A DNA stretch of 64,000 nt from Octopus vulgaris. Its lineage: Eukaryota. The DNA is taken from the NCBI GenBank assembly GCA_951406725.2, contig OX597842.1, forward strand, positions 16,616,001 through 16,680,000, written 5' to 3'. Shown in pieces: positions 1 to 64,000 of the stretch. Numbering within the stretch: the first letter of the stretch is position 1; each line of letters begins with the position of its first letter. A program made the translations under genes and the position numbers. Under the pieces are notes generated by a model. That model did not search any database and was not told the DNA's origin. It saw only the letters and a program-made list of their open reading frames with translations.

Positions 1-789
1 CTCGAGTAGGGGGCTGATGTCATCCAGAACATCGGGGAGCAAAGTTGGCATAAATGAAACAGGCTGTTCGTGATGGGATCAGAGTTTGTGGGGCCGGTAT
101 AATTCATAGCTTTTAGTGTGAAGCTGGTGTGAATAACAAGGAGCTGTTCATGATATGGCAAGTCAAGAGCTGATATAATTCAGAGTTTGCTGCACAATGT
201 TGGTGATGAAACACAAAGACCTGTTCCATGTTGAAAGAGAGATGTTGCTCTTCTGCCGTCTATCCACTGATTAAAACTTCCGCTTCACTTCATGGGCAGA
301 GAGCTGCCTTTGGTATTCATACGCACCCAGCCCTGATTGGCTGGAGAATGCCAGAGCACAACTGTGCTATGCCAGGACAAGTAAAATAGTTTTATGACTT
401 GCTACAGATTAAAGGAACTTGTTATACAGAACAGGAATTACATTGACTTTTATAATATTTTATAATATTTTCTATGTACTGAAATTAATTGTAAAATGTC
501 TCTGTTTTATTGACAGGAATGTATAGGAGATGACTTTTGATTCTAATTAAAATCGGATTACAAAGGAGTTTGCAACAGCCACAGATATTAACAAAGACTG
601 CAGTTTGATGGAAATGTAGCAGAGAAAATATTGTGAATAAAATATATAAATATTTGAAAATAAAAACATATTGTGATAGAGAATGAAAATTCGATAAACA
701 TTTGTGTGAGAATATGGTTGAATAAAAACCACAGTGGATTGATTGACGTCGAAAAATTTGGAAAAATATAACACTGTGGTATTTATAAA

Positions 790-1941
790 ATGTCATTCTC
801 TCAAAAAGTTGACCTTAATATTAAGAAACCTATTTGCAGAAAGGATAGGCCATATCACTGTGATATCTGTGGTAAATCATTCACTCAAAACAGATGCTTG
901 ACCATTCACAAACGCATTCATACAGGAGAGAATCTGTATCACTGTGATATTTGTGGTAAATCGGTCACTTCAAGTGGCGGCTTAAATAAACACATACGAA
1001 GTCACACTGGTGAAAAGCCATACAGCTGTGGTCTCTGTGGTAAATCATTATCTACAAGCAGCAGCTTAAGTGCCCATGTACGTCTTCATACAGGAGAGAA
1101 GCCACACGGCTGTGATATCTGCGGTAAATCATTCTCTAACAAATATCATTTGGCTATACATAAACGAATTCACACAGGAGATAAACCTTATCACTGTGAT
1201 ATCTGCGGTAAATCATTCTCTCAGGAATGTCATTTGACTATACATAAACGAATTCACACAGGAGATAAACCTTATCACTGTGATATCTGCGGTAAATCAT
1301 TCTCTCAGAAATGTTATTTGACTATACATAAACGAATTCACACGGGAGATAAACCTTATCACTGTGATATCTGCGGTAAATCATTCTCTCAGGAAGGTAC
1401 TTTGACTAAACATAAACGAATTCACACGGGAGATAAACCTTATCACTGTGATATCTGTGGTAAATCATTCTCTCAGGAATGTACTTTGACTATACATAAA
1501 CGTATTCACACAGGAGATAAACCTTATCACTGTGATATCTGTGGTAAATCGTTTTCTGTAAATCACCATTTAATCAAACACAAACAAACCCACACAGGAG
1601 AGAAGCCTTATTGTTGTGACATCTGTGGTAAATCATTCTCTGAGAAAAGTCATTTGATTGATCACAGACACATTCATACAGGAGAGAAGCCTTATCACTG
1701 TGATATCTGTGGTAAATCATTCTCTCAGAAATGTTATTTGACTATACATAAACGAATTCACACGGGAGATAAACCTTATCACTGTGATATCTGCGGTAAA
1801 TCATTTTCTCATCAATGTTCTTTGACTATACATAAACGTATTCACACAGGAGATAAACCTTATCACTGTGATGTCTGCAGTAAATCATTTGTTCTGAAAA
1901 GACAGTGGACTACACATGTGTGTAGTCACACTGAAGAATAA
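790..1941 (+). CDS. Tandem C2H2 zinc-finger protein, 13 fingers (ZNF copy 1)
   Basis: 383-aa ORF made of 13 C-X2-C-X12-H-X3-H motifs with TG[E/D]KPY linkers after a ~21-aa leader; no KRAB/SCAN/BTB domain visible; candidate acceptor ttttattgacAG at 515-516. Confidence 0.93.
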
Positions 1942-1988
1942 CTGTGCCAACATCACAAGTCTTTTTGTAAAAACAATATTTTATATAT

Positions 1989-2744
1989 TGTTGTATTTAG
2001 GAATGGTCATTTTACCAGTTTAGCCAATAAAAACACACGCACTATATATTTGGTGTTAACCCTTTTGATACCAACCCGGCTCTCTAGTATAAATGTCTTG
2101 TATTCATTAGTTTTGAATTAAAATCTTCCACCAAACCTTAGTCACAATTTATGTTCCTAACACTAGCTTAATGATAACCAAGTTATTTTATTAAATTCTT
2201 TGTTATATTTAACCCTTTTGATACAAACCTGGCTGAAACCACCTCTGGCTCTTTAATACAAATGTCTTGTTTTCATAAGTTTTGAATTAAAATCTTCCAC
2301 CAAACTTTAGTCACAATTTATGTTCCTAACACTTGCTGAATGATAGCTATGTTATTTTACTAAATTCTTTGTTATATTTAAAATCAATTGAAAGAAACAC
2401 AGAGCATCTCAACAGGAATATGGTAACAAAAGGGTTAATTTGCTTCAGCGTTATTTATTTTTTACATTAATCTTAATCTTATTTCGGCCAGAGTTCTTTC
2501 GTCACACTCCTGTGACCGCATCAATGGTCCTTTGCTTTCTTCTTTCTTATTTGAAAATACTAAATAGCTGACAGTTAGTAAGGAGAGACACACAAATAAG
2601 AAAGAAGAAAGCAAAGGACCACTGATGAGGTCACAGGAGTGTGAAGAAAGAACTCTGGCCGAAATAAGATTAAGATTAATGTAAAAATTACTGCGTGTGT
2701 TTTTATTGGCTAAACTGGCAAGATGACCATTCTGAAATACAACA
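1989..2744. mobile_element. MITE-like foldback element with ~52-bp terminal inverted repeats and an internal ~95-bp-arm hairpin
   Basis: TGTTGTATTTAGGAATGGTCAT...CACACGCA (1989-2041) pairs with TGCGTGTG...ATGACCATTCTGAAATACAACA (2692-2744); inner inverted repeat ~2458-2688. Full copy at ~13841-14425; partial copies after ZNF3 and ZNF4. Confidence 0.75.
2060..2434 (+). mobile_element. piggyBac-like non-autonomous element nested in the MITE
   Basis: TTAA|CCCTTTTGATACC...GGTAACAAAAGGG|TTAA with TTAA duplication; two internal units. Relatives at ~13910-14115, 24317-24539, 24626-25015 and 52992-53427. Confidence 0.8.
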
Positions 2745-3278
2745 TCTGTTTCAACACATGATTTCACATCAAAAATCTTGCAAAACAAATAAATATTTTA
2801 TATAAAAATAAATGTATTTACACATGAAAAAGATCTGACAGAGTGTGAGAGCAATCTTCTAACCACAACTATATCTACATTGGTGACATCACTTACTGAT
2901 AGTTTTAATAAAAATTATTGAAATACAGTTACACCTTACTTTCCAAGGACCCATGTTATGAAACCCCAGGTTTATGAGTTTTATTTTGCCAGCACAAGAT
3001 CCAAATTTTGAACAAAATACAAAAGTTTCTACTACCATGACAAATGCTTTTGCATGTTACCAAGAAATTTATAGAGAGTGAAATAAAGTTTCTTCTAAAC
3101 AAACAATTCTACCCTTGTTTTTTAAAAAAGAAATCTACAGGTCTGTCTACGAGAGTTTGTGAATCAGCAATCGCATTCACAAGTGATGGTGTGAGTGATT
3201 CAGAAAACGATTATAATAATAATATTTTTTATTCTAAATGATCTCGGCATTCCTTTTACTTTACATAAAATATTCTTT

Positions 3279-3530
3279 ACCTGTGCTGGTGGCACGTAAA
3301 AAGCACCAACCGATTGTGGCCGTTGCCAGCCTCCCCTGGCACCTGTGCTAGTGGCATGTAAAAAGCACCCACTACACTCACGGAGTGGTTGGCGTTAGGA
3401 AGGGCATCCAGCCGTAGAAACATTGCCAGATCAGACTGGGCCTGGTGCAGCCTTCTGGCTTCCCAGACCCCGGTCGAACCGTCCAACCCATGCTAGCATG
3501 GAAAGCAGACGCTAAACGAAGATGATGATG
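3279..3530 (+). mobile_element. RTE-clade LINE 3' UTR fragment with (GAT)n tail
   Basis: Matches the 3' UTR that follows the RTE ORF2 fragment at 44638-45021. Other copies at ~6247-6420, 14959-15645, 25665-26108(-), 27578-27800(-), 47505-47720 and 50605-50823. Confidence 0.75.
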
Positions 3531-3641
3531 ATATAGATATATATATATAATTGTTACTTGAAAGAATAAAATCGAAAACTTACAGGAAAAAAATTTCAAT
3601 TTAGAAATACTAAATCAAATTTCACACAAAATAATATATAC

Positions 3642-4047
3642 TCTTTTACTTGTTTTCAGTCATTTGACTGCGGCCATGCTGGAGCACCGCCTTTAGTCGA
3701 TCAAATCAACCCCAGGACTTATTCTTTGTAGGCCCAGTACTTATTGTATCGGTCTCTTTTGCTGAACCGCTAAGTGACGGGGACGTAAACACACCAGCAT
3801 CGGTTGTCAAGCAATGCTAGGGGGACAAACACAGACACACAAACACACACGTACACATATATATATATATATATACACATATATACGACAGGCTTCTTTC
3901 AGTTTCCGTCTACCAAACCCACTCACAAGGCATTGGTCGGCCGGGGCTATAGCAGAAGACACTTGCCCAAGATGCCACGCAGTGGGACTGAACCCGGAAC
4001 CATGTGGTTGGTTAGCAAGCTACTTACCACACAGCCACTCCTGCGCC
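3642..4047 (-). mobile_element. tRNA-derived SINE family A
   Basis: Head GGCGCAGGAGTGGCTGTGTGGTAAG (A-box-like), GGTTCAGTCCC (B-box-like), CCTTGGGCAAG core, internal TA/TG microsatellite, GAGTAAAA tail. Many copies, e.g. 8815-9208, 15757-16180, 20642-21046, 26270-26640, 46860-47236, 47845-48220, 58547-58908, 63721-64000. Confidence 0.85.
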
Positions 4048-4272
4048 TGTGTGGTACATAGACAAAGTATACCTTATGGGAATCAGGGTGCTCCTGGGAT
4101 TGAAAATCTGCCATTCATTTAGTTTTGAACATCCAGCTTTGAGCTCAGGTCTGGATGAGGATTTCTTGTATGCTAACAGTCGAACATTCCAATTATATAT
4201 ATAAAAAATTAGAAATTTGAATTGATAAAAGGTGTTCTTTTTTCTAATTTTATATATATATTATTTAGTAAG

Positions 4273-4775
4273 CCTCTTCTCCTTATCTCCTCAAAGACAT
4301 ACAGCATCTCGAAAGAGTCCAGAAGCTGGCTACCCGCATGGCTCATGGTCTCAAAAATTTGTCCTACGAAGAAAGGCTGAGGACGCTCGACCTTTATTCT
4401 CTTGAAAAACGCCGCCGCCGTGGTGATCTCATTCTCGCCCACAACATCATAAGCGGAAAGTGTAACCTCTCTAAAGAGCTGTTCTTCACTCCTGCTCCAG
4501 AGCGTCGGCTGCGGGGTCATTCCAAAAGCTCTACCTGCGACGATTTCATCTCAATCGAAGGAGAGGAGCTTTCTCCGTCCGGGTTGCGGATCCGTGGAAC
4601 AAGCTGCCAGACGAGATGGTGAAGATGCCGACGACCGCTTTGTTCAAAGCCTCCCTTGACCTCAAGTGGCCTGAACTCTTTACATGAACACCACCCTGTA
4701 CTTAACTCCATGTCCCCCTACATGGCCTTGCTATTTGCTTTTGAGCCAAATTAACTAACTAACTAACTAACTAAC
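4273..4775 (+). mobile_element. 5'-truncated CR1/L2-type LINE with a frameshifted ORF2 C-terminus
   Basis: LSYEERLRTLDLYSLEKRRRRGDLI...WNKL motif; (ACTA)n tail; TAGTAAG target-site duplication; empty paralogous site at ~48274 and ~51373. Confidence 0.9.
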
Positions 4776-4904
4776 TAGTAAGAAAATGGAAAGATTTAAT
4801 GGATATAAATAAATTTAGGTTCTTATAAAATCTACATTTGGAATGAGCCATTTTAAATTCTGTTGGATTTTACTCATAAGGTCTTGGAATCTTACATAAC
4901 ATAC

Positions 4905-5265
4905 CTATTTCTTTACTACCCACAAGGGGCCAAACAAGGACAGACAAACGGATTAAGTCAATTATATCGACCCCGAAAGGATGAAAGGCAAAGTCAACCT
5001 CAGCGGAATTTGAACTCAGAACATAACGGCAGACGAAATACCTATTTCTTTATTACCCACAAGTGGCTAAACACAGAGGAGACAAAGAAGGACAGACATA
5101 GGTATTAAGTCGATTACATCGACTCCAGTGCCTAACTGGTACTTTATTTATCGACCCCGAAAGGATAAAAGGCAAAGTCGACCTCGGCGGAATTTGAACT
5201 CAGAACGTAACAGCAGGCGAAATACGGCTACGCATTTCGCCCGGCGTGCTAACGTTTCTGCCAGC
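4905..5265 (-). mobile_element. SINE family C (Meta-domain-like core) with internal duplication
   Basis: Core GTCGACTTTGCCTTTCATCCTTTCGGGGTCGAT..AAGTACCAG resembles the MetaSINE/Sauria conserved domain (from memory, unverified); B-box-like GAGTTCAAATTCC. Confidence 0.65.
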
Positions 5266-5502
5266 TGTGTGTGTGTGTCTGTGTGTATGTTTGTGTGTCT
5301 GTGTTTGCCCCCCTTCCCTCCAACATCACTTGACAACCGATGCTAGTGTGTTTACGTCAGCGGTTCAGCAAAAGCGATCGATAGAATAAGTACTAGGCTT
5401 ACAAAGAATAAGTCCTGGTGGTCGATTTGCTCGACTAAAGGCGGTGCTCCAGCATGGCCACAGTCAAATGTCTGAAACAAGTAAGATAGTAAATAGTAGT
5501 CT

Positions 5503-5883
5503 GAAGTACTCCGTCGGTTACGACGATGAGGGTTCCATCTGATCCGAATCAATGGAACAGCCTGCTCATGAAATTAACGTGTAAGTGGCTGAGCACTCCA
5601 CAGACACGTGTACCCTTAACGTAGTTCTCAAGGATATTCAGTGTGACACAGAGAGTGACAAGGCCGGCCCCTTGAAATACAGGTACAACAGAAACAGGAA
5701 GTAAGAGTGAGAGAAAGTTGTGGTGAAAGAGTACAGCAGGGATCACCACCATCTCCTGCCGGAGCTTCGTGGAGCTTTAGGTGTTTTCGCTCAATAAACA
5801 CTCACAACGCCCGGTCTGGGAATCGAAACCGCGATCCTATGACTGCGAGTCTGCTGCACTAACCACTGGGCCATTGCGCCTCC
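5503..5883 (-). mobile_element. tRNA-derived SINE family B
   Basis: Head GGAGGCGCAATGGCCCAGTGGTTAG...GGTTTCGATTCC; copies at 17613-17992(-), 27188-27576(+) and a split related copy at 27919-27937 plus 43577-43840(-). Confidence 0.8.
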
Positions 5884-6420
5884 TAAATAGTAGTAATAGT
5901 ATTGCCTACAATTGTTTCAATTTACACTCCGTACAAATTACAAACGTAAAGAATAAAATATGTTTGCATTTTGAAGATTTTGAGCAAAATATCATCAGGG
6001 GGAAAGGACTTTTAGGAAGCTCCGTGTAGTTCGGTTGAGATATTCCAGCAGACTAAGTAGATAAAAGTGTGTTTAGTTATTTGTGTGTGTTAATGTAATT
6101 TAGATATAATAATTATAAAATAAAGTATATAAAAAATCTTAAAATATGAAAATAGAAATAATAAAAATATTCAAAGATAAGGTGTGCAGACAAAATAAAA
6201 TACTAAAAAATAGATAGATAGAGAGAGAGATAGGTATGTGGTTATAAGCACCCACTACACTCACGGAGTGGTTGGCGTTAGGAAGGGCATCCAGCTGTAG
6301 AAACATTGCCAGATTAGACTGGAGCCTGGTGCAGCCTTCTGGCTTCCCAGAACCCCGGTCGAACCGTCCAACCCATGCTAGCATGGAGAACGGACGTTAA
6401 ACGACGATGATGATGATGAT

Positions 6421-6452
6421 ATGGATAGATCGATAGATAGGTAGGTGATTAT

Positions 6453-6485
<33 letters not shown>

Positions 6486-6504
6486 GATAGATAGATAGGT
6501 AGAG

Positions 6505-6595
<91 letters not shown>

Positions 6596-6604
6596 TAGAC
6601 AGAC

Positions 6605-6642
<38 letters not shown>

Positions 6643-6777
6643 CCACATAGATAGATAGACAGATAGATAGGATAGATAGATAGATAGATAGATAGATAGA
6701 CAGATAGATAGATAGCCACATAGATAGATAGACAGATAGATAGGTAGATAGATAGATAGAGAGATAGATAGATAGAC

Positions 6778-6812
<35 letters not shown>

Positions 6813-7112
6813 AAGAGATAGATAGATAGATAGATAGAGATAGATAGATAGATAGATAGATAGAGATAGAGATAGATAGACAGATAGATAGATAGATAGA
6901 TGAAGAGAGAGAGAGAGAGAGAGATAGATAGATGGAGAGAGAGAGAGATAGATAGATAGAGAGAGAGATAGATAGACAGATTAGATAGATAGATAGATAG
7001 ATAGATATAGAGAGAGAGATAGAGAGAGAGAGAGATATGGATAGATCGATATAGAGATAGATAGATAGATAGATAGATATAGAGAGAGAGATATATGGAT
7101 AGATCGATATAG

Positions 7113-7144
<32 letters not shown>

Positions 7145-7145
7145 A
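6421..7145. repeat. (GATA)n/(GACA)n/(GA)n compound microsatellite
   Basis: Directly visible; shorter paralogous tract at ~18320-18637. Confidence 0.97.
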
Positions 7146-7638
7146 AAGTAAAACGAAACGTAGTAAAAACAATTCTCTACTAAACTAGGTTTTATATTTC
7201 TTTCGTTTTTATACCCGCAATTACTCCAAAGTATATTTAGAAACAGACAGACTGTTTATCATCGAACTAAATGAAATGTGTAGATATGATTATCTCTTGT
7301 TAATGTGATATATAATTTTTTTTTTTAAGGTGTGGGGGAAGAATAAAAATACGAAACTAGAACAAGGAATTAGTCAACTGGAAATACAATTTGATGACAG
7401 AAAGTTGAGAAAAAGAGAATCGGAACAGGGTGGAACGAAACATACAGCCGTTTCCGTATACACACAGCTAGAAGCTAACATTTATATGTGTAATATCATT
7501 TCTGAAATTTTCACTTAAAATATATAACAAACATATTATTCCCAATGTATTGCAAGGCTAAAAAGTTTACATAAAATATAAAAACATTGAAATTCTTTAT
7601 ATCTGTGACAGATTCTATCTTTTGGGGGTTTTTTTGTC

Positions 7639-7764
7639 TACGTTTCGTTTTATTTTCTGTGTCGGATTTATAATATTCCTGATGTCAAACTGCCTGTCGA
7701 GTCGCACCTTGCTTGTAATTAAAGATCTTTCACATTTAGCATTGATTTATCAGAACAGGTAAGA
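7639..7764 (+). promoter_or_regulatory. Putative non-coding first exon and splice donor of ZNF copy 2
   Basis: Conserved block TACGTTTCGTTTT...GTCGCAC...GAACAG|GTAAGA (GT at 7759), also present upstream of copies 3 and 4; would splice to the acceptor AG at 12461-12462. Exon status is inferred. Confidence 0.5.
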
Positions 7765-7950
7765 CATAATTACATATTACCTTAGTAAAAAGCAGTGAAT
7801 ACGGATAATTAAAAGCTCCAGGCAGAAGTGCAAATTGTTAATGTTGATAAGTCCGAGATCGCTATTAAACCTTTATTGTCCGTCACTAATTGTCTGATAC
7901 CAGTAATTAAACTGTAACCTAATTAAATAAGTTTATTCTAGACCCTTCTG

Positions 7951-8366
7951 GGATCTTTTCGGTTTGAACGGCAGTTTTTTTAAATAATTTCCACGTAACT
8001 AAACACTTTTAAACTTCGTATACTGGTAGAATGTGTTTATAAAACATCTTTTTCTCTTGGCTTTATTGAGAAAATTCTATAGTTTGTAAGATATTTGTTG
8101 TTGTTTTTCTCTTCAATTTCTGCAATTTCAACCAATCAATGACGTCTATTGAGGTAAAAAAAAAAATCTGTGCCGTATGAATATGTCCCTCGTTTAAGAA
8201 ACAGATTGGGTTTATTTACATTTCTGAAGAAAAAAAGATACACTTCCCTTCACCCCTAACCCTAAAACAGATTGAAATGCAATAGATCGATACTAGGGTC
8301 ATAATTATGGGTGACAATTTTATATGACACCGCTAGAAAAAACTGCCGTTCAAACTGAAAAGATCC
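7951..8366 (+). mobile_element. Non-autonomous DNA transposon with GGATCTTTTCGGTTTGAACGGCAG TIRs and 8-bp TSD (Merlin- or hAT-like)
   Basis: TIRs at both ends; flanks CCCTTCTG / CCATTCTG; internal CCCTAACCCTAA. Paralogous copies at 19439-19647 (truncated) and 59395-60541. Confidence 0.82.
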
Positions 8367-8983
8367 CCATTCTGTAAATTACCATTTATGGTTGTCAAGA
8401 AATTTTATGTAAAGCCTCACTTTCCTCTAATGTACCTATAATAAAGGTTTCAAATTTTGGCACAATTTTGGGGGAAGTGGATTAGTTAATTACATCGACT
8501 ACAATTCTCAGCATTCAAATCAAAAAAAAAAAAACTTCAAAAATTCCTGAATTTACAAGTTTTTTTTTATTTAAACTGAATTTAAAGTAATACTAAATTG
8601 GTAGGGTACCAATAAACGTTTTACTATTATTACTAATCATTGGTAGGGTACCAATAAACGTTTTATTATTATTACTAACCATGGGAAATAATTCAGACAC
8701 TATAAGAAAACAAGATGTCAGTGTTAACATATTCAACAGCCTGTCCCATCCAAGTGGTTTTGGGTTCAGTTCCACTGCATGAAACGTTGGTTATGTGTCT
8801 ACTGCTATATCTATAGGTACAGGGGTGGCTGTGTGGTAAGTAGCTTGCTTACCAACCACATGGTTCCGTGTTCAGTCCCACTGCATGGCATCATGGGCTA
8901 GTGTCTACTATAGCCTCGGGCCGACCAAAGCCTTGTGAATGGATTTGGTAGACGGAAACTGAAAAAGTCCATCGTATATATAT

Positions 8984-9034
<51 letters not shown>

Positions 9035-9319
9035 ATGTGTGTCTGTTTGTCCCCACAACATCGCTTGACAACTGATGCTGGTGTGTTTACGTCCCCATTA
9101 CTTAGTGGTTTGGCAAAGTAGACCGATAGAATAAGTCCTGGGGTCAATTTGCTCGACTAAAAGGCAGTGCTCCAGCATGGCCACAGTCAAATGACTGAAA
9201 CAAGTAAAGCAACAGAAATATGGTAACAAAAGGGTTAAAGGCAGTCAGTCAAATATGCCTTCAATTTGCACAAGATTTGGCTGCTATTTCTAACAAGTGA
9301 AACAAAATCAGAAAATTTA

Positions 9320-11065
9320 CCCTTTTGATACCAACCTGGCTGAAACTGCCTCTGGCTCTGAGTACAAATGTCTTGTTTTCAAAAGTTTTAGATTAAAATA
9401 TTCCCCTAAATCTTAGTCACAATTTATGTTCCTAACACTAGCTTAATGATAACTAAGTTATTTTACTAAATTCTTTGTTATATTTAACCCTTTTGATACC
9501 AACCTGGCTGAAACCACCTCTGGCTCTGTAATACAAATGTCTTGTTTTCATAAGTTCTGAATTAAAATCTTCCACCAAACCTTAGTCACAATTTATGTTC
9601 CTAACACTAGCTTAATGATAACTAAGTTATTTTACTAAAGTCTTTGTTATATTTAACCCTTTTGATACCTACCAGGCTGAAACCACCTCTGGCTCTGTAA
9701 TACAAATGTCTTGTTTTCATAAGTTTTAAATTAAAATCTTCCACCAAACCTTAGTCACAATTTATGTTCCTAACACTAGCTTAATGATAACCAAGTTATT
9801 TTACTAAATTCCTTTATTATATTTAACCCTTTTGATACCAACCTGGCTGAAACCACCTCTGGCTCTGTAATACAAATGTCTTGTTTCCATAAGTTTTGAA
9901 TTAAAATCTTCCACCAAACCTTAGTCACAATTTATGTTCCTAACACTAGCTGAATGATAACTAAGTTATTTTACTAAATTCTTTGTTATATTTAACCCTT
10001 TTGATACCAACCTGGCTGAAACCACCTCTGGCTCTGTAATACAAATGTCTTGTTTCCATAAGTTTTTGAATTAAAATCTTCCACCAAACCTTAGTCACAG
10101 TTTATGTTCCTAACACTAGCTGAATGATAACTAAGTTATTTTACTAAATCCTTTATTATATTTAACCCTTTTGATATCAATCTGGCTGAAACCACCTCTG
10201 GCTCTGTAATACAAATGTCTTGTTTTCCATAAGTTTTGAATTAAAATCTTCCACCAAACCTTAGTCACAATTTATGCTCCTAACACTAGTTGAATGGTAA
10301 CTAAGTTATTTTACTAAATCTTTTATTATATTTAACCCTTTTGATATCAATCTGGCTGAAACCACCTCTGGCTCTGTAATACAAATGTCTTGTTTCCATA
10401 AGTTTTGAATTAAAATCTTCCACCAAACCTTAGTCACAATTTATGTTCCTAACACTAGCTTAATGATAACTAAGTTATTTTACTAAATCCTTTGTTATAT
10501 TGAACCCTTTTGATACCAACCTAGATGAAACCACCTCTGGCTCTGTAATACAAATGTCTTGTTTTCATAAGTTTTGAATTAAAATCTTCCACCAAACCTT
10601 AGTCACAATTTATGTTCCTAACACTAGCTTAATGATAACTAAGTTATTTTACTAAATCCTTTATTATATTTAACCCTTTTGATACCAACCTAGGCTGAAA
10701 CCACCTCTGGCTCTGTAGTACAAATGTCTTGTTTCCATAAGTTTTGAATTAAAATCTTCCACCAAACCTTAGTCACAATTTATGTTCCTAACACTAGCTT
10801 AATGATAACTAAGTTATTTTACTAAATCCTTTATTATATTTAACCCTTTTGATACCAACCTGACTGAAACCGGCTCTGGCTCTGTAGTACAAATCTCTTG
10901 TTTTCATAAGGTTTGAATTAAAATCTTCCACCAAACCTTAGTCACAATTTATGTTCCTAACACTAGCTTAATGATAACTAAGTTATTTTACTAAATTCTT
11001 TGTTATATTTAAAATTAATTGAAAGAAACACAGAGCATCCCAAAATAAATACAGTAACGAAAGGG
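9320..11065 (+). repeat. ~169-bp tandem array (10 units) derived from the piggyBac-like MITE
   Basis: Units CCCTTTTGATACC...GTTATATTTAA head-to-tail, finishing with one 3' terminus AAAGGG|TTAA. Confidence 0.92.
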
Positions 11066-11400
11066 TTAAAGCAATCTAAAGAAATAAGCATTGCTTTTGA
11101 CAGAATAACCTGAATGCTAAAAGTTTAAACATCCTCTGTAGCTTAGACTGTTTCTCTATTATTTCAGAATATCAGATGACATTGTCACTAAACAATAATG
11201 TTTTACTTTAAATGTATCTATGATATTTATCAACTTTGAAAGATTTTTAGTGGAAGTCCATTTAGTATGTTACTGTTTTAGTAAGATTGGTCACTAATTT
11301 ATAGCATGGAAGTTTTTGTGGTAAATTCCTGTGATTGAGCTTTTGAGAAGCATGTGGAATGGAATATCAGAAGGCAGTTTTTATACAAAAATATTTTTTA

Positions 11401-11790
11401 CTAGCAATATCGCCCGGCGTTGCTCGGGTTTGTTTCGATCCTTTAGAATTGGAATTTTTGAAAAGTAAAAATTTTGCATTATGTAGCTTGTTATTCTCTT
11501 TAAGTGAACATTTTTGTGGTTGAAATACACCGAAAAATGACGACACAGCAGTAAAAAAATCGTAAAAAATAGGGGTTTTCATAGAAAAAATGCACCTTTT
11601 TGATGTAAATAATTTTTGGTGTTAACATGGTCCGATTTGAATTTTTTCTTCTACAGAATGAAGAGCAAGCCTTCTTCTATCATACTCTCAATTTTGGTCA
11701 ACTTGTGTCGCAGGGTCTCAGAGGAGATAGGGTTAGTTGAAGGCTGCCAACCCTGCCATACACAGACAACTTCAGCTTTATATATAGAGA
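11401..11790 (-). mobile_element. Non-autonomous Helitron-like element
   Basis: On -: A|TC start, 3' hairpin CCCGagcaacgcCGGG, then CTAG|T; no TSD. Paralog at 56654-57034(+). Confidence 0.78.
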
Positions 11791-12726
11791 TATTAACAAG
11801 AGCTGACAAGTAGTAAGAGCATAGCCTGTGTGTATGAGTCAGGAAAAGCTTTATAACTTATGATTGAAATATGGATTCTGTTGGAAGTCATTTAAGCTAA
11901 TAGGAATGGAGTTAGCTTAAATGAAAATATACTGTTCATAACATGACTCGAGTAGGGGGCTGATGTCATCCAGAACATCGGGGAGCAAAGTTGGCATAAA
12001 TGAAACAGGCTGTTCGTGATGGAATCAGAGTTTGTGGGGCCGGTATAATTCATAGCTTTTAGTGTGAAGCTGGTGTGAATAACAAGGAGCTGTTCATGAT
12101 ATGGCAAGTCAAGAGCTGATATAATCCAGAGTTAGCTGCACAATGTTGGTGATGAAACACAAAGACCTGTTCCATGTTGAAAGAGAGATGTTGCTCTTCT
12201 GCCGTCTATCCACTGATTAAAACTTCCGCTTCACTTCATGGGCAGAGAGCTGCCTTTGGTATTCATACGCACCCAGCCCTGATTGGCTGGAGAATGCCAG
12301 AGCACAACTGTGCTATGCCAGGACAAGTAAAATAGTTTTATGACTTGCTACAGATTAAAGGAACTTGTTATACAGAACAGGAATTACATTGACTTTTATA
12401 ATATTTTATAATATTTTCTATGTACTGAAATTAATTGTAAAATGTCTCTGTTTTATTGACAGGAATGTATAGGAGATGACTTTTGATTCTAATTAAAATC
12501 GGATTACAAAGGAGTTTGCAACAGCCACAGATATTAACAAAGACTGCAGTTTGATGGAAATGTAGCAGAGAAAATATTGTGAATAAAATATATAAATATT
12601 TGAAAATAAAAATATATATTGTGATAGAGAAGGAAAATTCGATAAACATTTGTGTGAGAATATGGTTGAATAAAAACCACAGTAGATTGATTGACGTCGA
12701 AAATATAACACTGTGGTATTTATAAA

Positions 12727-13794
12727 ATGTCATTCTCTCAAAAAGTTGACCTTAATATTAAGAAACTTATTTGCAGAAAGGATAGGCCATATCACTGTGA
12801 TATCTGTGGTAAATCATTCACTCAAAACAGATGCTTGACCATTCACAAACGCATTCATACAGGAGAGAATCTGTATCACTGTGATATTTGTGGTAAATCG
12901 GTCACTTCAAGTGGCAGCTTAACTATACACATACGAAGTCACACTGGTGAAAAGCCATACAGCTGTGGTATCTGTGGTAAATCATTATCTACAAGCAGCA
13001 GCTTAAGTACCCATGTACGTCTTCATACAGGAGAGAAGCCACACGGCTGTGATATCTGCGGTAAATCATTCTCTCAGGAATGTCATTTGACTATACATAA
13101 ACGAATTCACACAGGAGATAAACCTTCTCACTGTGATATCTGCGGTAAATCATTCTCTCAGAAATGTTATTTGACTATACATAAACGAATTCACACGGGA
13201 GATAAACCTTATCACTGTGATATCTGCGGTAAATCATTCTCTCAGGAAGGTACTTTGACTAAACATAAACGAATTCACACGGGAGATAAACCTTATCACT
13301 GTGATATCTGTGGTAAATCATTCTCTCAGGAATGTACTTTGACTATACATAAACGTATTCACACAGGGGATAAACCTTATCACTGTGATATCTGTGGTAA
13401 ATCGTTTTCTGTAAATCACCATTTAATCAAACACAAACAAACCCACACAGGAGAGAAGCCTTATTGTTGTGACATCTGTGGTAAATCATTCTCTGAGAAA
13501 AGTCATTTGATTGACCACAGACACATTCATACAGGAGAGAAGCCTTACCACTGTGATATCTGCGGTAAATCATTCTCTCAGAAATGTTATTTGACTATAC
13601 ATAAACGAATTCACACGGGAGATAAACCTTATCACTGTGATATCTGCGGTAAATCATTTTCTCATCAATGTTCTTTGACTATACATAAACGTATTCACAC
13701 AGGAGATAAACCTTATCACTGTGATGTCTGCAGTAAATCATTTGTTCTGAAAAGACAGTGGACTACACATGTGTGTAGTCACACTGAAGAATAA
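12727..13794 (+). CDS. Tandem C2H2 zinc-finger protein, 12 fingers (ZNF copy 2)
   Basis: 355-aa ORF nearly identical to copy 1 but lacking exactly one 28-aa unit (the SNKYHLAI finger). Confidence 0.93.
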   Translation: MSFSQKVDLNIKKLICRKDRPYHCDICGKSFTQNRCLTIHKRIHTGENLYHCDICGKSVTSSGSLTIHIRSHTGEKPYSCGICGKSLSTSSSLSTHVRLHTGEKPHGCDICGKSFSQECHLTIHKRIHTGDKPSHCDICGKSFSQKCYLTIHKRIHTGDKPYHCDICGKSFSQEGTLTKHKRIHTGDKPYHCDICGKSFSQECTLTIHKRIHTGDKPYHCDICGKSFSVNHHLIKHKQTHTGEKPYCCDICGKSFSEKSHLIDHRHIHTGEKPYHCDICGKSFSQKCYLTIHKRIHTGDKPYHCDICGKSFSHQCSLTIHKRIHTGDKPYHCDVCSKSFVLKRQWTTHVCSHTEE

Positions 13795-14958
13795 CTGTGC
13801 CAACATCACAAGTCTTTTTGTAAAAACAATATTTTATATATTGTATTTAGGAGTGGTCATTTTACCAGTTTAGCCAATAAAAACACACGCACTATATATT
13901 TGGTGTTAACCCTTTTGATACCAACCCGGCTCTCTAGTATAAATGTCTTGTTTTCATAAGTTTTGAATTAAAATCTTCCACCAAACCTTAGTCACAATTT
14001 ATGTTCCTAACACTTGCTGAATGATAGCTATGTTATTTTACTAAATTCTTTGTTATATTTAAAATCAATTGAAAGAAACACAGAGCATCTCAACAGGAAT
14101 ATGGTAACAAAAGGGTTAATTTCCTTCAGCCTTATTTATTTTTTACATTAATCTTAATCTTATTTCGGCCAGTGTTCTTTCGTCACACTCCTGTGACCTC
14201 ATCAGTGGTCCTTTGCTTTCTTCTTTCTTATTTGAAAATACTAAATAGCTGACAGTTAGTAAGGAGAGACACACAAATAAGAAAGAAGAAAGCAAAGGAC
14301 CACTGATGAGGTCACAGGAGTGTGAAGAAAGAACTCTGGCCGAAATAAGATTAAGATTAATGTAAAAATTACTGCGTGTGTTTTTATTGGCTAAACTGGC
14401 AAGATGACCATTCCGAAATACAACATCTGTTTCAACACATGATTTCACATCAAAAATCTTGCAAAACAAATAAATATTTTATATAAAAATAAATGTATTT
14501 ACACATGAAAAAGATCTGACAGAGTGTGAGAGCAATCTTCTAACCACAACTATATCTACATTGGTGACATCACTTACTGATAGTTTTAATAAAAATTATT
14601 GAAATACAGTTACACCTTACTTTCCAAGGACCCATGTTATGAAACCCCAGGTTTATGAGTTTTATTTTGCCAGCACAAGATCCAAATTTTGAACAAAATA
14701 CAAAAGTTTCTACTACCATGACAAATGCTTTTGCATGTTACCAAGAAATTTATAGAGAGTGAAATAAAGTTTCTTCTAAACAAACAATTCTACCCTTGTT
14801 TTTTAAAAAGAAATCTACAGGTCTGTCTACGAGAGTTTGTGAATCAGCAATCGCATTCACAAGTGATGGTGTGAGTGATTCAGAAAACAATTATAATAAT
14901 AATATTTTTTATTCTAAATGATCTCGGCATTCCTTTTACTTTACATAATATATTTTTT

Positions 14959-15482
14959 ACCTGTGCCGGTGGCACGTAAAAAGCACCAACCGATTGTGGC
15001 CGTTGCCAGCCTCCCCTAGCACCTGTGCTAGTGGCACGTAAAAAGCACCAACCGATTGTGGCCGTTGCCAGCCTCCCCTGGCACCTGTGCTAGTGGCACG
15101 TAAAAAGCACCAACCGATTGTGGCCGTTGCCAGCCTCCCCTGGCACCTGTGCTAGTGGCACGTAAAAAGCACCAACCGATTGTGGCCGTTGCCAGCCTCC
15201 CCTGGCACCTGTGCTAGTGGCACGTAAAAAGCACCAACCGATTGTGGCCGTTGCCAGCCTCCCCTGGCACCTGTGCTAGTGGCACGTAAAAAGCACCAAC
15301 CGATTGTGGCCATTGCCAGCCTCCCCTGGCACCTGTGCTAGTGGCACGTAAAAAGCACCAACCGATTGTGGCCGTTGCCAGCCTCCCCTGGCACCTGTGC
15401 CGGTGGCACGTAAAAAGCACCAACCGATTGTGGCCGTTGCCAGCCTCCCCTGGCACCTGTGCTAGTGGCATGTAAAAAGCAC
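14959..15482 (+). repeat. 62-bp minisatellite (8+ units) inside an RTE 3' UTR
   Basis: ACCTGTGCTAGTGGCACGTAAAAAGCACC... repeated every 62 bp; the paralog at 3279-3370 has about 1.5 units. Confidence 0.93.
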
Positions 15483-15957
15483 CCACTACACTCACGGAGT
15501 GGTTGGCGTTAGGAAGGGCATCCAGCCGTAGAAACATTGCCAGATCAGACTGGGCCTGGTGCAGCCTTCTGGCTTCCCAGACCCCAGTTGAACCGTCCAA
15601 CCCATGCTAGCATGGAAAGCAGACGCTAAACGAAGATGATGATGATATAGATATATATATATAATTGTTACTTGAAAGAATAAAATCGAAAACTTACAGG
15701 GAAAAAAATTTCAATTTAGAAATACTAAATCAAATTTCACACAAAATAATATATACTCTTTTACTTGTTTTGAGTCATTTGACTGCGGCCATGCTGGGGC
15801 ACCGCCTTTAGTCGTTCAAATCGACCCCAGGACTTATTCTTTGTAGGCCCAGTACTTATTCTATCGGTCTCTTTTGCTGAACCGCTAAGTGACGGGGACG
15901 TAAACACACCAGCATCGGTTGTCAAGCAATGCTAGGGGGACAAACACAGATACACAA

Positions 15958-16016
<59 letters not shown>

Positions 16017-16406
16017 TACGACAGGCTTCTTTCAGTTTCCGTCTACGAAACCCACTCACAAGGCATTCGTCGGCCCGGGGCTATAGCAGAAGACACTTGC
16101 CCAAGATGCCACGCAGTGGGACTGAACCCGGAACCATGTGGTTGGTTAGCAAGCTACTTACCACACAGCCACTCCTGCGCCTGTGTGGTACATAGACAAA
16201 GTATACCTTATGGGAATCAGGGTGCTCCTGGGATTGAAAATCTGCCATTCATTTGGTTTTGAACATCCAGCTTTGAGCTCAGGTCTGGATGAGGATTTCT
16301 TGTATGCTAACAGTCGAACATTCCAATTATATATATAAAAAATTAGAAATTTGAATTGATAAAAGGTGTTCTTTTTTCTAATTTTATATATATATTATTT
16401 AGTAAG

Positions 16407-16910
16407 CCTCTTCTCCTTATCTCCTCAAAGACATACAGCATCTCGAAAGAGTCCAGAAGGTGGCTACCCGCATGGTTCATGGTCTCAAAAATTTGTCCTA
16501 CGAAGAAAGGCTGAGGACGCTCGACCTTTATTCTCTTGAAAAACGCCGCCGCCGTGGTGATCTCATTCTCGCCCACAACATCATAAGCGGAAAGTGTAAC
16601 CTCTCGAAAGAGCTGTTCTTCACTCCTGCTCCAGAGCGTCGGCTGCGGGGTCATTCCAAAAAGCTCTACCTGCGACGATTTCATCTCAATCGAAGGAGAG
16701 GAGCTTTCTCCGTCCGGGTTGCGGATCCGTGGAACAAGCTGCAAGACGAGATGGTGAAGATGCCGACGACCGCTCGGTTCAAATTGTCCCTTGACTACAA
16801 GTGGCCTGAACTCTTTACATGAACACCACCCTGTACTTAACTCCATGTCCCCCTACATGGCCTTGCTATTTGCTTTTGAGCCAAATTAACTAACTAACTA
16901 ACTAACTAAC
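16407..16910 (+). mobile_element. 5'-truncated CR1/L2-type LINE (duplicate of 4273-4775, reading frame intact)
   Basis: ORF 16460-16822 ends RVADPWNKLQDEMVKMPTTARFKLSLD; TSD TAGTAAG at 16400-16406 and 16911-16917. Confidence 0.9.
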
Positions 16911-18508
16911 TAGTAAGAAAATGGAAAGATTTACTGGATATAAATTAATTTAGGTTCTTATAAACTCTACATTTGGAATGACCCATTTTAAATTCTGTTG
17001 GATTTTACTCATAAGGTCTTGGAATCTTACATAACATACCTATTTCTTTACTACCCACAAGGGGCCAAACAAGGACAGACAAACAGATTAAGTCAATTAT
17101 ATCGACGAAAGGATGAAAGGCAAAGTCAACCTCAGCGGAATTTGAACTCAGAACATAACGGCAGACGAAATACCTATTTCTTTATTACCCACAAGTGGCT
17201 AAACACAGAGGAGACAAAGAAGGACAGACACATGGATTAAGTCGATTACATCAACTGCAGTGCATAACTGGTACTTTATTTATCGACCCCGAAAGGATAA
17301 AAGGCAAAGTCGACCTCGGCGGGATTTGAACTCAGAACGTAACAGAAGGCGAAATACTGCTACGCATTTCGCCCGGCGTGCTAACGTTTCTGCCAGCTGT
17401 GTGTGTGTGTGTGTTTGCCCCCCCCTCCTCCAACATCACTTGACAACCGATGCTAGTGTGTTTACGTCAGCGTGTCAGCAAAAGCGATCGATAGAATAAG
17501 TACTAGGCTTACAAAGAATAAGTACTGGGGTCGATTTGCTCGACTAAAGGCGGTGCTCCAGCATGGCCACAGTCAAATGTCTGAAACAAGTAAGATAGTA
17601 AATAGTAGTCTGAAGCACTCCGTCGGTTACGACGACGAGGGTTCAGGTTGATCCGAATCAATGGAACAGCCTGCTCGTGAAATTAACGTGTAAGTGGCTG
17701 AGCACTCCACAGACACGTGTACCCTTAACGTAGTTCTCAGGGATATTCAGTGTGACACAGAGAGTGACAAGGCCGGCCCTTTGAAATACAGGTATAACAG
17801 AAACAGGAAGTAAGAGTGAGAGAAAGTTGTGGTGAAAGAGTACAGCAGGGATCACCACCATCTCCTGCCGGAGCTTCGTGGAGCTTTAGGTGTTTTCGCT
17901 CAATAAACACTCACAACGCCCGATCTGGGAATCGAAACCGCGATCCTATGACCGCGAGTCCGCTGCCCTAACCACTGGGCCATTGCGCCTCCTAAATAGT
18001 AGTGATAGTATTGCCTACAATTGTTTCAATTTACACTCCGTACAAATTACAAACGTAAAGAATAAAATATGTTCGCATTTTGAAGATTTTGAGCAAAATA
18101 TCATCAGGGGGAAAGGACTTTTAGGAAGCTCCGTGTAGTTCGGTTGAGATATTCCAGCAGACTAAGTAGATAAAAGTGTGTTTAGTTATTTGTGTGTGTT
18201 AATGTAATTTAGATATAATAATTATAAATAAAGTATATAAAAAATCTTAAAATATAAAAATAGAAATAATAAAAATATTCAAAGATAAGGTGTGCAGACA
18301 AAATAAAATAATAAAAAAATAGATAGATAGATCGATAGATAGAGATAGATAGATAAACAGATAGATAGATAGACAGACAGATAGATAGATAGATAGACAG
18401 ATAGGCAGAGAGACAGACAGATAGATAGATAGATATGGATAGATAGATAGATAGATAGACAGATAGATAGAGAGAGAGAGAGATATGGATAGATCGATAT
18501 GGAGATAG

Positions 18509-18545
<37 letters not shown>

Positions 18546-19127
18546 TAGACATATAGAGAGATAGATAGATATATATATAGATAGATAGAGAGAGAGAGAC
18601 AGATAGATAGAGATAGAGTGAGAAAGAGAGAGAGACAGAAAAAACGAAACGAATTAAAAATAATACTCTACTAAACTAGGTTTGATATTTCTTTCGTTTT
18701 TATACCCGTAATTACTCCAAAGTATATTTAGAAATAGACAGATTGTTTATTATCGAACTAAATGAAATGTGTAGATATGATTATCTCTTGTTAATGTGAT
18801 TTATAATTTTTTTTTAAGGTGTGGGGGAAGAATAAAAATACGAAACTAGAACAAGGAATTAGTCAACTGCAAATACGATTTGATGGCAGAAAGTTGAGAA
18901 AAAGAGAATCGGAACAGGGTGGAACGAAACCTACAGATGTTTCCGTATACACACAGCTAGAAGCATACATTTATATGTGTAATATCATTTCTGAAATTTT
19001 CACTTAAAATATATAACAAACATATTATTCCCAATGTATTGCAAGGCTAAAAAATTTATATAAAACATAAAAACATTGAAATTCTTTATATCTGTGACAG
19101 ATTCTATCTTTTGGGGGTTCTTTTGTC

Positions 19128-19252
19128 TACGTTTCGTTTTATTTTCTGTGTCGGTTTTATAATATTCCTGATGTCAAACTGCTGTCGAGTCGCACCTTGC
19201 TTGTAATTAAAGATCTTTCACATTTAGCATTGATTTATCAGAACAGGTAAGA
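19128..19252 (+). promoter_or_regulatory. Putative non-coding first exon and donor of ZNF copy 3
   Basis: Paralog of 7639-7764; GTAAGA at 19247; acceptor AG at 22433-22434. Confidence 0.5.
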
Positions 19253-19844
19253 CATAATTACATATTACCTTAGTAAAAAGCAGTGAATACGGATAATTAA
19301 AAGCTCCAGGCAGAAGTGCAAATTGTTAATGTTGATAAGTCCGAGATCGCTATTAAACCTTTATTGTCCGTCACTAATTGTCTGATACCAGTAATTAAAC
19401 TATAACCTAAATAAATAAGTTTATTCTAGACCCTTCTGGGATCTTTTCGGTTTGAACGGCAGTTTTTTTAAATATTTTCCACGTAACTAAACATTTTAAA
19501 ACTTCGTATACTGGTAGAATGTGTTTATAAAACATCTTTTTCTCTTGGCTTTATTGAGAAAATTCTATTGTTTGTAAGATATTTGTTGTTTTTTTCTGCA
19601 ATTTTAACCAATCAATGACGTCTATTGAGGTGAAACAAACATTCTGGTAGGCCTGAGGCTATAGTAGAAGACACTTGCCCAAGGTGCCATGCAGTGGGAA
19701 TGAACCCGGAACCATGTGGTTGGTAAGCAAGCTACTTACCACACAGCCAACCCTGTGCCTATAGATATAGCAGTAGACACATAACCAACGTTTTATGGAG
19801 TGGAACTGAACCCGAAACTGTGTGGATGGGACAGGCTGTTGAAT

Positions 19845-20451
19845 TTGTTTTAAGGCGGCAAGCTGGCAGAAACGTTAGCAAGCCAGGCGATATGCGTTGC
19901 CGTATTTCGCCTGCCGTTACATTCTGAGTTCAAATTCCGGGGAGGTCCACTTTGCCTTTCATCCTTTCGAGGTCGATTAAATAAGTACCAGTTACGCACT
20001 GGGGTCGATATAATCTACTTAATCCGTCTGTCTGTCCTTGTTTGTCTCCTCTGTGTTTAGCTCCTTGTGGGTAGTAAAGAAATAGGTATTTCGTCCGTCT
20101 TTACGTTCTGAGTTCAAATTCCACCGAGGTCGACTTTGCCTTTCATCCTTTCGGGGTCGATTAAATAAGTACCAGTTACGCACTGGGGTCGATATAATCT
20201 ACTTAATCCGTTTGTCTGTCCTTGTTTGTCTCCTCTGTGTTTAGCCCCTTGTGGGCAGTAAAGAAATAGGTATTTCGTCTGTCTTTACATTCTGAGTTCA
20301 AATTCCGCCGAGGTCGACTTTGCCTTTCATCCTTTCGAGGTCGATTAAATAAGTACCAGTTACGCACTGGGGTCGATATAATCTACTTGATCCGTTTGTC
20401 TGTCCTTGTTTGTCCACTCTGTGTATAGCCCCTTGTGGGTAGTAAAGAAAT
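19845..20451 (+). mobile_element. SINE family C with triplicated body and 12-bp TSD
   Basis: AGGCTGTTGAAT at 19833-19844 and 20452-20463; empty site at ~58982. Confidence 0.82.
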
Positions 20452-21315
20452 AGGCTGTTGAATATGTTAACACTGACATTTTGTTTTCTTATAGTGTCTG
20501 AATTATTTCCCATGATTAGTAATAATAATAAAACGTTTATTGGTACCCTACCAATTTAGTATTACTTTAAATTCAGTTTAAATGAAAAACTTGTAGGTTC
20601 ACAAATTTTTTGGGTTTCTTTAATTGGAATGTTCGACTGTTAGGAGTGGCTGTGTGGTAAGTAGCTTGCTTACCAACCACATGGTTCCGGGTTCAGTCCC
20701 ACTGTGTGGCACCTTGGGCAAGTGTCTTCTACTATAGCCTCGGGCCGACCAAAGCTTTGTGAGTGGATTTGGTAGACGGAAACTGAAAGAAGCCCGTCGT
20801 ATATATGTATATATATATATATGTTTGCGTGTATGTTTGTGTGTCTGTGTTTGTCCCCCTAGCATTGCTTGACAACCGATGCTGGTGTGCTTACGTCCCC
20901 ATCACTTAGCGGTTCGGCAAAAGAGACTGATAGAATAAGTACTGGGCTTACAAAGAATAAGTCCCAGGGTCGAGTTGCTCGACTAAAAGCGGTGCTCCAG
21001 CATGGCCGCAGTCAACTGACTGAAACAAGTAAAGGAGTAAAAGAGTGTTAGCATACAACAAATCCTCTTTCAGACCTGAGCTCAAAGCTGGATGTTCAAA
21101 ACCAAATGAAGGGCAGATTTTCAATCCCAGGAACAACCTGATTCCCATAAGGTATAGTTTGTCTATTAACCACACAGGCGCAGGAGTGTCTTGGTTCTGG
21201 GTTCAGTCCCACTGCATGGCACCTTGGGCAAGTGTCTTCTACTATAGCCTCGGGCCGACCAAATGCAAAATTGTGTCTGTCCGTCTGGGGCCCCTGTATC
21301 TCAATCTACATTTGC

Positions 21316-21895
21316 TTTACTCTTTTATTTGTTTCAGTCATTTCACAGTGGCCATGCTTGAGCACCACCTTTAGTTGAGCAAATTGACCCCAAGACTTAG
21401 TCTTTGTAAGCCTAGTACTTATTCTATCGGTCTCTTTTCTCTTTTACTCTTTTACTTGTTTCAGTCATTTGACAGTGGCCATGCTTGAGCACCACCTTTA
21501 GTTGAGCAAATCGACCCCAAGACTTAGTCTTTGTAGGCCTAGTACTTATTCTATCGGTCTCTTTTCTCTTTTACTCTTTTACTTGTTTCAGTCATTTGAC
21601 TGCGGCCATGCTGGAGCACCACCTTTAGTCAAGCAAATCGACCGCAGAACTTAGTCTTTGTTAGCCTAGTACTTATTCTATAGGTCTCTTTTCTCTTTTA
21701 CTCTTTTACTTGTTTCAGTCATTTGACAATGGCCATGCTGGAGCACCACCTTTAGTCGAGCAAATCGACCACCTTAGTCGAGCAGGACTTATTCCTCTAA
21801 GCCTAATACTTATTCTATCGGTCTCTTTTGCCGGAGCGCTAAGTTACGGGGATGTAAACACACCAGCATCGGTTGTCAAGTGATGTTGGGGGGGA
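21316..21895 (-). repeat. Tandem ~125-bp repeats of the SINE-A tail (about 4 units)
   Basis: TTTCAGTCATTTGAC..GGCCATGCT..AGCACCACCTTTAG...TATCGGTCTC repeated. Confidence 0.85.
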
Positions 21896-22710
21896 ACAAA
21901 TAGAGAAACATAACATGACTCAAGTAGTGAGCTGATGTCATCCAGAATATCGGGGAGCATAGTTGGCATAAATGAAATAAGCTGTTCGTGATGGGATCAG
22001 AGTTTGTGGGGCCGGTATAATTCATAGCTTGTGGTGTGAAGCTGGTGTGAATAACAAGGAGCTGTTCATGATATGGCAAGTCAAGAGCTGATATAATCCA
22101 GAGTTTGCTGCACAATGTTGGTGATGAAACACAAAGACCTGTTCCGTGTTGAAAGAGAGATGTTGCTCTTCTGCCGTCTATCCACTGATTAAAACTTCCG
22201 CTTCACTTCATGGGCAGAGAACTGCTTTTGGTATTCATACGCACCCAGCCCTGATTGGCTGGAGAATGCCAGAGCACAACTGTGCTATGCCAGGACAAGT
22301 AAAATAGTTTTATGACTTGCTACAGATTAAAGGAACTTGTTATACAGAACAGGAATTACATTGACTTTTATAATATTTTATAATATTTTCTATGTACTGA
22401 AATTAATTGTAAAATGTCTCTGTTTTATTGACAGGAATGTATAGGAGATGACTTTTGATTCTAATTAAAATCGGATTACAAAGGAGTTTGCAACAGCCAC
22501 AGATATTAACAAAGACTGCAGTTTGATGGAAATGTAGCAGAGAAAAGATTGTGAATAAAATATATAAATATTTGAAAAAAAAAACATATATTGTGATAGA
22601 GAAGGAAAATTCGATAAACATTTATGTGAGAATATGGTTGAATAAAAACCACAGTGGATTGATTGACGTCGAAAAATATTGGGAAAATATAACACTGTGG
22701 TATTTATAAA

Positions 22711-24198
22711 ATGTCATTCTCTCAAAAAGTTGACCTTAATATTAAGAAACTTATTTGCAGAAATGATAGGCCATATCACTGTGATGTCTGTGGTAAATCA
22801 TTCACTCAAAACAGATCCTTGACCATTCACAAACGCATTCATATGGGAGAGAATCTGTATCACTGTGATATTTGTGGTCTTTCATTCTCTGAAGGAAATA
22901 GTTTGAGTCTACACAAACAAATTCATACAGAAGAGAAACCACGTCACTGTCGTATCTGTGGTAAATCATTCTCTCGAAATGATAACTTAACTGATCATTT
23001 GCGTATTCATACAGGAGAGAAACCTTATCACTGTGAGATCTGTGGTAAATCGGTCACTTCAAGTGGCGGCTTAACTAAACACATACGAACTCACACTGGT
23101 GAAAAGCCATACAGCTGTGGTATCTGTGGTAAATCATTATCTACAAGCAGCAACTTAAATACCCATGTACGTCTTCATACAGGAGAGAAGCCACACGGCT
23201 GTGATACCTGCGGTAAATCATTCTCTCAGGAATGTCATTTGACTATACATAAACGAATTCACACGGGAGATAGACCTTATCACTGTGATATCTGCGGTAA
23301 ATCATTCTCTCAGAAATGTTATTTGATTATACATAAACGTATTCACACGGGAGATAAACCTTATCACTGTGATATCTGTGGTAAATCGTTTTATGTAAAT
23401 TGCGCTTTAATCAAACACAAACAAATTCATACCGGAGAGAAGCCTTATTGTTGTGACATCTGTGGTAAATCATTCTCTCAGAAAAGTCATTTGATTGATC
23501 ACAAACACTTTCATACAGGAGAGAAGCCTTATCACTGTGATGTCTGCAGTAAATCATTTATTCGGAAAAGACAGTTGACTATACATAAACGTATTCACAC
23601 AGGAGAGAAGCCTTATCACTGTGATATCTGTGGTAAATCGTTTTCTGTAAATCACCATTTAATCAAACACAAACAAATTCACACAGGAGAGAAGCCTTAT
23701 TGTTGTGACATCTGTGGTAAATCATTCTCTCAGAAAAGTCATTTGATTGAACACAGACACATTCATACAGGAGAGAAGCCTTATCACTGTGATGTCTGCA
23801 GTAAATCATTTATTCGGAAAAAACAGTTGACTATACATAAACATATTCACACAGGAGATAAACCTTATCACTGTGATATCTGTGGTAAATCATTCTCTCA
23901 TCAATGTTCTTTGACTATACATAAACATATTCACACAGGAGAGAAGCCTTATCACTGTGATGTCTGTGGTAAATCATTCCGTCAGAACAATCCTTTGACT
24001 ATACATAAACGTATTCACACAGGAGAGAAGCCTTATCACTGTGATGTCTGTGGTAAATCATTCTGTCAGAAATATCCTTTGACTATACATAAACGTATTC
24101 ACACAGGAGAGAAGCCTTATCACTGTGATGTCTGCAGTAAATCATTTGCTCAGAAAAGACAGTTGACTACACATGTGTGTAGTCACACTAAAGAATAA
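22711..24198 (+). CDS. Tandem C2H2 zinc-finger protein, 17 fingers (ZNF copy 3)
   Basis: 495-aa ORF with the same N-terminus and HVCSHT[K/E]E end; has SEGNSL and SRNDNL fingers that copies 1 and 2 lack. Confidence 0.93.
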
Positions 24199-25214
24199 CT
24201 GTGCCAACATCAGAAGGCTTTTTGTAAAAACTATATTTTATATATTGTTGTATTTTGGAAGGGTCATTTTGCCAGTTTAGCCAATAAAAACACACGCACT
24301 ATATATTTGGTGTTAACCCTTTTGATACCAACCCGACCAAAACCACCTCTGGCTCTGTAGTATAAATGTCTTGTTTTCATAAGTTCTGAATTAAAATCTT
24401 CCACCAAACCTTAGTCACAATTTATGTTCCTAACACTAGCTTAATGATAATTAAGTTATTTTACTAAATTCTTTGTTATATTCAAAATTAATTCAAAGAA
24501 ACATGGAGCATCTCGACAGAAATATGGTAATGAAAAGGGTTAAAGACAGTCAGTCAAATGTGTCTCCAATTTGCACAAGATTTGGCTGCTATTTCTAACG
24601 AGTGAAACAAAATCTGAAAATTTAATCTTTTGATACCAACCCGACTGAAACCACCTCTGGCTCTGTAGTATAAATGTCTTGTTTTCATAAGTTTTGAATT
24701 AAAATCTTCCACCAAACCTTTGTCACAATTTATGTTCCTAACACTTGCTGAATGATAACTAAGTTATTTTATTAAATTCTTTGTTATATTTAACCCTTTT
24801 GATACAAACCTGGCTAAAACCACCTCTGGCTCTGTAGTACAAATGTCTTGTTTTCATAAGTTTTAAATTAAAATCTTCCACCAAACCTTAGTCACAATTT
24901 ATGTTCCTAACACTTGCTGAATGATAACTAAGTTATTTTACTAAATTCTTTGTTATATTTAAAATCAATTGAAAGAAACACAGAGCATCTCAACAGGAAT
25001 ATGGTAACAAAAGGGTTAATTTGCTTCAATTTGACCCGGTGTGGTAATGATTCTGCCAGCTCACCACATTTCTTACATGTATACCATTTTGCCTAAAAAA
25101 TGGATCTACAACTTCAATATCCTACATATCTCACATCTATTTTCTTTTCTCCACCTCACTCTCTATTTTGTATCCTATCTAAATTAACTATTATTTAACC
25201 ATCCTCTCACACCA

Positions 25215-25264
25215 TCTCCGATGAAGGGATATAATTAATAAATATCCTAGAAACAGCTGTAAGA
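25215..25264 (+). ncRNA. Minimal type-I hammerhead-ribozyme-like motif in a Penelope-like fragment
   Basis: TCT-CCGATGA-ag-GGATAT..ATATCC-ta-GAAA-CAGCTG-TA-AGA: stem I, stem II, palindromic stem III, GUA cleavage triplet; non-canonical U4C core. Copies at ~49502-49550 and ~52571-52620. Confidence 0.5.
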
Positions 25265-26476
25265 CCTTCTATCAATAAATGTTCTAATATCTACACAGCC
25301 TTGGTTTTTTATCTCATTATGCAAAAAATTCTTATATAAATTAATTTGTTACTTAGCATTGGCGTAGGAGTGGCTGTGTGGTAAGTAGCTTGCTAACCAA
25401 CCACATGGTTCCGGGTTCAGTTCCACTGCGTGGCACCTTGGGCAAGTATCTTCTACTATAGCCTCGGGCCGACCAAAGCCTTGTGAGTGGATTTGGTAGA
25501 TGGAAACTGAAAGAAGCCCGTCATATATCTTAATCTTATTTCGGCCAGAGTTCTTTCGTCACACTCCTGTGACCGCATCAATGGTCCTTTGCTTTCTTCT
25601 TTCTTATTTGAAAATACAAAATGGCTGACCGTTAGTAAGGAGAGACACACAAACGACCAGACTTCATCATCATCATCATCGTTTAACGTCCGCTTTCCAT
25701 GCTAGCATGGGTTGGACGGTTCAACTGGGGTCTGGGAAGGCAGAAGGTTGCACCAGGCACAGTCTGGTCTGACAGTGTTTCTACGGCTGGATGCCCTTCC
25801 TAACGCCAACCACTCCGTGAGTGTAGTGGGTGCTTTTACGTGCCACCTGACACAAGTGCCAGGGGAGGCTGGCAAACGTCCACAATCGGATGGTGCTTTT
25901 TATGTACCACAGGCACGGAGGCCAGGCGAGGCTGGCAACGGCCCCAATCGGATGGTGCTTTTTGCACGTGCCACTGGCACAGAGGCCGTGCCCAGCTAAG
26001 GCTGGCAACGGCCACAATTGGATGGTGCTTTTTACATGCCACCAGCATGGAGGCCAGTCGGGGCGGCGCTGACAACGGCCACATTCGGATGGTTCTCTTA
26101 CATGCCCCAGAAATCTACATGTCTGTCTACGAGTGTTTGGGAATCAGCAATCGCATTCACAAGTGATGGTGTGAGTGATTCAGAAAACGATTATAATAAT
26201 AATATTTTTTATTCTAAATGATCTCGGCATTCCTTTTACTTTACATAATATATTCTTTACATTCTACTCTTTACTCTTTTACTCTTTTACTTGTTTCAGT
26301 CATTTGACTGCGGCCATGCTGGAGCACCGCCTTTAGTCGAGCAACTCGACCCCAGGACTTATTCTTTGTAAGCCTAGTGCTTATTCTATCGGTCTCTTTT
26401 GCCGAACCGCTAAGTGACGGGGACATAAACACACCAGCATCGGTTGTCATGCAATGCTAGGGGGACAAACACAAAC

Positions 26477-26507
<31 letters not shown>

Positions 26508-27043
26508 CGACAGGCTTCTTTTCAGTTTCCATCTACCAGATCCACTCACAAAGCTTGCCCAAGATACCATGCAGTGGGACTGAACCCGGAACCATGTGGT
26601 TGGTAAGCAAGCTACTTACCACACAGCCACTCCTGCGCCTATATATATATAAGAGACTAAATTGGATGTACACTGCTATATGTTTTATATATAAAAAGTA
26701 CAAAATGGAACAAGAACGCAAAACATCCAGACAGTTAGGGGATACAAAAAGGGACAACAAAACATCCAGGTAGATGATACAAAGAAAACAAGGATGGCTC
26801 TTTTGGAGCTTTCTTTCCTGGTGATTCAAAAGTCACTGTACATAAGAACAATTTATTTATTCATAAGAAGCAGTTTTTTTTTTAACTGTTTCTTATAAAA
26901 AAAAAAATTTTCCTATTATGGTGACTTTTGAATCACCCTGTATATCTATACACACACACACACACACACAATGTGACCGCGTGTGTACCGTTGGCGATTT
27001 TTTTTTCCTCCGTCTTCCCTTCTCTGGATCTTCCTTCTCTTAT

Positions 27044-27078
27044 GTTTCCGACGAAGAGCTCCGCTCGAAACGTAAAAC
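27044..27078 (+). ncRNA. Minimal type-I hammerhead-ribozyme-like motif in a Penelope-like fragment (~26972-27162)
   Basis: GTTT-CCGACGA-a-GAGC-tcc-GCTC-GAAA-CG-TA-AAAC; the fragment lies between (CA)n and (TA)n tracts. Confidence 0.55.
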
Positions 27079-27937
27079 CCTCCTTCTTCCCTTCCTTCCT
27101 GAGTGTCCAATAATACTATATTTGTTCCACGTCCTCCCGTTGCTGTGTTTTCATGTTTGGATTATATATATATATATATATATATAGTGGAGGCGCAATG
27201 GCACAGTGGTTAGGGCAGCGGACTCGTGGTCGTAGGGTCGTGGTTTCGATTCCCAGACCGGGCGTTGTGAGTGTTTATTGAGCGGAAACACCTAAAACCT
27301 CCACGAGGCTCCGGCAGGGGATGGTGGTGATCCCTGCTGTACTCTTTCACCACAACTTTCTCTCACTCTTACTTCCTGTTTCTGTTGTACCTGTATTTCA
27401 AAGGGCCGGCCTTGTCACTCTCTGCGTCATGCTGAATATCCCCGAGAACTACGTTTAAGGGTACTACACGTGTCTGTGGAGTGCTCAGCCACTTACACGT
27501 TAATTTCACAAGCAGGCTGTTCCGTTGATTCGGATCAACCGGAACCCTCGTCGTCGTAACCGACGGAGCGCTTCCATATCATCATCATCATCATCGTTTA
27601 ACGTCCGTTTTCCGCGCTAGCACGGGTTGGACGGTTTGACCGGGGTCTGGGAAGCCAGAGGCCTCTCCAGGCTCCAGTCTGATCTTGCAGAGTTTCTACG
27701 GCTGGATGCCCTTCCTAACGCCAACCACTCCGCGAGTGGATTGGGTGCTTTTACGTGCCACCTGCACAGAGGCCGGGGGGGTCCGGCATTGGTCACGATC
27801 GGTTCGAGCTTTTCTAGAGCTGAGTTGGGGGGGGGTCTAGCTGAGAAAGGTTCCACCAGTGGAAAGAGAGGGAGAGATAGTGGGGGGTGCAGGTAATATA
27901 TATATATATATATGTATAGGAGCACTCCGTCGGTTAT

Positions 27938-28200
27938 AAATAATGTAATAATAATAATGAAATTATTGTATACAGTGCTCAGGTGCACCACAACTTGTCA
28001 GAAAGTATGTATAAAGAACATGCAGTAATGTACAAATGTCTGGAAAGTGAACAGTGTATGAGCCAGATACATGCTTGTGTGTGTATGGAGGGGAGAAAAT
28101 CAGGTGTAGTGTTGGCGAATCTCAGGAAGCATGGAAGGTTTGAAGGATGCAGTGCTCCGACAACTAACAACTGATGCCGGCAGTTTGTTCCATGCTTCAG
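27938..28200 (-). mobile_element. 3' end of a CR1/L2-type LINE: ORF2 C-terminus, 3' UTR and (ATT)n tail
   Basis: On -: AEAWNKLPASVVSCRSTASFKPSMLPEIRQHYT-stop, then unique UTR with a GTGCacctgaGCAC stem-loop and an ATTATTATT tail. Confidence 0.75.
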
Positions 28201-31200
28201 CGTGTGTATGGAGGGGAGAAAATCAGGTGTAGTGTTGGCGAATCTCAGGAAGTATGGAAGTTTTGAAGGATGCAGTGCTCCAACAACTAACAACTGATGC
28301 CGGCAGTTTGTTCCATGCTTCAGCGTGTGTATGGAGGGGAGAAAATCAGGTGTAGTGTTGGTGAATCTCAGGAAGCATGGAAGTTTTGAAGGATGCAGTG
28401 CTCCAACAACTAACAACTGATGCCGGCAGTTTGTTCCATGCTTCAGCGTGTGTATGGAGGGGAGAAAATCAGGTGTAGTGTTGGTGAATCTCAGGAAGTA
28501 TGGAAGTTTTGAAGGATGCAGTGCTCCAACAACTAACAACTGATGCCGGCAGTTTGTTCCATGCTTCAGCTTGTGTTTGGAGGGGAGAAAATCAGGTGTA
28601 GTGTTGGTGAATCTCAGGAAGTATGGAAGTTTTGAAGGATGCAGTGCTCCAACAACTAACAACTGATGCCGGCAGTTTGTTCCATGCTTCAGCTTGTGTA
28701 TGGAGGGGAGAAAATCAGGTGTAGTGTTGGCGAATCTCAGGAAGCATGGAAGTTTTGAAGGATGCAGTGCTCCAACAACTAACAACTAATGCCGGCAGTT
28801 TGTTCCATGCTTCAGCTTGTGTATGGAGGGAGAAAATCAGGTGTAGTGTTGGCGAATCTCAGGAAGCATGGAAGTTTTGAAGGATGCAGTGCTCCAACAA
28901 CTAACAACTGATGCCGGCAGCTTGTTCCATGCTTCAGCTTGTGTATGGAGGGGAGAAAATCAGGTGTAGTGTTGGCGAATCTCAGGAAGCATGGAAGTTT
29001 TGAAGGATGCAGTGCTCCAACAACTAACAACTGATGCCGGCAGTTTGTTCCATGCTTCAGCTTGTGTATGGAGGGGAGAAAATCAGGTGTAGTGTTGGCG
29101 AATCTCAGGAAGCATGGAAGTTTTGAAGGATGCAGTGCTCCGACAACTAACAACTGATGCCGGCAGTTTGTTCCATGCTTCAGCTTGTGTATGGAGGGGA
29201 GAAAATCAGGTGTAGTGTTGGCGAATCTCAGGAAGCATGGAAGTTTTGAAGGATGCAGTGCTCCGACAACTAACAACTGATGCCGGCAGTTTGTTCCATG
29301 CTTCAGCTTGTGTATGGAGGGAGAAAATCAGGTGTAGTGTTGGCGAATCTCAGGAAGCATGGAAGTTTTGAAGGATGCAGTGCTCCGACAACTAACAACT
29401 GATGCCGGCAGCTTGTTCCATGCTTCAGCTTGTGTATGGAGGGGAGAAAATCAGGTGTAGTGTTGGCGAATCTCAGGAAGCATGGAAGTTTTGAAGGATG
29501 CAGTGCTCCAACAACTAACAACTGATGCCGGCAGCTTGTTCCATGCTTCAGCTTGTGTATGGAGGGGAGAAAATCAGGTGTAGTGTTGGCGAATCTCAGG
29601 AAGCATGGAAGTTTTGAAGGATGCAGTGCTCCGACAACTAACAACTGATGCCGGCAGTTTGTTCCATGCTTTAGCTTGTGTATGGAGGGGAGAAAATCAG
29701 GTGTAGTGTTGGCGAATCTCAGGAAGTATGGAAGTTTTGAAGGATGCAGTGCTCCAACAACTAACAACTGATGCCGGCAGTTTGTTCCATGCTTCAGCTT
29801 GTGTATGGAGGGGAGAAAATCAGGTGTAGTGTTGGCGAATCTCAGGAAGCATGGAAGTTTTGAAGGATGCAGTGCTCCGACAACTAACAACTGATGCCGG
29901 CAGTTTGTTCCATGCTTCAGCTTGTGTATGGAGGGGAGAAAATCAGGTGTAGTGTTGGCGAATCTCAGGAAGCATGGAAGTTTTGAAGGATGCAGTGCTC
30001 CAACAACTAACAACTGATGCCGGCAGTTTGTTCCATGCTTCAATTTGTGTATGGAGGGGAGAAAATCAGGTGTAGTGTTGGCGAATCTCAGGAAGCATGG
30101 AAGTTTTGAAGGATGCAGTGCTCCAACAACTAACAACTGATGCCGGCAGTTTGTTCCATGCTTCAGCTTGTGTATGGAGGGGAGAAAATCAGGTGTAGTG
30201 TTGGCGAATCTCAGGAAGCATGGAAGTTTTGAAGGATGCAGTGCTCCAACAACTAACAACTGATGCCGGCAGTTGTTCCATGCTTCAGCTTGTGTATGGA
30301 GGGAGAAAATCAGGTGTAGTGTTGGCGAATCTCAGGAAGCATGGAAGTTTTGAAGGATGCAGTGCTCCAACAACTAACAACTGATGCCGGCAGTTTGTTC
30401 CATGCTTCAGCTTGTGTATGGAGGAGAAAATCAGGTGTAGTGTTGGCGAATCTCAGGAAGCATGGAAGTTTTGAAGGATGCAGTGCTCCAACAACTAACA
30501 ACTGATGCCGGCAGTTTGTTCCATGCTTCAGCTTGTGTATGGAGGGGAGAAAATCAGGTGTAGTGTTGGCGAATCTCAGGAAGCATGGAAGTTTTGAAGG
30601 ATGCAGTGCTCCAACAACTAACAACTGATGCCGGCAGTTTGTTCCATGCTTCAGCTTGTGTATGGAGGGGAGAAAATCAGGTGTAGTGTTGGCGAATCTC
30701 AGGAAGCATGGAAGTTTTGAAGGATGCAGTGCTCCAACAACTAACAACTGATGCCGGCAGCTTGTTCCATGCTTCAGCTTGTGTATGGAGGGGAGAAAAT
30801 CAGGTGTAGTGTTGGCGAATCTCAGGAAGCATGGAAGTTTTGAAGGATGCAGTGCTCCAACAACTAACAACTGATGCCGGCAGCTTGTTCCATGCTTCAG
30901 CTTGTGTATGGAGGGGAGAAAATCAGGTGTAGTGTTGGCGAATCTCAGGAAGCATGGAAGTTTTGAAGGATGCAGTGCTCCAACAACTAACAACTGATGC
31001 CGGCAGTTGTTCCATGCTTCAGCTTGTGTATGGAGGGGAGAAAATCAGGTGTAGTGTTGGCGAATCTCAGGAAGCATGGAAGTTTTGAAGGATGCAGTGC
31101 TCCAACAACTAACAACTGATGCCGGCAGTTTGTTCCATGCTTCAGCTTGTGTATGGAGGGGAGAAAATCAGGTGTAGTGTTGGCGAATCTCAGGAAGCAT

Positions 31201-34200
31201 GGAAGTTTTGAAGGATGCAGTGCTCCAACAACTAACAACTGATGCCGGCAGCTTGTTCCATGCTTCAGCTTGTGTATGGAGGAGAAAATCAGGTGTAGTG
31301 TTGGCGAATCTCAGGAAGCATGGAAGTTTTGAAGGATGCAGTGCTCCAACAACTAACAACTGATGCCGGCAGTTTGTTCCATGCTTCAGCTTGTGTATGG
31401 AGGGGAGAAAATCAGGTGTAGTGTTGGCGAATCTCAGGAAGCATGGAAGTTTTGAAGGATGCAGTGCTCCGACAACTAACAACTGATGCCGGCAGCTTGT
31501 TCCATGCTTCAGCTTGTGTATGGAGGGGAGAAAATCAGGTGTAGTGTTGGCGAATCTCAGGAAGTATGGAAGTTTTGAAGGATGCAGTGCTCCAACAACT
31601 AACAACTGATGCCGGCAGTTTGTTCCATGCTTCAGCTTGTGTATGGAGGGGAGAAAATCAGGTGTAGTGTTGGCGAATCTCAGGAAGCATGGAAGTTTTG
31701 AAGGATGCAGTGCTCCAACAACTAACAACTGATGCCGGCAGTTTGTTCCATGCTTCAGCTTGTGTATGGAGGGAGAAAATCAGGTGTAGTGTTGGCGAAT
31801 CTCAGGAAGCATGGAAGTTTTGAAGGATGCAGTGCTCCGACAACTAACAACTGATGCCGGCAGCTTGTTCCATGCTTCAGCTTGTGTATGGAGGGGAGAA
31901 AATCAGGTGTAGTGTTGGCGAATCTCAGGAAGCATGGAAGTTTTGAAGGATGCAGTGCTCCAACAACTAACAACTGATGCCGGCAGTTTGTTCCATGCTT
32001 CAGCTTGTGTATGGAGGGGAGAAAATCAGGTGTAGTGTTGGCGAATCTCAGGAAGCATGGAAGTTTTGAAGGATGCAGTGCTCCAACAACTAACAACTGA
32101 TGCCGGCAGCTTGTTCCATGCTTCAGCTTGTGTATGGAGGGGAGAAAATCAGGTGTAGTGTTGGCGAATCTCAGGAAGCATGGAAGTTTTGAAGGATGCA
32201 GTGCTCCAACAACTAACAACTGATGCCGGCAGCTTGTTCCATGCTTCAGCTTGTGTATGGAGGGGAGAAAATCAGGTGTAGTGTTGGCGAATCTCAGGAA
32301 GCATTGAAGTTTTGAAGGATGCAGTGCTCCAACAACTAACAACTGATGCCGGCAGTTTGTTCCATGCTTCAGCTTGTGTATGGAGGGGAGAAAATCAGGT
32401 GTAGTGTTGGCGAATCTCAGGAAGCATGGAAGTTTTGAAGGATGCAGTGCTCCAACAACTAACAACTGATGCCGGCAGCTTGTTCCATGCTTCAGCTTGT
32501 GTATGGAGGGGAGAAAATCAGGTGTAGTGTTGGCGAATCTCAGGAAGCATGGAAGTTTTGAAGGATGCAGTGCTCCAACAACTAACAACTGATGCCGGCA
32601 GCTTGTTCCATGCTTCAGCTTGTGTATGGAGGGGAGAAAATCAGGTGTAGTGTTGGCGAATCTCAGGAAGCATGGAAGTTTTGAAGGATGCAGTGCTCCG
32701 ACAACTAACAACTGATGCCGGCAGTTTGTTCCATGCTTCAGCTTGTGTATGGAGGGGAGAAAATCAGGTGTAGTGTTGGCGAATCTCAGGAAGCATGGAA
32801 GTTTTGAAGGATGCAGTGCTCCGACAACTAACAACTGATGCCGGCAGTTTGTTCCATGGTTCAGCTTGTGTATGGGGGGGAGAAAATCAGGTGTAGTGTT
32901 GGCGAATCTCAGGAAGCATGGAAGTTTTGAAGGATGCAGTGCTCCGACAACTAACAACTGATGCCGGCAGTTTGTTCCATGTTTCAGCTTGTGTATGGAG
33001 GGGAGAAAATCAGGTGTAGTGTTGGCGAATCTCAGGAAGCATGGAAGTTTTGAAGGATGCAGTGCTCCAACAACTAACAACTGATGCCGGCAGTTTGTTC
33101 CATGCTTCAGCTTGTGTATGGAGGGGAGAAAATCAGGTGTAGTGTTGGCGAATCTCAGGAAGCATGGAAGTTTTGAAGGATGCAGTGCTCCAACAACTAA
33201 CAACTGATGCCAGCAGCTTGTTCCATGCTTCAGCTTGTGTATGGAGGGGAGAAAATCAGGTGTAGTGTTGGCGAATCTCAGGAAGCATGGAAGTTTTGAA
33301 GGATGCAGTGCTCCAACAACTAACAACTGATGCCGGCAGTTTGTTCCATGCTTCAGCTTGTGTATGGAGGAGAGAAAATCAGGTGTAGTGTTAGCGAATC
33401 TCAGAAAGCATGGAAGTTTTGAAGGATGCAGTGCTCAGACAACTAACAACTGATGCCGGCAGTTTGTTCCATGCTTCAGCTTGTGTATGGAGGGAGAAAA
33501 TCAGGTGTAGTGTTGGCGAATCTCAGGAAGCATGGAAGTTTTGAAGGATGCAGTGCTCCAACAACTAACAACTGATGCCAGCAGCTTGTTCCATGCTTCA
33601 GCTTGTGTATGGAGGGGAGAAAATCAGGTGTTGTGTTGGCGAATCTCAGGAAGCATGGAAGTTTTGAAGGATGCAGTGCTCCAACAACTAACAACTGATG
33701 CCGGCAGTTTGTTCCATGCTTCAGCTTGTGTATGGAGGGGAGAAAATCAGGTGTAGTGTTGGCGAATCTCAGGAAGCATGGAAGTTTTGAAGGATGCAGT
33801 GCTCCAACAACTAACAACTGATGCCGGCAGTTTGTTCCATGCTTCAGCTTGTGTATGGAGGGGAGAAAATCAGGTGTAGTGTTGGCGAATCTCAGGAAGC
33901 ATGGAAGTTTTGAAGGATGCAGTGCTCCAACAACTAACAACTGATGCCGGCAGTTTGTTCCATGCTTCAGCTTGTGTATGGAGGGGGAGAAAATCAGGTG
34001 TAGTGTTGGCGAATCTCAGGAAGCATGGAAGTTTTGAAGGATGCAGTGCTCCAACAACTAACAACTGATGCCGGCAGTTTGTTCCATGCTTCAGCTTGTG
34101 TATGGAGGGGAGAAAATCAGGTGTAGTGTTGGCGAATCTCAGGAAGCATGGAAGTTTTGAAGGATGTAGTGCTCCGACAACTAACAACTGATGCCAGCAG

Positions 34201-37200
34201 CTTGTTCCATGCTTCAGCTTGTGTATGGAGGGGAGAAAATCAGGTGTAGTGTTGGCGAATCTCAGGAAGCATGGAAGTTTTGAAGGATGCAGTGCTCCAA
34301 CAACTAACAACTGATGCCGGCAGCTTGTTCCATGCTTCAGCTTGTGTATGGAGGGGAGAAAATCAGGTGTAGTGTTGGCGAATCTCAGGAAGCATGGAAG
34401 TTTTGAAGGATGCAGTGCTCCAACAACTAACAACTGATGCCGGCAGTTTGTTCCATGCTTCAGCTTGTGTATGGAGGGGAGGAAATCAGGTGTAGTGTTG
34501 GCGAATCTCAGGAAGCATGGAAGTTTTGAAGGATGCAGTGCTGCAACAACTAACAACTGATGCCGGCAGTTTGTTCCATGCTTGCTTGTGTATGGAGGGG
34601 AGGAAATCAGGTGTAGTGTTGGTGAATCTCAGGAAGCATGGAAGTTTTGAAGGATGCAGTGCTCCAACAACTAACAACTGATGCCGGCAGTTTGTTCCAT
34701 GCTTCAGCTTGTGTATGGAGGGGAGGAAATTAGGTGTAGTGTTGGCGAATCTCAGGAAGCATGGAAGTTTTGAAGGATGCAGTGCTCCAACAACTAACAA
34801 CTGATGCCGGCAGTTTGTTCCATGCTTCAGCTTGTGTATGGAGGGGAGAAAATTCAGGTGTAGTGTTGGCGAATCTCAGGAAGCATGGAAGTTTTGAAGG
34901 ATGCAGTGCTCCAACAACTAACAACTGATGCCGGCAGTTTGTTCCATGCTTCAGCTTGTGTATGGAGGGGAGAAAATCAGGTGTAGTGTTGGCGAATCTC
35001 AGGAAGCATGGAAGTTTTGAAGGATGCAGTGCTCCAACAACTAACAACTGATGCCGGCAGTTTGTTCCATGCTTCAGCTTGTGTATGGAGGGGAGAAAAT
35101 TAGGTGTAGTGTTGGCGAATCTCAGGAAGCATGGAAGTTTTGAAGGATGCAGTGCTCCAACAACTAACAACTGATGCCGGCAGTTTGTTCCATGCTTCAG
35201 CCTGTGTATGGAGGGGAGAAAATTAGGTGTAGTGTTGGCGAATCTCAGGAAGCATGGAAGTTTTGAAGGATGCAGTGCTCCAACAACTAACAACTGATGC
35301 CGGCAGCTTGTTCCATGCTTCAGCTTGTGTATGGAGGGAGAAAATCAGGTGTAGTGTTGGCGAATCTCAGGAAGCATGGAAGTTTTGAAGGATGCAGTGC
35401 TCCAACAACTAACAACTGATGCCGGCAGTTTGTTCCATGCTTCAGCTTGTGTATTGAGGGGAGAAAATCAGGTGTAGTGTTGGCGAATCTCAGGAAGCAT
35501 GGAAGTTTTGAAGGATGCAGTGCTCCAACAACTAACAACTGATGCCGGCAGCTTGTTCCATGCTTCAGCTTGTGTATGGAGGGGAGAAAATCAGGTGTAG
35601 TGTTGGCGAATCTCAGGAAGCATGGAAGTTTTGAAGGATGCAGTGCTCCAACAACTAACAACTGATGCCGGCAGCTTGTTCCATGCTTCAGCTTGTGTAT
35701 GGAGGGGAGAAAATCAGGTGTAGTGTTGGCGAATCTCAGGAAGCATGGAAGTTTTGAAGGATGCAGTGCTCCAACAACTAACAACTGATGCCGGCAGCTT
35801 GTTCCATGCTTCAGCTTGTGTATGGAGGGGAGAAAATCAGGTGTAGTGTTGGCGAATCTCAGGAAGCATGGAAGTTTTGAAGGATGCAGTGCTCCGACAA
35901 CTAACAACTGATGCCGGCAGTTTGTTCCATGCTTCAGCTTGTGTATGGAGAGGAGAAAATCAGGTGTAGTGTTGGCGAATCTCAGGAAGCATGGAAGTTT
36001 TGAAGGATGCAGTGCTCCAACAACTAACAACTGATGCCAGCAGCTTGTTCCATGCTTCAGCTTGTGTATGGAGGGGAGAAAATCAGGTGTAGTGTTGGCG
36101 AATCTCAGGAAGCATGGAAGTTTTGAAGGATGCAGTGCTCCGACACAACTAACAACTGATGCCGGCAGTTTGTTCCATGCTTCAGCTTGTGTATGGAGGG
36201 GAGAAAATCAGGTGTAGTGTTGGCGAATCTCAGGAAGCATGGAAGTTTTGAAGGATGCAGTGCTCCAACAACTAACAACTGATGCCGGCAGTTTGTTCCA
36301 TGCTTCAGCTTGTGTATGGAGGGAGAAAATCAGGTGTAGTGTTGGCGAATCTCAGGAAGTATGGAAGTTTTGAAGGATGCAGTGCTCCAACAACTAACAA
36401 CTGATGCCGGCAGTTTGTTCCATGCTTCAGCTTGTGTATGGAGGGGAGAAAATCAGGTGTAGTGTTGGCGAATCTCAGGAAGCATGGAAGTTTTGAAGGA
36501 TGCAGTGCTCCAACAACTAACAACTGATGCCGGCAGCTTGTGTATGGAGGGGAGAAAATCAGGTGTAGTGTTGGCGAATCTCAGGAAGTATGGAAGTTTT
36601 GAAGGATGCAGTGCTCCAACAACTAACAACTGATGCCGGCAGTTTGTTCCATGCTTCAGCTTGTGTATGGAGGGGAGAAAATCAGGTGTAGTGTTGGCGA
36701 ATCTCAGGAAGCATGGAAGTTTTGAAGGATGCAGTGCTCCAACAACTAACAACTGATGCCGGCAGTTTGTTCCATGCTTCAGCTTGTGTATGGAGGGGAG
36801 AAAATCAGGTGTAGTGTTGGCGAATCTCAGGAAGCATGGAAGTTTTGAAGGATGCAGTGCTCCAACAACTAACAACTGATGCCGGCAGTTTGTTCCATGC
36901 TTCAGCTTGTGTATGGAGGGGAGAAAATCAGGTGTAGTGTTGGCGAATCTCAGGAAGCATGGAAGTTTTGAAGGATGCAGTGCTCCAACAACTAACAACT
37001 GATGCCGGCAGTTTGTTCCATGCTTCAGCTTGTGTATTGAGGGGAGAAAATCAGGTGTAGTGTTGGCGAATCTCAGGAAGCATGGAAGTTTTGAAGGATG
37101 CAGTGCTCCAACAACTAACAACTGATGCCGGCAGTTTGTTCCATGCTTCAGCTTGTGTATGGAGGGGAGAAAATCAGGTGTAGTGTTGGCGAATCTCAGG

Positions 37201-40200
37201 AAGCATGGAAGTTTTGAAGGATGCAGTGCTCCAACAACTAACAACTGATGCCGGCAGTTTGTTCCATGCTTCAGCTTGTGTATGGAGGGAGAAAATCAGG
37301 TGTAGTGTTGGCGAATCTCAGGAAGCATGGAAGTTTTGAAGGATGCAGTGCTCCAACAACTAACAACTGATGCCGGCAGTTTGTTCCATGCTTCAGCTTG
37401 TGTATGGAGGGGAGAAAATCAGGTGTAGTGTTGGCGAATCTCAGGAAGCATGGAAGTTTTGAAGGATGCAGTGCTCCAACAACTAACAACTGATGCCGGC
37501 AGTTTGTTCCATGCTTCAGCTTGTGTATGGAGGGGAGAAAATCAGGTGTAGTGTTGGCGGTGTAATCTCAGGAAGCATGGAAGTTTTGAAGGATGCAGTG
37601 CTCCAACAACTAACAACTGATGCCGGCAGTTTGTTCCATGCTTCAGCTTGTGTATGGAGGGGAGAAAATCAGGTGTAGTGTTGGCGAATCTCAGGAAGCA
37701 TGGAAGTTTTGAAGGATGCAGTGCTCCAACAACTAACAACTGATGCCGGCAGCTTGTTCCATGCTTCAGCTTGTGTATGGAGGGAGAGAAAATCAGGTGT
37801 AGTGTTGGCGAATCTCAGGAAGCATGGAAGTTTTGAAGGATGCAGTGCTCCAACAACTAACAACTGATGCCGGCAGTTTGTTCCATGCTTCAACCTTGTG
37901 TATGGAGGGGAGAAAATCAGGTGTAGTGTTGGCGAATCTCAGGAAGCATGGAAGTTTTGAAGGATGCAGTGCTCCAACAACTAACAACTGATGCCGGCAG
38001 TTTGTTCCATGCTTCAGCTTGTGTATGGAGGGAGAAAATCAGGTGTAGTGTTGGCGAATCTCAGGAAGCATGGAAGTTTTGAAGGATGCAGTGCTCCAAC
38101 AACTAACAACTGATGCCGGCAGTTTGTTCCATGCTTCAGCTTGTGTATGGAGGGAGAAAATCAGGTGTAGTGTTGGCGAATCTCAGGAAGCATGGAAGTT
38201 TTGAAGGATGCAGTGCTCCAACAACTAACAACTGATGCCGGCAGCTTGTTCCATGCTTCAGCTTGTGTATGGAGGGGAGAAAATCAGGTGTAGTGTTGGC
38301 GAATCTCAGGAAGCATGGAAGTTTTGAAGGATGCAGTGCTCCAACAACTAACAACTGATGCCGGCAGTTTGTTCCATGCTTCAGCTTGTGTATGGAGGGG
38401 AGAAAATCAGGTGTAGTGTTGGCGAATCTCAGGAAGCATGGAAGTTTTGAAGGATGCAGTGCTCCAACAACTAACAACTGATGCCGGCAGTTTGTTCCAT
38501 GCTTCAGCTTGTGTATGGAGGGGAGAAAATCAGGTGTAGTGTTGGCGAATCTCAGGAAGCATGGAAGTTTTGAAGGATGCAGTGCTCCAACAACTAACAA
38601 CTGATGCCGGCAGTTTGTTCCATGCTTCAGCTTGTGTATGGAGGGGAGAAAATCAGGTGTAGTGTTGGCGAATCTCAGGAAGCATGGAAGTTTTGAAGGA
38701 TGCAGTGCTCCAACAACTAACAACTGATGCCGGCAGTTTGTTCCATGCTTCAGCTTGTGTATGGAGGGGAGAAAATCAGGTGTAGTGTTGGCGAATCTCA
38801 GGAAGCATGGAAGTTTTGAAGGATGCAGTGCTCCAACAACTAACAACTGATGCCGGCAGCTTGTTCCATGCTTCAGCTTGTGTATGGAGGAGAAAATCAG
38901 GTGTAGTGTTGGCGAATCTCAGGAAGCATGGAAGTTTTGAAGGATGCAGTGCTCCAACAACTAACAACTGATGCCAGCAGTTTGTTCCATGCTTCAGCTT
39001 GTGTATGGAGGGAGAAAATCAGGTGTAGTGTTGGCGAATCTCAGGAAGCATGGAAGTTTTGAAGGATGCAGTGCTCCAACAACTAACAACTGATGCCGGC
39101 AGTTTGTTCCATGCTTCAGCTTGTGTATGGAGGGGAGAAAATCAGGTGTAGTGTTGGCGAATCTCAGGAAGCATGGAAGTTTTGAAGGATGCAGTGCTCC
39201 AACAACTAACAACTGATGCCGGCAGTTTGTTCCATGCTTCAGCTTGTGTATGGAGGGGAGAAAATCAGGTGTAGTGTTGGCGAATCTCAGGAAGCATGGA
39301 AGTTTTGAAGGATGCAGTGCTCCAACAACTAACAACTGATGCCGGCAGTTGTTCCATGCTTCAGCGTGTGTATGGAGGGGAGAAAATCAGGTGTAGTGTT
39401 GGCGAATCTCAGGAAGCATGGAAGTTTTGAAGGATGCAGTGCTCCAACAACTAACAACTGATGCCGGCAGTTTGTTCCATGCTTCAGCTTGTGTATGGAG
39501 GGAGAAAATCAGGTGTAGTGTTGGCGAATCTCAGGAAGCATGGAAGTTTTGAAGGATGCAGTGCTCCAACAACTAACAACTGATGCCGGCAGCTTGTTCC
39601 ATGCTTCAGCTTGTGTATGGAGGGAGAAAATCAGGTGTAGTGTTGGCGAATCTCAGGAAGCATGGAAGTTTTGAAGGATGCAGTGCTCCAACAACTAACA
39701 ACTGATGCCGGCAGCTTGTTCCATGCTTCAGCTTGTGTATGGATGGGAGAAAATTAGGTGTAGTGTTGGCGAATCTCAGGAAGCATGGAAGTTTTGAAGG
39801 ATGCAGTGCTCCAACAACTAACAACTGATGCCGGCAGCTTGTTCCATGCTTCAGCTTGTGTATGGAGGGGAGAAAATCAGGTGTAGTGTTGGCGAATCTC
39901 AGGAAGCATGGAAGTTTTGAAGGATGCAGTGCTCCAACAACTAACAACTGATGCCGGCAGCTTGTTCCATGCTTCAGCTTGTGTATGGAGGGGAGAAAAT
40001 CAGGTGTAGTGTTGGCGAATCTCAGGAAGCATGGAAGTTTTGAAGGATGCAGTGCTCCAACAACTAACAACTGATGCCGGCAGCTTGTTCCATGCTTCAG
40101 CTTGTGTATGGAGGGGAGAAAATCAGGTGTAGTGTTGGCGAATCTCAGGAAGCATGGAAGTTTTGAAGGATGCAGTGCTCCAACAACTAACAACTGATGC

Positions 40201-43200
40201 CGGCAGTTTGTTCCATGCTTCAGCTTGTGTATGGAGGGGAGAAAATCAGGTGTAGTGTTGGCGAATCTCAGGAAGCATGGAAGTTTTGAAGGATGCAGTG
40301 CTCCAACAACTAACAACTGATGCCGGCAGTTTGTTCCATGCTTCAGCTTGTGTATGGAGGGGAGAAAATCAGGTGTAGTGTTGGCGAATCTCAGGAAGCA
40401 TGGAAGTTTTGAAGGATGCAGTGCTCCAACAACTAACAACTGATGCCGGCAGTTTGTTCCATGCTTCAGCTTGTGTATGGAGGGGAGAAAATCAGGTGTA
40501 GTGTTGGCGAATCTCAGGAAGCATGGAAGTTTTGAAGGATGCAGTGCTCCAACAACTAACAACTGATGCCGGCAGTTTGTTCCATGCTTCAGCTTGTGTA
40601 TGGAGGGGAGAAAATCAGGTGTAGTGTTGGCGAATCTCAGGAAGCATGGAAGTTTTGAAGGATGCAGTGCTCCAACAACTAACAACTGATGCCGGCAGTT
40701 TGTTCCATGCTTCAGCTTGTGTATGGAGGGGAGAAAATCAGGTGTAGTGTTGGCGAATCTCAGGAAGCATGGAAGTTTTGAAGGATGCAGTGCTCCAACA
40801 ACTAACAACTGATGCCGGCAGTTTGTTCCATGCTTCAGCTTGTGTATGGAGGGGAGAAAATCAGGTGTAGTGTTGGCGAATCTCAGGAAGCATGGAAGTT
40901 TTGAAGGATGCAGTGCTCCAACAACTAACAACTGATGCCGGCAGCTTGTTCCATGCTTCAGCTTGTGTATGGAGGGAGAAAATCAGGTGTAGTGTTGGCG
41001 AATCTCAGGAAGCATGGAAGTTTTGAAGGATGCAGTGCTCCAACAACTAACAACTGATGCTGGCAGTTTGTTCCATGCTTCAGCTTGTGTATGGAGGGGA
41101 GAAAATCAGGTGTAGTGTTGGCGAATCTCAGGAAGCATGGAAGTTTTGAAGGATGCAGTGCTCCAACAACTAACAACTGATGCCGGCAGTTTGTTCCATG
41201 CTTCAGCTTGTGTATGGAGGGAGAAAATCAGGTGTAGTGTTGGCGAATCTCAGGAAGCATGGAAGTTTTGAAGGATGCAGTGCTCCAACAACTAACAACT
41301 GATGCCGGCAGTTTGTTCCATGCTTCAGCTTGTGTATGGAGGGGAGAAAATCAGGTGTAGTGTTGGCGAATCTCAGGAAGCATGGAAGTTTTGAAGGATG
41401 CAGTGCTCCAACAACTAACAACTGATGCCGGCAGCTTGTTCCATGCTTCAGCTTGTGTATGGAGGGGAGAAAATCAGGTGTAGTGTTGGCGAATCTCAGG
41501 AAGCATGGAAGTTTTGAAGGATGCAGTGCTCCAACAACTAACAACTGATGCCGGCAGTTTGTTCCATGCTTCAGCCTGTGTATGGAGGGGAGAAAATTAG
41601 GTGTAGTGTTGGCGAATCTCAGGAAGCATGGAAGTTTTGAAGGATGCAGTGCTCCAACAACTAACAACTGATGCCGGCAGTTTGTTCCATGCTTCAGCTT
41701 GTGTATGGAGGGGAGAAAATCAGGTGTAGTGTTGGCGAATCTCAGGAAGCATGGAAGTTTTGAAGGATGCAGTGCTCCAACAACTAACAACTGATGCCGG
41801 CAGCTTGTTCCATGCTTCAGCTTGTGTATGGAGGGGAGAAAATCAGGTGTAGTGTTGGCGAATCTCAGGAAGCATGGAAGTTTTGAAGGATGCAGTGCTC
41901 CAACAACTAACAACTGATGCCGGCAGCTTGTTCCATGCTTCAGCTTGTGTATGGAGGGGAGAAAATCAGGTGTAGTGTTGGCGAATCTCAGGAAGCATGG
42001 AAGTTTTGAAGGATGCAGTGCTCCAACAACTAACAACTGATGCCGGCAGCTTGTTCCATGCTTCAGCTTGTGTATGGAGGGGAGAAAATCAGGTGTAGTG
42101 TTGGCGAATCTCAGGAAGCATGGAAGTTTTGAAGGATGCAGTGCTCCAACAACTAACAACTGATGCCGGCAGTTTGTTCCATGCTTCAGCTTGTGTATGG
42201 AGGGAGAAAATCAGGTGTAGTGTTGGCGAATCTCAGGAAGCATGGAAGTTTTGAAGGATGCAGTGCTCCAACAACTAACAACTGATGCCGGCAGCTTGTT
42301 CCATGCTTCAGCTTGTGTATGGAGGGAGAAAATCAGGTGTAGTGTTGGCGAATCTCAGGAAGCATGGAAGTTTTGAAGGATGCAGTGCTCCAACAACTAA
42401 CAACTGATGCCGGCAGTTTGTTCCATGCTTCAGCTTGTGTATTGGAGGGGAGAAAATCAGGTGTAGTGTTGGCGAATCTCAGGAAGCATGGAAGTTTTGA
42501 AGGATGCAGTGCTCCAACAACTAACAACTGATGCCGGCAGTTTGTTCCATGCTTCAGCTTGTGTATGGAGGGAGAAAATCAGGTGTAGTGTTGGCGAATC
42601 TCAGGAAGCATGGAAGTTTTGAAGGATGCAGTGCTCCAACAACTAACAACTGATGCCGGCAGTTTGTTCCATGCTTCAGCTTGTGTATGGAGGGGAGAAA
42701 ATCAGGTGTAGTGTTGGCGAATCTCAGGAAGCATGGAAGTTTTGAAGGATGCAGTGCTCCAACAACTAACAACTGATGCCGGCAGTTTGTTCCATGCTTC
42801 AGCTTGTGTATGGAGGGGAGAAAATCAGGTGTAGTGTTGGCGAATCTCAGGAAGCATGGAAGTTTTGAAGGATGCAGTGCTCCAACAACTAACAACTGAT
42901 GCCGGCAGCTTGTTCCATGCTTCAGCTTGTGTATGGAGGGGAGAAAATCAGGTGTAGTGTTGGCGAATCTCAGGAAGCATGGAAGTTTTGAAGGATGCAG
43001 TGCTCCAACAACTAACAACTGATGCCGGCAGTTTGTTCCATGCTTCAGCTTGTGTATGGAGGGGAGAAAATCAGGTGTAGTGTTGGCGAATCTCAGGAAG
43101 CATGGAAGTTTTGAAGGATGCAGTGCTCCAACAACTAACAACTGATGCCGGCAGTTTGTTCCATGCTTCAGCTTGTGTATGGAGGGGAGAAAATCAGGTG

Positions 43201-43543
43201 TAGTGTTGGCGAATCTCAGGAAGCATGGAAGTTTTGAAGGATGCAGTGCTCCAACAACTAACAACTGATGCCGGCAGCTTGTTCCATGCTTCAGCTTGTG
43301 TATGGAGGGGAGAAAATCAGGTGTAGTGTTGGCGAATCTCAGGAAGCATGGAAGTTTTGAAGGATGCAGTGCTCCAACAACTAACAACTGATGCCGGCAG
43401 TTTGTTCCATGCTTCAGCTTGTGTATGGAGGGGAGAAAATCAGGTGTAGTGTTGGCGAATCTCAGGAAGCATGGAAGTTTTGAAGGATGCAGTGCTCCAA
43501 CAACTAACAACTGATGCCGGCAGTTTGTTCCATGCTTCAGCTT
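28078..43543. repeat. 123-bp satellite array, ~126 near-identical units
   Basis: Unit GTGTATGGAGGGGAGAAAATCAGGTGTAGTGTTGGCG...TTCCATGCTTCAGCTT; copy number estimated as length/123. Confidence 0.98.
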
Positions 43544-43576
43544 TGTAAACATGTCCATGGGTGTTAGATGGGTGGA

Positions 43577-43840
43577 GTTATGACGATGAGGGTTCCAGAT
43601 TATCTGATCAACAGAACAGCTTGCTCGTGAAATTAACATGCAAGTGGCTGAGCATTCCACAGACACGCGTACCCTTAACGTAGTTCTCGGGGGGAGATAG
43701 AGTGAGAGAAAGCTGTGGTGAAAGAGTACGGCAGGGTTCACCTTGCTCAAGAACACAACACGGAGCCCGGTCCGGGATTCGAGCTCACAACCTCACGATC
43801 GTAAGCTCGACGCTCTAACCACTGAGCCACGCGCCTTCAC
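43577..43840 (-). mobile_element. 5' part of a tRNA-derived SINE (family B-related) interrupted by the LINE/satellite
   Basis: Head GGCGCGTGGCTCAGTGGTTAGAGCG...GCTCGAATCCC; its last ~19 nt lie at 27919-27937. Confidence 0.75.
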
Positions 43841-44070
43841 CACTAAAATGATGCTTGTCAGAAGTTATAAACAACTCATAAATAAGAGCAAAAGAAATTG
43901 GACCAATTCGGTGATGACGGAATTTTTAGAAATTTGTCAGCTTGCTTTGAGACACAAACTTTTAGTAATTAATTATATGTGGTTATTGACAATTTGAAGT
44001 CTATTTCTCGGCTTATTTGGCATAGGAATTTTTTTCTTTTCCCCTTATTTATAAGTTGTATATATATATA

Positions 44071-44636
44071 CTAGCAGTATTGCCTGGCGTTGCTCGGGTT
44101 TGTAAGGGAAAGAATCATAACTATATAAGCATTAGCTTCCCCTATAGATGCCAATTGACTTATTCCCTGTATAGATGCCAATTCGGCTCACAACCTCACG
44201 ATCTTAGCCATTTCTGTTTTGGTGTCTTCGGTGATGACGAAGCCATGAAGTCGTTGTTCTAAAAGAATTTTTTTCTTTGCTGGTCTCCTTGACAGCGCTT
44301 TACGACGTTGTGTCTGATTTCCTTACACTCCCTTCCCCACAGCTTCACGAGGGAGGGAAGAAGCAAACAGGTGCAGGTGTGACCATGGACGCCAACTCCG
44401 CCGCCATTGAAACACGAAAAATTATGCATTAAAATGGGATAAAAAAAATGATGTTAAATTATTTTTAAAATCGTAGACTCATCATAGACGCGCGCTAATA
44501 CTCATACAGGCTCGATATGAATCACGACTATAAGATACCCGAATTTGATTAAACTGCACCGCAAAATGCGGGAGTAGTTAGGAATCTAAATCGAAGGGGA
44601 CAGACACTCACACAACTACAGTTTTATATATATAGA
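44071..44636 (-). mobile_element. Non-autonomous Helitron-like element
   Basis: Same termini as 11401-11790 (TC-TATATAT start; CCCGAGCAACGCCAGG..CTAG end) but a different interior. Confidence 0.7.
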
Positions 44637-44637
44637 T

Positions 44638-45488
44638 ATGTGGGCCGTGACTGCTGAGGATATGCATAAGCTCGCAAGAAATGAAGCCAGTATGCTCCGA
44701 TGGATGTGTAATGTCAGTGTTCATACTCGACAGAGTGTAAGTACCTTGAGAGAAAAGTTGGACCTAAGAAGAATCAGTTGTGGTGTGCAAGAGAGATATT
44801 TGCACTGGTATGGTCATGTGGCGAGAATGGATGAAGATAGTTGTGTGAAAAAGTGTCACACCCTGGCGGTTGAGAGAACCTGTGGAAGAGGCAGACCCAG
44901 GAAAACCTGGGACGAGGTGGTGAAGCACGACCTTCGAACTTTAGGTCTCACCGAGGAAATGACTAGAGACCGAGACCTTTGGAAGTATGCTGTGCGTGAG
45001 AAGACCTGGCAGGACAAGTGAGACCATAACCCATGGCTTCAGTCCACTTATGCATACCTTTTCTTCTTGGGACACAAAACTCTACTTGTGAAGACCTGTT
45101 GAGGCAAGTGAAATCAAAAGCTAATTCGATCAACATCAATGGAAATTGTAGCTGTGATACCAGTGCCGATGGCACATAAGAGAACCATCCGAACGTGGCC
45201 GTTGCCAGCGACGCCCCAACTGGCTTCTGTGCCGGTGGCACGTAAAAAGCACCACCCGACCGTGGCCGTTTGCCAGCCTCGTCTGGCACCTATGCCAGTG
45301 GCACATAAAAGGCAACCACTACACTCATGGAGTGGTTGGCGTTAGGAAGGGCATCCAGCTGTAGAAACATTGCCAGATCAGACTGGGCCTGGTGCAGCCT
45401 CCTGGCTTCCTAGACCACAGTTGCACCGTCCAACCCATGCCAGCATGGAAAGCGGACGCTAAACGTCTATGATGATGATGATGATGAT
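44638..45488 (+). mobile_element. 5'-truncated RTE-clade LINE: ORF2 C-terminal 127 aa, 3' UTR and (GAT)n tail
   Basis: MLRWMC...LHWYGHVARM...GRGRPRKTWDEVVKHDL motifs typical of the RTE ORF2 C-terminus. Confidence 0.88.
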
Positions 45489-45665
45489 ACATAAGTTCAG
45501 CAAAATTTAGATTCAGATGAATATTCTATGTGACTGAAGAGTGGTCTATATTTTAAAACTGATATAATACTTACATTGTTTAATTAAATGAAGTAGCATG
45601 AAACGATTGTACTACACTACCTTGGATATCCTTGTTGCTTATTTTGATTATATATATACATATAC

Positions 45666-45696
<31 letters not shown>

Positions 45697-45750
45697 TTGC
45701 TATATACATACTGGTACACACACATGCATGTGTGTGTGTATGTATGTATA

Positions 45751-46122
45751 TCTCTCTATATATAAACGGCAGTTTGTCTGTGTGTCTGTTAGGTTGTACC
45801 CTCACCCTGACCACGGCTTTCAACTGATTCTGATGAAACTTGATACACACATAGCCCAATGTCATAATTCAAAACTAATGCACCGAAAATTTTGAAAAGT
45901 TCCCCCAGTTCTGAAAAAAATCGATAAATTCGACATGGGGTCGAGAATCAGAAACACAAACCACAGACTGTCTAGGGGACGCAACTCGACCTTTTAACTC
46001 TCAAAAAAAAATTTACCATCATTTTCCCCCCATTTTTTTGCTATTTTTTGGCTATAACTCTCTAAAAATGCTTTATAGTTATTTCCCTTACAAACCCGAG
46101 CAACGCCGGGCGATACTGCTAG
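45751..46122 (+). mobile_element. Non-autonomous Helitron-like element
   Basis: A|TCTCTCTATATATAAA ... CCCGAGCAACGCCGGGCGATACTGCTAG|T. Confidence 0.75.
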
Positions 46123-46371
46123 TATATATATAAGACGTAAAGGGGATTAATAAATCCAAACAATTATCTAGAAAGCACTCAGTAATTAAGTGAACTTGGT
46201 TAACGACATCAAACAATCAGATACTAATAAATGCAGGTAGAATTAATATCCAAGATAATTCCAGGTGTATGATAAGTAAACCTTAATATTATTTAGAAAA
46301 ATTTCAAGAATCTGCAGTTTATAACATTAACAACGTTTGTGTATGTATATATGTGTGTGTGTTTATATTAC

Positions 46372-46975
46372 TCTCTTTTACTCGTTTCAGTCATTTGACT
46401 GTGGCCATGCTGGAGCACCACCTTTTAATCGAGCAAATCGACCCCGGGACTTATTCTTTGTAAGCCCAGTACTTATTCTATCGGTCTCTTTTCTCTTTTA
46501 CTTGTTTCAGTCATTTGACTGCGGGCCATGCTGGAGCACCGCCTTTTAATCAAGCAAATCGACCCCGGGACTTATTCTTTGTAAGCCCAGTTCTTATTCT
46601 ATCGGTCTCTTTTCTCTTTTACTTGTTTCAGTCATTTGACTGCGGCCATGCTGGAGCACCGCCTTTTAGTCAAGCAAATCGACCCCGGGACTTATTCTTT
46701 GTAAGCCCAGTACTTATTCTATCGGTCTCTTTTCTCTTTTACTTGTTTCAGTCATTTGACTGCGGCCATGCTGAGCACCGCCTTTTAGTCAAGCAAATCG
46801 ACCCCGGGACTTATTCTTTGTAAGCCCAGTACTTATTCTATCGGTCTCTTTTCTCTTTTACTTGTTTCAGTCATTTGACTGCGGCCATGCTGGACCGCCT
46901 TTTAGTCAAGCAAATCGACTCCCGGGACTTAGTCTTTGTAAGCCCAGTACTTATTCTATCGGTCTCTTTTGCCGA
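46372..46975 (-). repeat. Tandem ~119-bp repeats of the SINE-A tail (5 units)
   Basis: Directly visible and continuous with a complete SINE-A to ~47236; seen again at 49757-50070. Confidence 0.9.
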
Positions 46976-47235
46976 ACCGCTACGGGGACGTAAACACACC
47001 AGCATCGGTTGTCAAGCAATGCTAGGGGGACAAACACAGACACACAAACATATACACATACATATATATATACGACAGGCTTCTTTCAGTTTCCGTCTAC
47101 CAAATCCACTCACAAGGCATTGGTCGGCCCAAAGCTATAGCAGAAGGCACTTACCCAAGATGCCAAGCAGTGGGACTGAACCCGGAACCATGTGGTTAGT
47201 TAGCAAGCTACTTACCACACAGCCACTCCTGCACC

Positions 47236-47269
<34 letters not shown>

Positions 47270-48399
47270 CATATATATATATATGTATATATATATATAA
47301 AATGAATTAGAGATAAAACCACTATTATGCAACTCAAACAGTGATAGACATAAACCAATACATAAATAACAAATAATATAAATATAATTAATCATCATCA
47401 TCGTCTAACGTCCGTTCTCCATGCTAGCATGGGTTGGACGCTAATATTATTATTATATATATATATATTCTCCCTAATATTATTATCATTATATATATAT
47501 AATGGCCGTTTGCCAGCCTCATCTGGCATCTGTGCCGGTGGCATGTAAAAAGCACCCACTACACTCACGGAGTGGTTGGCGTTAGGAAGGGCATCCAGCC
47601 ATAGAAACACTGCCAGATCAGACTGGGCCTGGTGCAGCCTTCGGGCTTCCCAGACCCCAGTTGAACCGTCCAACCCATGCTAGCATGGATAGCGGACGCT
47701 AAACGAAGATGATGATGATGATATATATATATATAATTATTATTTGAGGGAATAAAATCCTAAACTTACAAGGAAAAAAATTTCAATTTAGAAATACTAA
47801 ATCAAATTTCACACAAAATAATATATATATATATATACTCTCTCTCTTTTACTTGTTTCAGTCATTTGACTGCGGCCATGCTGGAGCACCACCTTTAATC
47901 GAGCAACTCGACCCCGGAACTTATTCTTTTGTAAGCCCAGTACTTATTCTATTGGTCTCTTTTGCCGAACCGCTAAGTGACGGGGACGTAAACACACCAG
48001 CATCGGTTGTTAAGCAATGCTGGGGGACAAACACAGACACACACATATATATATATATATACGACAAGCTTCTTTCAGTTTCCATCTACCAAATCCACTC
48101 ACAAGGCATTGGTTGGCCCGGGGCTATAGCAGAAGACACTTGCCCAAGATGCCACACAGTGGGACTGAACCCGGAACCATGTGGTTGGTAAGCAAGCTAC
48201 TTACCACACAGCCACTCCTGAAATTTGAATTGATAAAAGGTGTTCTTTTTTCTAATTTTATATATATATTATTTAGTAAGAAAATGGAAAGATTTAACGG
48301 ATATAAATTAATTTAGGTTCTTATAAACTCTACATTTGGAATGAGCCATTTTAAATTCTGTCGCATTTTACTCATAAGGTCTTGGAATCTTACATATAT

Positions 48400-49310
48400 A
48401 CCTATTTCTTTACTACCCACAAGGGGCTAAACACAGAGGGGACAAACAAGGACAGACACATGGATTAAGTCGATTACATCGACCCCAGAGCATAACTGGT
48501 ACTTAATTTATCGACTCCGAAAGGATGAAAGGCAAAGTCGACCTCAGTGGAATTTGAAGTCAGAACGTAGCGGCAGACGAAATACCTATTTCTTTACTAC
48601 CCACAAGGGGCTAAACACAGACAGACACATGGATTAAGTTGATTACATCGACTGCAGTGCATAACTGGTACTTAATTTATCGACCCCGAAAGGATGAAAG
48701 GCAAAGTCGATCTCAGCGGAATTTGAACTCAGAATGTAGCGGCAGACGAAATACCTATTTCTTTACTACCCACAAGGGGCTAAACACAGACAGACACATG
48801 GATTAAGTCGATTACATCGACTGCAGTGCATAACTGGTACTTAATTTATCGACCTCGAAAGGATGAAAGGCAAAGTCGACCTCAGCGGAATTTGAACTCA
48901 GAATGTAGCGGCAGACGAAATACCTATTTCTTTACTACCCACAAGGGGCTAAACACAGACAGACACATGGATTAAGTCGATTACATCGACTGCAGTGCAT
49001 AACTGGTACTTAATTTATCGACCCCGAAAGGATGAAAGGCAAAGTCGACCTCAGCGGAATTTGAACTCAGAATGTAGCGGCAGACGAAATACCTATTTCT
49101 TTACTACCCACAAGGGGCTAAACACAAACAAGACAGACACATGGATTAAGTCGATTACATCGACTGCAGTGCATAACTGGTACTTAATTTATCGACCTCG
49201 AAAGGATGAAAGGCAAAGTCGACCTCAGCGGAATTTGAACTCAGAACATAACAGCAGACGAAATACAGCTATGCATTTCACCCGGTGTGGTAATGATTCT
49301 GCCAGCTCAC
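48400..49310 (-). repeat. Tandem ~168-184-bp repeats of the SINE-C body (5 units)
   Basis: CCTATTTCTTTACTACCCACAAGGGG...GCAGACGAAATA repeated; second array at ~51500-52420. Confidence 0.9.
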
Positions 49311-49656
49311 CATTTACATGTATACCATTTTGCCTAAAAAATGGATCTACAACTTCAATATCCCTACATAATTTCACATCTATTTTCTTTTCTCGAAAGG
49401 ATGAAAGGCAAAGTCGACCTCAGCTTTGAACTCAGAATGTAGCGGCAGACGAAATTGTATCCTATCTAAATTAACTATTATTTAACCATCCTCTCACACC
49501 ATCTCCGATGAAGGGATATAATTACAAATATCCTAGAAACAGCTGTAAGACCTTCTATCAATAAATGTTCTAATATCTACACAGCCTTGGTTTTTTACTC
49601 ATTATGCAAAAAATTCTTATATAAATTAATTTGTTACTTAGCATTGGCGTAGGAGT

Positions 49657-49756
49657 NNNNNNNNNNNNNNNNNNNNNNNNNNNNNNNNNNNNNNNNNNNN
49701 NNNNNNNNNNNNNNNNNNNNNNNNNNNNNNNNNNNNNNNNNNNNNNNNNNNNNNNN
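49657..49756. other. Assembly gap (100 N)
   Basis: Run of exactly 100 N. Confidence 0.99.
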
Positions 49757-50337
49757 TTTTAGTCAAGCAAATCGACCCCGGGACTTATTCTTTGTAAGCC
49801 CAGTACTTATTCTATCGGTCTCTTTTCTCTTTTACTTGTTTCAGTCATTTGACTGCGGCCATGCTGGAGCACCGCCTTTTAGTCAAGCAAATCGACCCCG
49901 GGACTTATTCTTTGTAAGCCCAGTACTTATTCTATCGGTCTCTTTTCTCTTTTACTTGTTTCAGTCATTTGACTGCGGCCATGCTGGAGCACCGCCTTTT
50001 AGTCAAGCAAATCGACTCCCGGGACTTAGTCTTTGTAAGCCCAGTACTTATTCTATCGGTCTCTTTTGCCGAACCGCTAAGTGACGGGGACGTAAACACA
50101 CCAGCATCGGTTGTCAAGCAATGCTAGGGGGACAAACACAGACACACAAACATATACACATACATATATATATACGACAGGCTTCTTTCAGTTTCCGTCT
50201 ACCAAATCCACTCACAAGGCATTGGTCGGCCCAGGGCTATAGCAGAAGACACTTGCCCATGATGCCAAGCAGTGGGACTGAACCCGGAACCATGTGGTTA
50301 GTTAGCAAGCTACTTACCACACAGCCACTCCTGCACC

Positions 50338-50371
<34 letters not shown>

Positions 50372-53300
50372 CATATATATATATATGTATATATATATAT
50401 AAAATGAATTAGAGATAAAACCACTATTATGCAACTCAAACAGTGATAGACATAAACCAATACATAAATAACAAATAATATAAATATAATTAATCATCAT
50501 CATCGTCTAACGTCCGTTCTCCATGCTAGCATGGGTTGGACGCTAATATTATTATTATATATATATATATTCTCCCTAATATTATTATCATTATATATAT
50601 ATAATGGCCGTTTGCCAGCCTCATCTGGCATCTGTGCCGGTGGCATGTAAAAAGCACCCACTACACTCACGGAGTGGTTGGCGTTAGGAAGGGCATCCAG
50701 CCATAGAAACACTGCCAGATCAGACTGGGCCTGGTGCAGCCTTCGGGCTTCCCAGACCCCAGTTGAACCGTCCAACCCATGCTAGCATGGATAGCGGACG
50801 CTAAACGAAGATGATGATGATGATATATATATATATATAATTATTATTTGAGGGAATAAAATCCTAAACTTACAAGGAAAAAAATTTCAATTTAGAAATA
50901 CTAAATCAAATTTCACACAAAATAATATATACTCTTACTCTCTCTTGTTACTTGTTTCAGTCATTTGACTGCGGCCATGCTGGAGCACCACCTTTAATCG
51001 AGCAACTCGACCCCGGAACTTATTCTTTTGTAAGCCCAGTACTTATTCTATTGGTCTCTTTTGCCGAACCGCTAAGTGACGGGGACGTAAACACACCAGC
51101 ATCGGTTGTTAAGCAATGCTGGGGGACAAACACAGACACACACATATATATATATATATACGACAAGCTTCTTTCAGTTTCCATCTACCAAATCCACTCA
51201 CAAGGCATTGGTTGGCCCGGGGCTATAGCAGAAGACACTTGCCCAAGATGCCACACAGTGGGACTGAACCCGGAACCATGTGGTTGGTAAGCAAGCTACT
51301 TACCACACAGCCACTCCTGAAATTTGAATTGATAAAAGGTGTTCTTTTTTCTAATTTTATATATATATTATTTAGTAAGAAAATGGAAAGATTTAACGGA
51401 TATAAATTAATTTAGGTTCTTATAAACTCTACATTTGGAATGAGCCATTTTAAATTCTGTCGCATTTTACTCATAAGGTCTTGGAATCTTACATATATAC
51501 CTATTTCTTTACTACCCACAAGGGGCTAAACACAGAGGGGACAAACAAGGACAGACACATGGATTAAGTCGATTACATCGACCCCAGAGCATAACTGGTA
51601 CTTAATTTATCGACTCCGAAAGGATGAAAGGCAAAGTCGACCTCAGTGGAATTTGAAGTCAGAACGTAGCGGCAGACGAAATACCTATTTCTTTACTACC
51701 CACAGGGGGCTAAACACAGACAGACACATGGATTAAGTCGATTACATCGACTGCAGTGCATAACTGGTACTTAATTTATCGACCTCGAAAGGATGAAAGG
51801 CAAAGTCGACCTCAGCGGAATTTGAACTCAGAATGTAGCGGCAGACGAAATACCTATTTCTTTACTACCCACAAGGGGCTAAACACAGACAGACACATGG
51901 ATTAAGTCGATTACATCGACTGCAGTGCATAACTGGTACTTAATTTATCGACCTCGAAAGGATGAAAGGCAAAGTCGACCTCAGCGGAATTTGAACTCAG
52001 AATGTAGCGGCAGACGAAATACCTATTTCTTTACTACCCACAAGGGGCTAAACACAGACAGACACATAGATTAAGTCGATTACATCGACTGCAGTGCATA
52101 ACTGGTACTTAATTTATCGACCCCGAAAGGATGAAAGGCAAAGTCGACCTCAGCGGAATTTGAACTCAGAATGTAGCGGCAGACGAAATACCTATTTCTT
52201 TACTACCCACAAGGGGCTTAACACAGAGGGGACAAACAAGGACAGACACATGGATTAAGTCGATTACATCAACTGCAGTGCATAACTGGTACTTAATTTA
52301 TCGACCTCGAAAGGATGAAAGGCAAAGTCGACCTCAGCGGAATTTGAACTCAGAACATAACAGCAGACGAAATACAGCTATGCATTTCACCCGGTGTGGT
52401 AATGATTCTGCCAGCTCACCACATTTCTTACATGTATACCATTTTGCCTAAAAAATGGATCTACAACTTCAATATCCCTACATATCTCACATCTATTTTC
52501 TTTTCTCCACCTCACTCTCTATTTTGTATCCTATCTAAATTAACTATTATTTAACCATCCTCTCACACCATCTCCGATGAAGGGATATAATTAATAAATA
52601 TCCTAGAAACAGCTGTAAGACCTTCTATCAATAAATGTTCTAATATCTACACAGCCTTGGTTTTTTATCTCATTATGCAAAAAATTCTTATATAAATTAA
52701 TTTGTTACTTAGCATTGGCGTAGGAGTGGCTGTGTGGTAAGTAGCTTGCTAACCAACCACATGGTTCCGGGTTCAGTTCCACTGCGTGGCACCTTGGGCA
52801 AGTATCTTCTACTATAGCCTCGGGCCGACCAAAGCCTTGTGAGTGGATTTGGTAGATGGAAACTGAAAGAAGCCCGTCATATATATGTATGCATATATAT
52901 GTGTGTGTGTATGTTTGTGTGTCTGTGTTTGTCCCCCCCCCGCCCACATCGCTTGACAACCGACACTGGTGTGTTTACGTTTTGGTGTTACATTAAGCTA
53001 GTGTTAGCAACATAATTTGTGACTAAGGTTTGGTGGAAGATTTTAATTCAAAATTTATGAAAACAAGACATTTGTACTACTAAACCAGAGGTGGTTTCAG
53101 TCAGGTTGGTATCAAAAGGGTAAATTTTCAGATTTTGTTTCACTTGTTGGAAATAGCAGCCAAATCTTGTGCAAATTGAAGGCACATTTGACTGACTGTC
53201 TTTAACCCTTTTGTTACCATATTTCTGTTGAGATGCTCTGTGTTTCTTTCAATTAATTTTGCATATAACAAAGAATTTAGTAAAATAACTTAATTATCAT

Positions 53301-53545
53301 TAAGCTAGTGTTAGGAACATAAATTGTGACTAAGGTTTGGTGGAAGATTTTAATTCAAAACTTATGAATACAAGACATTTATACTAGAGAGCCAGAGGTG
53401 GTTTCAGCCGGGTTGGTATCAAAAGGGTTAACACCAAATATATAGTGCGTGTGTTTTTATTGGCTAAACTGGCAAAATGACCATTCCTAAATACAACAAT
53501 ATATAAAATATAGTTTTTACAAAAAGACTTCTGATGTTGGCACAG

Positions 53546-55705
53546 TTATTCTTTAGTGTGACTACACACATGTGTAGTCAACTGTCTTTTCTGAGCAAAT
53601 GATTTACTGCAGACATCACAGTGATAAGGCTTCTCTCCTGTGTGAATACGTTTATGTATAGTCAAAGGATATTTCTGACAGAATGATTTACCACAGATAT
53701 CACAGTGATAAGGCTTCTCTCCTGTGTGAATACGTTTATGTATAGTCAACTGTCTTTTCCGAATAAATGATTTACTGCAGACATCACAGTGATAAGGCTT
53801 CTCTCCTGTATGAATGTGTCTGTGGTCAATCAAATAATTTTTCTCAGAGAATGATTTACCACAGATGTCACAACAATAAGGCTTCTCTCCTGTGTGAATT
53901 TGTTTGTGTTTGATTAAATGTTGATTTACATAAAACGATTTACCACAGACATCACAGTGATAAGGTTTATCTCCTGTGTGAATTCGTTTATGTATAGTCA
54001 AAGTACATTCCTGAGAGAATGATTTACCACAGATATCACAGTGATAAGGCTTCTCTCCTGTGTGAATACGTTTATGTATAGTCAACTGTCTTTTCCGAAT
54101 AAATGATTTACTGCAGACATCACAGTGATAAGGCTTCTCTCCTGTATGAATGTGTCTGTGTTCAATCAAATGAGTTTTCTGAGAGAATGATTTACCACAG
54201 ATGTCACAACAATAAGGCTTCTCTCCGGTATGAATTTGTTTGTGTTTGATTAAATGTTGATTTACATAAAACGATTTACCACAGATATCACAGTGATAAG
54301 GTTTATCTCCTGTGTGAATTCGTTTATGTATAGTCAAAGTACATTCCTGAGAGAATGATTTACCACAGATATCACAGTGATAAGGCTTCTCTCCTGTGTG
54401 AATACGTTTATGTATAGTCAACTGTCTTTTCCGAATAAATGATTTACTGCAGACATCACAGTGATAAGGCTTCTCTCCTGTATGAATATTTTTGTGATCA
54501 ATCAAATGACTTTTCTGAGAGAATGATTTACCACAGATGTCACAACAATAAGGCTTCTCTCCGGTATGGGTTTGTTTGTGTTTGATTAAATCGCAATTTA
54601 CATAAAACGATTTACCACAGATATCACAGTGATAAGGCTTCTCTCCCGTGTGAATACGTTTATGTATAGTCAAATACCATTTCTGAGAGAATGATTTACC
54701 ACAGATATCACAGTGATAACGTTTATCTCCTGTGTGAATTCGTTTATGTATAGTCAAAGGATATTTCTGACAGAATGATTTACCACAGATATCACAGTGA
54801 TAAGGCTTCTCTCCTGTGTGAATACGTTTATGTATAGTCAACTGTCTTTTCCGAATAAATGATTTACTGCAGACATCACAGTGATAAGGCTTCTCTCCTG
54901 TATGAATATTTTTGTGATCAATCAAATGACTTTTCTGAGAGAATGATTTACCACAGATGTCACAACAATAAGGCTTCTCTCCTGTGTGAATTTGTTTGTG
55001 TTTGATTAAATGTTGATTTACATAAAACGATTTACCACAGATATCACAGTGATAAGGTTTATCCCCTGTATGAATTCGTTTATGTATAGTCAAATAATAT
55101 TTCTCAGAGAATGATTTACCACAGATATCACAGTGATAAGGTTTATCTCCTGTGTGAATTCGTTTATGTAAAGTCAAATGAGTTTTCTGAGAGAATGATT
55201 TACCGCAGATATCACAGCCGTGTGGCTTTTCTCCTGTATGAAGACGTACATGGGTACTTAAGCTGCTGCTTGTAGATAATGATTTACCACAGATACCACA
55301 GCTGTATGGCTTTTCACCAGTGTGAGTTCGTATGTGTTTAGTTAAGCCGCCACTTGAAGTGACCGATTTACCACAGATCTCACAGTGATAAGGTTTCTCT
55401 CCTGTATGAATACGCAAATGGTCAGTTAAGTTATTGTCTCGAGAGAATGATTTACCACAGATACGACAGAGATGTGGTTTCTCTTCTGTATGAATTTGTT
55501 TGTGTAGACTCAAACTATTTCCTTCAGAGAATGAAAGACCACAAATATCACAGTGATACAGATTCTCTCCTGTATGAATGCGTTTGTGAATGGTCAAGGA
55601 TCTGTTTTGAGTGAATGATTTACCACAGACATCACAGTGATATGGCCTATCCTTTCTGCAAACAAGTTTCTTAATATTAAGGTCAACTTTTTCAGAGAAT
55701 GACAT
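53546..55705 (-). CDS. Tandem C2H2 zinc-finger protein, 25 fingers (ZNF copy 4, inverted)
   Basis: 719-aa ORF closest to copy 3 at both ends, with internally repeated multi-finger modules. Confidence 0.93.
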
Positions 55706-57369
55706 TTTATAAATACCACAGTGTTATATTTTTCCAATATTTTTCGACGTCAATCAATCCACTGTGGTTTTTATTCAACCATATTCTCACACAAATGTTT
55801 ATCGAATTTTCCTTCTCTATCACAATATATGTTTTTATTTTCAAATATTTATATATTTTATTCACAATATTTTCTCTGCTACATTTCCATCAAACTGCAG
55901 TCTTTGTTAATATCTGTGGCTGTTGCAAACTCCTTTGTAATCCGATTTTAATTAGAATCAAAAGTCATCTCCTATACATTCCTGTCAATAAAACAGAGAC
56001 ATTTTACAATTAATTTCAGTACATAGAAAATATTATAAAATATTATAAAAGTCAATGTAATTCCTGTTCTGTATAACAAGTTCCTTTAATCTGTAGCAAG
56101 TCATAAAACTATTTTACTTGTCCTGGCATAGCACAGTTGTGCTCTGGCATTCTCCAGCCAATCAGGGCTGGGTGCGTATGAATACCAAAGGCAGCTCTCT
56201 GCCCATGAAGTGAAGCGGAAGTTTTAATCAGTGGATAGACGGCAGAAGAGCAACATCTCTCTTTCAACATGGAACAGGTCTTTGTGTTTCATCACCAACA
56301 TTGTGCAGCTAACTCTGGATTATATCAGCTCTTGACTTGCCATATCATGAACAGCTCCTTGTTATTCACACCAGCTTCACACTAAAAGCTATGAATTATA
56401 CCGGCCCCACAAACTCTGATCCCATCACGAACAGCCTGTTTCATTTATGCCAACTTTGCTCCCCGATGTTCTTGATGACATCAGCCCCCTACTCGAGTCA
56501 TGTTATGAACAGTATATTTTCATTTAAGCTAACTCCATTCCTATTAGCTTAAATGACTTCCAACAGAATCCATATTTCAATCATAAGTTATAAAGCTTTT
56601 CCTGACTCATACACACAGGCTATGCTCTTACTACTTGTCAGCTCTTGTTAATATCTCTATATATAAAGCTGAAGTATGGCAGGTTTGGTAGCCTTCAACT
56701 AACCCTATCTCCTCTGAGACCCTGCGACACAAGTTGACCAAAATTGAGAGTATGATAGAAGAAGGCTTGCTCTTCATTCTGTAGAAGAAAAAATTCAAAT
56801 CGGACCATGTTAACACCAAAAATTATTTACATCAAAAAGGTGCATTTTTTCTATGAAAACCCCTATTTTTTACGTTGTTTTGACAGCTGTGTCGCCATTT
56901 TTCGGTGTATTTCAGCCAGAAAAATGTTCACTTAAAGAGAATAACAAGCTACATAATGCAAAATTTTTACTTTTCAAAAATTCCAATTCTAAAGGATCGA
57001 AACAAACCCGAGCAACGCCGGGCGATATTGCTAGTAAAAAATATTTTTGTATAAAAACTGCCTTCTGATATTCCATTCCACATGCTTCTCAAAAGCTCAA
57101 TCACAGGAATTTACCACAAAAACTTCCATGCTATAAATTAGTGACCAATCTTACTAAAACAGTAACATACTAAATGGACTTCCACTAAAAATCTTTCAAA
57201 GCTGATAAATATCAAAGATACATTTAAAGTAAAACATTATTGTTTAGTGACAATGTCATCTGATATTCTGAAATAATAGAGAAACAGTCTAAGCTACAGA
57301 GGATGTTTAAACTTTTAGCATTCAGGTTATTCTGTCAAAAGCAATGCTTATTTTTTTAGATTGCTTTAA

Positions 57370-58430
57370 CCCTTTCGTTACTGTATTTATTTTGGGATGC
57401 TCTGTGTTTCTTTCAATTAATTTTAAATATAGCAAAGAATTTAATAAAATAACTTAGTTATCATTCAGCTAGTGTTAGGAACATAAATTGTGACTAAGGT
57501 TTGGTGGAAGATTTTAATTCAAAACTTATGAAAACAAGACATTTGTACTCAGAGCCAGAGGTGGTTTCAGCCAGGTTGGTATCAAAAGGGTTAAATATAA
57601 CAAAGAATTTAGTAAAATAACTTAGTTACCATTAAGCTAGTGTTAGGAACATAAATTGTGACTAAGGTTTGGTGGAAGATTTTAATTCAAAACTTATGAA
57701 AACAAGACATTTGTACTACAGAGCCAGAGGTGGTTTCAGCCAGGTTGGTATCAAAAGGGTTAAATATAACAAAGAATTTAGTAAAATAACTTAGTTACCA
57801 TTAAGCTAGTGTTAGGAACATAAATTGTGACTAAGGTTTGGTGGAAGGTTTTAATTCAAAACTTATGAAAACAAGACATTTGTACTACAGAGCCAGAGGT
57901 GGTTTCAGCCAGGTTGGTATCAAAAGAGTAAAATATAACAAAGAATTTAGTAAAATAACTTAGTTACCATTAAGCTAGTGTTAGGAACATAAATTGTGAC
58001 TAAGGTTTGGTGGAAGGTTTTAATTCAAAACTTATGAAAACAAGACATTTGTACTACAGAGCCAGAGGTGGTTTCAGCCGGGTTGGTATCAAAAGAGTAA
58101 AATATAACAAAGAATTTAGTAAAATAACTTAGTTACCATTAAGCTAGTGTTAGGAACATAAATTGTGACTAAGGTTTGGTGGAAGGTTTTAATTCAAAAC
58201 TTATGAAAACAAGACATTTGTACTACAGAGCCAGAGGTGGTTTCAGCCAGGTTGGTATCAAAAGAGTAAAATATAACAAAGAATTTAGTAAAATAACTTA
58301 GTTACCATTAAGCTAGTGTTAGGAACATAAATTGTGACTAAGGTTTGGTGGAAGGTTTTAATTCAAAACTTATGAAAACAAGACATTTGTACTACAGAGC
58401 CAGAGGTGGTTTCAGCCAGGTTGGTATCAA
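57370..58430 (-). repeat. ~169-bp piggyBac-like MITE-derived array (6 units)
   Basis: Reverse-complement paralog of 9320-11065. Confidence 0.92.
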
Positions 58431-59394
58431 GTGTAAATTTTCAGATTTTGTTTCACTTGTTAGAAATAGCAGCCAAATCTTGTGCAAATTGAAGGCACAT
58501 TTGACTGACTGTCTTTAACCCTTTTCGTTACCATATTTCTGTTGCTTTACTTGTTTCAGTCATTTGACTGTGGCCATGCTGGAGCACTGCCTTTTAGTCG
58601 AGCAAATTGACCCCAGGACTTATTCTATCGGTCTACTTTGCCGAACCACTAAGTTATGGGGACGTAAACACACCAGCATCAGTTGTCAAGCGATGTTGTG
58701 GGGACAAACAGACACACATACATACATATATATATATATACATATATACGATGGACTTTTTTCAGTTTCCGTCTACCAAATCCACTCACAAGGCTTTGGT
58801 CGGCCCGAGGCTATAGTAGACACTAGCCCATGATGCCATGCAGTGGGACTGAACACAGAACCATGTGGTTGGTAAGCAAGCTACTTACCACACAGCCACC
58901 CCTGTGCCTATAGATATAGCAGTAGACACATTACCAACGTTTCATGCAGTGGAACTGAACCCAAAACCACGTGGATGGGACAGGCTGTTGAATATGTTAA
59001 CACTGACATTTTGTTTTCTTATAGTGTCTGAATTATTTCCCATGATTAGTAATAATAATAAAACGTTTATTGGTACCCTACCAATGATTAGTAATAATAG
59101 TAAAACGTTTATTGGTACCCTATCAATGATTAGTAATAATAGTAAAACGTTTATTGGTACCCTACCAATTTAGTATTACTTTAAATTCAGTTTAAATGAT
59201 AAACTTGTAAATTCAGGAATTTTTGAAGTTTTTTTTTTTTAATTTGAATCCTGAGAACAGTGGTCGATGTAATTAACTAACCCACTTCCACAAAATTGTG
59301 CCAAAATTTGAAACCTTTATTATAGGTACATTAGAGGAAAGTGAGTCTTTACATAAAATTTCTCGACAACCATAAATAGTAATTTACAGAATGG

Positions 59395-60541
59395 GGATCT
59401 TTTCGGTTTGAACGGTAGTTTTTTCTAGCGGTGTCATATGAAATTGTCACCCATAATTATGACCCTAGTATCGATCTATTGCATTTCAATCTGTTTTAGG
59501 GTTAGGGTATCTTTTTTTCTTCAGAAATGTAAATAAACCCAATCTGTTTCTTAAACCAGGGACATATTCATACAGCACAGAATGTTTTCACCTCAATAGA
59601 CGTCACTGATTGGTTGAAATTGCAGAAATTAAAGAAAAAAAACAACAAATATCTTAGAAACTATAGAATTTTCGGCGATCTTTCGTTTGTCGTAGCACGA
59701 TTCCGTCGATGATTTCCGTAAAAAAACTTTAATTTTTTTACATATGGGCTTGCGGGAACATTTGAAGTAATGAGAGCGAAAGAGACTAAGAGGAAGCGAT
59801 TTTATGACGAGGGAATTTCTTTTGAAGTTACCGTCCAGGGGGACTGTTGATGTACATGTGTGTGTGTGTTTGATGGGGTGTGGGAGACAGACAGTATGTT
59901 GTGTAAGTGAAGTGCTTCTGTTAGTGTGTGTGAAGAGACAGAGAGAGTAATGTGTGAAAGAGAGAGATAACTGATTTTTTACTCGGTGTATGTGTATATG
60001 TATGTATGCATGTATGTATGTATCTATGTATATGTGTATGTATCTATGTATGTGTGTGTGTATGTATGTATGGCCGATTCAGTGTACACTGAATCGGCCA
60101 TACATACATACATACACACACACACATACACCGAGTAAAAAATTTCAGTTATCTCTTTCTTTCACACATTACTCTCTCTGTCTCTTCACACACACTAACA
60201 GAAGCACTTCACTTACACAACATACTGTCTGTCTCCCACATCCCATCAAACACACACACACACACATGTACATCAATGCTTCGGTAACTTCTAAAGAAAT
60301 TCCCTCGTCATAAAATCGCTCCTTCTTAGTCTCTTTCGCTCTCATTACTTCAAATGTTCCCGCAAGCCCATATGTAAAAAAATAAAAGTTTTTTTACGGA
60401 AACGTGCTACGACAAACGAATCTCAATAAAGCCAAGAGAAAAAGATGTTTTATAAACACATTCTACCAGTATACGAAGTTTAAAAGTGTTTAGTTACGTG
60501 GAAATTATTTAAAAAAACTGCCGTTCAAACGGAAAAGATCC
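59395..60541 (-). mobile_element. GGATC-TIR MITE carrying a nested foldback insertion
   Basis: TSD CAGAATGG / CAGAAGGG; interrupted at 59674-60420. Confidence 0.82.
59674..60420. repeat. Spacer-less long palindrome / foldback element
   Basis: Arms TTCGTTTGTCGTAGCACG... and ...CGTGCTACGACAAACGAA; centre GGCCGATTCAGTGT|ACACTGAATCGGCC at 60085/60086. Confidence 0.92.
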
Positions 60542-60727
60542 CAGAAGGGTCTAGAATAAACTTATTTATTTAGGTTACAGTTTAATTACTGGTATCAAAC
60601 AATTAGTGACGGACAATAAAGGTTTAATAGCGATCTCGGACTTATCAACATTAACAATTTGCACTTCTGCCTGGAGCTTTTAATTATCCGTATTCACTGC
60701 TTTTTACTAAGGTAATATGTAATTATG

Positions 60728-60852
60728 TCTTACCTGTTACGATAAATCAATGCTAAATGTGAAAGATCTTTAATTACAACCAAGGTGCGACTCGACAGCA
60801 GTTTGACATCAGGAATATTATAAATCCGACACAGAAAACAAAACGAAACGTA
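60728..60852 (-). promoter_or_regulatory. Putative non-coding first exon and donor of ZNF copy 4
   Basis: Reverse-complement paralog of 7639-7764; donor at 60733; acceptor at 55982-55983. Confidence 0.5.
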
Positions 60853-61327
60853 GACAAAAAAACCTCCCAAAAGATAGAATCTGTCACAGATATAAAGAAT
60901 TTCAATGTTTTTATATTTTATGTAAACTTTTTAGCCTTGCAATACATTGGGAATAATATGTTTGTTATATATTTTAAGTGAAAATTTCAGAAATGATATT
61001 ACACATATAAATGTATGCTTCTAGCTGTGTGTATACGGAAACGGCTTTATGTTTCGTTCCACCCTGTTCCGATTCTCTTTTTCTCAACTTTCTGTCATCA
61101 AATCGTATTTGCAGTTGAATAATTCCTTGTTCTAGTTTCGTATTTTTATTCTTCCCCCACACCTTAAAAAAAAAATTATAAATCACATTAACAAGAGATA
61201 ATCATATCTACACATTTCATTTAGTTCGATGATAAATAGTCTGTCTATTTCTAAATATACTTTGAAGTAATTGCTGGTATAAAAACGAAAGAAATATAAA
61301 ACTTAGTTTAGTAGAGAATTATTTTTA

Positions 61328-61456
61328 CTACGTTTCGTTTTCCTTTCCGTGCCGTTTTTTAAACATTCCCGCTGTCAAATTAATTGCTGTTAAGTCGCAC
61401 TCGGTTGTAATTAAAGGTATTTCTCATTAAACACTGATTTATCATAACAGGTAAGA
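61328..61456 (+). promoter_or_regulatory. Diverged paralogous first exon and donor of a probable fifth gene running out of the window
   Basis: TACGTTTCGTTTT...GTCGCAC..GTTGTAATTAAAG...CTGATTTATCATAACAG|GTAAGA (GT at 61451); intron similarity to 7759-7920 and 8370-8430 continues downstream. Confidence 0.45.
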
Positions 61457-61969
61457 TATATTAACATATTTTTTTTAATCGATGAATAGGATAATTGAAA
61501 GCTCTAGTCAAAAATACAGTTTTTAATGTTGCTTAATCAGAGATCGATATCAATTCTTTTATTATCTGTCACTAATTGCCTGAAATTAGTAATTAACAGA
61601 TTTAAGCAGTAACATTCCAAACCAACATATAATTCGTAATTAGTGGTTCTAAACCATTTTTTGCCTGTGGACTCCCTCTAATTCCTTTTTTTTTTCTCTG
61701 ACGGATTATCATATCTATTCGATATTTTTTTTTAATCCCATTATATTATAAATGTTATTAAGAATTGTAAAAATAGATTGTTGAAAATATATTGTGTATT
61801 ATAGACGTATAACCAGTTTATTGGATGTAAATTTTAACAACAAAATATTCTGTGGAACCCCAGGGGTCATATGGACTGCGTTGAGAACTGCTTTCGAGAC
61901 TTCTACAAATTACCATCTATGGTTGCGCAGAAATCTAACGTAAAGCTACACTCTCTACGAACGGGCCTA

Positions 61970-62959
61970 GGATGTTTTCGGTTTGAACGGCAGTTTTTAA
62001 CACAATTTCTAGGTAACTAAAAAATTTTAAACTTCGTATACTGGTAGAATGTGTTTATAAAACATTTTTTTCTCTTGGCTTTATTGAGAAAATTCTATTG
62101 TTTCTAAGATATTTGTTGTTTTTTTCTTCTGCAATTTCAACCAATCAATGACGTCCATTGAGGTAAAAAAAACCAAAACATTCTGTGCCATATGAATATG
62201 TCCCTCGTTTCAGAAACATTGGGTTTATTTACATTTCTGATGAAAAAAAGGTTCTTTTCGGTTTGACCGGCAGTTTTTAACATAATTTCTAGGTAACTAA
62301 AAAATTTTAAACTTCGTATACTGGTAGAATGTGTTTATAAAACATCTTTTTCTCTTGGCTTTATTGAGAAAATTCTAGAGTTTGTAAGATATTTGTTGTT
62401 TTTTTTCTTCAGTTTCTGCAATTTCAACCAATCAATGACGTCCATTGAGGTTAAAAAAACAACATTCTGTGTCGTATGAATATGTCCCTCGTTTAAGAAA
62501 CAGATTGGGTTTATTTACATTTCTGATGAAAAAAAGGATCTTTTCGGTTTGAACGGCAGTTTTTTAGCATAATTTCTAGGTAACTAAAAAAATTTAGTTA
62601 AACTTCGTATACTGGTAGAATGTGTTTATAAAACATCTTTTCCTCTTGGCTTTATTGAGAAAATTCTATAGTTTGTAAGATATTTGTTGGTTTTTTTCTT
62701 CTTCAATTTCTGCAATTTCAACCAATCAATGACGTCTATTGAGGTAAAAAAACACAACATTCTGTGCCGTATGAATATGTCCCTCGTTTAAGAAACAGAT
62801 TGGGTTTATTTACATTTGTGAAGAAAAAAAAGATACCCTTCCCCCACCCCTAACCCTAAAACAGATTAAAATGCAATAGATCGATACTAGGGTCATAATT
62901 ATGGGTAACAATTTCATATGACACCGCTAGAAAAACTGCCGGTCAAACCGAAAAGATCC
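61970..62959 (+). mobile_element. GGATC-TIR MITE with internally triplicated 5' portion
   Basis: Perfect 8-bp TSD CGGGCCTA (61962-61969 and 62960-62967); left TIR recurs at ~62250 and ~62536; one right TIR. Confidence 0.87.
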
Positions 62960-64000
62960 CGGGCCTATGATAATAATAGAATGGTAAACATTTCGAAGCA
63001 GTTTACGATCTGCTCTCAAAAATTATTAAATGTATATCTGTTGGGATATTCGGTAATTTCCTATTTGACGTTCGTACTGTCTTGGTGATCCATAAAGTAT
63101 ATTTCGGCACAGCATTTTGTAATTATTAGTGGTACATATTACGATCTGTGAGTAAAATATGAGGGGAGAATGTTCGACTTATTTTGAATAGAGTGTCACC
63201 TTGGGCACGTTTGAGAATTCTTCAACGATCCACGGCCGGAAAAAACCCAATTAATACAAATCACTGGATCTGACGAAGATCGAACCAGTGTCCTAATTGT
63301 ATGCCTTTCATTGAATATCTGCCGATCTGTAAGTATTTCGTTAGAATTCACAATAAAACGAGAAGCAGAGAGATGATACTCGCTAATCGGGTTGAAATGA
63401 AATTGAAACTAAATCAAAATTCGATTTTACGAACTCCAAATAGGAAATTATCGGATATTCTTTAATACACACTGTTAAATACGTAAACACTGACATCTCT
63501 TGTTTTTATTGAGGTGTCTGAATTATTTTTTATGTCAATAATTCGGTACTACTTAAGAAGAGTGGTCCCGGTGTGCGCACTCGCGCAAGCTAGTCGTTAC
63601 TAGGCGATCCTTTGTGTTTTTTTTTTATTTACTTTGTTTTAAAAAAATTATTTACTTTGTGTAAAAAAATTGGATCTTATTGGTTTGAACGGCAGTTTTT
63701 AACATAATTTCTAGGTAACTGGAGTGGCTGTGTGGTAAGTAGCTTGCTAACCAACCACATGGTTCCGGGTTCAGTCCCACTGCGTGGCATCTTGGGCAAG
63801 TGTCTTCTGCTATAGCCCCGGGATGACCAATGCCTTGTGAGTGGATTTGGTAGACAGAAACTGAAAGAAGCCTGCCGTATATATGTATATATATGTGTGT
63901 GTGTTTGTGTTTGTCCCCCTAGCATTGCTTGACCACCGATGCTGGTGTGTTTACGTCCCCGTTACTTAGCGGTTCGGCAAAAGAGACCGATAGAATAAGT

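What the first reader, a model, noticed from the sequence alone, without database searches (positions are those of the whole stretch)
27919..43840. A 15.5-kb satellite born from the end of a LINE that landed inside one SINE
Seen: one minus-strand frame of the 123-bp unit reads AEAWNKLPASVVSCWSTASFKTSMLPEIRQHYT-stop. This aligns by eye with the CR1/L2 ORF2 C-terminus elsewhere in the window (ADPWNKLQDEMVKMPTTARFKLSLDYKWPELFT-stop, 16720-16822). The leftmost unit runs into a unique 3' UTR with a stem-loop and (ATT)n tail (27938-28077). The flanks GGAGCACTCCGTCGGTTAT (27919-27937) and GTTATGACGATGAGGGTTCC (43577+) are contiguous in intact SINE-B copies (e.g. 5505-5537), with GTTAT on both sides. 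Inference: a ~260-300-bp 5'-truncated LINE inserted into a SINE and its 5'-most 123 bp was amplified ~126-fold, possibly seeded by AAGC(ATG) microhomology between ORF end and UTR. This would be a complete birth record of a young satellite inside a ZNF cluster.
Basis: partly seen in the sequence, partly recalled or inferred. Interest (0 to 1): 0.8.

Follow-up and report, generated by a model that had tools for sequence, protein, structure and literature searches.

The report
Tandem array grown from LINE end
The tail end of a jumping gene landed in another small repeat of an octopus-type genome and a 123-base piece of it was then copied 126 times in a row, which is a known way for satellite DNA to arise, here with an unusually clear record of the first steps.

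Summary
An array of 126 units of 123 bp (28080-43542) encodes the last 33 residues of a LINE ORF2. An Octopus vulgaris protein matches the end unit at 32 of 33 residues. Public runs and a read-through protein show monomer and 3' UTR contiguous in the dispersed family. The LINE piece sits about 19 bp from the 3' end of a tRNA-headed SINE, in the same orientation.

Corrections: the monomer is not the 5'-most part. A 35-bp ORF2 stub precedes it, with 57 bp missing exactly at the monomer start. Three of the five 'duplicated' bases are LINE-target microhomology. The stem-loop is unsupported.

The oldest junctions lie in an imperfect repeat (9 of 11 bases). Shared variants show that growth came after insertion, by exchange between units. 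Duplication and deletion leave from one breakpoint, so one stalled strand, probably the cDNA, may have slipped back and then skipped forward (about 0.5; separate later events about 0.35).

Array length, other loci and the empty site were not testable. Transposon-derived arrays are a known class, and the window holds many smaller ones.

The parts
27896..27918 (-). (TA)n tail after the SINE 3' end
   Evidence: sequence; assignment to the SINE is inferred
27919..27937 (-). 3'-terminal 19 bp of the split SINE, with GTTAT at 27933-27937
   Evidence: 16 of 16 match to 17614-17629; reads of run X21 continue from 43578 into this motif (loose ends)
27938..28079 (-). single-copy LINE 3' UTR with ATT-rich tail
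   Evidence: unique in the window; loose ends before 43420 in X1 (56 contigs) and X2 (101) spell its start; read-through protein P0065 aligns over 28201-27959, E 1.8e-24
28070..28079 (+). UTR copy of the imperfect direct repeat (CATGCTT, then GC in the family, GT here); the partner copy is at the end of every unit, e.g. 28191-28201
28080..43542 (-). 126 tandem units of 123 bp: last 33 ORF2 codons, stop codon, 20 bp of UTR and one junction base
   Evidence: end unit matches P0002 at 32 of 33 residues
28080..28450 (-). UTR-side edge: units 1-3 keep the ancestral junction base, unit 1 also the ancestral Arg codon
   Evidence: ancestral states
43542..43579 (-). single-copy ORF2 stub (LHPSNTHGHVYK), joined to the first monomer across a 57-bp in-frame gap; 43577-43579 are shared by LINE and SINE
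   Evidence: loose ends at 43541 (both sides) and 43579
43577..43762 (-). body of the split SINE (short subfamily)
   Evidence: high depth in X1 and X2
43763..43840 (-). tRNA-like SINE head; A-box-like at 43819-43829, B-box-like at 43776-43784 with one mismatch
   Evidence: sequence, box consensus recalled; family alignment ends at 43840; ARAGORN finds no tRNA; Rfam gives only a sub-threshold match, E 0.13

Best explanation
A 5'-truncated copy of an abundant octopus LINE (endonuclease plus reverse transcriptase type, CR1-like) inserted by target-primed reverse transcription into the 3' tail of an older SINE copy, in the same orientation, with 3 bp of 5' microhomology and a target duplication of at most 5 bp (structure shown; reaction inferred). 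During or soon after this, one growing + strand stalled at the monomer boundary. That strand has the polarity of the first-strand cDNA. It slipped back 123 bp onto an imperfect repeat in the UTR (9 of 11 bases paired), recopied the ORF end, stalled at the same point and skipped 57 bases forward before joining the target (inferred). The seed of two or more units then grew to 126 and was homogenised by unequal exchange and gene conversion, with ancestral alleles surviving at the UTR edge (spread shown by variants; process inferred). The array is most likely neutral DNA between two zinc-finger genes.
For: Parent family: P0002 (Octopus vulgaris) E 3e-15. All 6 long relatives scanned (of 23 over 700 aa among the 150 listed) carry RVT_1 plus an endonuclease domain, and the match lies at their C-terminus. 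Monomer-UTR contiguity. Deletion: 19-residue gap; 133 of 134 proteins with both flanking motifs keep a 26-30 spacing, the exception being the stub itself; loose ends on both sides of 43541 spell the missing residues. Duplication and deletion share this breakpoint. The family UTR has GC where units 1-3 join. Only 135 of 19,900 random junction pairs (0.7%, criterion set after the fact) lie as close to a repeat of 7 bp or more. Spread after founding: a CpG-decay allele that is the minority in the family (about 20% of depth in X1 and X2) occupies 111 of 125 rows, while the other two CpGs changed in at most 5 rows each. The 14 ancestral rows all lie in the first 64 (P 3.9e-5). Ten variant pairs show all four allele combinations. 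ZfL2-1 gives 5-bp duplications and annealing-type 5' joins (PMC4245944, passages).
Against: The shared breakpoint has a later-event reading: the majority junction base gives a 3-bp exact match (7 of 8 with a bulge) to the stub, which a deletion could have used after the array existed. The native deletion has only 1 bp of microhomology. Strand polarity is weak evidence, since symmetric end-joining gives the same product. In LAVA elements new insertions showed no repeat change and remodelling was at DNA level (PMC4432496, passages). The commonest variant (36 of 125) shows no neighbour clustering (p 0.26), and 32 of 125 units carry an indel, 20 of them a lost G in one homopolymer, so part of the variation may be long-read error or mis-polishing. 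No read or contig listed spans the array or shows its junctions.
Confidence: 0.5

Rival explanations
1. Same insertion, but ordinary and complete (about 360 bp). The first duplication arose later at DNA level, by slippage or end-joining between the short flanking repeats (the Haber and Louis route). The 57-bp loss was a separate deletion, either before it or afterwards from the stub into an internal junction.
For: All 14 other arrays tested in the window are made of repeated sequence, so tandem duplication is common here. Flanking repeats of about 7 bp are the usual signature (PMC3389668 and PMC6947457, passages). The majority junction matches the stub at 3 bp exactly.
Against: It needs a coincidence: the deletion ends exactly at the unit start, or a junction transversion happens to equal the stub base. 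The ancestral junction keeps a CpG that the terminal UTR has since lost, which points to an early duplication.
Confidence: 0.35
2. The whole array was made in one step by rolling-circle reverse transcription of a 123-nt circle, or by insertion of an amplified circle.
For: Low divergence, 0.66% from consensus, and no higher-order period over lags 1-30.
Against: One template predicts mostly single-unit variants, but 82 of 102 substitutions are shared among units, with a positional gradient. The 57-base gap has no GT-AG ends that fit the junction, so a spliced or back-spliced origin is not supported (read).
Confidence: 0.05
3. The array is short in the animal and was inflated in assembly.
For: Homopolymer indels suggest noisy long reads. 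A 3-kb tandem duplicate sits across the window's N gap. No run confirmed the junction.
Against: Both ends join single-copy sequence in the right order. There are 30 distinct substitutions with edge-restricted ancestral alleles, which copying a few units would not give.
Confidence: 0.07
4. The stub-monomer-UTR form with an internal repeat is itself a mobile non-autonomous family, and this is one expanded copy.
For: table 5c lists back-joints from 43537 to 43420 in X1 and X2 that would be tandem junctions in the 121-bp register if both sides are long.
Against: Those joints carry the letters of the native UTR and may be short contigs placed on the 7-bp repeat; side lengths were not given. No protein relative has the deletion. 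In X21 only 2 of 91,617 reads ran over either end of the stretch.
Confidence: 0.03

Closest known systems
SINE-derived satellites (sSat) of squamates (PMC10702118; first fifth of the text and passages seen)
   Same: Arrays of 70-290 bp pieces of a retroposon, from a few to hundreds of units, with leading and trailing parent sequence; longer arrays are more homogeneous
   Different: Here the parent is a LINE ORF2 end and the SINE is only the landing site; one locus, between zinc-finger genes
Chicken HinfI (SCR1) repeat and CR1-C-derived centromeric repeats (named in reviews PMC9659126 and PMC6947457, passages; originals not read)
   Same: Tandem repeat holding the ORF2 end and 3' UTR of a CR1 element
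   Different: No evidence here of spread or centromeric role; the whole 123-bp unit is LINE, and both parent ends and the target are still attached
TE-derived minisatellites flanked by short direct repeats (Haber and Louis model, as described in PMC3389668 and PMC6947457, passages)
   Same: Unit bounded by a repeat of about 7 bp inside a transposon, later expanded
   Different: The junction lies 2 bp off the exact repeat's register, coincides with a 57-bp deletion, and the array is far longer than the Alu-derived ones (mean about 2.3-2.4 units in PMC3389668)
Maize CRM1TR and CRM4TR (PMC3648361, passages)
   Same: Array entirely from one retrotransposon, with traceable junction and conversion
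   Different: LTR element, much longer monomer (about 1370 nt for CRM4TR), no short repeat at the junction
Cetacean common satellite from the L1 3' end (as cited in PMC9659126)
   Same: Satellite from the 3' part of a LINE
   Different: A major heterochromatic family of another clade; origin locus not described in the passage seen

Membership tests
Non-LTR retrotransposon (LINE) 3' end | Sequence is the C-terminus of an endonuclease plus reverse transcriptase ORF2 | tested here: met
   6 of 6 long relatives scanned have both domains, match C-terminal; they are about 40% identical to P0002, and no full-length copy of this very family was found
Non-LTR retrotransposon (LINE) 3' end | ORF end followed by 3' UTR and simple-repeat tail in dispersed copies | tested here: met
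Non-LTR retrotransposon (LINE) 3' end | 5' truncation with microhomology or short target duplication | tested here: met
   family sequence continues beyond 43579; 3 bp shared with the target; duplication of 0-5 bp cannot be fixed
CR1 clade | Reverse transcriptase tree places the family in CR1 rather than L2 or other clades | not tested
   no named references or full-length parent; the label rests on a recalled C-terminal motif; none of the 20 relatives looked up carried a clade name
CR1/L2-type 3' end | Conserved stem-loop before the tail | tested here: inconclusive
   only a weak hairpin, no better than shuffles; no alignment of copies for covariation
TE-derived tandem repeat | Unit wholly from a transposon, head-to-tail, in register with parent sequence on both sides | tested here: met
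Satellite DNA family | Long array of homogenised units | tested here: met
   15.5 kb, 1.15% mean pairwise difference, shared variants; length rests on the assembly
Satellite DNA family | Several loci or heterochromatic, centromeric or subtelomeric position | not testable with these tools
   no genome held
tRNA-derived SINE (host) | tRNA-like head with A and B boxes, high copy number, simple-repeat tail | tested here: inconclusive
   boxes seen by eye against a recalled consensus; high depth in three runs; ARAGORN and Rfam gave no formal hit

The most novel reading that the evidence does not exclude
The LINE's own reverse transcriptase made the satellite seed in the act of insertion, by two template switches from one stall site on its RNA. 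This site may be a recurrent slip point that seeds tandem units in other copies of the family. Retrotransposition would then be a direct source of satellite seeds, with this locus as a complete record.
Probability: 0.3. Interest if true: 0.62.

Novelty: new member of a known kind. Interest (0 to 1): 0.38.

Why it matters
How the first duplication of a satellite arises is still open: one survey could explain only 6% of TE-derived human tandem repeats by the known models (PMC3389668, passages). This locus keeps the target, both ends of the parent, the seeding repeat, the ancestral junction and the direction of allele spread. Orthologous flank is present in two other sequenced organisms, so the order of events can be tested directly. 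It does not suggest a new function or a new class of element.

Tried and rejected
No whole genome was held, so other arrays and family copy number could not be counted.

A 29-base monomer pattern found 0 matches in metagenome contigs. P0002 found no confirmed relatives in metagenome or viral contigs. Pfam gave nothing for the three short C-terminal pieces or for P0003.

Of 24 runs listed, the best held 0.53 of the words, and I laid 4. X24 gave 3 reads and is uninformative. X21 lacks the unique flank, so it says nothing about the orthologous site. The small word shares were not used as evidence.

Rejected ideas: a UTR that is an old duplicate of the monomer (local score reached by 20% of 500 shuffles); the 57 bases as a spliced intron (ends do not fit); a SINE-LINE chimera made by one template switch (SINE sequence lies on both sides); a higher-order repeat; a paralogous empty site in the window (flanks 27814-27895 and most of 43850-44030 have no copy).

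Three look-ups of earlier findings gave one unrelated note. Eight paper searches listed no description of this repeat or of LINE-derived arrays in octopus. The O. vulgaris repeat library of PMC13282606 (supplement and Zenodo deposit) was not seen and may already hold the family.

Full report
Observation. The array is real in the assembled sequence: 28080-43547, 98% matches, 126 units, of which 93 of 125 split pieces are exactly 123 bp. No part of the monomer, UTR or stub recurs elsewhere in the window. The array lies between two convergent C2H2 zinc-finger frames (22693-24195 +, 17 fingers; 53549-55723 -, 25 fingers), two of four such frames in the window.

What the monomer is. Translating the right end gave a 43-residue peptide. 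Its only hit among longer proteins was an Octopus vulgaris protein, P0002. The UTR-side unit matches it at 32 of 33 residues. P0002 has 7,037 relatives at E up to 0.001. I scanned 6 of the 23 listed relatives over 700 aa, and all 6 have reverse transcriptase and endonuclease domains with the match at the C-terminus. So the monomer is the end of a LINE ORF2. The CR1 label is recalled from the motif and was not tested by a tree. The LINE end at 16.7 kb is a different family, 34% identical. The host is inferred to be an octopus from these names only.

Monomer and UTR belong together. Laying public data on 43400-44060, contigs of the dispersed family leave the monomer at 43420 and continue with the window's UTR (56 contigs in X1, 101 in X2). 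Independently, protein P0065 reads through the stop and aligns along the UTR almost to the tail. The UTR folds no better than shuffles.

A 35-bp single-copy stub encoding LHPSNTHGHVYK lies 5' of the array and is joined directly to the first monomer, while the parent has 19 more residues there. Of 162 proteins held, 134 had both flanking motifs and 133 keep the long spacing; the exception is the stub. Loose ends on both sides of 43541 spell the missing residues, with 1 bp shared at the join. The gap ends exactly where each unit begins. Whether other genomic copies share this deletion could not be seen in the listed output.

The target. The SINE is on the minus strand, with a tRNA-like head ending near 43840. 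The LINE therefore sits about 19 bp from its 3' end in the same orientation. The right part belongs to a shorter subfamily than the three intact copies, two of which lie in one segmental duplicate. The family LINE sequence matches the window up to 43579 (43 contigs), so GTT of the right-hand GTTAT is shared by LINE and target, and the AT on the left could come from the tail. A duplication of up to 5 bp with 5' microhomology fits what is reported for ZfL2-1 (PMC4245944, passages), but a blunt insertion is not excluded. Single-copy contigs in X1 (180 bp, 4 mismatches, 2 gaps) and X2 (245 bp, 5 mismatches, 2 gaps) join the SINE head to the same unique flank, so the SINE is shared. They do not reach the LINE junction.

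The seed. On the + strand the family UTR reads CATGCTT-GC and the unit end reads CATGCTT-CA-GC, 9 of 11 bases alike. The exact 7-mer has period 121, and the units join at the GC with period 123. Six exact patterns classed 119 of the 125 internal junctions: 4 are the pure UTR-plus-monomer join (units 1, 2, 3 and 92), 112 carry T at the next base, 2 carry C, and 1 has lost the two bulged bases. The pure join keeps a CpG that the terminal UTR has lost, so it is ancestral and early. The T equals the first stub base. A growing + strand would have the 7-mer behind its 3' end, as priming needs, and the + strand is the polarity of first-strand cDNA. Symmetric end-joining would give the same product, so this is weak support.

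Growth. Units differ from consensus by 0.66%, pairwise by 1.15%; 82 of 102 substitutions are shared. At unit position 80 the family majority is G (about 80% of depth in X1 and X2; 169 of 214 reads in X21), but 111 of 125 rows have the CpG-decay A. The 14 G rows are all in the first 64 (P 3.9e-5). One mutation thus spread through the array after it was founded, which excludes a one-step origin of the present sequence. Against over-reading: the commonest variant is not clustered (p 0.26) and homopolymer indels are frequent, so some variation may be technical. Homogenisation means unit divergence is only a lower bound on age. At 0.0036 per site per million years (quoted in PMC13282606, main text read) it would be about 2 million years, while stub and UTR differ from the family majority at roughly 4 of 65 comparable bases, too few to date.

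Distribution. In run X21 the LINE family is present but only 2 of 91,617 laid reads run over either end of the stretch, so that organism shows no such array; it also lacks the unique flank. For X1 and X2 the listing neither shows nor excludes the array. Back-joints in the 121-bp register appear there (table 5c) but may be native UTR contigs placed on the 7-mer.

Context and verdict. All 14 other arrays I tested, with units of 42-280 bp and 2-10 copies, match sequence repeated elsewhere in the window, several as paralogues. Transposon-derived arrays, including CR1 and L1 3' ends, are well documented (PMC9659126, PMC6947457, PMC3389668, PMC3648361, PMC4432496 passages; PMC10702118 first fifth and passages; PMC7004042 abstract). 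Eight searches listed no account of this repeat; supplements were not read. The architecture (LINE end in a SINE tail, expanded after insertion) I hold at about 0.9. The single stalled-strand seed I hold at about 0.5 and separate later events at about 0.35. It is a new, unusually legible member of a known kind.

Noticed in passing
window 46664-49656 and 49757-52727: A 3-kb segment is repeated at 96.7% directly across the 100-N gap (49657-49756); it may be two haplotypes assembled in tandem.
   Followed up: no
window 772-1938, 12709-13791, 22693-24195 (+), 53549-55723 (-): Four single-frame C2H2 zinc-finger arrays of 13, 12, 17 and 25 fingers inside direct and inverted segmental duplicates at 83-96% identity.
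   Followed up: partly
window 9315-11012, 14959-15483, 19902-20454, 21316-21770, 24620-24962, 25829-26064, 46372-46970, 48432-49266, 57425-58430, 61969-62834: Many small arrays (62-280 bp units, 2-10 copies) built from pieces of repeats that also occur elsewhere in the window; tandem duplication of repeat pieces looks common in this genome.
   Followed up: partly
window 4280-4777 and 16400-16912: 3' ends of a second LINE family with (TAAC)n tails, paralogous within the 3279-6233 / 15393-18342 duplicate; the 4.5-kb copy has a frameshift.
   Followed up: partly
window 34577-34590: One junction has lost exactly the two bulged bases and so sits in the 121-bp register of the exact 7-bp repeat.
   Followed up: partly
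window 36446-36551: One 106-bp unit, a 17-bp deletion between two CAGCTTG-like motifs; the commonest variant (position 105 T to C) creates such a motif.
   Followed up: no
table 5c, window 43537 to 43420: More than 100 variants of a back-joint in runs X1 and X2; either native UTR contigs or real tandem junctions at other loci.
   Followed up: partly
protein P0065, residues 5-37: Its N-terminus matches the opposite strand of the monomer, so that relative carries an inverted duplicate of the same ORF end.
   Followed up: no
window 43429-43447 (first monomer after the SINE head): A run of four T on the minus strand just after the stop codon could end a Pol III transcript from the SINE head inside the first monomer, before the LINE tail (terminator rule recalled).
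   Followed up: no
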